Positions 1-32,000 of a DNA stretch of 32,000 nucleotides are shown in pieces. The notes under the pieces are model-generated. The model was given only the letters and a program-made list of their open reading frames with translations. It was not told the origin of the DNA and made no database searches. Location: positions 30,001-62,000 of the forward strand of contig VHBL01000003.1 of the NCBI GenBank assembly GCA_016871995.1, written 5' to 3'. The translations under genes and the position numbers were made by a program. The stretch is from Nitrososphaerota archaeon. Its GTDB lineage: Archaea; Thermoproteota; Nitrososphaeria; Nitrososphaerales; UBA57. Each line of letters begins with the position of its first letter. Positions within the stretch are counted from its first letter, which is position 1.

Positions 1-125
1 ACATGATATTCCTTACAGCTGCTATAATTTCACTTACATCAGTTGTCCTTGCATTGACATTAAGCAGAAGGAAAGTTGCTCCAATTCCTGCTGGTAGTGG
101 TCACACAATGCCTACAAGTTCCTAG
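1..125 (+). CDS. 3' end of an unidentified membrane-anchored protein (partial, runs off the window start)
   Basis: The frame opening at nt 3 reads ...IFLTAAIISLTSVVLALTLSRRKVAPIPAGSGHTMPTSS* with TAG at 123-125. That is one hydrophobic helix followed by SRRK, the same tail architecture as the C-terminus of the 17848-20178 protein (...ILFSRRKKA*). It is absent from the ORF track because it is under 60 aa inside the window. Confidence 0.35.
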   Translation, partial: MIFLTAAIISLTSVVLALTLSRRKVAPIPAGSGHTMPTSS

Positions 126-127
126 TG

Positions 128-400
128 CTACTCTTCGTCTTCTTCCTCTTCGATCTTAACAGACAGCACCTTGATGGTATCTCCGTCTACGGAAATTCTA
201 TGGTCTTCCCTGCTCTTGTTTACATGAAGGAACCTCTTCAGATAAGTCTTGACATCAGATTTCCTGACCTCTCCTTCAACCGAAACCTTATCGTCCGATG
301 CAGAGGATTTTATCCCAGCCTTTTCTTCGAGAAACTTCACTAGGTCTGCTGACTTGTCCTTGAGGTCGCCGAGCTGTATCTCCATGGCTTTATTCGCCAT
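128..400 (-). CDS. small protein with acidic tail, resembles eukaryotic ribosomal protein eL22 (L22e)
   Basis: 90-aa ORF. By eye, KSADLVKFLEEKAGIK aligns with eL22 DAANFEQFLQERIKVN. VKTYLKRFLHVNKSREDHRISV aligns with [22 protein letters not shown]. The terminal IEEEEDEE matches the eL22 EEEEEDED tail. The antisense ORF 125-343 is a shadow. Confidence 0.6.
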   Translation of the reverse strand: MANKAMEIQLGDLKDKSADLVKFLEEKAGIKSSASDDKVSVEGEVRKSDVKTYLKRFLHVNKSREDHRISVDGDTIKVLSVKIEEEEDEE

Positions 401-680
401 AGTTTTCGCATTATAACCATTTCCTAGCTTAAAGTAGTATACTCTACCAACCGGGATAATTGTGTTGCAACAACGTATAAGATGTATGAGGGATGGTCAC
501 TTTTTCACACGTAGGATATATTTTGTTAGTAATTTTTGAGTTCAAGTAGGTAGGGGGCTCATTATACAAGCAAGCTTTTCAGCAGATTAGTCAATAGCAA
601 TGACCTAAAAATATTTTACAAAAGAGCTGTAATAAAAACAGCCGAACAGTTGATAAGTCTCCTAGTACTATTATCAGGTA

Positions 681-1130
681 ATGCCCCTGCAGGACAACTA
701 TTCTCGGATGTACCATCTGATAGTTTCCGCGCACGGAGATGGTCTGTCGCAAAGAACCCTGCTGGACATGATGAAACTCAGGAGCAACCAAGTTTCCAAA
801 ATAGCCCTTAAACTAGAAAGGAGCGGCCTAGTGAAGAGGGAGAAGGCCCTTGAAGATGGGAGATGGACATACATTCTGAAAGCGGTCGATGCGATTAGCC
901 TCGGGCCCTACGAATCTATGCCATGTATAACCTGCCCCTACGAAGATAAATGTAGGCCTGACGGTATAATATCTCCGCAGATCTGCGCCCTTGAAACCTA
1001 TCAAAGAGGAATAGCACAGTGGGTGCTTGAAGAATTTGAGGGGGAGAAGAAGATCAGAACCATGCAAAAGGCTGTTGTAGAAGTAGCTCAGAAAGATGCA
1101 AAGAAAAACATTAAAATTTCAAATCGATAG
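681..1130 (+). CDS. winged-helix protein with a C-terminal 4-Cys cluster, TFE-beta / RNA polymerase III RPC34-like
   Basis: The N-terminal wHTH-like segment is LSQRTLLDMMKLRSNQVSKIALKLERSGLVKRE...WTYILK. It is followed by PCITCPYEDKCRPDGIISPQIC (C-x2-C-x5-C-x10-C). This matches the WH plus FeS-cluster architecture described for archaeal TFE-beta/RPC34 orthologues. Confidence 0.5.
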   Translation: MPLQDNYSRMYHLIVSAHGDGLSQRTLLDMMKLRSNQVSKIALKLERSGLVKREKALEDGRWTYILKAVDAISLGPYESMPCITCPYEDKCRPDGIISPQICALETYQRGIAQWVLEEFEGEKKIRTMQKAVVEVAQKDAKKNIKISNR

Positions 1131-1173
1131 CAAAAAGGTGCAGTTTTTATCTAACTTATTGCATATTATATCC

Positions 1174-1302
1174 ATGGCTCAAGAATCTATCTCCCGATGC
1201 AAAGACTGCGGGGAGGAGATAATCTGGATACGTACAGAACTGGGCAGGTTTGTACCATTTAACCTGTCTGGAACAATACACATCTGCCCAGCAAAGAAAT
1301 GA
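1174..1302 (+). CDS. small putative zinc-binding protein (42 aa)
   Basis: The internal ATG at 1174 of track ORF 1096-1302 gives MAQESISRCKDCGEEIIWIRTELGRFVPFNLSGTIHICPAKK, with CxxC...HxC. Starting here avoids overlap with the upstream gene. No family recognised. Confidence 0.35.
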   Translation: MAQESISRCKDCGEEIIWIRTELGRFVPFNLSGTIHICPAKK

Positions 1303-1418
1303 TTCGACGATTGCCGAAGGTATAAGGGCACAGAGCTAACCTTTAATCCCAGGAATTATACTACATGTCATGAGTACAGTGAGAAAATACTCTGCTGTAT
1401 CAAAAAGGAGGCAAACCT

Positions 1419-1649
1419 GTGCCTAAAGCTTTCGTTCTAGTTACGTCTGAGCTAGGAAAAGAAGGTGAGGTACTGGAAAGCTTGAAGAAGATTCAGGGGA
1501 TAAAGGAAGCGCACAACCTTTACGGGGTATACGATGTGATAGCACAAATAGAATGCGCTAACGAAGCCGATCTCCGGAATATCGTTACTAACAGGATACG
1601 GAACGTTGGCAACGTAAGAACAACAATGACCTTGATGGTTGCAGAGTAA
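1419..1649 (+). CDS. stand-alone Lrp/AsnC-type ligand-binding (RAM) domain protein
   Basis: 76 aa. AFVLVTSELGKEGEVLESLKKIQGIKEAHNLYGVYDVIAQIE...VRTTMTLMV is the typical beta-alpha-beta-beta-alpha-beta RAM-domain pattern. GTG start, with GGAGG at 1407-1411, 7 nt upstream. Confidence 0.75.
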   Translation: MPKAFVLVTSELGKEGEVLESLKKIQGIKEAHNLYGVYDVIAQIECANEADLRNIVTNRIRNVGNVRTTMTLMVAE

Positions 1650-1699
1650 TTTTTGGGCCTTACTGCAACGTTTTTCATTTAACGTTTCTAACACAATGC

Positions 1700-2434
1700 G
1701 TGCGACATAGAAGCCTCGGACAGCATTTCATTGATGATGAAGAAATCCTGAAGAGAATGGTTGCACTAGCACAGATACAGCATAGTGACAGAGTTCTTGA
1801 AATAGGCGCTGGCAAAGGTTCACTTACAAAAGAGCTCTGCAGAACTGGGGCAAAGGTAACATCTTATGAGATAGATAGGAGGTTGTTTCCAGAACTGGAA
1901 TCTAAATTCGTCAATATTAGCAATGTACGATTGATAAATGGTGACGCTTTCAAAAGGGATATCATCTTTGATGTTTTAGTAGCAAACCTGCCATACTCTA
2001 GATCTGAAGAATTTATCAAATGGCTCGTATTCAGGGATTTTAGAATCGTTGTAGTCATGCTGCAAAGTGATTTTATCAATAAAATACTGTCCCGGTCTGG
2101 AAAGAACTATAGGGCAGTTTCCGTGATAGCGCAATACTGCTTCTCAATTGAAAGAGTGATGGAGGTTCCAGCATACCGGTTTAAGCCACCACCAAAAGTT
2201 TCTTCGAATGTCGTTATAATCAAAAGAAAACCAGTTGCTCCAACAAAAGGCGAGATAAACGCACTGAAGTATCTATGGTCTTTCAAGGGCAAAACGATTG
2301 CTTCAGCCCTCAAGGCTCTTGAAAAGAAGACCGGTAAATACCTAGCAATATCAGAAGTTCCAGAGAAAAGGATTACAGATTTATCGCCAGAGGAAGCGTT
2401 CAAGGTTGTCGGAATAATTGAACAAGCGAATTAA
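1700..2434 (+). CDS. ksgA: 16S rRNA (adenine-N6,N6)-dimethyltransferase KsgA/RsmA/Dim1
   Basis: SLGQHFIDDEEIL, SAM motif EIGAGKGSLT and catalytic NLPY. Length 244 aa. GTG start. Confidence 0.9.
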   Translation: MRHRSLGQHFIDDEEILKRMVALAQIQHSDRVLEIGAGKGSLTKELCRTGAKVTSYEIDRRLFPELESKFVNISNVRLINGDAFKRDIIFDVLVANLPYSRSEEFIKWLVFRDFRIVVVMLQSDFINKILSRSGKNYRAVSVIAQYCFSIERVMEVPAYRFKPPPKVSSNVVIIKRKPVAPTKGEINALKYLWSFKGKTIASALKALEKKTGKYLAISEVPEKRITDLSPEEAFKVVGIIEQAN

Positions 2435-2972
2435 TTCAGAAACATACAGAGCTGCAGAAGATTCCTTTCTGCTAGCAGATGCACTAGAGGGGCAGCACTA
2501 TGATAACGCTGTTGAAATTGGCGTGGGAGAAGGTTTTGTGACCACAGCACTTGCACGGAATTGCAAGAATGTTGTAGGAACTGATATTGACATTAATGCA
2601 ATGAAGAAAACTAGAGAGAGGCTCCTTAGAGGAGGTTTGACAGAAAAAGTCAATCTGATACTCTGCGACGGTGCAAGCCCTCTCTTTGGTAAATTTGATT
2701 CATGCGTCTTTAACCCTCCATACTTGCCTAGTGATGTGGATGACATTGCTGTCGCAGGAGGAAAAGAAGGTATTGAAACCACGACCAAATGGTTCGATCA
2801 ATGCATCCAGCTGCTAAAGCCTGATGGCAGCATAATATTTGTCGCATCCAGTTTATCGAACCTGAGTAGTCTTTTAAAACATGTTCAGAAAAAAGGATTT
2901 CATGCTAACATCTTAGCAAGGAAGAAGTTCTTCTTTGAGGAGATTATCCTCATGCAGGCAAAGCGTGGTTAG
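2418..2972 (+). CDS. HemK/Mtq2-like N5-glutamine (release-factor) methyltransferase family protein
   Basis: YRAAEDSFLLAD N-terminus, SAM motif EIGVGEGFVT and motif IV FNPPYLPS. TTG start overlapping the ksgA end by 17 nt. Confidence 0.8.
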   Translation: MNKRINSETYRAAEDSFLLADALEGQHYDNAVEIGVGEGFVTTALARNCKNVVGTDIDINAMKKTRERLLRGGLTEKVNLILCDGASPLFGKFDSCVFNPPYLPSDVDDIAVAGGKEGIETTTKWFDQCIQLLKPDGSIIFVASSLSNLSSLLKHVQKKGFHANILARKKFFFEEIILMQAKRG

Positions 2973-2974
2973 TC

Positions 2975-3712
2975 GTGCAGATTAGTATAGCGCTCGTAGA
3001 ACCCAGCTACCCGATAAACGTAGGATATGCTGCACGAGTTATCAAAAATTTCGGATACAAGAAACTTATTCTAGTCAATCCAAAGTTTGACATGCAAGCA
3101 GCATGGAAATTTGCTTCCCACGCTGTAGACATTCTGAAATGTGCTGAGGAGTGTGCCTTTGATGAATTGATCAAAAAGGAAGATTACGTTGTAGGCACAA
3201 CAGCAATTTCAGCAAAGAGAGAAGGTAATCTTACTCGCCAAACAGTACCTCCATGGGAAATAATCAATATGGTGAGCGGAAACAAAATCTGTCTTGTATT
3301 CGGTAGGGATACAACAGGACTAACGAATGAAGAAATAACTAAATGCGACCTAATTGTCAAAATTCCTGCAAGCAGAAAATACCCAACACTGAACATTAGT
3401 CATGCAATAGCCATAATCCTTTACGAAATCTCAAAATCCACCTTGAAAAACAAGCCATTTACCCCAAGAGTCTCAGTTGACAAAATAGCTGCAGACTTTA
3501 CTGAACTTGCACTTATTGCAGGCGTTCAAGAGTACAAAGTCAAGATCATGAAAGAGGCTCTGCGTAGAATTCTGCGTAGGAGCAAGCCTACTCAGCGGGA
3601 ATCTTCGTTACTTGTGGGCCTCCCAAGAAAGATAAAACTCGCACTGGAAAAGCCAGAAGTTATTCGTTTGGACAGGTTCAAGGCTTCTCCAAAAGAAGAA
3701 TTCCGCGAATAA
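2975..3712 (+). CDS. SpoU/TrmH-family RNA 2'-O-methyltransferase, TrmJ-like
   Basis: ISIALVEPSYPINVGYAARVIKNFGY resembles the TrmJ N-terminus. LVFGRDTTGL and LNISHAIAIILYE are the knot motifs of SPOUT methyltransferases. GTG start 2 nt after the upstream stop. Confidence 0.8.
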   Translation: MQISIALVEPSYPINVGYAARVIKNFGYKKLILVNPKFDMQAAWKFASHAVDILKCAEECAFDELIKKEDYVVGTTAISAKREGNLTRQTVPPWEIINMVSGNKICLVFGRDTTGLTNEEITKCDLIVKIPASRKYPTLNISHAIAIILYEISKSTLKNKPFTPRVSVDKIAADFTELALIAGVQEYKVKIMKEALRRILRRSKPTQRESSLLVGLPRKIKLALEKPEVIRLDRFKASPKEEFRE

Positions 3713-4868
3713 CTTTTTGCTCTTGGGTATATCGAGCTAATATTGGGAAAGTAAAACTCTCGAGTCTCACCATCTGGAGATTAATTCCCTCGAGTAATTG
3801 CTGGATATCGAAACCAGCCTTTTTTCTTGTAGATAGACGGATATAGGGAACTACCAGAGCAATTTTTGCACCTCTCCTCAAAACATATTCCGCACCTTTT
3901 AGGAACTCCCTGTATATCTTGAAAGAGTCAAGTAGCATGTCTTTAGCTTCTTCTTCGGATGGAAACCTTGCTAGAGCCGGAAGGAGTACAGGTTCCGTAG
4001 CTATAGCATCAATAGTCTCCCTACCAAGAAAAAACAGATTTCTTGCGTCAGCACGTTGAAATCTAGTATGGATGTTTTTTGGTATTCTGCCAGTGTTTCT
4101 TAACCAATTGATGTTCTGAATTGCACCCTTGATTTTCTGCGAATCCTTGTCAAATCCCATTACATCTATGTTCAAGATTGCAGCTTCCATTAGTATAGTG
4201 CCTGTCCCGCAGAAGGGATCCAGCAACGTTTGCCCTTCATTCAGCATGGTCATATTGACAAGCATCCTAGCGATTCTTGGAGGGAGACTTATCGTTGAGT
4301 TCTGATATGGTCTCTTCAAGTCCCTCTCCTGAAACGTTGCACTTGGTATCGTCGCTGTTGTTATAGCTAGAAATAATGCATTCTTTGATTTCAGGAGCTG
4401 GACGTCAATTACATCATTTTCTGTGACTATGCCTGAAGACAGCTCACGTATGCCTTCATTAACGCTTGTAATGTCAGGTAGAACCTTCTTTGCCTTGCGT
4501 GCTCCAGCCTCCCTAACCTTTTTTCCAACTATGTTCTGAACATCTTGCACAAAATCAACACCAATGCCGTTGTTGATCCCATAGAGGCTTAACCCCCAAG
4601 ACGCTTTCTCATCAAGCCATTCAAACATCTTTGCTCTATAGAGTTTTTCTATGAATGAGTTTTCATCTTGTGCCGTTGATACTATTTTACCTATTTTGAA
4701 TGAGCCTCCAAGATATTTCACGATCCTATCCACATCATCAGTTTCTACTATGCAGAAACTATTTTCAAAATATTCTACCGTATGTTCTACTCTTAACTTC
4801 CCCAGAACCGTCATAAGTTCTAGCCTTGACAATTCTCCATTAGCAAATATCACAGAGAACTTTCCCAT
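3678..4868 (-). CDS. Trm11/Trm-G10 (COG1041)-like putative RNA methyltransferase with a divergent motif IV
   Basis: SLPPRIARMLVNMT and LLDPFCGTGTILMEAA are the family hallmarks. The position normally holding D-P-P-Y reads T-E-P-V-L (nt 3984-3998). Its 3' end overlaps the convergent TrmJ-like gene by 35 nt. Confidence 0.7.
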   Translation of the reverse strand: MGKFSVIFANGELSRLELMTVLGKLRVEHTVEYFENSFCIVETDDVDRIVKYLGGSFKIGKIVSTAQDENSFIEKLYRAKMFEWLDEKASWGLSLYGINNGIGVDFVQDVQNIVGKKVREAGARKAKKVLPDITSVNEGIRELSSGIVTENDVIDVQLLKSKNALFLAITTATIPSATFQERDLKRPYQNSTISLPPRIARMLVNMTMLNEGQTLLDPFCGTGTILMEAAILNIDVMGFDKDSQKIKGAIQNINWLRNTGRIPKNIHTRFQRADARNLFFLGRETIDAIATEPVLLPALARFPSEEEAKDMLLDSFKIYREFLKGAEYVLRRGAKIALVVPYIRLSTRKKAGFDIQQLLEGINLQMVRLESFTFPILARYTQEQKVIRGILLLEKP

Positions 4869-5063
4869 TGTCTATTTTGCCCACTATGCACGAATCAAGG
4901 GTTATGATAACTCTTCGCGTGCACACAACTTATGAGTTAACAGCAAACAACTAAACGGTCAGTTAATTTGTCATCCTAAATCTTAGTCATGGCCTTAAGA
5001 GCAATGGTCCAGTTGACTTGATCACCTTGTTATCATCATGCCAGTATTTTCTCCTTGAATAAC

Positions 5064-5097
5064 CTGACCAATATGGTGGCGGGCCCCACCAGGTCAG
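5064..5097. other. nested GC-rich hairpin in a 387-nt divergent intergenic region
   Basis: CTGACC(5064-69)...GGTGG(5075-79) cgggcc CCACC(5086-90) a GGTCAG(5092-97). A related GC-rich word, GGCGGGGCTACCAC, recurs at ~5145-5158. Confidence 0.3.
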
Positions 5098-5318
5098 CCA
5101 AAATATTGGCAATCACGCTATAGAACCAAAAACATTGTATCTGGGCGGGGCTACCACTTTTAACCTTTGAAAATCTCTTCGACAAAAGGCTAATCTAACA
5201 TATTTGATGCTCTGACTTATATCAAAGGACATTAAAACGCGCATAGTGCAGAATATTGTGGCCGGAACACTTCACCCGCAGTGACCTCAAGCAAGTACAG
5301 TCCAGCGGAGGATATGTT

Positions 5319-5753
5319 ATGACCAAAGAGGGCACCATAGTGAACCCTCGAAGCGTCCACAGGCATCTGGTTTTAGCAGTGGAGGAGCTGGGATACATGA
5401 TCAGGTCTAGCCAGGACGAAAGCTTCACAATTCAGAAGGAAGCGTTGGGAGAATCTACGGGCACATTGACTTCTAGAATAGGCGGAGTCAAGAATACAGA
5501 AGGTGCGGGCTACATATCCTATGGGTACGTCAGCCGCATCGTGATGGCAGTTCTTACAGTCGTAGCTGTGATAGGGCTCGCTCTCAGCCCCTTTGGCCTG
5601 CTAGTCACAGCCGCTGTAGCGCCAGTAGGCTATTTAGTGTGGAAAAGATCTCTCAAGACTGTCAAGTTCAAGGTTCTGCAGCAGAGCAGGCATCCTTATC
5701 GAGGGAGAGGTTACCGAGAAAAAGTCTCAGAAAAAGTCTGCACAAGTTGCTGA
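5319..5753 (+). CDS. hypothetical membrane protein, probably the 5' part of a frame-interrupted gene
   Basis: ATG at 5319 is preceded by GGAGGA (5306-5311). It encodes a soluble N-domain and then a long hydrophobic stretch (IVMAVLTVVAVIGLALSPFGLLVTAAVAPVGYLVW). The last ~20 codons (RHPYRGRGYREKVSEKVCTSC) look non-native, while the +1 frame looks coding from ~5690. Confidence 0.5.
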   Translation: MTKEGTIVNPRSVHRHLVLAVEELGYMIRSSQDESFTIQKEALGESTGTLTSRIGGVKNTEGAGYISYGYVSRIVMAVLTVVAVIGLALSPFGLLVTAAVAPVGYLVWKRSLKTVKFKVLQQSRHPYRGRGYREKVSEKVCTSC

Positions 5754-5802
5754 GCTTGTTGCACAGACAACGATTACAGTTGCAGGAATTGTTAGCATAT
5801 CT

Positions 5803-6108
5803 GTGGCTGGAGATATTGACAAGGTTACAAAAAAGGCGATTCTGCAGAAAGCTCCTAACGCTTTTGAAGTCCATCCTTATGAAAAATCCAAACTGCAAGG
5901 GTTTCTTGACGATATGACAAAAAGATATGCAGAAATAGAGTTCGGAACCATCGCCAGTGATGTCGAAACCCTACTCTCTAAGGTAGAAACTTCTGGCAAG
6001 AAGAAAGCTGCAGAGCAACCTGCACAACAACCTGCACAACCAGAACCCGCTCCACAGCCATCCCAAAGCGTTCCATCAGATACGCCAAAAGATCAAGCGC
6101 AAAGCTGA
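5803..6108 (+). CDS. hypothetical protein with a PQ-rich tail, probably the 3' part of the 5319 gene
   Basis: The track ORF starts at GTG 5803. The same frame is open from 5638 and reads protein-like from ~5690 (AGILIEGEVTEKKSQKKSAQVAELVAQTTITVAGIVSISVAGDIDK...) with no canonical start. The C-terminus is AEQPAQQPAQPEPAPQPSQ. Confidence 0.5.
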   Translation: MAGDIDKVTKKAILQKAPNAFEVHPYEKSKLQGFLDDMTKRYAEIEFGTIASDVETLLSKVETSGKKKAAEQPAQQPAQPEPAPQPSQSVPSDTPKDQAQS

Positions 6109-6240
6109 CATCCCATTCCCAGAATTTGTGCCTATCCCAGATTTTAATCTATTTATAGGTACAACTCAGTAGCTTGATTCGTAGCAGAGCCTAGGCAATC
6201 TAGATCCAGACGAAATATTGCGATAGTCGCGGCTATCATC

Positions 6241-6807
6241 GTGATTGCTACTACTCTGGCTATCTATTTTGGACTTCCCAAACCGAATTCGGGGCAACCT
6301 GAATCTAAGTTAGGAATAAGCGTCCTAAACGATCCATCTGAAGATGTAGGAAAGAACTTAACGTTTTTAGATGTAACTTCTGCTAAGGTTGCTCTGTCGG
6401 GTGGTAATTTGTCATTCAGCGTCACGGTTGCTGGCCAGATACCACAATCGCCTACATCCTACGTTGCATTTGGCTGGTTTATTACGTCTGGAGTTACATC
6501 CATCGATCGCCCAATCATCGTCCTGATTTATGACCCTAGCGTTGGGCATTGGGTTGCTTCAGTCTTCGCAGGTAGACCTCCAAGCGAATCTACTAAAGGT
6601 CTCTCCTTTACCGTAGAAGGGAACACTGCCACGGTCTTCGTCTCACTGCAGACTTTGGACAATCCCTCGACTTTCACGTGGCATGTTGTTTCTCGTGACG
6701 CTCCTTTTGGTATAGGCTTAGGCATACGCGATCTTCCAGGCACGGGTACTGCAATTGATAGAGCACCCAATTCTGGCGACGTAAACTGGTGTGAGAATGA
6801 TTGTTAA
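6241..6807 (+). CDS. hypothetical secreted or membrane-anchored beta-rich protein
   Basis: 188 aa, rich in S/T/G/V with strand-like alternation, ending WCENDC. The frame is open upstream to 6178, encoding SRSRRNIAIVAAIIV ahead of the annotated GTG. The real signal-anchor is therefore probably longer than the track ORF. No family recognised. Confidence 0.6.
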   Translation: MIATTLAIYFGLPKPNSGQPESKLGISVLNDPSEDVGKNLTFLDVTSAKVALSGGNLSFSVTVAGQIPQSPTSYVAFGWFITSGVTSIDRPIIVLIYDPSVGHWVASVFAGRPPSESTKGLSFTVEGNTATVFVSLQTLDNPSTFTWHVVSRDAPFGIGLGIRDLPGTGTAIDRAPNSGDVNWCENDC

Positions 6808-6824
6808 TGATGAATTGATAGCGG

Positions 6825-7781
6825 TTAGCTGAGCCCAAATTCAGCAAGTTTCTTGTTGTTCTTCTCAATGCCTTTTACTTCTGCTTCAGTAGGGAAGAAG
6901 TATTTTTCGTTCCACCCTTCAGGAAGTTTCTCAGGCGACTTACCCGTTAAAGCAAGTACGCCCCATATCTTTCCGATAGATGCTTGACCCTCTTTCGATG
7001 CAAGGAAGTCAAGGAAATGCCTAGCGGAGGGGCTATCCTCTGCATTTTTCATCAACCCTGCGGTTGTAAACGTGTACAGCCTAGGAAGTTCCTTTACCCT
7101 GAGCTGCTGCAAATGTGCCCCTTCCTCTTTAAGGCGATAGAAAGCCAGCGAATAGGCTGCCAGAGCGATAGACTTCTCACCAGCCTCTAAAGCCTGAAGC
7201 AAGTGATCTATGCAGTCGTATGTCTGCGGTTTGATTTTACCAACAATATTCAAAACCTCTTTCCATCGCCGTTCTCCAAGAATCCTCTTTAGCGCACAAA
7301 GATAGTATGCAGTAAGGTTTCCAGCAGAGGACGCTAGGACAGCTTGACTTCCAATCTTGCTTCTAAACCCGTCTGCAAATTCCTTTATGCTGTTAGGAAC
7401 GTTCCCATTAAGCCGTTCGCTGTATACAGGAAACATCGAAGTTATCCCAATGGCCATCCATGTCTTCGAACTGTCTTGGGCAAATTGAGGAAAAGAGTTT
7501 GAAGGAGAGTATCTCGCTAGAAGCCCTCTATGCTTCATCTGGAGCAGAAGATAATGCGGAGCAATTACAATATCAGCGGTAGGCAGACCAGCCTTGATCT
7601 CTCCTTCAACTCTTTTCAAGACGGGAAATGGATGATCATCCAAATAAGCCGGAAACTCTTCAAGAGTGTACTTTCTGCGGAATGTCCACAGGAGATCGCT
7701 TACTCCCCTTCTTACTCCCATGGACGCATAAATAGTTGTACGCCTTCCCTTTGTCTTGACCATCTGCATGCGCAGAAACAT
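6825..7781 (-). CDS. type-II periplasmic-binding-protein fold, Fbp/AfuA-like solute-binding protein homologue without a signal peptide
   Basis: TTIYASMG...ADIVIAPHYLLLQMKHRGLLARYSP...ARHFLDFLASKEGQ matches the iron(III)/AfuA-type SBP pattern. There is no hydrophobic N-terminus or lipobox. No permease or ATPase gene is adjacent. Confidence 0.7.
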   Translation of the reverse strand: MFLRMQMVKTKGRRTTIYASMGVRRGVSDLLWTFRRKYTLEEFPAYLDDHPFPVLKRVEGEIKAGLPTADIVIAPHYLLLQMKHRGLLARYSPSNSFPQFAQDSSKTWMAIGITSMFPVYSERLNGNVPNSIKEFADGFRSKIGSQAVLASSAGNLTAYYLCALKRILGERRWKEVLNIVGKIKPQTYDCIDHLLQALEAGEKSIALAAYSLAFYRLKEEGAHLQQLRVKELPRLYTFTTAGLMKNAEDSPSARHFLDFLASKEGQASIGKIWGVLALTGKSPEKLPEGWNEKYFFPTEAEVKGIEKNNKKLAEFGLS

Positions 7782-7853
7782 TCGGCTAAATCATCATGTC
7801 GTAAGAATAATTCTAACCTAACCCTTATACTGAATTCATAAAAATTTTCTTCC

Positions 7854-8774
7854 ATGCACACGATAAAGCACGGCTACTATGCACCCTATTTTTACTGGAT
7901 GTTTCCTTTAATCGTAGCTAATGAAGAAGCAATCTTCCCTAAAGTTGGCGTTGATTTCAAGGTTACAGACATTGTAGCAGGAGGACAGCCTGAAAACAAG
8001 GCAGATTGGTACCTCGAAGCATTTCAAAAGGGAGTACGCGACTTTTACTTCTGCTGCGCTTGGCAGGGAGTTTATAGTACTAACACGACTAGGAAGGGAA
8101 GAATAATAGCAGCCGCTCCATCAACTCTTCTCAAAACCTTTGCAATCTACACGAAACCTGATTCTGACGTGAAGAGCGTCTACGATCTTGGGAAGAACAG
8201 GTATGCCGTTGCGGTTAACAAGTTTGCAGACGCGCATTACGTTACGCTCAAGAACATGAGGCAGTTTCTGCCTGATTCTCAGATACAGCTTGCACACCTT
8301 GGCGGAGTAGAACAGTGTTTCAGAGCCCTCTTGGATGGCAAGGTCAAGGCAGCTACTCTTGCAGGACCTTATGCTGACTTTGCGCAGTATATAGGGATGA
8401 GGAGAGTATTGGGCCTGTCGAGAGACGAGCCTACATTCATAGTTATGGATGAAACATTCGACAAGGAAACAGTTTCAGTATTTTTGAAAGCGGTCAATAT
8501 GGCGATCGCAAGGATAAGGGAAAATCCAGAAAGATACAGGGATAGATACTACAAAGAATTCGAAATGGTGGTGAAGGCTTTCCTCCAAGAACTCGCGCCG
8601 AATCTCAAAGGATTCAGGGAGAGGATGGAGATTCCGGTCTGGGCAGACTTGAGGCAAGTCACTAGGCAAGAGTTCGAAACTATAAGGAACTTTATGGAGG
8701 AAACAGGCCTGATAACTGGGAAGACTACTTATGAGGAGCTCGTCAACCCAGAATCTCCCATACTGGCAAAGTAG
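7854..8774 (+). CDS. NMT1/THI5/SsuA-like binding-protein-fold protein, cytoplasmic
   Basis: HGYYAPYFYWMFPLIVANEEAIFPKVGVDFKV and a later LLDGKVKAATLAGPYADFA are typical of NMT1/SsuA-like domains. No signal peptide. Confidence 0.65.
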   Translation: MHTIKHGYYAPYFYWMFPLIVANEEAIFPKVGVDFKVTDIVAGGQPENKADWYLEAFQKGVRDFYFCCAWQGVYSTNTTRKGRIIAAAPSTLLKTFAIYTKPDSDVKSVYDLGKNRYAVAVNKFADAHYVTLKNMRQFLPDSQIQLAHLGGVEQCFRALLDGKVKAATLAGPYADFAQYIGMRRVLGLSRDEPTFIVMDETFDKETVSVFLKAVNMAIARIRENPERYRDRYYKEFEMVVKAFLQELAPNLKGFRERMEIPVWADLRQVTRQEFETIRNFMEETGLITGKTTYEELVNPESPILAK

Positions 8775-8843
8775 GTCTCATGGAGACGCGTTAGAATTAT
8801 TCTACCACATTGCTCAAATTTGTTATAATTAGCGGGAAGAACC

Positions 8844-9785
8844 ATGTCAAAAACATTCAGGTTGAAGGTAAAGAACTCCTACATCCCTTGGTCATTCCTT
8901 GACATAATTGCCAAAGACGATGGATTATTCGCAAAGAGAGACATTTCAATAGACTTCTTCAGTGTAGGCAAGGCCGAGTCAGAACCATCGGACAAGATAA
9001 GGTGGTATTCAGACTTGGTGAAGACGGACAAGCTTGATGCCTATTCTGTATGCGCTTGGGGGGCGATAGACAGGCTCGCTGGTGCAGAGACACAGAAGGA
9101 GAAGATACTTGCAGCCTCCACATCTTCGTCATACGCCTTTTCAATAATAGTTCAGCCGGGTTTAGGAATAAAGACGGCAAAGGATCTAGCGGAGATACCA
9201 ATAGCGGTGAACATGAAGACTGGTTCCCATTATTGCGTACTTAGCGACCTTGAAAGGGCACTACCTTACGACAGCATCAAAGTTGTTCACGGAGGGGAAC
9301 CACAGAGCAGGCTAAAAGGACTGATTGATGGAAAGTTCCAAGCAGTTGCATTGATAAGCCCATATACAGAACTTGCGATAAAACTTGGATATCCTAAAGT
9401 TGCAGAGACCAAAACTGTCGATGTTCTAGCATTCGTTGCCAGAGACGACATACCGATGGACACTATGGTAAAGTATCTTGATGCTCTAAACGAGGCTTCA
9501 AAGCAGCTCAGGGCCGATCCCGAGAAGTACAGGAATCTGTACATTAGGACATTCAGGGAAACCTTCGCTGGATATCCTGAAGATCTCAGGGCCAGAGTGA
9601 ACAAGGTTATTGACCAGATAGGCTCGACGGTGCCGATAACCACATGGGGAGAACTAGTTTCTTATCCAAAGGAGTCCTTCAACCAGCTTAGCACATGGAT
9701 GAGCAAGCACAATTTGCTACAGTCAAAGGTGGACTATGAGAGTCTTGTGCTGGAGCAGCCCTTAGCAAAGGCAAAGGGCCATTAG
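8844..9785 (+). CDS. NMT1/THI5/SsuA-like binding-protein-fold protein, diverged paralogue of 7854-8774
   Basis: Same architecture and length (313 vs 306 aa). It shares CAWG/CAWQG, LIDGKFQAVALISPYTELA vs LLDGKVKAATLAGPYADFA, and PEKYRNLY vs PERYRDRY. No signal peptide. Confidence 0.65.
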   Translation: MSKTFRLKVKNSYIPWSFLDIIAKDDGLFAKRDISIDFFSVGKAESEPSDKIRWYSDLVKTDKLDAYSVCAWGAIDRLAGAETQKEKILAASTSSSYAFSIIVQPGLGIKTAKDLAEIPIAVNMKTGSHYCVLSDLERALPYDSIKVVHGGEPQSRLKGLIDGKFQAVALISPYTELAIKLGYPKVAETKTVDVLAFVARDDIPMDTMVKYLDALNEASKQLRADPEKYRNLYIRTFRETFAGYPEDLRARVNKVIDQIGSTVPITTWGELVSYPKESFNQLSTWMSKHNLLQSKVDYESLVLEQPLAKAKGH

Positions 9786-10630
9786 CGAGGAATAGCGTCG
9801 TAAAACTGTTCGGCTCCAGAATACTTGTTGTAAAGGAGCCGAAAGTTTCTTTCTACTATCATTTTTAATTTCCAATCTTCACTCCCTTCCAGTATCGGGA
9901 TATCCTTAGTACCCTCCTTTACCCGCTTACGCACTTCTGTATCGAACTTTCTCAAGTAACTTGCAAACGTCCCAACGTGCTCTTTTGAGGAGATAGTCCC
10001 ATGCCCGGGGACTATCTGGTCAATTCGCATCCCCTTGATTTCTTCTAGCCTGTTAAGCCATGCAGGCAAGTTAGCATCTTCAATGTTCGGATGGTAATTT
10101 ACTGACAGCACATCCCCAGAAATCAGAACTTTGTCATCAGGCAATAGTACCATAGTATCTCCATCTGTATGTGCCCCTTTTTTGGGGTGAATTATCTTGA
10201 GAGTCTTTTCTCCAAAATATTCTACGAAACCTTCTTTGTACGTTCGCTGAGGAGGAGCTATTGAGATTCCATCCAGATCTTCTTTGAGCTTTCTGCCTAA
10301 CCTTCTATATGCTTTAATTCTTTCTTCGCCTCTCCCAATAATTCTCGTCTTGCAATTCTCATGAGCAAGTATTGTGGCTTCAAAGACGGAGTTTCCGAAG
10401 ACATGGTCTGAGTGATCGTGCGTATTTATCACAAGTTTTACAGGTTTATAGGTTCTCTTCTTGATCTCCTTGAGAAGCGAATAAGATATCTTGTTCGTGA
10501 AACCTGTATCAATCAGAATTACCCCATCATGAGTGACTATGAAGGTCTGGTTTGCACCCCAGCCGTCGTGGATGCTGTCGCTCTTTCCGAGATTTACAAA
10601 AACGTTCTCTGCAACTTGCTTAACCGGCAT
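9782..10630 (-). CDS. metallo-beta-lactamase-fold hydrolase
   Basis: H-x-H-x-D-H motif (NTHDHSDH), then GAHTDGD, ISGD and PGHG. The start lies 3 nt after the TDO stop, and the 3' end overlaps 8844-9785 by 4 nt. Confidence 0.85.
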   Translation of the reverse strand: MPVKQVAENVFVNLGKSDSIHDGWGANQTFIVTHDGVILIDTGFTNKISYSLLKEIKKRTYKPVKLVINTHDHSDHVFGNSVFEATILAHENCKTRIIGRGEERIKAYRRLGRKLKEDLDGISIAPPQRTYKEGFVEYFGEKTLKIIHPKKGAHTDGDTMVLLPDDKVLISGDVLSVNYHPNIEDANLPAWLNRLEEIKGMRIDQIVPGHGTISSKEHVGTFASYLRKFDTEVRKRVKEGTKDIPILEGSEDWKLKMIVERNFRLLYNKYSGAEQFYDAIPR

Positions 10631-10633
10631 GTT

Positions 10634-11461
10634 CTATGCTTCGCTGATTTCAGTTCGCGCCTCCCAGAGTACTGGGAAGAACCTTTTTGTCAGTGATGTT
10701 TGAAGATAAGAAACTCCAGATATGTTGAAGGCATAAGGTCCCACAACGTCCTTGACAATTTCAGAACCTGTTCCCTGCTTCCTGCCTATTACGCGCTCCA
10801 CCATTGCTATATGATGGGTTCTCCAGAGCCAGAAATTCTTATCATATTCCATTAACACTTCAGCAAGCTCTTCAACTTCTGGATACTTTTTGCCAGAAAA
10901 GAGCCTTACGAGGGCCTTAAGCTCCTTCTTGTAGAGTTTTCTCTTAGAGTCAGCGTTAATATCGAATTTATAGCGTTCAAGAACTTCTCTAAAACCATCC
11001 CACAATGAAGGGGACTCGAACCGTTTCAGCAGTTGCTCATAATCAGATTCGTCATCTTCATGCATCTTTAGGAATTTCTCATCCTTTTGACCAGAAACGA
11101 ATTCCAATTCTCTGAACTGCAAAGATTGAAAGCCACTAGCAGGTCTGAGCAGAGTACGGAACTTCAAGAAGTCTTTTGGCCTTATCGTTTCCAATACTGT
11201 GATTTGCTGAATAAGGACCTTCTGAACTTCCACGACCCTTCGTATCAGCCTAGTAGCTTCAGGTACATCTCCTGCCAGCATGTGCGAAATAGCAGATTCG
11301 AGTTCATTGAGCATCAGTTTGAACCATAATTCGTATGTCTGGTGGGCAATTATGAACAGAACTTCGTCTTGCTGCCTCGGCTTCGAAATTAGCTTCTGCA
11401 GACCAAGCAGGTGATCTATATGCAGATATCCTTTGTAGGAGAGAGGCTTCTTTGCTGACAA
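10634..11461 (-). CDS. kynA: tryptophan 2,3-dioxygenase (heme-dependent, bacterial TDO type)
   Basis: YLHIDHLLGLQ, the distal-His motif IIAHQTYELWFKLML, SGFQSLQFRELEF, the proximal-His region WRTHHIAMVERVIGRKQGTGS, and FPVLW. Confidence 0.85.
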   Translation of the reverse strand: MSAKKPLSYKGYLHIDHLLGLQKLISKPRQQDEVLFIIAHQTYELWFKLMLNELESAISHMLAGDVPEATRLIRRVVEVQKVLIQQITVLETIRPKDFLKFRTLLRPASGFQSLQFRELEFVSGQKDEKFLKMHEDDESDYEQLLKRFESPSLWDGFREVLERYKFDINADSKRKLYKKELKALVRLFSGKKYPEVEELAEVLMEYDKNFWLWRTHHIAMVERVIGRKQGTGSEIVKDVVGPYAFNISGVSYLQTSLTKRFFPVLWEARTEISEA

Positions 11462-11472
11462 TTTTTGCTCTT

Positions 11473-12840
11473 TTACTTGTTGACCCAGGGGTAAAGCTCT
11501 TTTAATCCATTAAGAGCCTTCTTTATTGCCTTAACATCGGCATCATTCTTCTCCATATGTCCCTCTTTATATTCCCTGTAAGCCTCTAAATCTAGCAGTC
11601 CATGTCCGCAAAGGTTGAACAGAATGACTTTCTTTTCACCTGTCTGCTTGCACTTCTTTGCTTCGTCGATAACGCCTTTTATCGCGTGAGCAGTTTCTGG
11701 AGCGGCTACTATGCCTTCAGTACTTGCAAAGAAAGCCGCAGCGTCAAATATCTCCGTCTGGTTGTATGCTACGACATCGATCTGCTTTTCATGGTACAAT
11801 AAGCTCATTGATGGTGCAGCCCCGTGTACTCTTAACCCTCCAGTATGGATTGGTGGAGGTACAAAATTATGACCTATGGTGTACATTCTGAAGAGTGGGC
11901 TAGTTCTCATGACGTCCGAATGATCATACAGATATTCGCCTTTAGTAAACCTTGGTGCTGCGGTCGATTCTACCCCGAGGAACCGAACATCCTTTGGAGC
12001 TCTCTTGCTGATCTTGTCATAGTAATAGGGCCAGAATATGCCAGAGAAGTTGCTCCCTCCTCCCACACAGCCTACTACAATATCGGGGTAGTCGCCGTAA
12101 GGTTCAAACTGTTTCTGCGCTTCCAATCCGATCAAAGTTTGACTTGCAAGAACGAAGTTCATTATGCTCCCTACAGCATTTCTTGCCTTTTCATCACGCA
12201 TGACATCCTCTATAGCCTCGCTTTTGGCTATGCTCATAGATCCTGGGCCGTCAGGATCGTCTTGCAGAACATTCTTTCCAACAGAAGTGTTTGTGCTAGG
12301 GCTAGCGAAGATTTGCGCACCCCATGCCTCCGCTAGGTCTTTGCGGTAGGGCTTCTGATCGAAAGCCGCTCTTGCCATATAGATAGTGCATTTTACTCCG
12401 AATAACTTGCAGCCAAATGCAAGTGCCGTGCCCCACTGTCCAGCAGTAGTGCTGGTAACTAATCTTTCAATCCCTTCCTTCGCTGCGTAATATGCCTGAG
12501 CAACTGCAGCATTTGCCTTATGCGATCCTGGGGGACTTACGGATTCATTTTTGTAATAGATTCTTGCAGGCGTGTTTAGAGCTCTTTCAAGCCTTCTCGC
12601 TCTAACAAATGGCGTAGGCCTCCAAATCGAGTATATCTGCCTCAGCTCTTCGGGGATCTGGATGAACCGCTCGTTCGAGTATTCGTGTCTTGCAAGCTCT
12701 CTAATGAAAAGCCTATGCAGGATGGCTTTGTCTGCGACCTGCCTTGTCTTTGGATCAATTACAGGCGGAAGTTTCTTGGGTAAATCGGGAACTATGTTGT
12801 ACCACTGTGCTGGTATTGACTCTAATGCAGTAGCTAGCAT
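11473..12840 (-). CDS. trpB2: tryptophan synthase beta chain-like PLP enzyme, long TrpB2 type
   Basis: 455 aa with the TrpB2-type N-terminal extension. PLP-lysine motif PPGSHKANAAVAQAYYA, plus GCVGGGSNFSG. No trpA is nearby. Confidence 0.85.
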   Translation of the reverse strand: MLATALESIPAQWYNIVPDLPKKLPPVIDPKTRQVADKAILHRLFIRELARHEYSNERFIQIPEELRQIYSIWRPTPFVRARRLERALNTPARIYYKNESVSPPGSHKANAAVAQAYYAAKEGIERLVTSTTAGQWGTALAFGCKLFGVKCTIYMARAAFDQKPYRKDLAEAWGAQIFASPSTNTSVGKNVLQDDPDGPGSMSIAKSEAIEDVMRDEKARNAVGSIMNFVLASQTLIGLEAQKQFEPYGDYPDIVVGCVGGGSNFSGIFWPYYYDKISKRAPKDVRFLGVESTAAPRFTKGEYLYDHSDVMRTSPLFRMYTIGHNFVPPPIHTGGLRVHGAAPSMSLLYHEKQIDVVAYNQTEIFDAAAFFASTEGIVAAPETAHAIKGVIDEAKKCKQTGEKKVILFNLCGHGLLDLEAYREYKEGHMEKNDADVKAIKKALNGLKELYPWVNK

Positions 12841-12860
12841 GGAAAAGTCTTCTTTAGAGT

Positions 12861-12870
12861 CTATTAATAG
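12861..12870 (-). promoter_or_regulatory. TATA-like box upstream of trpB2 with leaderless-type spacing
   Basis: On the minus strand, CTATTAATAG lies 21-30 nt upstream of the trpB2 ATG (12840). This fits an archaeal TATA box about 26 nt from a TSS at or near the start codon. Confidence 0.3.
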
Positions 12871-12898
12871 AATTCCGTTAGAATCTCTCTAACAGCAT

Positions 12899-14938
12899 TT
12901 ACTGTTGAAGTATCATTCGCAGCTTTTCAGGATCAGATGTTGGAAGATCGCAGGTAAAGTTCTTGCAGACATATGCGGTAGTTTCTCCCTCCAACTGGAT
13001 CCTGTCTTTCAGCAAAGGTATCATTTCAGAATAATCCTTCCCTGCAGGCTGAAGAGCTACTATGATATCTGGCCTGTAAGTTTCCGATATTATCCGAAGC
13101 ATCCTTTTTGTAATTTCTTCACCCAAACTACCAGATATAGCAACTTCTTTTGGCGGATTCAAAAGATAATCAAGTGCTATTAGCCAGTTAGTCAATCCTG
13201 TAGGATAGTTTTCCATCTGTGTACTTACCGATCTTAGAGCTTTCTCTGTAGATTTTGCAAACTTTGTATCTCCCGTATATGCGAACAGTTTCAGCATGAT
13301 CTGAGCCGCCGCAGACCCCCCAGAAGGGAGAGCCGAATCGAAGGAACTCTTGGGTCTTGCAATTAACTGCTCATGGTCGTCTGATGTGTCGTAATATCCT
13401 CCATCGTTCTTGTCTTCAAAATGATCGATTATCATGTTCGCCATCTTTTTTGCTTCTGCTAGCCATCTTGGGTTAAATGTGCTCTGATACAGTTCGATTA
13501 ACCCATCAGCCAAGAAAGCATAATCTTCCAAATATCCGTTGATCTTTACAGTTCCATCCTTCCATACATGCAATAACCTTCCCTCTCTCTCCATGTTGCC
13601 CAGAATGAATTCTGCATTATTTTCTGCTGCATTTAGGTAATCTTCCCTGCCCAGAACTCTTGCAGCCTCACTCATCCCCGATAGCATCAACCCATTCCAC
13701 GATGCAAGGACCTTGTCGTCCCTTCCAGGTTTTATGCGCTTGTTCCTTTCAGCAAGAAGTTTCTTTCTGCACTCTGTCATTGTCTCTTCGAGTTTCTCTA
13801 CAGAACTCTTCAGCATTGATGCTACTCCGGAAGGCTCTGTTTGAATGTTCAGGATGTTCTTCCCTTCAAAGTTACCCTCCGCTGTAACTCCGTAGTATGC
13901 GCAGAAACTTTCAGCATCAGTTCCAAGAATTCTCTCGATCTCTTGTTTTGTCCAGACGTAGAACTTGCCCTCTTCCCCTTCGCTGTCTGCATCCTGAGTA
14001 GAATAGAACCCTCCATTCGCATCTGTCATCTCCCTTAACACATAGTCAATAGTTTCTTCTACGATCTTTCTGCTGATGGGGTTCTTGTTTATCTGATAAT
14101 CGTGAAGGTAGACTCTGGACAGAAGGGCATTGTCGTAAAGCATCTTTTCGAAATGGGGAACTAGCCATCTGCTGTCAACCGAATAGCGGTGAAAACCTCC
14201 CCCAAGATGATCGTAAACTCCTCCTTGGGCCATTTTCAATAGTGTAAATTCGACCATCTTGTTGGCTTGGGCAAAGCCCTGCCTTCTTCCTATTCTGATC
14301 AGCAACTCCAACGCCGTCGGTTGGGGAAATTTAGGTGCCCTTCCAAAACCACCATTTATTCTATCAAAACTGCTGTCTAACTGTAAAAATGCGACTTCGA
14401 TTGGAAGGTTATTCAGTTCTGCTTTTTCAACAGCTATCTTTTCGTTGAGCCTTTTGTGAAGCTGCTCTGCATCTTTCATAACTTCTTGCTTTCTTGCCTT
14501 GTAAGCTTCGCTTATTGCAGCTAATACTCTTTTGAACGATGGCAGTCCATGGCCCTCATCTGGAGGGAAATACGTACCTCCGAAGAAAGGTTTCCCATCC
14601 GGAGTAAGAAAAACTGTCATAGGCCAGCCACCAGAACCTGTCAGAGCCTGAACGGCTTCCATGTAGACCGTATCCAGATCAGGTCTTTCCTCTCTGTCTA
14701 CCTTTATACTGACAAAATTGTCATTCATTATCTTTGCACTCTCTTCATCTTCAAAAGATTCCTTCTCCATGACGTGACACCAATGGCAAGCAGAATACCC
14801 TATGCTGAGCAGAATCGGCTTATCCTCTTTTCTGGCCCTGGCAAAGGCCTCCTCACCCCAAGGATACCAGTCTACAGGGTTATGCGCATGCTGAAGCAAA
14901 TACGGCGAGGTTTCTTTTGCAAGACGATTAGCATGCAA
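12899..14938 (-). CDS. thioredoxin-domain protein, DUF255/YyaL (SSP411-like) family with an (alpha/alpha)6-barrel C-domain
   Basis: [13 protein letters not shown]...[16 protein letters not shown] at the N-terminus, then GGFHRYSVD and DNALL motifs typical of the family. 679 aa. Confidence 0.85.
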
Positions 14939-15054
14939 GTTAGATTCCTAGCATCGCTCGAAATCAGCACGATAAAAAGTAGTTCTGTAACATTAAGGCG
15001 AGGTTAAAAGTACGTCAGAAAACAAAGCATTAACACTTGCCTCGTACTTACGAT

Positions 15055-15103
15055 CCCCCTTGTAGCTTTGTACGCAGCTGCGTCTAGGACCCCTACGCGG
15101 GGG
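15055..15103. other. GC-rich nested inverted repeat in a divergent intergenic region (possible small structured RNA or protein-binding site)
   Basis: CCCCC(15055-59)/GGGGG(15099-103) and GTAG(15062-65)/CTAC(15093-96) enclose the perfect 12-nt palindrome ACGCAGCTGCGT (15072-83). A separate 7-bp pair is AAGTACG (15008-14)/CGTACTT (15043-49). Confidence 0.3.
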
Positions 15104-15241
15104 AGTCATGCGTCTGTATATCTGATATTCTGGATTATTTGAGCACACGTCAATAGTAACTTGGTCTGAGGGTACCCGTCTTGCACATAGATGCTATCTA
15201 TCTGAAAGTGAAAAGATCGTTAGACACCAGATAAGTAAGAA

Positions 15242-15249
15242 TTTATAAA
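15242..15249 (+). promoter_or_regulatory. TATA-like box of the ribosomal protein operon
   Basis: TTTATAAA lies 40-47 nt upstream of the TTG start of uS13. It is the only strong TATA-like element between the structured region and the gene. Confidence 0.35.
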
Positions 15250-15288
15250 CCATGCAAACAGTCGGTTCACTTCCGCAAAGGTAAGACA

Positions 15289-15810
15289 TTGTCACAAGAT
15301 TTCAGGTTCATCGTCAGAATGGCAGGGAAAGACCTGCAGGGCACCAAGACCGTGGCGGCAGCCCTAGCAGATCTGAAAGGCGTGGGATACAATTTAGCAA
15401 CAGCCATCTTGGCAGAATGCAAGATAGACCCTAGAAGCAGAGTCGGATCGTTGTCAGACAACCAGATAGCAGATCTTGAAAAGAGCGTAAAGGACATTGG
15501 AGGCCTGAAACTACCTGCCTACCTTTTGAACAGGCAGAAGGACTTGGAAACTGGAAAGAATATACACCTTATAGCCTCTGACCTTGATTTTGCAATAAAA
15601 AACGGCATTGAAATGGAGAAGAACATGCAGAGCTGGAGGGGAATCAGACATTTCCTTGGCCTGAAGGTTAGAGGCCAAAGAACCAGAACTACGGGAAGAA
15701 AGGGGAGGACTATAGGCGTGAAGAAGGTGACGATGATGCCCGGAGGAAGGCCTGCTCAGACGCCAGCGGCCGCTCCAGCAGCGGCTCCAAAGAAGGAGGA
15801 GAAGAAGTAG
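15289..15810 (+). CDS. rps13: 30S ribosomal protein uS13 (S13P)
   Basis: DFRFIVRMAGKDLQG...WRGIRHFLGLKVRGQRTRTTGR is the canonical archaeal S13 pattern. TTG start. Ala/Pro/Lys-rich C-terminal extension. Confidence 0.95.
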   Translation: MSQDFRFIVRMAGKDLQGTKTVAAALADLKGVGYNLATAILAECKIDPRSRVGSLSDNQIADLEKSVKDIGGLKLPAYLLNRQKDLETGKNIHLIASDLDFAIKNGIEMEKNMQSWRGIRHFLGLKVRGQRTRTTGRKGRTIGVKKVTMMPGGRPAQTPAAAPAAAPKKEEKK

Positions 15811-16350
15811 ATGGGAGATGTTAAGAAGCCAAGAAAGCAGTTTTCATCTCCAAGAAACCCTTGGAAGAGCGAAGACCTCTCTCAAGAGCTGTATCTTGTG
15901 GGAACCTATGGCCTGAGGAATAAGAGGGAACTGTGGAAGGCTAAGACAGAACTATCGAGGGTTAGGAAGCAGGCGAGGGAACTTTTGGCTGCACCTGCAG
16001 AAGTAAGAGCTAAACAAGAAGCCAAACTACTCAAATACCTTAACAGGATTGGGGTTCTAGGCGAAACCGCGACTCCAGACGATATCCTTGGTTTGAGCAT
16101 AGAGAACTTCCTAGACAGGAGGTTGCAGACTGTGGTATGGAAGAAGGGCCTTGCACGGACTCCGTTTCAGGCAAGGCAGATGATCACCCATGGGCATATC
16201 GTAATTTCAGACAGGCGTGTGACAATACCAGGCTATACAGTAAAGGGCAACGAAGATTTGGAGATTAGATTGAGACCAGGAAGCACGATGACCGTAGTTC
16301 CAGCAGAGCAGGGACCTGCTCAAGAGCAAGCTGGAGCAGCTGCAGCTTAA
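15811..16350 (+). CDS. rps4: 30S ribosomal protein uS4 (S4P)
   Basis: MGDVKKPRKQFSSPRNPW..., and the S4 RNA-binding domain LDRRLQTVVWKKGLARTPFQARQMITHGHIVISDRRVTIPGY. It starts immediately after the uS13 stop. Confidence 0.95.
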   Translation: MGDVKKPRKQFSSPRNPWKSEDLSQELYLVGTYGLRNKRELWKAKTELSRVRKQARELLAAPAEVRAKQEAKLLKYLNRIGVLGETATPDDILGLSIENFLDRRLQTVVWKKGLARTPFQARQMITHGHIVISDRRVTIPGYTVKGNEDLEIRLRPGSTMTVVPAEQGPAQEQAGAAAA

Positions 16351-16361
16351 CGGTGAGATAA

Positions 16362-16760
16362 ATGGCGGAAGAAAATAAAGAACGATGGGGAGTAGTCCAC
16401 ATCTACAGCAGCTACAACAATACCATTCTGCACGTTACAGACGTTACTGGTGCAGAAACCATAGCCTTCAGCTCTGGAGGTAGACATGTCAAAGCTGACA
16501 GATTCGAATCATCGCCTTATGCTGCAATGAAGTCTGCTCAAGCCTGTGCTGAAACGGCTAAGAAGAAAGGAATTACTGCCTTACACATAAAAGTTAGGGC
16601 AGTCGGAGGGACAGGTGCAAGAACTCCAGGTCCCGGGGCTCAAGCTGCAATTAGAGCAATTGCTAGGGCTGGCTTCAAGGTTGGGAGGATCGAAGATGTT
16701 ACCCCGATTCCCCACGACACTACAAGGAAGGCGGGCGGAAGAAGGGGCAGACGGGCTTAG
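16362..16760 (+). CDS. rps11: 30S ribosomal protein uS11 (S11P)
   Basis: [32 protein letters not shown]...SPYAAM...[31 protein letters not shown]. Confidence 0.95.
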
Positions 16761-17701
16761 GAAACTACCTCTACGGAATCCACCTTTCCATCCCCGTCTA
16801 AATCATACCCTCTTATTGCAACTGCCCAATTGTCTTCACCTTTGTATCCCTCAAGAACCTTGTCAGCAAAGTTAGCTAGTCCAATAATTGCTGATTTCGT
16901 GCCTACAGCCCTTACTCCTGCTAGGACGATTACAACCCTTGAAGGATCAAATGGGTTCTTTATTCTTGCAATTACAGCATCGCGGTCGATGTTGAAGGTT
17001 CTTCCCAAATTGTCCTTCAGTCCAGCCCAGATATTCTTTTCGTTGAACCTTATCGGAAGGTACTTATTTACATCCAATGAAAGCAAGTTTGTACCCGGCC
17101 CTCCAATGAGTATGAGGTTCTGCCTTACCTCCTTTTCCGTCTTTACGTCCACGTCAAGCTTAACGACAAAATCGCTTGGAATCTTGCATAATTGACCTAA
17201 GAAGAATGCCAGATGTACAGCATAATGACCGTCCCTTGCCATCGTCTTTTCTGGTCCGTGAGGGTCTGGGGATCCTACGACTATCCTTCCATTAAAGGCT
17301 CCATCTTGGAGAAAGGGCTCAAGAAAAGAGCGCGCATTATAGGTCAGATGCGCGCCCGCAACTGTAAACTTCCTCTCTCCTTTAGGGAGCTCCGCTGCCA
17401 CGGCTCCAAAGGGTATTGTGTAGTACCTTGCGACTGCACCCTTGACCATCTCCTCCCTCTCTACTTTTAGGAGGCCAGCCTTAACCAATCTTCTAATGTA
17501 AGAGTAAACCGTTTGTTCATGTATCCTTAACTCCCTTGCTACTTGCGCTGGATACATGGGCCTTTCTGCAAGAAGAGTAGCAATCTTCCACGAAACTGGA
17601 TTTAACAGCGGCTTCAGTCTTGATGGCTCCGATGCTACAAGAATGTCTTTGACAAGGAGTCCCTCCTTGCTTTCCCGTATGAGCAGCCGCTTTTTCTCCA
17701 C
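16757..17701 (-). CDS. wHTH (ArsR/TrmB-like) putative transcriptional regulator with an uncharacterised ~200-aa C-terminal domain
   Basis: The N-terminal part, [45 protein letters not shown], is a classic wHTH. The C-terminal part ([13 protein letters not shown]...[10 protein letters not shown]...[17 protein letters not shown]...) is not recognised. Its stop codon interlocks with the uS11 stop. Confidence 0.7.
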
Positions 17702-17847
17702 AAGACGTCTTCTGGAGAACCATTATATAATTTTTCATAATGGTCTTCCAACCTATAATCAATTTCCGTTGCGTGAAAGTTCAGCAACTGACGAATCTTG
17801 TCCCAATTATCGGCACGGTTATATGGTCGAAGGATACATGCGCGATA

Positions 17848-20178
17848 ATGAAACAACAGATTACTCCGTTGAGTCTGATTGTGGCAATTCTTCTGCTGGT
17901 TTCATCGCTGGCAACAATGTCACCACTAACACCCACACCGGTTTCTGTTGCGTACGGACAGGCCTCCGGAGTGGCAGGTGCCAACTGGGAATATGTCAAC
18001 TCCCAGCAAGTTGGTGGGAGCTTTAACCCCCAGACCCAGATTACAAAGGACAACATCCAGTATTTGGAGACAAAATGGATCTACCCCTATGTCAGGCCCC
18101 CTGTACCTCAGACGATAGGAAATGGCTATGGTTCTGGTGCAGCCCCCCTAGTGGTCGATGGTGTAGTGTACATTGCAATGAATGATAGACGAATTTTGGC
18201 ACTTGATGCTACGACTGGAAGGCTTATGTGGAACAACACATACGGAACCTCCTTCGATTCAGGCGCGCAATTAGCTAAGTATCCATGGCTATCAAGAGCA
18301 GGAGCTCACGTTCACTCAATGAACTTTTACAGAGAGAAAAACTGGCTCATTACGAGTAGCATAGGTTCATGTGAATCATACGCCGTGGATGCAAAAACAG
18401 GAAAGACCGCATGGGTTCTAACAACTGAGCAGATATGTGGGACAACGGCTGAGTTTGGAGAGCCAGCCAAGGGGATTGTGGGTTCCCTTGGGAATCAAGG
18501 TTTCATGTCTGGAGCGGGCTCCCACCCTCCTAAATTACTTGGAAACATCCTGTTCTACCCTGTTCCTGGTGGGAGTGGTTCAGGAGGAAGATCGTTTGTT
18601 ACAGCATTTGACATGAGCGATCCTGCAAACCCCAAGAGACTATACAGAACATTTACCCAGCCTCCAGCTCAAGGAGATCCTGAATGGGCGATCAAACAAT
18701 GTACAGAAGCAAATGGTAATGGCTGGTATTTTGAATATCCAAGGTACCTTGAAGGGATAAACCATCCAGCGAGGGACAGAGAACCAACGTACCTAGCAAC
18801 AAAATGCACTGACGTGAGTCCAGATGTTGTAAGGAACGATGGGATGGATCTAGTACCAGGATCTCCAACCTATGGAAAGATGCACACAGCAACCAATCAT
18901 GGCTCGGCCGTATGGGGCAACTATCCACTCGACGTTGAAACTGGGATAGTGATTCTTGGATGGGGTGATCAAGGGCCTTATCCTAACCTGACGCATAGAT
19001 ATGGGCCAGGTCTACATGGTAGCGGCTTCACTGCGCATGACGTTAGAACGGGTAAGCTCGTATGGTGGTTCAACGCGATTCCGCATGACCTCTGGGACTT
19101 TGACTGTGCTTGGGGGGGCATCCTAGGTAAAACATCTGCAGGACAGAAGATCTACATAAAAGGTTGCAAGAGTGGACAGGTCTGGGGCCTTGATGCAACA
19201 ACGGGCAAACCTGTCTGGGTATTCGACGCTCCGACGATTATCAGAAATACGGACATAAACTATGGAGTTGACAAGAACAACAACCCGAGGAGCCCTGATG
19301 CCTGTTGCAGGATGACGAAGGAACATATGGGTAAACCATGGCCTAACTATCCCAGCAAGGAGAAGATGTTCACAATCTGCTACACGCATTGCCTTGAATC
19401 CGATATAGCTTCTGATGGAAAGTATGTATACGCAGCTACGCATAGCGAGCCGAGGGTCTTAACCGTAACAAATGTGAGAGGCTTTGGCAACCAGGGTTCG
19501 GCCGAAAGACTTTACAATGTAGCCGAGAAGAAATATGCAGCTGTAGCCGGGAGATACACGGAAGCGGACATAAGGGGGCTGACATACACGGTAATCTACG
19601 CATTTGACATAAGTACAGGAAAGGAGGCGTGGAGAACTAGAATCGATGGTGTACCATTCAGAGGAGGTCTAACTGTGTCTGGCGGAGTTGTCATGGCATA
19701 TGCCACTGATGGAAATCTAAAGTTCTTTGATGCAGGAACAGGCAAAATGATTTCCGAAAGATTCTTCGGGGTACCTGTAAATGTTCAACCTGTGATAGGT
19801 GCGACAAAGGAAGGAAAGATGCGTGTCTTTATGCATGTCGGAGGTGGTGGAGGGATTACCCTCAATAATGCATTACCTATCGATGGTACGCTCGTAGCAT
19901 TCGGCCTGCCTGATAAACTACCTGAACCTGTAGTCAAAGAAATCATAAAGGAAGTTCCAAAGGAGGTAGTCAAAGAAGTGGTCAAAGAAGTGGTCAAAGA
20001 AGTGGTCAAAGAAGTGGTCAAAGAAGTACCTAAGGAGGTCATAAAGGAAGTACCTAAGGAGGTAGTCAGGGAAGTGACAGTTGAAACAATTAGTCCAGCA
20101 TCATACGCTGTTATCGGTATAGGGATCGTGCTAATAGTCATATCAGGGATACTCTTCAGCAGAAGGAAGAAAGCGTAA
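17848..20178 (+). CDS. PQQ-dependent-dehydrogenase-like 8-bladed beta-propeller protein with signal peptide, repeat stalk and C-terminal membrane anchor
   Basis: I prefer the ATG at 17848 (MKQQITPLSLIVAILLLVSSLA, signal-like) over track start 17740. Quinoprotein hallmarks are QITKDNIQYLETKW, AAPLVVDGVVYIAMNDRRILALDATTGRLMW and PHDLWDFD. The C-terminus has 13 x (V-x-K-E) and then the TM helix AVIGIGIVLIVISGILFSRRKKA. Confidence 0.8.
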   Translation: MKQQITPLSLIVAILLLVSSLATMSPLTPTPVSVAYGQASGVAGANWEYVNSQQVGGSFNPQTQITKDNIQYLETKWIYPYVRPPVPQTIGNGYGSGAAPLVVDGVVYIAMNDRRILALDATTGRLMWNNTYGTSFDSGAQLAKYPWLSRAGAHVHSMNFYREKNWLITSSIGSCESYAVDAKTGKTAWVLTTEQICGTTAEFGEPAKGIVGSLGNQGFMSGAGSHPPKLLGNILFYPVPGGSGSGGRSFVTAFDMSDPANPKRLYRTFTQPPAQGDPEWAIKQCTEANGNGWYFEYPRYLEGINHPARDREPTYLATKCTDVSPDVVRNDGMDLVPGSPTYGKMHTATNHGSAVWGNYPLDVETGIVILGWGDQGPYPNLTHRYGPGLHGSGFTAHDVRTGKLVWWFNAIPHDLWDFDCAWGGILGKTSAGQKIYIKGCKSGQVWGLDATTGKPVWVFDAPTIIRNTDINYGVDKNNNPRSPDACCRMTKEHMGKPWPNYPSKEKMFTICYTHCLESDIASDGKYVYAATHSEPRVLTVTNVRGFGNQGSAERLYNVAEKKYAAVAGRYTEADIRGLTYTVIYAFDISTGKEAWRTRIDGVPFRGGLTVSGGVVMAYATDGNLKFFDAGTGKMISERFFGVPVNVQPVIGATKEGKMRVFMHVGGGGGITLNNALPIDGTLVAFGLPDKLPEPVVKEIIKEVPKEVVKEVVKEVVKEVVKEVVKEVPKEVIKEVPKEVVREVTVETISPASYAVIGIGIVLIVISGILFSRRKKA
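19930..20085 (+). repeat. 13 tandem 12-nt coding repeats (VVKE/IIKE/VPKE...), five consecutive near-identical units
   Basis: gtagtcaaagaa, then gtggtcaaagaa x4, flanked by degenerate units. In frame with the PQQ-like CDS, encoding VVKEIIKEVPKEVVKEVVKEVVKEVVKEVVKEVPKEVIKEVPKEVVREVTVE. Confidence 0.9.
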
Positions 20179-20186
20179 ACAAACTG

Positions 20187-20218
20187 GCCTTGCATATGCA
20201 AGGCATTCATTCTTTTCT
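20187..20218 (+). terminator. perfect 18-nt palindrome plus a T-rich tract after the PQQ-like gene
   Basis: GCCTTGCATATGCAAGGC (20187-20204) begins 9 nt after the TAA stop and is followed by attcattcttttct. Confidence 0.4.
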
Positions 20219-20513
20219 AATCCATTTTTGTTTCCATTCGACATTTGACGTAATCCAAATAACTAATAAGCTATTTTTAAAAATCAAAAACAATGCCAGA
20301 AAAAGGGGGCTAGGGGCATGGTGAGGAGGGAGACCCTTCTACATCTCAGCAGAGTCATGAAACACTCCTAGTCTCCATGATAGCCATTAAAACGATTACT
20401 GTTTAGCCGCTATATGGTCTTTCATAGCGGTTTCCTAGGTTATCGTGTTGTCAAGAAAAATCGATAAAGAACCACTATATTGTTTTGCATAATGCTTTTG
20501 ATGCAGGTTTTGT

Positions 20514-20530
20514 GGTTCTTTTAAAGAACC
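20514..20530. promoter_or_regulatory. 17-nt perfect palindrome overlapping the glmS TATA region, with a third half-site upstream
   Basis: GGTTCTTT-T-AAAGAACC (20514-20530) ends 20 nt before the glmS ATG (20551) and contains TTTTAAAG. AAAGAACCAC at 20466-20475 is the exact inverted partner of GTGGTTCTTT at 20512-20521. Confidence 0.35.
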
Positions 20531-20550
20531 CAAATATTCGCTATTAAAGA

Positions 20551-22320
20551 ATGTGCGGGATAATAGGCTACACTGGCAATAAGAACGCAGCGACGGTTCT
20601 GCTGGAATCCTTGAAGAAGATGGAGTACAGAGGCTACGATTCTGCAGGTTTTGGAATTATCCACGATGAATCAATTCAAGTCTTGAAAGACGCAGGAAGA
20701 ATTGATGATATTGCCAGCAAGATTAGCATTAGAACCAAGAAAGGCACTACAGGCATAGCACATACTAGGTGGGCCACGCATGGAGGGGTTACCCAGACCA
20801 ATGCGCACCCTCACGTTTCCTGCGACGCAAAGATAGCCGTAGTCCATAATGGCATCATCGAAAACTATCAAGATCTTTCTACTCAATTAAAAAAAGAGGG
20901 ACACGGGTTCGGATCTGAAACTGATACCGAAGTCATCGCACACTTGCTTGAGAAATATTATAGAATAGAGAATCACCCTTTAAAGGCTCTACAGCTAGCT
21001 GTAAAGGAGCTCAAGGGAACTTTTGCGACCCTAGCAGTATTTGATGACAAGCCAGATCTGGTATTAGGAGCTAGAAAAGATGCACCTCTTATAGTCGGTT
21101 TAGGTAAAGGAGAGAATTTCATCGCGAGCGACATAGTTTCTTTCATTTCACATACAGACAAAGTCGTATTCCTAAAGGATTACGAAATCGCTTCTGTTAC
21201 TCCAAGCAAGGTGCAGATATTCACCTTCGATGGAGAGCCCGTGCCAGCAATCGGTACGCATGTAGCTTGGGAGGCTAGCGATGTTTCAAAGAAGGAGTTT
21301 GCCCATTATACTCTAAAGGAGATAAGTGAACAGGCAAGAACGATAAACGTAGCACTGGATCAGGATGAAAGGAAGATAACTGCCTTCTGCGATGCCATAA
21401 GAAATGCTGGAAATGTACGCATCACTGCTTCAGGTACCAGTTTTCATGCTGGGATGTTAATGCGATATCTATTGGCAAAACTTGCAAAGATACATACGCA
21501 GGCTTTCCTTTCAAGCGAGATAGATCACGAAATAGACCTTATCGACGAAGAGACCCTTGTCATTGCGATATCCCAGAGTGGCGAGACTGCTGACGTGCTT
21601 GAAGCCGTAAAGAAGGCTGCAGCAAAAGGGGCAAAGATTGTTTCGCTGGTAAATATTATAGGTTCTTCTCTTACCCGTGGGAGCAAAGTTTCCCTAGCGT
21701 TGAACTGTGGCCCTGAAATTGGTGTTGCAGCTACAAAGAGCTTCACTTCTCAGCTGGCAATAATTTACGATATTGCGTTTAGACTTGCTGGCCTAGGCGA
21801 GAAAAGGAAGCATCTCAATGACCTTAGCAGGTATTTCGAGATTGTGCTGAATCAGGAAGAAAGAATCAAGGAGATTGCAAAGACGCATAAGCTTGCCGCT
21901 GACTTTTACTTTATTGGTAGAGGCTTGCACTATCCTATAGCCCTCGAAGGGGCTTTGAAGATGAAGGAACTGTCATACATTCATGCAGAAGGTCTTGCTG
22001 CTGGGGAGCTAAAGCATGGAACGTTGGCATTAGTAAATGCAGGAACTCCTGTTATAGTAATCAATCCCAGCGATGAAACCTATAATGAAACATTAAGCAA
22101 CATCTCAGAGATGAAGGCCAGAGGGGCAAGGATAATAGCTGTAAGCGACAAGGATAACGAACTTTACGATGAGGTAATCAGCATTCCTTCTGTAGACCCC
22201 GTATTCTTCCCCCTGATTGAGGTTATACCTCTACAGATCCTTGCCTACTATGCCGCTATTGAAAGAGCCTTGGATCCTGACTATCCAAGACATCTGGCTA
22301 AATCTGTAACCGTAAAATAA
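20551..22320 (+). CDS. glmS: glutamine--fructose-6-phosphate aminotransferase (isomerising)
   Basis: MCGIIGY N-terminal nucleophile. The glutaminase domain includes HTRWATHG and two SIS domains follow. The C-terminus is LAKSVTVK (canonical ...KSVTVE-like). 589 aa. Confidence 0.95.
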   Translation: MCGIIGYTGNKNAATVLLESLKKMEYRGYDSAGFGIIHDESIQVLKDAGRIDDIASKISIRTKKGTTGIAHTRWATHGGVTQTNAHPHVSCDAKIAVVHNGIIENYQDLSTQLKKEGHGFGSETDTEVIAHLLEKYYRIENHPLKALQLAVKELKGTFATLAVFDDKPDLVLGARKDAPLIVGLGKGENFIASDIVSFISHTDKVVFLKDYEIASVTPSKVQIFTFDGEPVPAIGTHVAWEASDVSKKEFAHYTLKEISEQARTINVALDQDERKITAFCDAIRNAGNVRITASGTSFHAGMLMRYLLAKLAKIHTQAFLSSEIDHEIDLIDEETLVIAISQSGETADVLEAVKKAAAKGAKIVSLVNIIGSSLTRGSKVSLALNCGPEIGVAATKSFTSQLAIIYDIAFRLAGLGEKRKHLNDLSRYFEIVLNQEERIKEIAKTHKLAADFYFIGRGLHYPIALEGALKMKELSYIHAEGLAAGELKHGTLALVNAGTPVIVINPSDETYNETLSNISEMKARGARIIAVSDKDNELYDEVISIPSVDPVFFPLIEVIPLQILAYYAAIERALDPDYPRHLAKSVTVK

Positions 22321-22327
22321 AAGAAAT

Positions 22328-22353
22328 GTAGAGGTTTATGACCTGACCTCTAC
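22328..22353 (+). terminator. hairpin just downstream of glmS
   Basis: GTAGAGGT (22328-35)/ACCTCTAC (22346-53), 8-bp stem with a 10-nt loop, starting 8 nt after the glmS stop. No T-tract follows, and it overlaps the 3' end of a possible minus-strand small ORF. Confidence 0.25.
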
Positions 22354-22458
22354 AACCATAGGCTCTTCAAGTTCTTGAACTATTGGCAGTACTTCTTTCC
22401 GCTTTGCCCTAGCTGCCAGTATTTCCTTGATTTCAACTTCATCCCAGCAGTCACACAT
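22336..22458 (-). CDS. possible 40-aa small protein (below the ORF-track cut-off)
   Basis: MCDCWDEVEIKEILAARAKRKEVLPIVQELEEPMVVEVRS*. On the minus strand a TTTTATT element ends 22 nt upstream of the ATG, which is leaderless-type spacing. No homology recognised. Confidence 0.25.
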   Translation of the reverse strand: MCDCWDEVEIKEILAARAKRKEVLPIVQELEEPMVVEVRS

Positions 22459-22550
22459 GGCCTCTATAATACGGGGTTTGAATAAAAGCCTTTGTGAAGA
22501 AAATCAGTTTCTGATAACCTATAGGTCGGGACATATTCGGTCTTTTCTAA

Positions 22551-22823
22551 TTACAACTTCTCCCGTCTAGCATTTATCCGTATTTTAGCGCACATCCCAT
22601 GCGCTGTAATCGAAAGTACTCCAAAATTAACCCAGATTATTAGGAGGCTCGCATAGCTCCCTCCACAGAAGTCGATAGTTACTTTAAACGTAGAGTATCC
22701 TGATGAATTCCAATGGGAAGCTCGTAATGAATCCTCATAGAACGGGGAAAAAGCAGGTTTTGACCACTCAGACAAATAGTAGAGAATGACCCTAGTGCTA
22801 CTCTTTTGCTTCCAGTTATCCAA
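22551..22823 (-). CDS. hypothetical 90-aa protein with one hydrophobic segment
   Basis: Only ORF of 60 aa or more in a 637-nt gap. The composition is not convincingly coding. One TM-like stretch, YASLLIIWVNFGVLSITA. Confidence 0.3.
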   Translation of the reverse strand: MDNWKQKSSTRVILYYLSEWSKPAFSPFYEDSLRASHWNSSGYSTFKVTIDFCGGSYASLLIIWVNFGVLSITAHGMCAKIRINARREKL

Positions 22824-22856
22824 TCATAACTAAGAAATATGAGTTGGCATCATAGG

Positions 22857-22955
22857 ATGGGAGAGCAGGAGAGAGAAATGCAAGATACTTTAGAGCGTCT
22901 GAAAAAAGAGGTAAATGATCTAAAAAGGTCTGTTGAAGACTCTGAGTCTGGCTGA
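22857..22955 (+). CDS. possible 32-aa coiled-coil micro-protein directly upstream of the cupin gene
   Basis: MGEQEREMQDTLERLKKEVNDLKRSVEDSESG*. Its stop lies 2 nt before the GTG start at 22958. No homology recognised. Confidence 0.2.
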   Translation: MGEQEREMQDTLERLKKEVNDLKRSVEDSESG

Positions 22956-22957
22956 CA

Positions 22958-23356
22958 GTGCCTCACTTGTTTAGAAAATTCTTGCTCGGGAGGACCGATA
23001 AGGAGGATCCTAGAGGAGCAACTTTCAAGGCTACTCTCAATAATAGTGATTATGCATTTGTCACAATTAGAAAAGGAGCATTAAGAGGAGGACACTATCA
23101 TGACATCGAAACAACTCAGATTATTGTATATGGAAAGATAAAGTTTCAATTCGTTGACCCGCGGACCAGAAAACAATCAGAGACTATAGGTCTTCCAATG
23201 GAGATCATCCAGATACCTGCAGGCATAGCCCATATTGCCGAGGGTCTGGAAGACTCGATGTTCATCGAACCTGCTAAGGTTGGAAAAACCATCGAATACG
23301 AACCTCAACGAAAAAGAATTAGAGACATGCTTGAACGTTCGAAAACGTTGAGATAA
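22958..23356 (+). CDS. cupin-fold protein (sugar-ketoisomerase / polysaccharide-biosynthesis cupin-like)
   Basis: GALRGGHYH...IQIPAGIAHIAEG is a two-motif cupin signature resembling WxcM/FdtA/CapF-type cupins. GTG start. Confidence 0.6.
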   Translation: MPHLFRKFLLGRTDKEDPRGATFKATLNNSDYAFVTIRKGALRGGHYHDIETTQIIVYGKIKFQFVDPRTRKQSETIGLPMEIIQIPAGIAHIAEGLEDSMFIEPAKVGKTIEYEPQRKRIRDMLERSKTLR

Positions 23357-23442
23357 CAAAAACTTGAACAGAATGCTGGGGCAAAGAACTATAAGCCAAA
23401 AGATAAACAGACTAATAGAAACTTGTTTCGGAGCATCAAACA

Positions 23443-24444
23443 ATGGAAATCATAAAAGTTTCAGATCTTAAGAAGGAGTATTCTGATGGAACCAAAGCCA
23501 TTCAGGGGATATCATTCTCTGTAGAGGAGGGAGAATTCTTTGGATTCTTGGGCCCCAATGGAGCAGGGAAGAGCACGACGATCAAAATCCTGACGACTCT
23601 ATTGCATAAAACCTCCGGGTCTGTTTCTGTAGGAGGTTATGATATCATCACCAATTCCAAGGCAGTAAGGAAGATGATAGGGGTTCAGAGTCAAGATACA
23701 GTTGTAGATGAAGACCTGACTGGCCGAGAGAACATGATACTGCAGGGTCATCTGCAGCAAATTTACGGAAAGGGTCTCGAGGATCGCGTTAACGAATTAT
23801 TGAAGATTGTTGGATTAGAGGATGTAGCCGACAAGCGTGCGGCGTTTTACTCTGGAGGGATGAAGAAGAGGCTTGACCTTGCATCAAGTCTGGTGCATAG
23901 TCCGAAGGTATTGTTTCTTGATGAGCCTACTACAGGCCTCGACCCTCAATCAAGGGCTTCCATATGGTCTTACCTGCAGAAACTCAACAAAGAAGGGATA
24001 ACGATATTTCTGACTACTCAGTACATGGAAGAAGCTGACAGGCTCTGTCAAAGACTTTCAATAATTGATCATGGGCAGATTGTGGCTCAAGGAACGCCAG
24101 CACATCTTAAGCAGGAGATTGGAGCCGATACGATAAACCTAGCATTGAATCCTGATGCTAACGGAGGGAGGGATTTGGCCAGAAAGGCTCTTGGCAAGCT
24201 AAAAGGAATCAGTAATATCATCGACTCGGACAACGGCCTGACGGTCTATGCAGAGAACGGTGGGTACATTATTCCTGACATAGTAAGGGCCCTTGACGAA
24301 TCAAACATTAGTCCGTCATCATTGAGCCTTTCGACCCCAACTCTCGACGATGTCTTTCTGAAACATACAGGCAGGCGCATCAGGCCCGAAGAGCTTAGGA
24401 AGGATGCGTCAGCAGGAAGAATGCTAGGTCGCAGGAGGAGGTAA
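23443..24444 (+). CDS. ABC transporter ATP-binding protein, DrrA/ABC-2 exporter type
   Basis: Walker A GPNGAGKST, signature YSGGMKKRL, Walker B VLFLDEPTTGLD, plus a ~100-aa C-terminal extension typical of DrrA-like ATPases. Confidence 0.9.
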   Translation: MEIIKVSDLKKEYSDGTKAIQGISFSVEEGEFFGFLGPNGAGKSTTIKILTTLLHKTSGSVSVGGYDIITNSKAVRKMIGVQSQDTVVDEDLTGRENMILQGHLQQIYGKGLEDRVNELLKIVGLEDVADKRAAFYSGGMKKRLDLASSLVHSPKVLFLDEPTTGLDPQSRASIWSYLQKLNKEGITIFLTTQYMEEADRLCQRLSIIDHGQIVAQGTPAHLKQEIGADTINLALNPDANGGRDLARKALGKLKGISNIIDSDNGLTVYAENGGYIIPDIVRALDESNISPSSLSLSTPTLDDVFLKHTGRRIRPEELRKDASAGRMLGRRRR

Positions 24445-24445
24445 G

Positions 24446-25213
24446 ATGCCGCTCATTTCCGATACACAATACCTGTTCATAAGATCGTTCAAGAAACTGC
24501 TTAGGAATCCGATACTGCTATTCTTCTCTCTATTCCAGCCAATAATCTTCCTTCTCCTATTTACCCAACTGTTCAGTAGGTTTGCCCAAGTGCCTGGCTT
24601 TCCAGCAGAAAGCTACCTTCTCTTTGCCACACCGGGGATAGTCCTGCAGAATTCGTTTGCAAGCGCCTTCCAGTCTGGAATAGCCATGGTAGACGACCTG
24701 AAATCTGGATATCTTGAAAAAATGCTTGTCACGCAGGTCAGCAGACCTGCGATATTTCTTGGAAGGATAGCTACTGATATTGTCAGGACAATTATACAAT
24801 CGCTGATCATCATGGCTATGGCACTCGCGATGGGGGCATCTCCCATAACAGGCTTAGCGGGGTTGCTGCTAATGTTGCTTACGATATCTCTATTTGGTGT
24901 TGCTTGGTCTGGGATTTCCATCTCTCTGGGCCTAAAGACAAAGAATGCAGAGACCGTCTTTGGAATTGGAGGATTTCTGACCTTTCCATTGCTCTTTATG
25001 AGCACGGCTCTTACTCCAGCCAGCTTTATGCCCGACTGGATGCAGACAATCTCACAGCTAAACCCTATCAGTTATACGGTCGACGCCCTGCGCGTCATCA
25101 TGCTGACAGGCTTCGATTTTGGTGTAATCTTGACGGCATTTGCTGTTGTCGGCTCTATAGGCGTTCTGACACTAGGGGCAGCAATATACCAGTTCAGGAA
25201 GATTATCGGCTAA
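24446..25213 (+). CDS. ABC-2 type transporter permease
   Basis: 255 aa with about six hydrophobic helices. It starts 1 nt after the ATPase stop, and the LNPISYTVDALR region is typical of ABC-2 permeases. Confidence 0.85.
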   Translation: MPLISDTQYLFIRSFKKLLRNPILLFFSLFQPIIFLLLFTQLFSRFAQVPGFPAESYLLFATPGIVLQNSFASAFQSGIAMVDDLKSGYLEKMLVTQVSRPAIFLGRIATDIVRTIIQSLIIMAMALAMGASPITGLAGLLLMLLTISLFGVAWSGISISLGLKTKNAETVFGIGGFLTFPLLFMSTALTPASFMPDWMQTISQLNPISYTVDALRVIMLTGFDFGVILTAFAVVGSIGVLTLGAAIYQFRKIIG

Positions 25214-25457
25214 ACAGTTGTTTCTATGCAACTTAGGTACCCCCAGATACAGCTACTAGGATGAGGGCTAGAATTTATGTTCCCGTGTGTAGCCAACATG
25301 TCCCTTGAACTAAAAAACTATAGTAGTTCTTTATTTGACAGTTCATGATATTTAAAACAAAATTCTATTAAGAGAAATTTTGATTTTCAGATTATCCTGT
25401 TCTTTAGTCAACCATACATGTGCAAAAAGTGCCTCCTGAACTAAACTCGAAAGAAGT

Positions 25458-26360
25458 CTATTTGGCATTAGCCAGCTCTGCAACTGTGGAAATGTTGTTC
25501 TTCAAATCTTCGTCGCTGTAGCTATGCCTCTTCTTGTGGGATTCGATGATAAGATCTGGCATCTTCTGATACCTGAGCACGTCTTTGAGAATACTCTTCA
25601 AAGGCACTCTTCCATATCCAACAAGCATGTGCTGATCTTCTGAACCGTCGTTGTCATTGACGTGCATCTCAAATACCCTTCCCGCTATATTATCTATCAA
25701 TTTGCGCTGATAATTTACATCATTTAGTTTCGTCTGGCAGTAGTATACATGACCAGAATTCAAGATCACGCCAATCTTTTTCGGAAGCACAGCAAAATCT
25801 CTCGGGAGAGCGAAAAGGTACCCCCTCTCAGGTCTGTAGTTAAAGTTCTCGATACTAAGTTGGACATCCTTGGCAGCATAATCAAGCAGTTCTTCAATAC
25901 TCCTGAGTGAGTTTGCATATGCAATTTTCAGGGGGATAAGATCAGAGGGCGTGACTGGGGAGAATTCCTCCTCCTGAGTGACGACATCTGTAGCGTATCC
26001 AGCATGAAATGAAAGCACCTTCGCACCTATATCCCTAGCAAAATCAATGCTCCTCTTAAGAGCTTCAACACTATTCTTCCTAGTTTCTTCTATTGAAGAT
26101 GCCAGATTGATATAAAAGTCTCGCGAAGGTAGCCATATGCTCTGGTGAATACTGTATTTAATTCTGTATGAGTTCTTTAGATTAAGGGCTCCCCTGACAA
26201 CTTCCTTGTATTCCGCTTTTGGCTCTGCAGCACCTATCTGGACAAATGGAGGGGATCCAGCCTCCTCGAATATTTCTACGATTTTGTGTATTTTTGTAAG
26301 TATTGGTTCTCCCGCATAGCCGTAGAAGATAGTTGAAACCCCGATCATATATTTGGACAA
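25458..26360 (-). CDS. sugar phosphate isomerase/epimerase, xylose-isomerase-like TIM barrel
   Basis: VLSFHAGY...LSIENF...GVILNSGHVY...EMHVNDNDG matches the conserved metal-ligand pattern (H, E, H, D/E) of AP-endonuclease-2/xylose-isomerase-like TIM barrels. Confidence 0.75.
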   Translation of the reverse strand: MSKYMIGVSTIFYGYAGEPILTKIHKIVEIFEEAGSPPFVQIGAAEPKAEYKEVVRGALNLKNSYRIKYSIHQSIWLPSRDFYINLASSIEETRKNSVEALKRSIDFARDIGAKVLSFHAGYATDVVTQEEEFSPVTPSDLIPLKIAYANSLRSIEELLDYAAKDVQLSIENFNYRPERGYLFALPRDFAVLPKKIGVILNSGHVYYCQTKLNDVNYQRKLIDNIAGRVFEMHVNDNDGSEDQHMLVGYGRVPLKSILKDVLRYQKMPDLIIESHKKRHSYSDEDLKNNISTVAELANAK

Positions 26361-26417
26361 AAAAGTTCACACCCTTATATGTTAGAAGAGTAAAATGCCT
26401 CATATTAGTGTGCTTGC

Positions 26418-27371
26418 ATGGTCAAAATCATCGCAGAGCTCTGCCAGAACCATAAGGGCGATATTGGCACCCTAAAGAAGATGGTATGGGAGGCTGCTGA
26501 AAATGGTGCAACTTACGCGAAAATACAGACAATCTTTGCAGATGACTTGACTAGAAGGGAGAGGTTTGAGGAAGGTACAATAGAGGGAGATGTTGTGAAA
26601 GCTATCAAAAGGCCCTATGAATCAGAATATGCTAGACTAAAGCCGATGGACCTTGACAGAAAGGCTCATGAAATTTTCCTAAAGGAATGCCAAGCTGCTG
26701 GGATAAGACCTCTGACTACAATCTTTGCAAGGGCAAGAATTCCATTTGTGCAAGAGTTGGGCTTCAAGGAAGTCAAAGTTGCTAGCTATGATTGTGCAAG
26801 TTTCCCCATGATACATGAGTTAAAGGAAAGATTCAAACATCTTTACATTTCTACTGGTGCAACTTACGATAACGAAATAGAAAAGACGACAAGGATTCTT
26901 TCTGGGCACAGTTTCTCATTTCTTCACTGCATAACCATTTACCCCACACCTTTGAATCAGCTTAACTTGGCAAGGATGGAGTATTTGAGAAAGTTTGCCA
27001 AAGAAGTCGGTTTTAGCGACCATACTCTTTTCGAGAGGGATGGTTTGAAGGCTTCTATAGCAGCAATATATTATGGTGCCCAAGTCATCGAAAGGCACTT
27101 TACCATACTTGACAAAACGATAACAAAAGACGGCCCAGTTTCTATAAATCCAACGCAGCTAAAAGAACTGGTTGAAACCTCTAAGATGAGCAGGGGCGAA
27201 CTGGAGGGCTATACGCGCAAAAACCTACCAGAGTTCGAGCAGATGATAGGTTTGACATCACGCACGCTTTCTCACGAAGAGCTATTGAACAGGGATTATT
27301 ATAGAGGAAGGTTTGCCAGCAAGGTAAACGGACAAATAATTTACAACTGGGAGGATAGGACGGTCTTTTGA
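26418..27371 (+). CDS. NeuB-family PEP-condensing sugar-acid synthase (sialic/nonulosonic acid synthase-like)
   Basis: IIAELCQNHKGDIGTLKKMVWEAAENGATYAKIQ aligns with NeuB IAEIGxNHNGxxxxAxxMIxxAxxxGADAVKFQ. Also present are ISTGATYDNEIE, LHCITIYPTP, VGFSDHT and GAQVIERHFTILDK. It is 317 aa, and the C-terminal SAF-like region looks short or degenerate. Confidence 0.8.
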   Translation: MVKIIAELCQNHKGDIGTLKKMVWEAAENGATYAKIQTIFADDLTRRERFEEGTIEGDVVKAIKRPYESEYARLKPMDLDRKAHEIFLKECQAAGIRPLTTIFARARIPFVQELGFKEVKVASYDCASFPMIHELKERFKHLYISTGATYDNEIEKTTRILSGHSFSFLHCITIYPTPLNQLNLARMEYLRKFAKEVGFSDHTLFERDGLKASIAAIYYGAQVIERHFTILDKTITKDGPVSINPTQLKELVETSKMSRGELEGYTRKNLPEFEQMIGLTSRTLSHEELLNRDYYRGRFASKVNGQIIYNWEDRTVF

Positions 27372-29368
27372 AAAAACGTGTTCTTGCAATAATACCAGCA
27401 AGGGGAGGCTCCAAATCTATTCCAAAGAAAAACATCAAGGAGATTGCTGGTAAGCCTCTCGTAGCCTTCAGTATAGCCGAAGCATTAAGGGCAAAGACAC
27501 TTTCGAGGGTCATAGTTTCTTCAGACGATGAAGAAATTCTTCAGATAGCAAGAAAATATGGGGCGGAAACTCCATTTATCCGTCCTAAGCGACTTGCAAC
27601 GGACGATGCGCTTGCAATAGACGTTATGGTTCATGCCATAAAAGAGTGTGAAAGGCAGGAAGGCCAAAGATATGATTATGCTCTAATGTTGCAACCTACT
27701 ACACCAATGCGCACGGCAGAAGATATAGATGAAGCACTAGAGAAACTTGTTTCAAGCAACGCAGATTCTGTGATAAGCGTAGTTAACGTTGGAGCCATTC
27801 ACCCACACAGGATGAAGAAGATAGTCAAGGATCAGCTGATAGACTACGCAGATGAAGGTACTGAAAACATGCCGAGGCAGAAGCTTCCTCCTATGTACAT
27901 AAGGAATGGTGCAATTTATGCTGCGAAAAGAGACAGCATAGTCAAATCAAAATCGTTCAAGGGTAAGAAATCCCTAGCATACGTGATGTCTGAAGATAGG
28001 TCTGTAAACATTGACAGTAGCCTTGATTGGGTGTTGGCAGAAACTCTGATGCAGAAGATGGACTGGAGTCATGTGAAACCGAGGAATTCTGTACAGATGC
28101 CTTGGAGTTCATGGTATGGTAACGAACTTCTTGACATAGAGCTTCCTTCAAATTGGAATGTATCAGTTGCAGCAATGAGTGATGCAGTGGAACTCTCCGA
28201 CAATGAAATCAAAAAAGCTCTGGCAAGTCCAATTGCGAGTCCTCGTCTCTCCGAACTTGCAAAGGGCAAGAAAACTGTGTGTATAGCAGTTGACGACCTG
28301 ACAAAGCCTACCGAAACTTTCAGAATACTGCCACCAGTTATTGATGAATTAAGGAAAGGCGGGATAAAGGACAATGACATTTACTTTCTTACCAGCATTG
28401 GCACGCATAGACCTCTAACAAGGGATGACATGGTAAAGAAGCTCGGGAGTGAAACTGTTGGAAAGTTTAGGGTTTACAACCATAACGCTTACCAGAACAA
28501 TGTATTGATAGGCAAAACGAGTTTTGGTACACCTGTAGAAATAGACAGGATATTTTTTGAAGCTGACCTGAAGATAGGAATCGGCACTTTGATGCCGCAT
28601 CCCTATGCTGGTTTTAGCGGCGGAGGCAAGATAGTCATGCCAGGGCTCGCTAGCATAGATTCTGTTGACATCAATCATAAACCTGTTAACGTTTCTTTGC
28701 AGGGGAGGATAGGGCAGGTTGCCGGAAACTCAAGAAGGGGAGATATAGAAGAGGCAGCAAGAATGGCTGGGTTGCACTTCATTGTAAACACACTTTCAAA
28801 TTCAAGAGGCAAGACATGTGCCGCTTTCGCTGGTAGTCCAAAGGAAGCCTTCGCAGAAGCTTCTAGACATGCCTTGAAGGTCTATTCTACAGATGTTCCT
28901 TATGGTATTGATGTTGGGATATTCAACGCTTTCCCGAGAGATACGTGGTTTCTTCTTTCGCTAAATGCGCTTAACGTTTGGGCCTCAAGGGATCCTGACA
29001 AAGAGATCGTAAGGAGAGGAGGCACGATTGTAATTATCAATGCTTGCCCAGAGGGACTAGGGGAGCACGGGCTTGTTGGAAAAGGGATGCGACAGCACGT
29101 GAGGAGGGACAAGCACGGTACATTCAAAGGGCCGCTTGAGGGGAGAAGAGTGATATTCTTCTCACCAAACGTTCATCCATCTCACGTCTATGACCACTAT
29201 CCAGAAGGGGTCTTACTCTTCAATAAATGGGATGATGTTTTAGATGAAATGAAGAAAGAATATGGTAGTGGAACTATGGCCGTCGTTTTTCCATGCGCTC
29301 CATTGCAGATGGATAAGCATGTCATAGTGCAGGAGAATTTACTGGACGACAGAATACTTGTTTCATAG
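27368..29368 (+). CDS. fusion protein: CMP-sugar-acid (acylneuraminate-type) cytidylyltransferase domain plus a LarA/DUF2088 nickel-pincer racemase/epimerase-like domain
   Basis: N-terminal domain: VLAIIPARGGSKSIPKKN, MLQPTTPMR, YIRNGAIY. C-terminal domain: PIASPRLSEL, CIAVDDLTKP, SIGTHRPLT, LMPHPYAGFSGGGKIVMPGLASIDSVDINH. It is a single ORF with no internal stop. The TTG start overlaps the NeuB-like stop (TTGA). Confidence 0.85.
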   Translation: MKKRVLAIIPARGGSKSIPKKNIKEIAGKPLVAFSIAEALRAKTLSRVIVSSDDEEILQIARKYGAETPFIRPKRLATDDALAIDVMVHAIKECERQEGQRYDYALMLQPTTPMRTAEDIDEALEKLVSSNADSVISVVNVGAIHPHRMKKIVKDQLIDYADEGTENMPRQKLPPMYIRNGAIYAAKRDSIVKSKSFKGKKSLAYVMSEDRSVNIDSSLDWVLAETLMQKMDWSHVKPRNSVQMPWSSWYGNELLDIELPSNWNVSVAAMSDAVELSDNEIKKALASPIASPRLSELAKGKKTVCIAVDDLTKPTETFRILPPVIDELRKGGIKDNDIYFLTSIGTHRPLTRDDMVKKLGSETVGKFRVYNHNAYQNNVLIGKTSFGTPVEIDRIFFEADLKIGIGTLMPHPYAGFSGGGKIVMPGLASIDSVDINHKPVNVSLQGRIGQVAGNSRRGDIEEAARMAGLHFIVNTLSNSRGKTCAAFAGSPKEAFAEASRHALKVYSTDVPYGIDVGIFNAFPRDTWFLLSLNALNVWASRDPDKEIVRRGGTIVIINACPEGLGEHGLVGKGMRQHVRRDKHGTFKGPLEGRRVIFFSPNVHPSHVYDHYPEGVLLFNKWDDVLDEMKKEYGSGTMAVVFPCAPLQMDKHVIVQENLLDDRILVS

Positions 29369-29389
29369 CGCCAAATTGAGAGATACATC

Positions 29390-30100
29390 ATGAAGATTGT
29401 CATGCTAGCTGCAGGACGCGGAGAGAGACTCGGGCCGCTGACAGACAAGATACCCAAACCATTGATCGAAGTTGCAGGTAGGCCTATTATAGAACACATC
29501 CTCGACTTGTTGATTAAACTGCCTGATGCAAAGGTCGGGATTGTAGTCGGACATTTGGGCGATCAAATAGTAAAAAGACTTGGCTCTGAATACCGTGGCA
29601 TTAAGATATCTTATATTTTTCAGGAGCAGATACTGGGCACAGGACATGCTACCCTCCTTGCGCGTAAGTTTATTGGTTCAGACCCGTTTGTTCTATATCT
29701 AGCAGACACCTATATTGTTGATGACTTGCAAAAAATAACCAAAAATCTTACCAAAGGGAAAAGTAACAGGATAGTGGTTTCAAGAGTGAGCAAAAATACG
29801 GCACTGAACAGCGGTCAGGTCATTCTCTCTGCTGGTAAAGTTGTGGACATAGTTGAAAAACCAGTTAACCTACTTTCAGATGTCGTAGCTTCGGGTATGT
29901 ACTACTTTTATCCGCAGATTCTTCAATATTTGCAACTGCTCTCTGACGGAAAACCGCTTGAGCTTACTAATGGGATCAGAGAACTTCTGAGACATAAGAA
30001 AGTAGAAGCTGTTTGGGCGAAAGCATTTCTTGACATAGGAACTCCAGCTGGGCTGAAGGCTGCCGATGATTTTCTAAAAGGGAAGATGGTTGCAGAATAG
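29390..30100 (+). CDS. sugar-1-phosphate nucleotidyltransferase, HddC (heptose-1-P guanylyltransferase)-like
   Basis: MKIVMLAAGRGERLGPLTDKIPKPLIEVAGRPIIEHIL is the canonical NTP-transferase N-terminus. At 236 aa it is HddC-sized, and it sits with hddA/gmhA/gmhB. Nucleotide specificity cannot be read from the sequence. Confidence 0.75.
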   Translation: MKIVMLAAGRGERLGPLTDKIPKPLIEVAGRPIIEHILDLLIKLPDAKVGIVVGHLGDQIVKRLGSEYRGIKISYIFQEQILGTGHATLLARKFIGSDPFVLYLADTYIVDDLQKITKNLTKGKSNRIVVSRVSKNTALNSGQVILSAGKVVDIVEKPVNLLSDVVASGMYYFYPQILQYLQLLSDGKPLELTNGIRELLRHKKVEAVWAKAFLDIGTPAGLKAADDFLKGKMVAE

Positions 30101-31085
30101 AATTAAGGTATACGCCCCTCACAGAATAAGCTACTGTGGAGGGGGGACAGACTTTCCATCATTTTACAACCAATATGGCGGTGCCGTCATAAACTGTGCT
30201 ATCAACAGGTTTTCAAAAATCTACGCCAGACCTGAGCGCGGTTCGAATATATTTCTTGAAGCAAAAAGAGTAAACGAAACATACTCGGGAAACATGTTAG
30301 AGGTAAAGAACAAGAATAAGCTTTCCATGCCGCTGAAAGCCATTCTTGACTGGAACCAACCGGTACATATGGTAATCGAGAGCGACGTTCCACCGGGAAG
30401 CGGCCTTGGGTCATCTGGAACATTGGCAGTAAATCTGATTAACACGCTTAACTTTCTGAAAAGAGGCAGCACAATCCAGCCGAGTATTCTTGCCGAACAC
30501 GCTTATCATTTTGAGGCTTATACATTGGGAAAGGCTGTTGGCAAGCAGGATCACTATGCTGCGGCGTTAGGAGGAATGAACTTCATAGAATTTGGTGCGC
30601 AAGGAGTGAAAGTTAGCCGTTTTGCTACAGAAACTGCGATTGAACTGCAGAAAAGGTGCATACTTTTCTATCTTGGGAAGACTAGAATTGCAGACATAAT
30701 TCTGAAAAGGCAGGAAAGAAATGTGGTTCAAAGAAATGAAAGTACGATTGAAGCTTTGAAGGGGATGATAACACTTACCCGCAGAATGAAAAGGTCGATA
30801 GATAAAAGGAATTTTGGAGAAATTGGATCACTACTTGAAGACGCATGGCTGCTAAAGAAAAAGTACACTACAGGTATATCAAACAAATTCATCGACAAGG
30901 TGCATACTAGAGCACTGCGATCTGGGGCTACAGGTGCAAAGGTTACTGGAGCCGGAGGTGGCGGCCATTTCTTCGTCTATGCAGAAGCAGATAGACACAG
31001 AAAAATCATAAGGAACCTTAATGATATAGGGTGCGAACATATACCGTTCAAGGTGTGCGAGAGTGGAGCTTGGGTTGAAAAGTGA
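30090..31085 (+). CDS. hddA: GHMP-family sugar kinase, D-glycero-D-manno-heptose-7-phosphate kinase (HddA)-like
   Basis: APHRISYCGGGTDFPSFYNQYGGAVINCAI (COG2605-type N-terminus), GHMP motif PPGSGLGSSG, and GAKVTGAGGGG. TTG start overlapping the upstream gene by 11 nt. Confidence 0.8.
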   Translation: MQNRIKVYAPHRISYCGGGTDFPSFYNQYGGAVINCAINRFSKIYARPERGSNIFLEAKRVNETYSGNMLEVKNKNKLSMPLKAILDWNQPVHMVIESDVPPGSGLGSSGTLAVNLINTLNFLKRGSTIQPSILAEHAYHFEAYTLGKAVGKQDHYAAALGGMNFIEFGAQGVKVSRFATETAIELQKRCILFYLGKTRIADIILKRQERNVVQRNESTIEALKGMITLTRRMKRSIDKRNFGEIGSLLEDAWLLKKKYTTGISNKFIDKVHTRALRSGATGAKVTGAGGGGHFFVYAEADRHRKIIRNLNDIGCEHIPFKVCESGAWVEK

Positions 31086-31629
31086 AACTAAGAGGTTTCT
31101 GGTAGATTCTAAGAGTGCAATAGATTCCTTCCTAAATAATCCTGCTGTTGAACGATTTATTTCAATTCTGAAAGACGCAAGACAGCGCCGAAAAAACGTG
31201 TTTGTATTCGGTAATGGAGGAAGCTCCGCTACTGCATCGCATTTTGTGTGCGACCTTCTGAAGACATCAATTGTAAAAGGCAAGCCTAGGTTCAAAGCCT
31301 ACTCGCTTACCGATAATGTACCTGTCATGACAGCTTGGTCGAATGACGTCTCTTACAGCGATATCTTTGCAGAGCAGTTGAAGAACTTTCTTGAATCAGG
31401 CGACATAGCGATAGCCATAAGCGGGAGCGGAAACTCTCCAAACGTGCTTAGAGGAACGGAATTTGCAAAAGAAAATGGCGCAGTCACAGTTGGATTGACT
31501 GGCAACTCTGGCAAATTGGCTGGAATGGTTGATATATGTATCAAAGTACCTTCTAGTAATATCCTCCTAATAGAAGGCGCACATTCTGTCCTTTTGCACT
31601 ATGTCACAGAAGTTCTACGAGAAGCATGA
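31063..31629 (+). CDS. gmhA: SIS-domain sedoheptulose-7-phosphate isomerase (GmhA)
   Basis: VFVFGNGGSSATASHFVCDL, ISGSGNSPNV and EGAHSVLLHY. 188 aa. The start may be GTG 31063 or TTG 31075, and both overlap the hddA end. Confidence 0.85.
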   Translation: MELGLKSETKRFLVDSKSAIDSFLNNPAVERFISILKDARQRRKNVFVFGNGGSSATASHFVCDLLKTSIVKGKPRFKAYSLTDNVPVMTAWSNDVSYSDIFAEQLKNFLESGDIAIAISGSGNSPNVLRGTEFAKENGAVTVGLTGNSGKLAGMVDICIKVPSSNILLIEGAHSVLLHYVTEVLREA

Positions 31630-32000
31630 TACCTGCTGTATTCGTGGATAGGGATGGAACTCTAGTAGAACAGAAGGACGGAAGTTACATTTCGTCAATA
31701 AATGAAGTCAAGTTCATAAATCAGAACGTCTATCCGCTTTTAAGCTGGTTCCAGAAGGAAGGCTTCCTTATTATCATAGTTACGAACCAAGCCGGGATAA
31801 ACAAGGGCTTGGTGACTTGGGAGCAGGTACGCAGAGTAAATGACTATGTTGTCAGAGAACTCGACAAGCACAAGGTAAAGGTAACAGATGTTTACACATG
31901 CCCCCACAGAATAGAGGAAAACTGCAACTGTAGGAAGCCTCAGCCCGGCTTGATACTTAGGGCAAGCAGAGAGCACAGAATTGACCTTGCTAACAGTGTG
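31626..32000 (+). CDS. gmhB: HAD-family D,D-heptose-1,7-bisphosphate phosphatase (GmhB), 5' partial (runs off the window end)
   Basis: Not in the ORF track. The ATG at 31626 overlaps the gmhA stop (ATGA). Translation is MIPAVFVDRDGTLVEQKDG...IIVTNQAGINKGL...CPHRIEENCNCRKPQPGLILRA. It carries the DxDGT nucleophile motif and the CxC-RKP-PG zinc/loop motif of GmhB. Confidence 0.8.
   Translation, partial: MIPAVFVDRDGTLVEQKDGSYISSINEVKFINQNVYPLLSWFQKEGFLIIIVTNQAGINKGLVTWEQVRRVNDYVVRELDKHKVKVTDVYTCPHRIEENCNCRKPQPGLILRASREHRIDLANSV

Follow-up and report, generated by a model that had tools for sequence, protein, structure and literature searches.

The locus examined here raises the question of whether an archaeon that places a TrpB2-type gene directly before a gene for tryptophan 2,3-dioxygenase (TDO) makes tryptophan and then cleaves it, or only consumes it. 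A sequence-only reading of the window (the whole 32,000-nucleotide stretch of Nitrososphaerota DNA that was analysed) had proposed the former, with TrpB2 condensing indole to tryptophan, TDO opening the ring and a metallo-β-lactamase (MBL)-fold hydrolase acting as formamidase. We tentatively favour the latter, with a confidence that falls a little short of even: the cluster may consume tryptophan rather than make it, feeding an altered PLP enzyme and a set of binding-fold proteins. Re-reading of the ORFs returned exactly the coordinates, the minus strand and the 11-nt (TDO/trpB2) and 3-nt (MBL/TDO) gaps that had been claimed for the three genes, and confirmed a DUF255 gene at a gap of 58 nt from trpB2. 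The features of the locus are:

6825..7781, minus strand: SBP_A, ~305-318 aa, FbpA/ThiB-class binding-protein fold without signal peptide; core member
7854..8774, plus strand: PBP_B, 306 aa, NMT1/SsuA/Thi5 fold without signal peptide; core member
8844..9785, plus strand: PBP_C, 313 aa, NMT1/SsuA-like binding-protein fold without signal peptide; core member
9782..10630, minus strand: MBL-fold metallohydrolase, 282 aa, PF00753 8e-22; candidate N-formylkynurenine formamidase and accessory cluster member
10634..11461, minus strand: TDO-family haem enzyme, 275 aa, TTG start, PF03301 1e-50
11473..12840, minus strand: TrpB2*, a TrpB2 paralogue, 455 aa, PLP enzyme of the TrpB2 family
12862..12869, minus strand: TATA-like box TATTAATA, centred ~25 nt ahead of the trpB2 start codon (ATG), by resemblance to the consensus alone
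12899-14938: DUF255 gene, PF03190 4e-80

The M-S-A-K-K N-terminus of TDO homologues falls at the position of the TTG start, and the translations contain all of the motifs pointed out earlier, i.e., both TDO histidine regions (AHQTYELW and WRTHHIAMVERVIG), GSHKAN in TrpB2* and the HxHxDH signature of the MBL protein, read as HDHSDH. The TATA-like box that had been claimed before trpB2 is there, at 12869-12862, as a consensus-like match only.

The adjacency of TrpB2, TDO and MBL genes is not a matter of chance, since a TrpB2-type gene directly precedes the TDO gene in 14 distinct thaumarchaeal contigs and the MBL gene directly follows TDO in eight of these (8 of the 12 loci with downstream flank, from at least three lineages). 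Several loci, e.g., L006 and L008, have TrpB2* and TDO frames that overlap. In addition, three binding-protein-fold genes without signal peptides accompanied TDO in all thaumarchaeal loci whose flanks were long enough, even though the loci have been rearranged; they had been described as flanking the unit, and they are indeed there, although not as mere flanks, since they belong to the conserved unit. An aminotransferase has joined the cluster twice independently, and the two aminotransferases are non-orthologous. The conclusion that the three genes are a conserved functional unit, part of a larger unstudied set in many uncultured Thaumarchaeota, is thus supported, and no published description of a TrpB2*-TDO cluster was found in the literature.

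The TDO protein matched Pfam PF03301 with 173 bits (cut-off 34.9) and scored 217.6 against the NCBIfam equivalog TIGR03036, below the cut-off of 390.7. In an alignment to the Xanthomonas enzyme (xcTDO, 2nw7), residues Y9, Y12, L13, F36, H40, F98, R102, S109, H217, G230 and T231 paired with Y24, Y27, L28, F51, H55, Y113, R117, S124, H240, G253 and T254, respectively, and the haem- and L-Trp-binding residues showed little or no variation among 15 clade members. In xcTDO these residues reportedly include the proximal and distal histidines of the haem and an arginine, a threonine and a tyrosine that bind the amino-acid moiety of L-tryptophan. With all haem/L-tryptophan-binding positions of Xanthomonas TDO kept, the protein looks like a competent L-Trp dioxygenase, in agreement with its earlier family assignment. 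A Trp analogue may nevertheless be its substrate, because the equivalog score lies under the cut-off and the clade carries a specific 10-13 aa insert after G-T-G. The nearest relatives outside the clade were bacterial kynA products (41-47% identity), and the bacterial kynA-kynB-kynU operon resembles the cluster in having a first enzyme of the same family with identical haem/substrate residues and an adjoining metallohydrolase. In contrast, no kynureninase was found in the archaeal cluster (36 of the ~62 bacterial TDO loci have one), its hydrolase is of the MBL rather than the cyclase fold and is optional, and its partners, a TrpB2 paralogue and three binding-fold proteins, were seen in none of the ~62 bacterial loci.

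The MBL protein matched PF00753 with 78.5 bits (cut-off 22.7), and its metal ligands H71, H73, D75, H76, H154, D173 and H210 were invariant in 19 homologues. Its membership of a characterised, unrelated subfamily had been named as evidence against a formamidase role; all tested subfamily scores stayed below their cut-offs, including the best NCBIfam matches TIGR04559 (145 bits vs. 280) and TIGR04558 (140 vs. 300) and the subclass B1/B2 β-lactamase model NF033088 (80 vs. 200). The nearest models were uncharacterised SoxH-related (quinoprotein-relay) hydrolases and class B lactamases, with no formamidase among them, and the Pfam profile search of this protein gave no match to PF04199, the cyclase family of KynB. 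KynB is itself a binuclear Zn amidase, which its authors liken to class B lactamases (PMC4243253). The claim that no known formamidase is encoded held within the window but not genome-wide, as an unlinked PF04199 gene of the KynB type lies at G000:C1:736447-737088. Placing the MBL protein where a formamidase would be expected was borne out by the intact binuclear metal site and by its recurrence directly after TDO, yet not as a universal or necessary step: searches of five other genomes with the cluster core did not find it, and it is therefore a recurrent accessory and not an obligatory part of the cluster. It appears possible, if somewhat unlikely, that MBL is not a formamidase but hydrolyses a later intermediate (an amide, lactam, ester or thioester that TrpB2* would form together with the binding-fold proteins) or serves to repair a side product; the PF04199 protein would then remove the formyl group, unless this is lost spontaneously. 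Besides the five genomes and the nearest profile models, this would fit the presence of a PF04199 protein in all eight TDO-bearing genomes searched. However, that family is spread over 26 of 41 relatives, with or without TDO, and so has no specific link to it, whereas MBL orthologues among the same 41 relatives were confined to the three TDO-bearing genomes, in every case immediately after TDO or after a TDO-aminotransferase pair; in locus L113, a TDO 3′ remnant adjoins MBL.

TrpB2* exceeded the family cut-offs of NF009057 (619 bits vs. 366) and TIGR01415 (571 vs. 519) and is ~50% identical to the O-phosphoserine-dependent TrpB2 tryptophan synthases/indole-salvage enzymes (Busch 2014 and Hiyama 2014, cited in PMC12727527; structures 6hul and 4qys), with which it shares the same PLP-binding elements. 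It keeps the PLP lysine (K108, within G-S-H-K), the phosphate loop (GGGSN) and the carboxylate-binding T-x-AGQ, and the retained lysine and loop, together with 66-72% identity across lineages, argue for an active enzyme. It differs in reading T-S-T-T-AGQWG where the ordinary form has T-E-T-G-AGQWG. The altered residue, position 130, is Ser here and Glu in both structures, and was assessed as the indole-activating catalytic glutamate (StTrpB E109, TmTrpB E105); each of the 12 TDO-linked copies read has Ser or Asn there, while Glu is retained by every one of 14 thaumarchaeal TrpB2 proteins of the ordinary type and by the TrpB1 of the window's own genome. The alignment showed further clade-specific substitutions, P109A, T111A, G132T and Y338V alongside E130S/N, and the change of HK-P-N-T to HK-A-N-A, like those of the Glu and of G132, is fixed across the whole TDO-linked clade. 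This glutamate is essential for tryptophan formation in TrpB, and its loss abolishes tryptophan synthesis in plant TSB-like proteins, in which the position is Ala, or Ser/Pro in Solanaceae, and which set a precedent for a Glu-less TrpB as an allosteric pseudoenzyme (PMC12727527). The conversion of indole to tryptophan by TrpB2* is therefore unlikely on sequence grounds, the "make tryptophan" half of the sequence-only reading becomes doubtful, and a route from tryptophan to a kynurenine-type product is more likely than make-and-cleave. Ser/Asn at 130, or a clade-specific Asp/Asn at 221, may take over part of the role of the missing Glu. The engineered tyrosine synthase TmTyrS1 (PDB 8egy) has lost the same glutamate, as have the plant proteins; TrpB2* differs from these as a naturally occurring archaeal clade of the TrpB2 type that shares an operon with TDO.

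An indole salvage or detoxification route, in which TrpB2 would join indole with serine or O-phosphoserine to give tryptophan, TDO would open the ring, MBL would deformylate the product to kynurenine and the binding-fold proteins would capture indole, is thus unlikely. The conserved gene order, the family scores with the retained PLP lysine, an ordinary TrpB2 gene 3 kb from a bacterial kynA (locus L054) and the many aromatics in the PBP_B and PBP_C clefts, which would suit indole, all speak for it. Against it, apart from the missing glutamate, the window's genome already has TrpB1/TrpA within a full trp operon (trpEGDC-B1-A), and no enzyme drawing carbon or nitrogen from kynurenine was found there. 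The genome search that had been proposed for kynB, kynU, nadA and trp genes yielded, besides the PF04199 gene and the trp operon, nadA (409 bits); kynureninase (TIGR01814) was not found in this 96% complete genome, in line with its absence noted from the window. Because the search gave no kynureninase but did give nadA, a marker of the aspartate route to quinolinate, the TDO unit is neither an NAD nor a catabolic route, and the canonical kynurenine pathway to anthranilate or NAD was rejected on the same grounds.

It is very unlikely that TrpB2* is a non-catalytic or regulatory pseudoenzyme like the plant proteins, having Trp or serine as its ligand and TDO or TrpA as the enzyme it modulates, with the binding-fold proteins as cytoplasmic ligand buffers or sensors: the overlapping TrpB2*/TDO frames would suit stoichiometric co-production, but the kept PLP lysine, phosphate loop and T-x-AGQ and the clade identity are enzyme-like, and TrpA binding is not known for TrpB2 of the out-of-operon type.

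If the cluster does consume tryptophan, its core would comprise five genes, those of TDO, the Glu-less TrpB2* and three cytoplasmic binding-fold proteins (two of the NMT1 fold and one of the FbpA class), with MBL and the aminotransferase as a variable shell. Judging from the conserved residues, TDO would open L-Trp supplied by the trpEGDC-B1-A operon to N-formylkynurenine. Where MBL is present, as it is in the window, its position, co-occurrence and chemistry suggest that kynurenine is released by deformylation at the binuclear site. In clusters lacking MBL, this step could fall to a hydrolase of the cyclase family or proceed slowly without an enzyme, or N-formylkynurenine could be used as such. 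In engineered Glu-less TrpB variants, the aminoacrylate is redirected to non-indole nucleophiles. TrpB2* might form the aminoacrylate from serine or O-phosphoserine and add it onto a non-indole nucleophile, in the simplest case the arylamine or quinoline product of the preceding steps, which would be transaminated first in some lineages. The binding-fold proteins, with aromatic-rich clefts and invariant Cys/His/Lys/Asp, would hold or process aromatic intermediates, and the end product would be neither NAD nor anthranilate. No oxidase or ligase pointing to a defined product was found in the cluster.

A more specific and quite unlikely version is an undescribed pathway in which the natural Glu-less TrpB2 transfers a 2-amino-2-carboxyethyl group from serine onto an aromatic of the kynurenine pathway, be it an arylamine or a quinoline of the kynurenate type, with the binding-fold proteins as enzymes or carriers and MBL as a kynurenine formamidase of a third kind, not orthologous to the others; if true, the cluster would yield a new metabolite of the amino-acid type or the precursor of a cofactor. 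Its boldest form is a quinolinyl-alanine product resembling the PqqC substrate, the window's genome having three PqqC-like genes and no PqqE. Co-occurrence does not bear this form out: PqqC-like genes occur in 12 of 14 other family genomes regardless of TDO and in only two of five other cluster-bearing genomes.

With regard to the binding-fold proteins, a role as ABC-transporter substrate-binding proteins was ruled against by the absence of a signal peptide or lipobox and of a neighbouring permease or ATPase; none was called in the loci with gene tables or in the window ORFs next to the cluster, and the binding domains start 5-15 residues from the first possible start codon (~residue 5 in PBP_C). 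SBP_A matched PF13531 (3e-9) and FbpA structures (~1e-5) and contains the invariant motifs E-F-P-x-Y-L-D-D-H-P and D-C-I-D-H-L. PBP_B matched PF09084 weakly, and its AF2 model (pLDDT 89) gave Foldseek matches to SsuA, TauA, ThiY, Thi5, PqqT and DszB. With the cytoplasmic enzymes Thi5 (HMP-P synthase) and DszB (desulfinase) it shares the periplasmic-binding-protein fold (Foldseek E 1e-11 to 1e-9), the lack of a signal peptide and invariant Cys/His/Lys in cleft loops, although identity is only 12-16% and the demonstrated likeness is one of fold, and PBP_B may be a mere binder. Its 113 homologues, where the source is named, come only from Nitrososphaerales/Thaumarchaeota. PBP_B and PBP_C are paralogues (26-31% identity), across which K49, C68, S90, N122, H128 and many aromatics are invariant.

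The genes of the locus, with coordinates in the window, are as follows (ORF list and sequence for the four genes given with a strand).

6825-7781, SBP_A, FbpA-class binding-protein-fold protein
7854-8774, PBP_B, NMT1-like binding-protein-fold protein
8844-9785, PBP_C, NMT1-like binding-protein-fold protein
9782-10630, minus strand, metallo-beta-lactamase-fold hydrolase (MBL)
10634-11461, minus strand, tryptophan 2,3-dioxygenase (TDO), TTG start
11473-12840, minus strand, TrpB2 paralogue
12899-14938, minus strand, DUF255 protein

The coordinates that a sequence-only reading had assigned to a TrpB2-TDO-MBL unit were reproduced by the ORF list and the sequence, all the motifs it had quoted were found in the three proteins, and its three family assignments agree with Pfam and NCBIfam profile searches. 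The gaps read from the sequence are 3 nt (MBL/TDO), 11 nt (TDO/TrpB2) and 58 nt (TrpB2/DUF255), and about 25 nt upstream of the trpB2 ATG, at 12869-12862, stands TATTAATA. The DUF255 protein (679 aa, a thioredoxin domain and a six-hairpin-like C-terminal part) was rejected as a member of the unit since it adjoins the cluster in the window only and not in other loci. The window's own genome (G000; assembly of 1.55 Mb in 11 contigs, 96% complete) is represented by window DNA in 13 sequencing runs, all of them 2018 lake-water metagenome DNA, and the named homologues are from Nitrososphaerales or Thaumarchaeota MAGs. Soil and lake Thaumarchaeota that do not oxidise ammonia are abundant, uncultured organisms whose metabolism is known mostly by inference. 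An Archaeal_AmoA Pfam search gave no match in G000, but its positive control likewise matched nowhere, so that absence is not shown.

We compared loci holding TDO, TrpB2 or MBL homologues (L-numbers) across other archaeal genomes (G001-G045) and bacteria. TDO is patchy, being present in 3 of 41 related genomes. The results showed that the TrpB2 paralogue lies directly upstream of TDO in 14 thaumarchaeal contigs, whereas MBL follows TDO only in part of the loci, and that in every thaumarchaeal TDO locus with enough flank the TrpB2 paralogue, a tandem PBP_B/PBP_C pair and SBP_A recur. The gene set proposed from the sequence is thus real, but its extent was drawn too narrowly, as the three binding-fold genes also belong to it; gene order varies among lineages and the set is constant. 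This conserved set is also specific: binding-fold or TrpB2 partners were absent from the approximately 62 bacterial TDO loci compared (41-47% identity, mostly Acidobacteriota), save one ordinary TrpB2 3 kb away in L054, and kynureninase lies within 4 kb of TDO in 36 of these 62 loci. Literature searches on TDO or kynurenine in Thaumarchaeota, on TrpB2 with a dioxygenase, and for the Gagatemarchaeaceae genome paper yielded no account of the cluster, nor any paper on TDO, kynurenine or this TrpB2 clade in Thaumarchaeota. The first kynurenine steps are known, and here they stand in a conserved enzymatic setting that is new. The cluster is a conserved, lineage-specific putative operon in which one oxygen-dependent step is assigned with confidence, beside four to six unassigned partners.

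Several loci showed variations of their own. The TrpB2 and TDO reading frames, as called, overlap by about 13-16 nt in L006, L008 and L014, which suggests translational coupling there; the window has the 11-nt gap. In L113 a 23-residue remnant of the TDO C-terminus (6915-6983) stands directly upstream of an intact MBL and an aminotransferase, and the TrpB2 and binding-fold genes are gone; this locus is a decayed copy of the cluster. On the contigs of L112 (2.06 Mb) and L114 (244 kb), TDO, SBP_A, aminotransferase and TrpB2 are apparently split into fragments, probably by assembly frameshifts and not as pseudogenes.

The window TDO matched PF03301 at 1e-50 and scored 217.6 bits with the equivalog TIGR03036, under its 390.7 cut-off. 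In a HMMER alignment to the Xanthomonas TDO 2nw7, all the known haem- and L-Trp-contacting residues were paired: both the proximal and the distal His, the Arg and Thr that hold the carboxylate and the ammonium, and those of the aromatic wall. These residues are invariant or nearly so within the thaumarchaeal TDO clade, which also carries a private insertion of 10-13 residues, missing from bacterial homologues, directly after the G-T-G of the substrate-gating loop. Judged from these sequences, the enzyme likely acts on L-Trp or on a near analogue whose amino-acid moiety is free. Transfer of TDO from bacteria had been raised. In a maximum-likelihood tree the nine thaumarchaeal TDOs included group as a single clade (support 100/98), whose long branch lies among bacterial sequences; the pattern agrees with one origin in this thaumarchaeal lineage, the direction of transfer being left unrooted. 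G000 holds a full trpE-G-D-C-B1-A operon and nadA, and kynureninase was not found in a search of this 96% complete genome, upholding that part of the earlier claim. We infer, with good support, that TDO would turn Trp from the normal pathway into N-formylkynurenine, and there is likewise good support for the unit serving neither NAD synthesis nor anthranilate release.

The TDO-linked TrpB2 scored above the cut-offs of NF009057 and TIGR01415. At the site where the TrpB2 structures 6hul and 4qys read T-E-T-G-A-G-Q-W-G, the window protein reads T-S-T-T-A-G-Q-W-G, and Ser or Asn stands at the Glu position in all 12 TDO-linked copies read. The Glu is kept in 14/14 ordinary TrpB2 tested (12 of 15 TrpB2-type genes from relatives, together with L013 and, from an actinobacterium, L054), in TrpB1 of G000, and in 80 of 104 TrpB2 representatives at 50% identity, about a quarter being without it. 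According to PMC12727527, tryptophan formation requires this Glu (E105 of Thermotoga TrpB), which activates indole, and no tryptophan is made by plant TSB-like proteins that carry Ala, Ser or Pro there. The sequence-only reading had proposed a make-and-cleave route from indole via Trp and N-formylkynurenine to kynurenine, with TrpB2 as the first enzyme and MBL as formamidase; the constant TrpB2-TDO adjacency fits such a pairing, but the loss of the indole-activating Glu from every TDO-linked copy undercuts the 'make' half, and we consider it unlikely that the route operates as written. The clade has further changes beside the PLP lysine (HK-A-N-A instead of HK-P-N-T) and at G132T and Y338V. 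Because the PLP lysine and phosphate loop are kept and clade members from different lineages share 66-72% identity, we read the protein, on its residues, as a PLP enzyme that is active but uses another nucleophile, and not as a tryptophan synthase, and the 'tryptophan synthase beta' annotation of this clade is probably wrong. The same Glu change has been introduced by protein engineers to make new amino acids, so the native nucleophile of a natural TrpB-family clade lacking this residue would be of direct biocatalytic interest. A complex prediction for the paralogue with TDO scored 0.00, an empty answer that counts neither way. Divergent TrpB2 paralogues were also seen in related archaea, at L106 (G032:C15:1400-3100), L108 and L107 (G027:C5:174200-177300); one has Leu for the catalytic Glu (T-L-T-G-AGQWG), and in a tandem pair the Lys and Glu region of one copy is strongly changed.

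MBL matched PF00753 at 8e-22, and the nearest named models (the SoxH-related TIGR04558/9 and subclass B1 lactamases) were all under cut-off. Eight loci, from at least three lineages, have an MBL orthologue (43-82% identity) directly behind TDO: the window, L002 and L003/L115; and L110, L111, L112 and L114. In L003 and L115 an aminotransferase gene is inserted between the two. Confinement of MBL to the window's family was rejected because orthologues stand next to TDO in other lineages as well. Of the 41 relatives, the three with TDO are the only ones to have an MBL orthologue. The role of MBL as formamidase of a kynurenine route gains from this recurrence and from the invariance of all seven metal ligands among homologues, and deformylation is chemically plausible because KynB is itself a binuclear zinc amidase, likened by its authors to class B lactamases (PMC4243253). 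On the other side, MBL is missing in four loci with downstream flank (L005, L006, L008 and L015), and genome searches found it nowhere in five genomes bearing the core (TDO, its TrpB2 and the three binding-fold genes); the enzyme is accessory and its step not obligatory. Deformylation by MBL has moderate support, and where present the enzyme might remove the formyl group as the N-formylkynurenine formamidase proper, a tentative assignment that we hold at somewhat less than even; it is a testable candidate for a third, MBL-fold type of kynurenine formamidase. The claim that no known formamidase is present holds for the window but not for the whole genome, as G000 has a single, unlinked KynB-type cyclase-family (PF04199) gene at C1:736447-737088. 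Since this family occurs in 26 of the 41 relatives, with or without TDO, the protein is a possible but non-specific formamidase. The MBL-less cluster genomes G041-G045 have 5, 5, 4, 2 and 1 cyclase-family genes, and the MBL-bearing G000, G001 and G008 one each; these numbers might be weakly complementary to MBL presence, though the lineages differ.

PBP_B, PBP_C and SBP_A have no room for a signal peptide, and no transporter genes were seen beside them in the cluster loci examined. PBP_B has 113 homologues, and all those with a source name are from Nitrososphaerales, Nitrososphaerota or Thaumarchaeota. Its AF2 model (pLDDT 89) matches SsuA, TauA, ThiY and PqqT, and also two enzymes, Thi5 and DszB. 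Invariant Lys, Cys, Ser, Asn and His, along with many aromatics, are common to PBP_B and PBP_C in the loops lining the cleft of this fold. SBP_A, whose AF2 model from 8 sequences (pLDDT 58) was of insufficient quality for fold searching, has the invariant motifs E-F-P-x-Y-L-D-D-H-P and D-C-I-D-H-L and keeps only one of the two iron-binding tyrosines of FbpA. These residue patterns would suit aromatic-ligand binding or catalysis, and the three cytoplasmic proteins may be enzymes. More speculatively, the TrpB2 paralogue could alkylate a non-indole nucleophile derived from the TDO/MBL steps, with the binding-fold proteins handling pathway intermediates.

The cluster has taken in class I aminotransferases of two non-orthologous types (26-30% identity between them), one in L006, L110, L111 and L113 and the other between TDO and MBL in G008 and L115; neither type has an orthologue in G000. 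Their presence is compatible with, but does not prove, kynurenine being transaminated to kynurenate in some lineages.

Outside the window, G000 has three PqqC-like genes (C1:268578-269255, C7:15098-15775 and C1:753607-754272), one of them above the TIGR02111 cut-off, and no PqqE above 40 bits, which leads one to ask by what route, if any, a PQQ-type cofactor is made or finished in these archaea. Of 14 other genomes of the window's family 12 carry PqqC-like genes, against 0 of 26 from the order's other families; a PQQ-like product of the cluster, which they had prompted us to consider, was unsupported by co-occurrence. A PBP_B paralogue (27-29% identity; G000:C1:274592-275551, with counterparts in G001-G013), having an NMT1 fold like that of the PQQ-binding PqqT, has the PqqC-like gene 6-9 kb away in many of the family's genomes, and the two may form a conserved PqqC and binding-protein neighbourhood.

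Follow-up and report, generated by a model that had tools for sequence, protein, structure and literature searches.

Two putative sugar-activation modules in an envelope-glycan island of a groundwater thaumarchaeon

One operon of a groundwater thaumarchaeon joins a NeuB-like synthase, a CMP-transferase::LarA fusion and a set of heptose-type genes. Does it make one new sugar or two? The initial annotation had offered both options: two activated sugars for one glycan, or a heptose feeding the NeuB-like condensation. The first fits the evidence. Two independent activated sugars, not one new pathway, are most likely, because the heptose genes were swapped in as a cassette, the NeuB module occurs without them, and heptose genes are not rare in the class. 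With a probability of roughly 70%, this stretch forms the plus-strand arm of a thaumarchaeal island for envelope glycans and is a mosaic in which two precursor modules, independent of each other, would each supply their own building block to the cell surface.

The window, meaning the whole stretch of 32,000 nt analysed, covers positions 30,001-62,000 (forward strand) of contig VHBL01000003.1 from Nitrososphaerota archaeon GCA_016871995.1 (GTDB lineage Archaea; Thermoproteota; Nitrososphaeria; Nitrososphaerales; UBA57). The genome is 96% complete.

Gene layout of the operon

Re-derived coordinates and profile searches reproduced all previously annotated gene boundaries, overlaps and domain assignments of 25458-32000, including the close-packed co-directional unit from 26418 onward and the location, strand and domain of the divergent TIM-barrel sugar isomerase. 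Every NCBIfam equivalog score in the operon was below the model cut-off. The features are:

25458..26360, minus strand: xylose-isomerase-like TIM barrel (AP_endonuc_2; PF01261, 76 bits)
26361..26417, no strand: divergent intergenic region of 57 nt, read from the sequence, presumed to hold the promoters of both directions
26418..27371, plus strand: SAF-less NeuB-family PEP-condensing synthase, 317 aa (PF03102, 167 bits)
27368..28087, plus strand: CMP-transferase (CTP_transf_3) domain of the fusion, residues about 1-240 (PF02348, 82 bits)
28112..29368, plus strand: LarA-type (nickel-pincer nucleotide) domain of the fusion, residues about 249-666 (Lar_N, 185 bits)
29341..32000, continuing to about 32925 past the window end, plus strand: cassette of NTP-transferase, HddA-like, GmhA-like, GmhB-like and GT2 genes (blastn)
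29390..30100, plus strand: sugar-1-phosphate nucleotidyltransferase, putative HddC role (PF00483, 101 bits)
30090..31085, plus strand: GHMP kinase, HddA-like (D-glycero-D-manno-heptose 7-phosphate kinase; HddA is the top NCBIfam model, 142 bits, cut-off 600)
31063..31629, plus strand: SIS-domain isomerase, GmhA-like (sedoheptulose-7-P isomerase; top NCBIfam matches are GmhA models)
31626..32000 in the window, full gene ending at 32072, plus strand: HAD-IIIA phosphatase, GmhB-like, 148 aa (GmhB models)

At 27368 (TTGA), the TTG start of the fusion overlaps the TGA stop of the NeuB-like gene; this TTG is the sole start codon within the first 40 codons. A 21-nt gap (29369-29389) lies between the fusion and NTP-transferase genes. 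The latter overlaps the GHMP kinase gene, for which TTG is the only possible start, by 11 nt at 30090. A 23-nt overlap at 31063 follows between the kinase and SIS genes, and an alternative TTG start of the SIS gene at 31075 would still overlap the kinase. The SIS and HAD genes are joined by ATGA at 31626. Past 32000, where a check for glycosyltransferases had been proposed, the HAD gene is followed by a GT2 gene with a 4-nt overlap. The junction pattern, including the 4-nt NeuB-like/fusion overlap, is also kept in locus L069, a relative with 85% nucleotide identity. The overlaps suggest, but do not prove, co-translation, since compact archaeal genomes often have short gene overlaps; we infer that the operon is co-transcribed.

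NeuB-like synthase and CMP-transferase::LarA fusion

The NeuB-like protein, encoded by the sole NeuB-family gene in the genome, fell outside the characterised clades, with 164 bits against the NeuB model (cut-off 400) and 136 bits against PseI (cut-off 340). Aligned to PDB NeuB/PseI, it retained the conserved blocks E..NH, KxQT, K..S, STG, HC..YPTP, SDHT and ERHF, which we take to be metal, PEP and catalytic sites. Its SAF-less family is 60-69% conserved across bacteria and archaea, and the family hits listed (at least 120) all had about 296-334 aa, mostly 315-325, with PF03102 alone.

Members of the family are repeatedly found next to a CMP-transferase together with a 2-hydroxyacid dehydrogenase or with a LarA of the same clade as the fusion. 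In L092, L096 and L097 the neighbours are CTP_transf_3 and 2-Hacid_dh, fused or separate, and in L036 the NeuB that accompanies a CTP_transf_3::2-Hacid_dh fusion is more distant (25% identity). Members of the LarA clade adjoin NeuB or KdsA-like genes and CTP_transf_3 in L038, L039, L068 and L090. Among PDB entries, the TIM barrel is related only to MJ1311, which is uncharacterised. In Thaumarchaeota the TIM-barrel gene is conserved as a partner of the NeuB-like one, adjoining it in L006, L007, L066, L067, L069, L070 and L093. The bacterial locus L092 has a second, SAF-bearing NeuB paralogue (29% identity to the NeuB-like protein of this operon) fused to an AP_endonuc_2 domain. Its NeuB-like gene is preceded by a HAD phosphatase gene, an arrangement as in Kdn/Neu5Ac-9-P routes.

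The CMP-transferase domain of the fusion reached 170 bits with the PseF model (cut-off 206) and matched CMP-Neu5Ac synthetases in PDB (E = 1e-34). For the LarA domain, the top curated model was the LarAH6 malate racemase (250 bits, cut-off 500), and PDB Mar2 matched with E = 2e-48. In the residue numbering of PMC7583248, D72, H108, H174, K184 and H200 are retained, and R75 is replaced by K, Q295 by L and K298 by N. The catalytic Lys298 and Gln295 are missing from this LarA clade, a loss that may preclude stereocentre inversion (Desguin et al., PMC7583248). The genome has no Lar_N protein other than the fusion; LarB, LarC and LarE are all present, with scores above their cut-offs. We found no mention of the fusion in the LarA literature searched, and it was in no other genome among 300 sampled of the class. 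The conserved core (TIM barrel, NeuB-like gene and fusion) is the more unusual part.

Surroundings and sugar supply

A NeuC-type epimerase (Epimerase_2 hydrolysing 2-epimerase), previously noted as missing from the window, was not found in the whole genome, and no usual NulO supply genes were found near the operon. The wider claim that substrate-supplying enzymes are absent overlooks, however, a conserved convergent operon just past the window (SDR, PIG-L deacetylase, methyltransferase and three glycosyltransferases) and a relocated block on contig C1. Upstream, the proposed glmS/cupin/ABC-2 part of the island held only partly: the glmS and ABC-2 genes are real but not conserved beside the island in relatives, and the “cupin” (22958-23356) had sub-threshold matches only (Cupin_1 16 bits, Polysacc_synt_C 25 bits). 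A BFO_1060/TagB-like glycosyltransferase is adjacent in relatives and lies on contig C1 in this genome. Members of the BFO_1060 family are Pse/Leg transferases by genetic evidence (PMC5420450).

It seems unlikely that the core genes make a CDP-linked reduced sugar acid instead of a CMP-ketoside. A keto-deoxy phospho-acid would then be reduced or isomerised, activated by TarJ/TarI logic, as for CDP-ribitol, and built into a teichoic-acid-like polymer by the TagF-like protein. Such a route would fit a cytidylyltransferase fused to or beside 2-Hacid_dh or LarA, the Glyphos_transf-family protein recurrent in the clusters, and the IspD or NTP_transf_3 matches of some homologues. However, the cytidylyltransferase domain is nearest PseF/NeuA, which are CMP-ketoside synthetases, the TagF-like neighbour matches the BFO_1060 family of nonulosonic-acid transferases, and net reduction is beyond the means of LarA. 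The phosphatase gene of L092 also points away from it.

Probable heptose cassette

The last four genes had been read as the GmhA/HddA/GmhB/HddC set for GDP-heptose. Their best matches are GmhA, HddA, GmhB and a sugar-1-phosphate nucleotidyltransferase, but GDP specificity was not supported. The top curated models for the nucleotidyltransferase were AglF, archaeal GlmU and RmlA, with HddC at 58 bits (cut-off 300), and among its unspecific PDB matches Yersinia HddC reached 49 bits. Because it is not HddC-like, the activating nucleotide may not be GDP. The top four PDB matches of the GHMP kinase were all heptose kinases (3k85, 4usk, 4usm, 4n3o; E = 5e-38 to 2e-31). The SIS isomerase matched GmhA models at 79-97 bits, below their cut-offs, and its 13 best PDB matches were phosphoheptose isomerases. 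Best PDB matches of the HAD phosphatase were the GmhB structures 3l8e and 2gmw, and the motifs DxDGT, CPH...CxCRKP and GDxxxD (GmhB Zn-loop and HAD) are retained.

It is quite improbable that these genes act on a non-heptose sugar, e.g., in hexose/hexosamine salvage and activation, with the GmhA/HddA/GmhB likeness reflecting family membership only. The four cassette scores far below the curated equivalog cut-offs and the affinities of the nucleotidyltransferase would agree with this. Yet heptose enzymes are the top NCBIfam and PDB matches for three independent families, the GmhB motifs are intact, and the isomerase, GHMP kinase and HAD-IIIA phosphatase remain syntenic across the class, a combination that we know only from the heptose pathway.

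Cassette swap and distribution of the two modules

A 3.6-kb cassette with the heptose genes was swapped in at the position where an 80%-identical relative has a 1.1-kb GT2 gene. By blastn of G000 against L070, homology was found only across L003 466-4341 and 7927-13537; it ends near the 3' end of the fusion and restarts in the GT-C gene. The GT2 has 40% identity, while the flanking genes have 71-83%. In L005 and L070, GT2 directly follows the fusion. The closest relative, L069, has the cassette too, and the two fusion proteins are 88% identical.

Most loci carrying the NeuB-like/fusion module have no heptose genes. None were found near the fusion in L006, L007, L039, L066, L067 and L068, and the three genomes holding L005-L007, which carry the TIM-barrel/NeuB-like/CMP-transferase::LarA genes, gave no GmhA match (genome completeness unreported). 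HddA-like genes, in HddA-GmhA-GmhB triads without the fusion, were present in 36 of the 300 sampled genomes of the class, and the earlier claim that nucleotide-heptose pathways and NeuB/LarA combinations are unusual in archaea was thus overstated for the heptose part.

A single pathway, in which the GmhA heptose-7-phosphate and PEP would be condensed by the NeuB-like synthase to a C10 ulosonic acid, then dephosphorylated by the HAD enzyme and activated by the fusion, would fit the translational chaining of all genes and the genome without a NeuC-type supplier; higher-carbon ulosonic acids do exist, as a 2026 preprint reports CMP-activated C10 forms in Magnetospirillum. It is nevertheless highly improbable given the above distribution, a swapped-in cassette whose own kinase, nucleotidyltransferase and GT2 make up a full NDP-heptose route up to the glycosyltransferase step, and the 80% identity of NeuB-like proteins with and without the cassette, which argues for an unchanged substrate.

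Proposed model

We favour two separate modules, with activities, substrates and step order predicted from sequence. In the conserved core (divergent TIM barrel, SAF-less synthase and bifunctional fusion), the synthase would join PEP to an aldose, giving a 3-deoxy-2-ulosonic acid, which the N-terminal domain of the fusion would activate with CTP. The LarA domain would obtain its nickel-pincer cofactor from LarB, LarC and LarE and perform hidden-redox tailoring, most likely epimerising the acid or its CMP derivative, by analogy with the oxidase/reductase pair ElaA/ElaC that epimerises CMP-legionaminic acid. ElaABC is a precedent for epimerisation at the CMP level (PMC13656337). The likely transferase would be the BFO_1060/TagB-like glycosyltransferase. 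Against epimerisation, LarA enzymes act, to our knowledge, on alpha-hydroxy acids only, and a 2-ulosonic acid carries an alpha-keto or ketoside carbon; the missing Lys298 and Gln295 may also count against it. The LarA step might not be an epimerisation because the alternative partner elsewhere, 2-hydroxyacid dehydrogenase, is a net-redox enzyme.

In the lineage-specific cassette, the GmhA-like, HddA-like and GmhB-like enzymes and the nucleotidyltransferase, with their own GT2, would convert sedoheptulose-7-phosphate to NDP-D-glycero-alpha-D-manno-heptose; the nucleotidyltransferase, as not specifically HddC-like, would speak against this reading. In this variable slot of the island, the cassette took the place of the ancestral GT2 gene, which would have altered the glycan.

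Comparison with known systems

The cassette has the same four enzyme families as the GDP-D-glycero-alpha-D-manno-heptose pathway of the Aneurinibacillus thermoaerophilus S-layer glycan and the Campylobacter jejuni capsule, with a glycosyltransferase attached and a GHMP-type (HddA) kinase, which would imply the alpha-anomer route. It differs in its sub-cut-off scores, a nucleotidyltransferase that is not HddC-like, the archaeal host and the short GmhB (148 aa).

The core resembles CMP-nonulosonic acid pathways (NeuB/NeuA, PseI/PseF, LegI/LegF) in having a PEP-dependent NeuB-family synthase followed by a CTP_transf_3 cytidylyltransferase, and in a probable TagB/BFO_1060-type transferase like that of Tannerella forsythia (PMC5420450). 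Unlike in those pathways, the synthase has no SAF domain and stays below the cut-offs of the NeuB and PseI models; NeuC and nearby NulO supply genes are missing, and a TIM barrel of xylose-isomerase type and the LarA domain of the fusion are found instead.

With the LarA superfamily of 2-hydroxyacid racemases/epimerases (LarA, Mar, GntE; PMC7583248, PMC11770544) the fusion shares the Lar_N fold, the His108/His174 pair and LarB/C/E in the genome. The cofactor residues Lys184 and His200 are kept, and the third, R75, is a Lys. It differs by the replaced Lys298 and Gln295 and by its fusion to a cytidylyltransferase within a glycan cluster.

The fusion may be likened to ElaABC (8-epi-legionaminic acid) of Acinetobacter baumannii KL49 (PMC13656337), which combines a dedicated cytidylyltransferase with enzymes that reset one stereocentre in a CMP-nonulosonic acid by hydride transfer. 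There, two separate proteins, ElaA and ElaC, each NAD(P)-dependent, do this work, whereas here the chemistry is predicted for a single nickel-pincer LarA domain fused to the transferase.

Gene layout and surroundings of the glycan island

Judged from their sequences, the NeuB-like protein and the CMP-transferase::LarA protein (hereafter the fusion) are a putative, uncharacterised variant of CMP-ulosonic acid biosynthesis. Their genes lie in an assembly of 1.55 Mb (G000, the source genome), 96% complete, and the closest public loci came from groundwater and sediment Thaumarchaeota MAGs. On re-check, all coordinates of the initial annotation for 25458–32000 were correct:

25458–26360, minus strand: TIM-barrel gene
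26418–27371, plus strand: NeuB-like gene
27368–29368, plus strand: fusion; TTGA overlap with the NeuB-like gene
29390–30100, plus strand: NTP-transferase; 21-nt gap after the fusion
30090–31085, plus strand: GHMP kinase; 11-nt overlap, one possible start (TTG)
31063–31629, plus strand: SIS gene; 23-nt overlap with the GHMP kinase
31626–32072, plus strand: HAD gene; ATGA overlap with the SIS gene, end outside the window
past the window end, after the HAD gene, plus strand: GT2 gene, 259 aa; 4-nt overlap

The fusion starts with a TTG, the sole start codon available upstream of the conserved AIIPARGGSK motif. L069, the closest relative, has exactly the same arrangement of junctions. Short gene overlaps are frequent in compact archaeal genomes. 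The sequence beyond 32000, singled out in the initial annotation as a place for glycosyltransferases, contained several: GT2 is followed by a convergent six-gene operon with a GT-C-like membrane protein, a GT4, a divergent GT-B, an SDR, a PIG-L deacetylase and a methyltransferase.

The glmS and ABC-2 genes, previously assigned to the same envelope-glycan island, were rejected as members, because their place beside it is kept neither in L069 nor in L070, a relative without the heptose cassette. The ORF at 22958–23356, first called a cupin, gave only sub-threshold matches (Polysacc_synt_C 25 bits, Cupin_1 16 bits) and may be a fragment or not a real gene.

About 1 kb past the island there is a phage terminase RNaseH-like ORF of 212 aa (Terminase_6C, E = 2e-11), at 14590–15228, minus strand, of L003, the stretch of contig C3 reaching beyond the window end (G000 C3:69589–70227). 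It may be a provirus remnant. PQQ-type beta-propeller paralogues were found on both sides of the island (window 17740–20178 and L003 16024–18113, plus strand). The downstream copy is broken into ORFs of 333 and 368 aa that overlap each other, suggestive of a frameshift or of gene splitting.

The NeuB-like synthase and its partners

The TIM-barrel, NeuB-like and fusion genes were linked in all thaumarchaeal relatives with enough sequence to judge. The NeuB-like protein matched PF03102 (167 bits), and its alignment to the solved NeuB/PseI structures 2wqp and 8h2c kept the conserved motif blocks, which we take to be the metal, PEP and catalytic sites. It failed both the NeuB (TIGR03569, 164 vs 400) and the PseI (TIGR03586, 136 vs 340) equivalog models, so that it is placed in no characterised group. 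It is the only NeuB-family gene of G000. The reported lack of a NeuC-type 2-epimerase to supply its substrate held genome-wide: the hydrolysing NeuC/LegG type (PF02350) had no match in this 96%-complete genome.

Among the matches listed, the family measures roughly 296–334 aa, mostly 315–325, and neither the G000 protein nor the 120 listed members carry a SAF (antifreeze-like) C-terminal domain; the NeuB proteins of two other fusion loci, L039 and L068, do have one. Identity is 60–69% over Thaumarchaeota, Bathyarchaeota, Promethearchaeota, Chloroflexi and Proteobacteria, under source names such as “general stress protein”, “legionaminate synthase” and “SpsE”. A metagenome scan with the protein gave five loci only. 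The core brings to light a highly conserved, cross-domain and unstudied NeuB-like family.

Several partners recur beside this family. One is a CTP_transf_3 gene, 44–54% identical to the N-terminal domain of the fusion. Another is a D-2-hydroxyacid dehydrogenase, a separate gene in L092, L096 and L097. The two activities also occur fused: the CMP-transferase domains of three 2-Hacid_dh fusions (P0113, P0117 and P0119) are 40–49% identical to that of G000, and at L036 (4373–6109) such a fusion lies beside a distant NeuB (25% identical to the G000 protein), in a cluster that also has PEP mutase, radical SAM and sulfotransferase genes.

The remaining partners are a CBS-fused NDP-sugar dehydrogenase and a TagF-like GT-B protein. 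Both were found in G000 on contig C1 (~616.5–619.6 kb), within a block at 614.4–619.6 kb (L104 2357–7629) encoding an NTP-transferase, an NDP-sugar dehydrogenase, the BFO_1060/TagF-like GT and the CBS-fused dehydrogenase. This block, on a separate contig in G000, adjoins the TIM/NeuB/fusion genes in the relatives L066 and L070. We considered a CDP-polyol-acid, teichoic-like product of the core, to which a TagF-like neighbour could point, and downgraded it: that neighbour matches the BFO_1060 family, members of which were genetically shown to be pseudaminic/legionaminic acid transferases with a ManNAcA acceptor in Tannerella forsythia (PMC5420450). The match favours a CMP-ketoside product.

For the TIM-barrel protein, a PDB search gave the uncharacterised MJ1311 as sole match. 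L092 16119–18023, on a 3-Mb bacterial contig, encodes one protein of 634 aa in which NeuB and SAF are joined to a xylose-isomerase-like TIM barrel; its gene has a KpsC/KpsS-type Capsule_synth gene as neighbour. The TIM-barrel family is thereby tied independently to NeuB chemistry.

The CMP-transferase and LarA domains of the fusion

The N-terminal domain of the fusion matched PF02348 (CTP_transf_3, 82 bits), begins with AIIPARGGSKSIPKKN and has the PARGGSK motif; it failed the PseF equivalog (170 bits vs 205.7). The LarA domain (Lar_N, 185 bits) belongs to the sole Lar_N protein of G000. It lay outside the curated functional groups, the best being LarAH6 (250 bits vs 500), with LarA at 203 vs 460. 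The cofactor synthesis genes larB, larC and larE all exceeded their curated cut-offs (233/175, 368/22 and 318/150). With the fusion as sole client of LarB, LarC and LarE in this genome, its function is directly testable.

Residue numbering and roles follow Desguin et al. 2020 (PMC7583248). D72, H108, H174, K184 and H200 are kept, while R75 is changed to Lys, Q295 to Leu and K298 to Asn. The NPN-binding trio R75/K184/H200 therefore retains K184 and H200 in a domain that passes Lar_N, and the full catalytic set D72/H108/H174/K298 is incomplete at K298, which is Ser in a KdsA-linked subclade. LarA homologues without K298 may carry out a hydride-mediated reaction other than stereocentre inversion (Desguin et al. 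2020, PMC7583248). The loss is common to the fusions (~27 clusters, 47–100% identity) and to stand-alone homologues; stand-alone genes of this kind (L038, L090) adjoin KdsA-like, GFO/IDH/MocA, shikimate-DH-like oxidoreductase and CTP_transf_3 genes.

A glycan link of the whole LarA clade was ruled out, since two homologues, P0042 and P0045 (47–48% identical), stand in unrelated contexts. No NeuB or CMP-transferase neighbours were found for LarA-only homologues of ≤39% identity. To our knowledge, the LarA family has so far been known only for small 2-hydroxy acids. The core would tie this nickel-pincer family to activated sugar-acid biosynthesis, which may be a new task for such enzymes. Our literature search on LarA in connection with cytidylyltransferases, NeuB and sialic or ulosonic acids returned no paper describing the fusion; one Thaumarchaeota paper treated LarA as a lactate racemase.

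An exchangeable, predicted heptose cassette

The genes following the fusion had been read as the GmhA/HddA/GmhB/HddC set for GDP-heptose. For the first three, the best matches agree with this reading, those to GmhA and HddA at scores below the curated cut-offs. All top NCBIfam and PDB matches of the SIS protein were GmhA (79–97 bits; NCBIfam cut-offs 209–320). For the GHMP kinase, HddA was the top curated model (142 bits; cut-off 600), and the four best PDB matches were heptose kinases. The HAD protein passed the histidinol-phosphatase-type HAD-IIIA domain model (112 bits vs 84), had GmhB as best specific match, and carries the DxDGT, CPH...CxCRKP and GDxxxD motifs, with the CxH...CxC zinc loop kept. 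HddC and GDP were not supported: the NTP-transferase failed the HddC model (58 bits vs 300) and gave generic matches to AglF, GlmU and RmlA-type models (137–146 bits), so its family would fit the HddC role while HddC specificity is not supported. On these best matches, the cassette probably encodes an alpha-anomer NDP-heptose route; GDP as its nucleotide is not supported.

The fusion of L070 is 80% identical, as a protein, to that of G000. Nucleotide homology between G000 and L070 (72–73%) runs from the TIM-barrel gene to the fusion, and then again from the GT-C gene to the methyltransferase. The intervening 3.6 kb of G000 has no L070 counterpart; the slot in L070 holds a 1.1-kb GT2 gene, 40% identical to the GT2 of G000, with flanking genes at 71–83%. 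At L005 a GT2 gene directly follows the fusion. L069, whose fusion protein is 88% identical, shares the cassette. The heptose module has apparently arrived together with its own transferase, GT2. No compositional sign of horizontal transfer was seen: cassette GC (0.43–0.45) and GC3 (0.39–0.52) are the same as in flanking genes, so the suggested GC comparison gave no indication of acquisition.

The earlier view that the heptose pathway is unusual in archaea seems overstated. Of the 300 genomes sampled from the class, 36 carried HddA-like genes and none the fusion; these genes mostly formed a GHMP-SIS-HAD block, often with SDR genes as neighbours. Together with the swap at a fixed slot, this distribution suggests that the heptose module is a common, mobile unit of the class. 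The swap itself illustrates clearly how archaeal surface glycans can diversify when cassettes are exchanged.

HddA-GmhA-GmhB triads of other Nitrososphaeria (L098–L103), often SDR-flanked, usually had no adjacent homologue of the cassette-type nucleotidyltransferase, so a different enzyme may do the activation there. On contig C9 (L004, 6.7 kb, ~2400–5200), G000 carries one more heptose-like cluster, which has diverged (SIS, HAD, NTP-transferase, GHMP) and has an SDR and a GT1-family gene at its flanks. Its HAD and GHMP matches each shift frame twice, pointing to pseudogenes or to poor assembly of a short contig.

It had been speculated that the heptose branch feeds the NeuB-like condensation to give an unusually long-chain sugar acid. 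This is chemically conceivable, and CMP-activated C10 ulosonic acids were reported from Magnetospirillum (preprint). Synteny speaks against it: the cassette was swapped in with its own GT2, no heptose genes were found near the fusion at L006, L007, L039, L066, L067 and L068, and in the three genomes holding L005–L007, of unreported completeness, GmhA had no match and GHMP weak ones only. Feeding of the NeuB-like enzyme by heptose thus appears not to be a property of the module. The initial interpretation is therefore supported in part: its other half, two separate activated sugars made by the genes of the putative operon, is the likely reading.

Proposed mechanism and comparison with known systems

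For the CMP-ulosonic acid branch we infer four steps. The NeuB-like enzyme would condense PEP with an aldose, perhaps prepared by the TIM-barrel enzyme, to a 3-deoxy-2-ulosonic acid. The N-terminal domain of the fusion would activate this acid with CTP, its LarA domain would perform a transient oxidation and reduction with the nickel-pincer cofactor, and the BFO_1060-like GT would move the product onto the glycan.

LarA enzymes and 2-hydroxyacid dehydrogenases act beside a carboxylate, and a ketoside has no hydride at C2; this is the main difficulty of the mechanism. The difficulty could be avoided, in a chemically coherent though speculative scheme, if the CBS-dehydrogenase acted first and turned the CMP-ulosonic acid into an ulosaric acid, its distal, terminal CH2OH becoming a carboxylate. 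The alpha-hydroxy-acid end so formed could be epimerised by LarA or oxidised by the dehydrogenase.

The fusion could be the first nickel-pincer enzyme in nucleotide-sugar metabolism, with bacterial 2-hydroxyacid-dehydrogenase counterparts, in a widespread uncharacterised pathway comprising a SAF-less NeuB, a CMP-transferase, a hydride-transfer enzyme and a CBS-fused NDP-sugar dehydrogenase. We consider this unlikely as a whole (probability about 0.15).

Compared with known systems, the heptose part looks like an ordinary case of an established pathway. ElaABC is a documented analogue of the CMP-level hydride-transfer step proposed for the fusion: there, a cytidylyltransferase works with two NAD(P) enzymes in the epimerisation of CMP-legionaminic acid at C8 (PMC13656337).

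Follow-up and report, generated by a model that had tools for sequence, protein, structure and literature searches.

A cytidylyltransferase fused to a LarA-type nickel-pincer domain, linked to NeuB-like synthases in archaea and bacteria

In a window of 32,000 nt from a Nitrososphaerota archaeon (assembly GCA_016871995.1, contig VHBL01000003.1, positions 30,001 to 62,000 of the forward strand) we found a gene that joins a CMP-sugar-acid synthetase-type cytidylyltransferase to a complete LarA-type domain, immediately downstream of a gene for a NeuB-like synthase. We favour, with a probability of about 0.55, the reading that its product is a bifunctional enzyme of surface-glycan synthesis working around a NeuB-type 3-deoxy-2-ulosonic acid: the LarA half would invert a stereocentre of the sugar, and the N-terminal half would activate it with CMP. 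The same pair is found beside a gene for a sugar-acid synthase in numerous archaeal and bacterial genomes, which suggests an undescribed role of the nickel-pincer family in building cell-surface sugars. The first-pass annotation of this DNA knew of no described fusion to a CMP-sugar-acid synthetase; full-text literature searches likewise found no description of a cytidylyltransferase-LarA fusion.

Results

The fusion gene

A single uninterrupted ORF of 666 aa had been claimed, and the ORF at 27368..29368 (plus strand) indeed runs without a break; its features and those of its neighbours are as follows.

25458..26360, minus strand: TIM-barrel protein resembling xylose isomerase (AP_endonuc_2), a conserved neighbour of NeuB in archaeal loci (16 of 22 loci at at least 60% identity)
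26418..27371, plus strand: NeuB-like PEP-condensing synthase, 317 aa, without SAF domain (Pfam E 6e-49); conserved upstream partner
27350..27355, plus strand: Shine-Dalgarno-like GGAGGA, 5' of the TTG start (sequence inspection)
27368..29368, plus strand: fusion ORF, 666 aa, TTG start, stop codon included; database copy P0001 is 100% identical over the full length
27368..28057, plus strand: cytidylyltransferase domain (CTP_transf_3, NeuA/PseF-like), residues 1-230
28058..28114, plus strand: conserved linker MDWSHVKPxNS..., residues 231-249 (family alignment; model pLDDT 90-95)
28115..29365, plus strand: LarA-fold domain with N- and C-terminal subdomains, residues 250-666 (profiles, AlphaFold model, Foldseek)

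The Pfam match of the upstream gene bears out the earlier statement that the fusion directly follows a NeuB-like synthase. The TTG start overlaps the stop codon of that gene (TGA, 27369-27371) by 4 nt, which suggests that the two genes may be translationally coupled.

The fusion is genuine and not an assembly artefact, since the identical protein is recorded on 5-6 contigs, with three places coming from three separate samples (one ENA assembly and two Logan runs), and since 27 clusters (90% identity clustering) have the same two-domain architecture, ranging from 100% down to 47% identity.

The cytidylyltransferase half

Residues 1 to ~230 had been assigned to a CMP-sialic-acid-synthetase-type cytidylyltransferase, and this assignment holds. 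Pfam CTP_transf_3 matched residues 7-185 (E 8.8e-23); the NCBIfam PseF model (TIGR03584) matched residues 6-228 with 170.1 bits, below its equivalog cut-off of 205.7. In the PDB this half matched the Vibrio cholerae CMP-NeuAc synthetase 6ifd (E 2e-34, 38% identical), and a Foldseek search with the model gave TMt 0.85-0.89 to synthetases of CMP-NeuAc, CMP-Pse and CMP-Kdn (0.89 to both 6ifd and 9ftc).

Residue roles in the Neisseria meningitidis enzyme are known from mutagenesis, the D209A variant being inactive (PMC2901514). The N-terminal half retains most of the residues shown in this way to be important: equivalents of N. meningitidis R12, S15, K21, Q104, T106, R165, Q166, N175, Y179 and D211 are all kept (query R12, K21, Q109, R170, Q171, N180, Y184 and D216 correspond to R12, K21, Q104, R165, Q166, N175, Y179 and D211). 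In the K142 column the MAFFT alignment has Arg; phmmer aligns a Lys there. The first metal-binding Asp (D209) is absent, its position being taken by Asn214; most members of a large group of relatives, a NeuB fusion among them, have the same SVNID motif.

Gene linkage and distribution

The genes surrounding the fusion encode glycosyltransferases, NDP-sugar enzymes and an exporter. Among LarA homologues (LarAHs) at least 45% identical, a cytidylyltransferase is fused or adjacent in 36 of 47 cases (25 of the 30 with at least 3 kb of flank on both sides), and a NeuB or KdsA-like synthase lies within 10 kb in 36 of 47 (26 of the same 30). Below 45% identity, neither a cytidylyltransferase link nor a NeuB/KdsA-like synthase was seen (0 of 92 for each).

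The fusion is not confined to archaea: it was found in MAGs of Thaumarchaeota, Anaerolineae and Acidobacteriota, and fusion or pair is present in several bacterial phyla. The two halves are split into adjacent genes, cytidylyltransferase first and LarAH second, in loci L008, L025 (SAR324) and L036; in an Omnitrophota locus (L022) they stand in frame with one stop codon between them. One marine cluster alone represents 215 member sequences.

In archaeal loci the fused domain is the only cytidylyltransferase beside NeuB. Several bacterial loci have a second one (a GT2 fusion) per single synthase, so the fused domain need not be the sole activator there. One could speculate that the fused domain acts on the cofactor instead, attaching CMP to the NPN phosphate and giving the LarA domain a dinucleotide pincer cofactor. 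LarC does transiently cytidylylate a cofactor precursor with CTP, there is a published report of a nickel-pincer adenine dinucleotide cofactor, and some bacterial loci contain one cytidylyltransferase domain more than synthases. We nevertheless regard this as highly improbable, given that the N-terminal half falls squarely within a large NeuA-like clade, with its 38% identity to the V. cholerae enzyme, that it keeps the equivalent of the sugar-carboxylate-binding Arg165 along with those of Q104, N175 and Y179, that its close relatives include a fusion to NeuB itself (P0241), and that no other cytidylyltransferase accompanies NeuB in the archaeal loci.

The LarA half: fold and cofactor residues

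Residues ~240-666 had been aligned by eye with LarA/DUF2088, and the match proved to cover the entire LarA fold. Pfam Lar_N (PF09861 / DUF2088) matched residues 250-440 (E 1.3e-54; 185 bits, the cut-off being 23.3). The NCBIfam malate-racemase model LarAH6 matched residues 250-567 with 250 bits. All curated equivalog cut-offs were missed: 250 bits against 500 for LarAH6, 217 against 462 for LarAH5, 203 against 460 for LarA and 188 against 540 for LarAH10. PDB matches were Mar2 (6d6z, E 2e-48) and LarA (5huq, E 5e-33). The AlphaFold model of the fusion protein (pLDDT 93.9, pTM 0.88) has a complete two-domain LarA fold, with Foldseek TMt 0.83-0.85 to the LarA crystal structures 9eia, 8ezf and 8ezh over ~430 columns.

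The quoted motifs and their coordinates were all correct on re-reading the sequence, and a phmmer alignment to Lactobacillus plantarum LarA upheld each proposed residue equivalence:

28295..28306, plus strand: D310-L-T-K313, aligned with LarA D72 (NPN ribose) and R75 (NPN phosphate / substrate carboxylate)
28406..28408, plus strand: His347, aligned with catalytic His108; 53 of 53 in the clade
28598..28630, plus strand: His411 (28598-28600), Ser417 and Lys421 (28628-28630), aligned with catalytic His174, Ser180 and NPN-tethering Lys184
28676..28678, plus strand: His437, aligned with Ni-ligand His200

Asp310, His347, His411, Lys421 and His437 are invariant in the 27 fused and 33 unfused relatives; Lys421 and His437 are each invariant in all 120 aligned sequences, and both catalytic His residues (H347 and H411) are kept in 53 of 53 members of the clade. 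The position of Arg75 holds Lys in 18 fusions, the query among them, and Arg in nine; Lys is also found there in the NPN-loaded LarA homologue LarA_Sp (PMC12611868). Judged by the alignment and the TM-scores, the Lys and His residues would be arranged round the cofactor site as in LarA, and the LarA half most likely carries a Lys-tethered NPN.

It could be argued that this half is a structural, oligomerisation or regulatory domain without cofactor. Extra C-terminal domains on CMP-sialate synthetases have a precedent, the non-catalytic C-terminal domain of the vertebrate CMP-sialic acid synthetase. Also, and as a point against the reading that we favour, no lar maturation genes were seen nearby: a tblastn search with a verified LarE sequence found no larE in the window (32 kb) or up to 10 kb from any of 140 related loci (1.73 Mb), and motif scans of the same DNA, run without a positive control, found no larB or larC. 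In favour of an NPN enzyme, published thaumarchaeal genomes have larB-, larC- and larE-type genes (PMC8397731 supplement). Against a domain without cofactor stands the invariance of D310, H347, H411, K421 and H437 in members from archaea and bacteria alike, at identities as low as 47%, split-gene versions included. A decayed domain would not keep exactly these five residues, and a purely structural, oligomerisation or regulatory part for the LarA half seems very unlikely.

The substrate pocket

In LarA, Tyr294 holds the 2-OH of the substrate, and Gln295 and Lys298 hold its carboxylate (PMC11851776). In the query these residues are replaced by Leu529, Leu530 and Asn533, the Asn being present in 27 of 27 fusions, and the alpha13-14 'PDQW' region is shortened to a smaller loop. 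The features of this region are:

28733..28738, plus strand: Arg456-Arg457; Arg456 is at the position of LarA Ile220, clade-specific, in 27 of 27 fusions; Arg457 is common to the malate racemase Mar2
28952..28981, plus strand: L529-L530-x-L532-N533 ... W538, replacing LarA Y294-Q295-x-V297-K298; clade-specific insertion with Trp538
29102..29119, plus strand: RRDKHG, residues 579-584, clade-specific basic loop in place of the LarA alpha13-14 PDQW region

The pocket signature (Y413, R456, N533, W538, R579, D581, H583 and R593) is absent from more distant LarAHs. A remodelled basic pocket specific to the clade is made up of Arg456, Asn533 and RRDKHG 579-584.

The description of this half as catalytically intact thus stands for the cofactor and acid-base set and fails for the substrate binders Tyr294, Gln295 and Lys298. 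With these three replaced, Arg75 changed to Lys and the PDQW region swapped, the site is not a canonical 2-hydroxy-acid site, and known LarA chemistry is not simply transferable to the query. A similar division applies to the proposal that epimerisation of a sugar acid is coupled to its CMP activation. Conserved synteny and split-gene pairs strongly support a functional link to NeuB and CMP activation; C2 epimerisation does not follow, because the site is non-canonical and a 3-deoxy-2-ulosonic acid lacks a hydroxyl at C2 that could be inverted.

One alternative is that the LarA half acts as a racemase or epimerase on a 2-hydroxy acid that is small or dicarboxylic, similar to malate, glycerate or lactate, and serves as glycan substituent or glycosyl acceptor. 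The fusion would then reflect only co-regulation with the CMP-sugar step, and the LarA half would not act on the sugar of the ulosonic-acid pathway. GT4 and PIG-L genes are close by in archaeal loci, a pair that resembles the enzymes making GlcN-malate for bacillithiol. The best curated matches are the malate-racemase models LarAH6 and LarAH5, though the scores fall far short of the cut-offs (250 bits where 500 are required, and 217 where 462 are), and Arg457 is shared with Mar2. A query Lys also lies near the position of a malate-racemase Lys thought to bind the second carboxylate (PMC11770544); however, remodelling of the 576-585 loop makes it uncertain which residues correspond there. Furthermore, Gln295 and Lys298, the carboxylate binders in all characterised 2-hydroxy-acid LarAs, are lost, and what persists across phyla is linkage to cytidylyltransferase and NeuB/KdsA-like genes; GT4 and PIG-L do not persist. 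We consider a small hydroxy-acid substrate unlikely.

Alternatively, NPN could oxidise the substrate transiently for a reaction other than epimerisation, such as the shift of a hydride within the sugar acid (keto/hydroxyl isomerisation along the chain), or an elimination or deoxygenation helped by oxidation. A conserved hydride-transfer set in a remodelled pocket would fit such chemistry; intermolecular hydride shuttling is an activity of NPN enzymes outside racemisation (PMC13524815), and an NCBIfam model 'NPN-dependent hydroxyacid isomerase' exists for LarAH14/15/16. On the other hand, the clade keeps both catalytic His residues, the mark of racemases and epimerases that transfer protons on two faces; in clades believed to carry out other chemistry, one of the two is missing (PMC7583248; PMC12611868). 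We therefore give a non-epimerase reaction little weight.

Discussion

Proposed function

In the reading that we prefer, that of a bifunctional epimerase and CMP-activating enzyme, the N-terminal half would be an ordinary CMP-ulosonic-acid synthetase (CTP + sugar acid -> CMP-sugar + PPi). In the LarA half, NPN on the Lys would take a hydride off a hydroxyl-bearing carbon, as in LarA; a transient ketone would form between the two histidines, and the hydride would then be put back on the opposite face, the net effect being inversion of one stereocentre of the pathway sugar. The LarA half could act on the open-chain aldose (or aldose phosphate) that NeuB consumes, on the ulosonic acid in its free form, or on the CMP ester. 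The epimeric ulosonic acid could be CMP-activated on the same polypeptide and then handed to the neighbouring glycosyltransferases. In this scheme we infer the loading with NPN, epimerisation in preference to other hydride-transfer reactions, which molecule is the substrate and which step comes first.

More tentatively, the clade may represent the first NPN enzymes acting on a carbohydrate of the nonulosonic/ulosonic pathway and not on a simple 2-hydroxy acid, doing the work normally done by NAD-dependent or hydrolysing epimerases; a stereoisomer of an ulosonic acid that is so far undescribed, perhaps an 'ulosaric' acid with two carboxylates, might then occur in the surface glycans of ammonia-oxidising archaea and of several bacterial phyla.

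To our knowledge, characterised LarA-family enzymes all racemise or epimerise free 2-hydroxy acids. If our reading is true, a fused clade tied to NeuB/KdsA-type synthases brings nickel-pincer chemistry into nucleotide-sugar and glycan biosynthesis, and one protein plus NeuB makes a concrete, expressible candidate for a new substrate class. It would also imply that ammonia-oxidising archaea need nickel and NPN for a step in making their envelope. In environmental genomics, 'LarA' genes of Thaumarchaeota were read as a sign of lactate use (PMC8397731); the fusion clade would correct this reading, though the LarA of that work may belong to another clade.

Comparison with known systems

The LarA half shares with LarA the Asp, His, His, Lys, His set (NPN binding, Ni ligation and acid-base catalysis) and the GFSGGxK motif, at 25-28% sequence identity to known LarA enzymes. 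Within the family, GntE (LarAH19/20) comes closest as a precedent for work on carbohydrates; this LarA homologue acts on a sugar acid as D-gluconate/D-mannonate 2-epimerase (PMC7583248). The centre that GntE inverts is C2 of an aldonic acid and thus of a genuine 2-hydroxy acid, whereas C2 of an ulosonic acid bears a keto group; the query gives only a marginal match to the hexonate-epimerase model (E 0.0076, 15 bits). LarA_Sp and LarA_Bw (9q3j/9q2u), which the query matches weakly (E 4e-17), are proteins of ~500 aa that form octamers and are encoded among glycolysis-type genes; they have a single catalytic His with Asn at the second position, while the query clade keeps both.

NeuA, PseF, LegF, CMP-Kdn synthetase and KdsB resemble the N-terminal half in fold (TM 0.85-0.89). 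The CMP-ulosonic acid synthetases have in common with it the P-loop Arg and Lys, the QPT, RQ and NGxxY motifs, the second metal Asp and the adjacency to NeuB; the query differs from them in the attached LarA domain of 430 aa and in the Asn at the D209 position, which many uncharacterised relatives share.

Bifunctional enzymes of sialic-acid pathways include the epimerase/kinase GNE and the bacterial NeuA synthetase/O-acetylesterase. We know of no LarA-type or nickel-dependent domain in either of these or in NeuB-cytidylyltransferase fusions. As is proposed for the query, GNE, the bacterial NeuA/O-acetylesterase and P0241 place CMP activation or another pathway step together with a sugar-modifying step on one polypeptide.

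Domain content of the fusion

Two overlapping genes of the window are central to the analysis:

26418–27371 (+), NeuB-like synthase, 317 aa
27368–29368 (+), fusion of a cytidylyltransferase (N-half) with a LarA-type domain (C-half), 666 aa

The reading frame of the fusion runs through 666 codons without interruption; its TTG start is situated 12 nt 3′ of a GGAGGA box, in a 4-nt overlap with the stop codon of the NeuB-like gene. The profile check of both halves, proposed in the first-pass annotation, gave Pfam matches to CTP_transf_3 at residues 7–185 (E = 8.8e-23) and to Lar_N at residues 250–440 (E = 1.3e-54). In NCBIfam, PseF matched residues 6–228 and four racemase models for the nickel-pincer nucleotide cofactor (NPN) matched residues ∼250–570, the scores of PseF and NPN-racemase models alike being well under the curated equivalog cut-offs. 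Among solved structures, the N-half matched CMP-NeuAc, CMP-Pse and CMP-Kdn synthetases; the C-half matched Mar2 malate racemase (E = 2e-48), LarA_Ip (2e-44) and Lactobacillus plantarum LarA, LarA_Lp (5e-33). The ORF call and these matches confirmed the earlier claim of a single uninterrupted ORF joining both domains; the motifs and coordinates quoted with it were all correct on re-reading.

The identical protein was seen on 5–6 contigs, with three of the places read from three samples, and the architecture was common to 27 clusters (clustering at 90% identity); the fusion is, therefore, no assembly artefact.

An AlphaFold2 model made with an alignment of 120 homologues had a mean pLDDT of 93.9 and pTM of 0.88, with disorder in the last seven residues only. 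In a Foldseek search against the PDB the N-half aligned to 6ifd, 9ftc, 1eyr and 9t4z with TM 0.85–0.89. The C-half aligned over ∼430 columns to complete LarA chains, with target-normalised TM of 0.83 (9eia), 0.85 (8ezf, 8ezh) and 0.80 (6c1w); since whole chains were covered, the model predicts a full-length LarA fold, extending beyond Pfam's Lar_N part.

Distribution and gene linkage

A database survey of the fusion and its neighbourhood, also suggested at first pass, was based on 140 loci from scans of one genome per species, JGI metagenomes and exact look-ups; it revealed the pair, fused or split, in several phyla and linked to NeuB/KdsA-like genes. Thaumarchaeota with the fusion were MAGs of Nitrososphaerales and Nitrosopumilales (one marine thaumarchaeal cluster has 215 member sequences); the fusion was also present in MAGs of Anaerolineae and Acidobacteriota. 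At three loci, L008, L025 (SAR324) and L036, the halves are separate adjacent genes in unchanged order. In an Omnitrophota MAG (locus L022, 2880–4868), with a match over residues 1–653, the halves are separate in-frame ORFs with one stop codon between them; possible explanations are that the gene split recently, that the sequence contains an error or that the stop is read through. With the library clustered at 50% identity, protein cluster P0005 was the sole full-length fusion among the best 150 matches listed; the fusion is a compact family.

Genes linked to LarA homologues (LarAHs), by identity group: loci with a cytidylyltransferase in the same or the adjacent gene; loci with NeuB or a KdsA-like synthase no more than 10 kb away
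≥45% identical, all loci: 36/47; 36/47
≥45% identical, at least 3 kb on both flanks: 25/30; 26/30
<45% identical: 0/92; 0/92

The <45% group includes deltaproteobacterial LarAHs (loci L048–L051, ∼33% identity), whose neighbours were read by eye as hydroxyacyl-CoA dehydratase and FAD-oxidase genes. By a classic Rosetta-stone argument, the fusion, its split counterparts and the clade-specific synteny together point to one pathway common to this LarA clade, a synthase of the NeuB/KdsA type and a CMP-ulosonate synthetase.

Some Acidobacteriota LarAHs (loci L037–L047 and L052, 34–37% identical) were located in exopolysaccharide-type clusters with no NeuB and no cytidylyltransferase. By eye, these clusters contain a GT4, a hexapeptide-repeat acyltransferase, a deacetylase-like gene and an AsnB-like amidotransferase, with a Pfam match for GT4 alone; possibly, they hold another carbohydrate-linked LarA clade.

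Neighbouring genes

The conserved core of the archaeal loci consists of a xylose-isomerase-like TIM-barrel gene, a SAF-less NeuB and the fusion, surrounded by genes for GT4 glycosyltransferases, an SDR epimerase/dehydratase, a PIG-L deacetylase and a methyltransferase; the marine lineage adds two UDP-glucose/GDP-mannose-dehydrogenase-family genes and a TagF-like transferase. Among solved structures, the TIM-barrel neighbour is most closely related to MJ1311, for which a literature search found no functional description. The NeuB-like protein of the window has no SAF domain and, in the alignment, carries Asp at the position of Neisseria meningitidis NeuB Glu134; the archaeal and eukaryotic Asp has been tied, tentatively and speculatively, to phosphorylated (aldose) substrates (PMC8208679). 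At L007 and L019 a second NeuB is accompanied by its own NeuC-type epimerase and cytidylyltransferase; the fusion-adjacent NeuB has neither.

Directly downstream of the fusion there is an NDP-heptose-type module:

29390–31629, sugar-1-P nucleotidyltransferase, HddA-like GHMP kinase and GmhA-like SIS isomerase

It goes on past the window with a GmhB-like HAD phosphatase (14259–14705 in locus L001). Its genes overlap by a few nt; their scores are far under equivalog cut-offs, which makes the predicted sugar uncertain.

Bacterial loci add a polysaccharide deacetylase, an ABC exporter and a GT2–cytidylyltransferase fusion; some have a KdsA-like synthase with GFO/MocA and shikimate-dehydrogenase-like oxidoreductases in place of NeuB. 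As the GT2 fusion recurs, cytidylyltransferase domains outnumber synthases in those clusters.

GT2–CTP_transf_3 fusions (∼460 aa) adjoining the LarAH in bacterial loci
L004, 12022–13416
L008, 3315–4688
L021, 7624–9015
L026, 7514–8902
L027, 3171–4601
L036, 6211–7608

Elsewhere in the window three further places were noted:

10637–12840 (−) and 12902–14938 (−), tryptophan 2,3-dioxygenase adjoining a PLP-dependent enzyme gene, and beside them a DUF255 thioredoxin-domain protein (679 aa) with a weak GH88-like region
17740–20178, 812-aa protein with tandem KEVV-type repeats (19930–20075; period 12/24/36 nt) followed by a terminal hydrophobic stretch; it is probably secreted, and by eye the stretch looks like a transmembrane anchor
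22958–23356, cupin-like ORF of 132 aa flanked by glmS and a pair of ABC-2 transporter genes, with sub-threshold Pfam matches only (Polysacc_synt_C, Cupin_1)

The cytidylyltransferase half

In the alignment, the N-half keeps equivalents of N. meningitidis R12, S15, K21, Q104, T106, R165, Q166, N175, Y179 and D211, several of which were found important by mutagenesis (PMC2901514); the K142 column is occupied by Arg148 according to MAFFT and by Lys150 according to phmmer. The first metal-binding Asp, D209, is replaced by Asn214; the D209A mutant of the N. meningitidis enzyme is inactive (PMC2901514). We considered Asn214 as a mark of an inactive or LarA-specific cytidylyltransferase and rejected this: SVNID is the usual motif of many standalone relatives that form a large NeuA-like clade, and it occurs in a NeuB-SAF-cytidylyltransferase fusion as well. 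It is a clade trait, neither decay nor specific to LarA partnership. It has also to be considered that this half would cytidylylate the cofactor itself, acting on the partner domain's NPN; set beside the matches to CMP-sugar-acid synthetases and the linked synthase genes, we regard this as most improbable.

Standalone cytidylyltransferases ∼50% identical to the N-half could be thought of as hidden split partners; this was unsupported in the one case examined (P0190 at L060), with no LarA gene downstream on a contig of only 1.3 kb. Other domains of this type, also ∼50% identical, are fused to a D-2-hydroxyacid dehydrogenase (P0210, 565 aa), to NeuB with SAF (P0241, 594 aa) and to a methyltransferase (P0220, 488 aa). 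In P0210 this domain is, for the second time, combined with 2-hydroxy/2-keto-acid chemistry; the 3.7-kb contig of P0210 (L059) has methyltransferases as the only other genes and gives no pathway information.

The LarA half: cofactor machinery and substrate pocket

Residues were mapped by a phmmer alignment to L. plantarum LarA (used for LarA numbering) and by a MAFFT alignment with 60 relatives.

Cofactor and acid-base residues: LarA, fusion
Asp72, D310
His108, H347
His174, H411
Lys184, K421
His200, H437

No variation was seen at these five residues across 27 fusions or across 33 close homologues that are not fused; two of the five, K421 and H437, were invariant in 120/120 sequences. From the alignments we infer that residue geometry at the cofactor site would match that of LarA. 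The invariance of the Lys, the three His and the Asp argues that the LarA half would bind NPN and perform proton-coupled hydride transfer with two-faced acid-base catalysis, i.e. epimerisation. Next to it, a scaffold domain without cofactor seems quite improbable; hydride chemistry without epimerisation, which would use the same cofactor, is considered unlikely, the acid-base set being conserved along with the cofactor residues.

Arg75 of LarA binds the phosphate of NPN as well as the carboxylate of the substrate. Its position is taken by Lys in 18 of the 27 fusions and by Arg in the other nine; LarA_Sp, purified with NPN, carries the same Lys (PMC12611868). The substrate carboxylate and 2-hydroxyl are gripped by Tyr294, Gln295 and Lys298 in LarA_Ip and LarA_Lp (PMC11851776). 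The fusion has Leu529, Leu530 and Asn533 instead (Asn in 27/27 fusions), Ile220 is replaced by Arg456 (27/27), and the α13–14 helical region with PDQW by a shorter, confidently modelled loop bearing RRDKHG (579–584). When the 120 homologues were divided at 45% identity, Y413, R456, N533, a W538 insertion, R579, D581, K582, H583, F586 and R593 appeared only in the ≥45% group; the cofactor and acid-base set, N454 and R457 were common to both.

The description ‘catalytically intact’ given at first pass thus stands for the cofactor and acid-base machinery, but not for the 2-hydroxy-acid binding mode. Judged by its residues, the LarA half looks cofactor-competent and catalytic, and its substrate pocket looks new and strongly basic. 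A small hydroxy-acid racemase providing a substituent would agree with the matches to malate racemase; with the usual grip on a 2-hydroxy acid replaced, it is a doubtful alternative.

NPN maturation genes

No larB, larC or larE (the NPN maturation genes) was found in the window or within 10 kb of the 140 loci by motif scans and LarE tblastn. The scans, which for the LarB and LarC patterns had no positive control, covered the window together with 58 loci at first and 140 later; the sole matches for LarB, LarC and LarE types were AsnB-like PP-loop proteins. L. plantarum LarE (query 100% identical to PDB 5udq) had no tblastn match in 1.73 Mb of loci.

Published thaumarchaeal genomes have larB, larC and a PP-loop/DUF111/PurE-like gene group, as well as a LarA-family gene read by the authors as lactate racemase (PMC8397731 supplement). 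NPN biosynthesis thus exists in the phylum; for this organism it is a prediction. The published LarA, reportedly 32% identical to LarA_Lp, with a 361-aa example in an annotation table and, in one MAG, with NeuA and NeuB lying on another contig (PMC8397731), probably belongs to a clade other than that of the fusion.

Proposed function

In general terms, we propose epimerisation of a pathway sugar by the NPN half and CMP activation by the other half, with a probability of roughly 0.55. Sugar-acid epimerisation had been suggested earlier by analogy with gluconate 2-epimerase; the analogy cannot be literal, since C2 of a 3-deoxy-2-ulosonic acid bears a keto group and no hydroxyl.

Four substrates, left unranked, may be considered: (a) the open-chain aldose(-phosphate) consumed by NeuB; (b) the ulosonic acid in free form, acted on at C4 or at a hydroxyl of the side chain; (c) CMP-ulosonate, whose phosphate and carboxylate could be held by the basic pocket; (d) a dicarboxylic acid derived from uronic acid. 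An α-hydroxy-aldehyde is isosteric with an α-hydroxy-acid, and option (a) would fit the loss of carboxylate binders, the lack of a NeuC/PseG-type enzyme by the linked NeuB and Asp at the Glu134 position. Option (d) would fit malate racemases as the clade's closest likeness, and dehydrogenase genes beside the marine clusters (none in this window).

Comparison with known systems

The first-pass view that no LarA–cytidylyltransferase fusion has been described agrees with full-text literature searches, which found no paper joining LarA, nickel-pincer or DUF2088 with cytidylyltransferase, NeuA/NeuB or nonulosonic acids; two surveys of the LarA superfamily leave domain fusions unmentioned. The architecture has already been noticed by automatic annotation, as seen from the names ‘nickel-dependent lactate racemase/CMP-N-acetylneuraminic acid synthetase’ (JGI) and ‘lactate racemase domain-containing protein’ (NCBI). 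What is already known are the folds and the cofactor logic; the clade and the architecture are new, and the substrate class of the LarA half is probably new as well.
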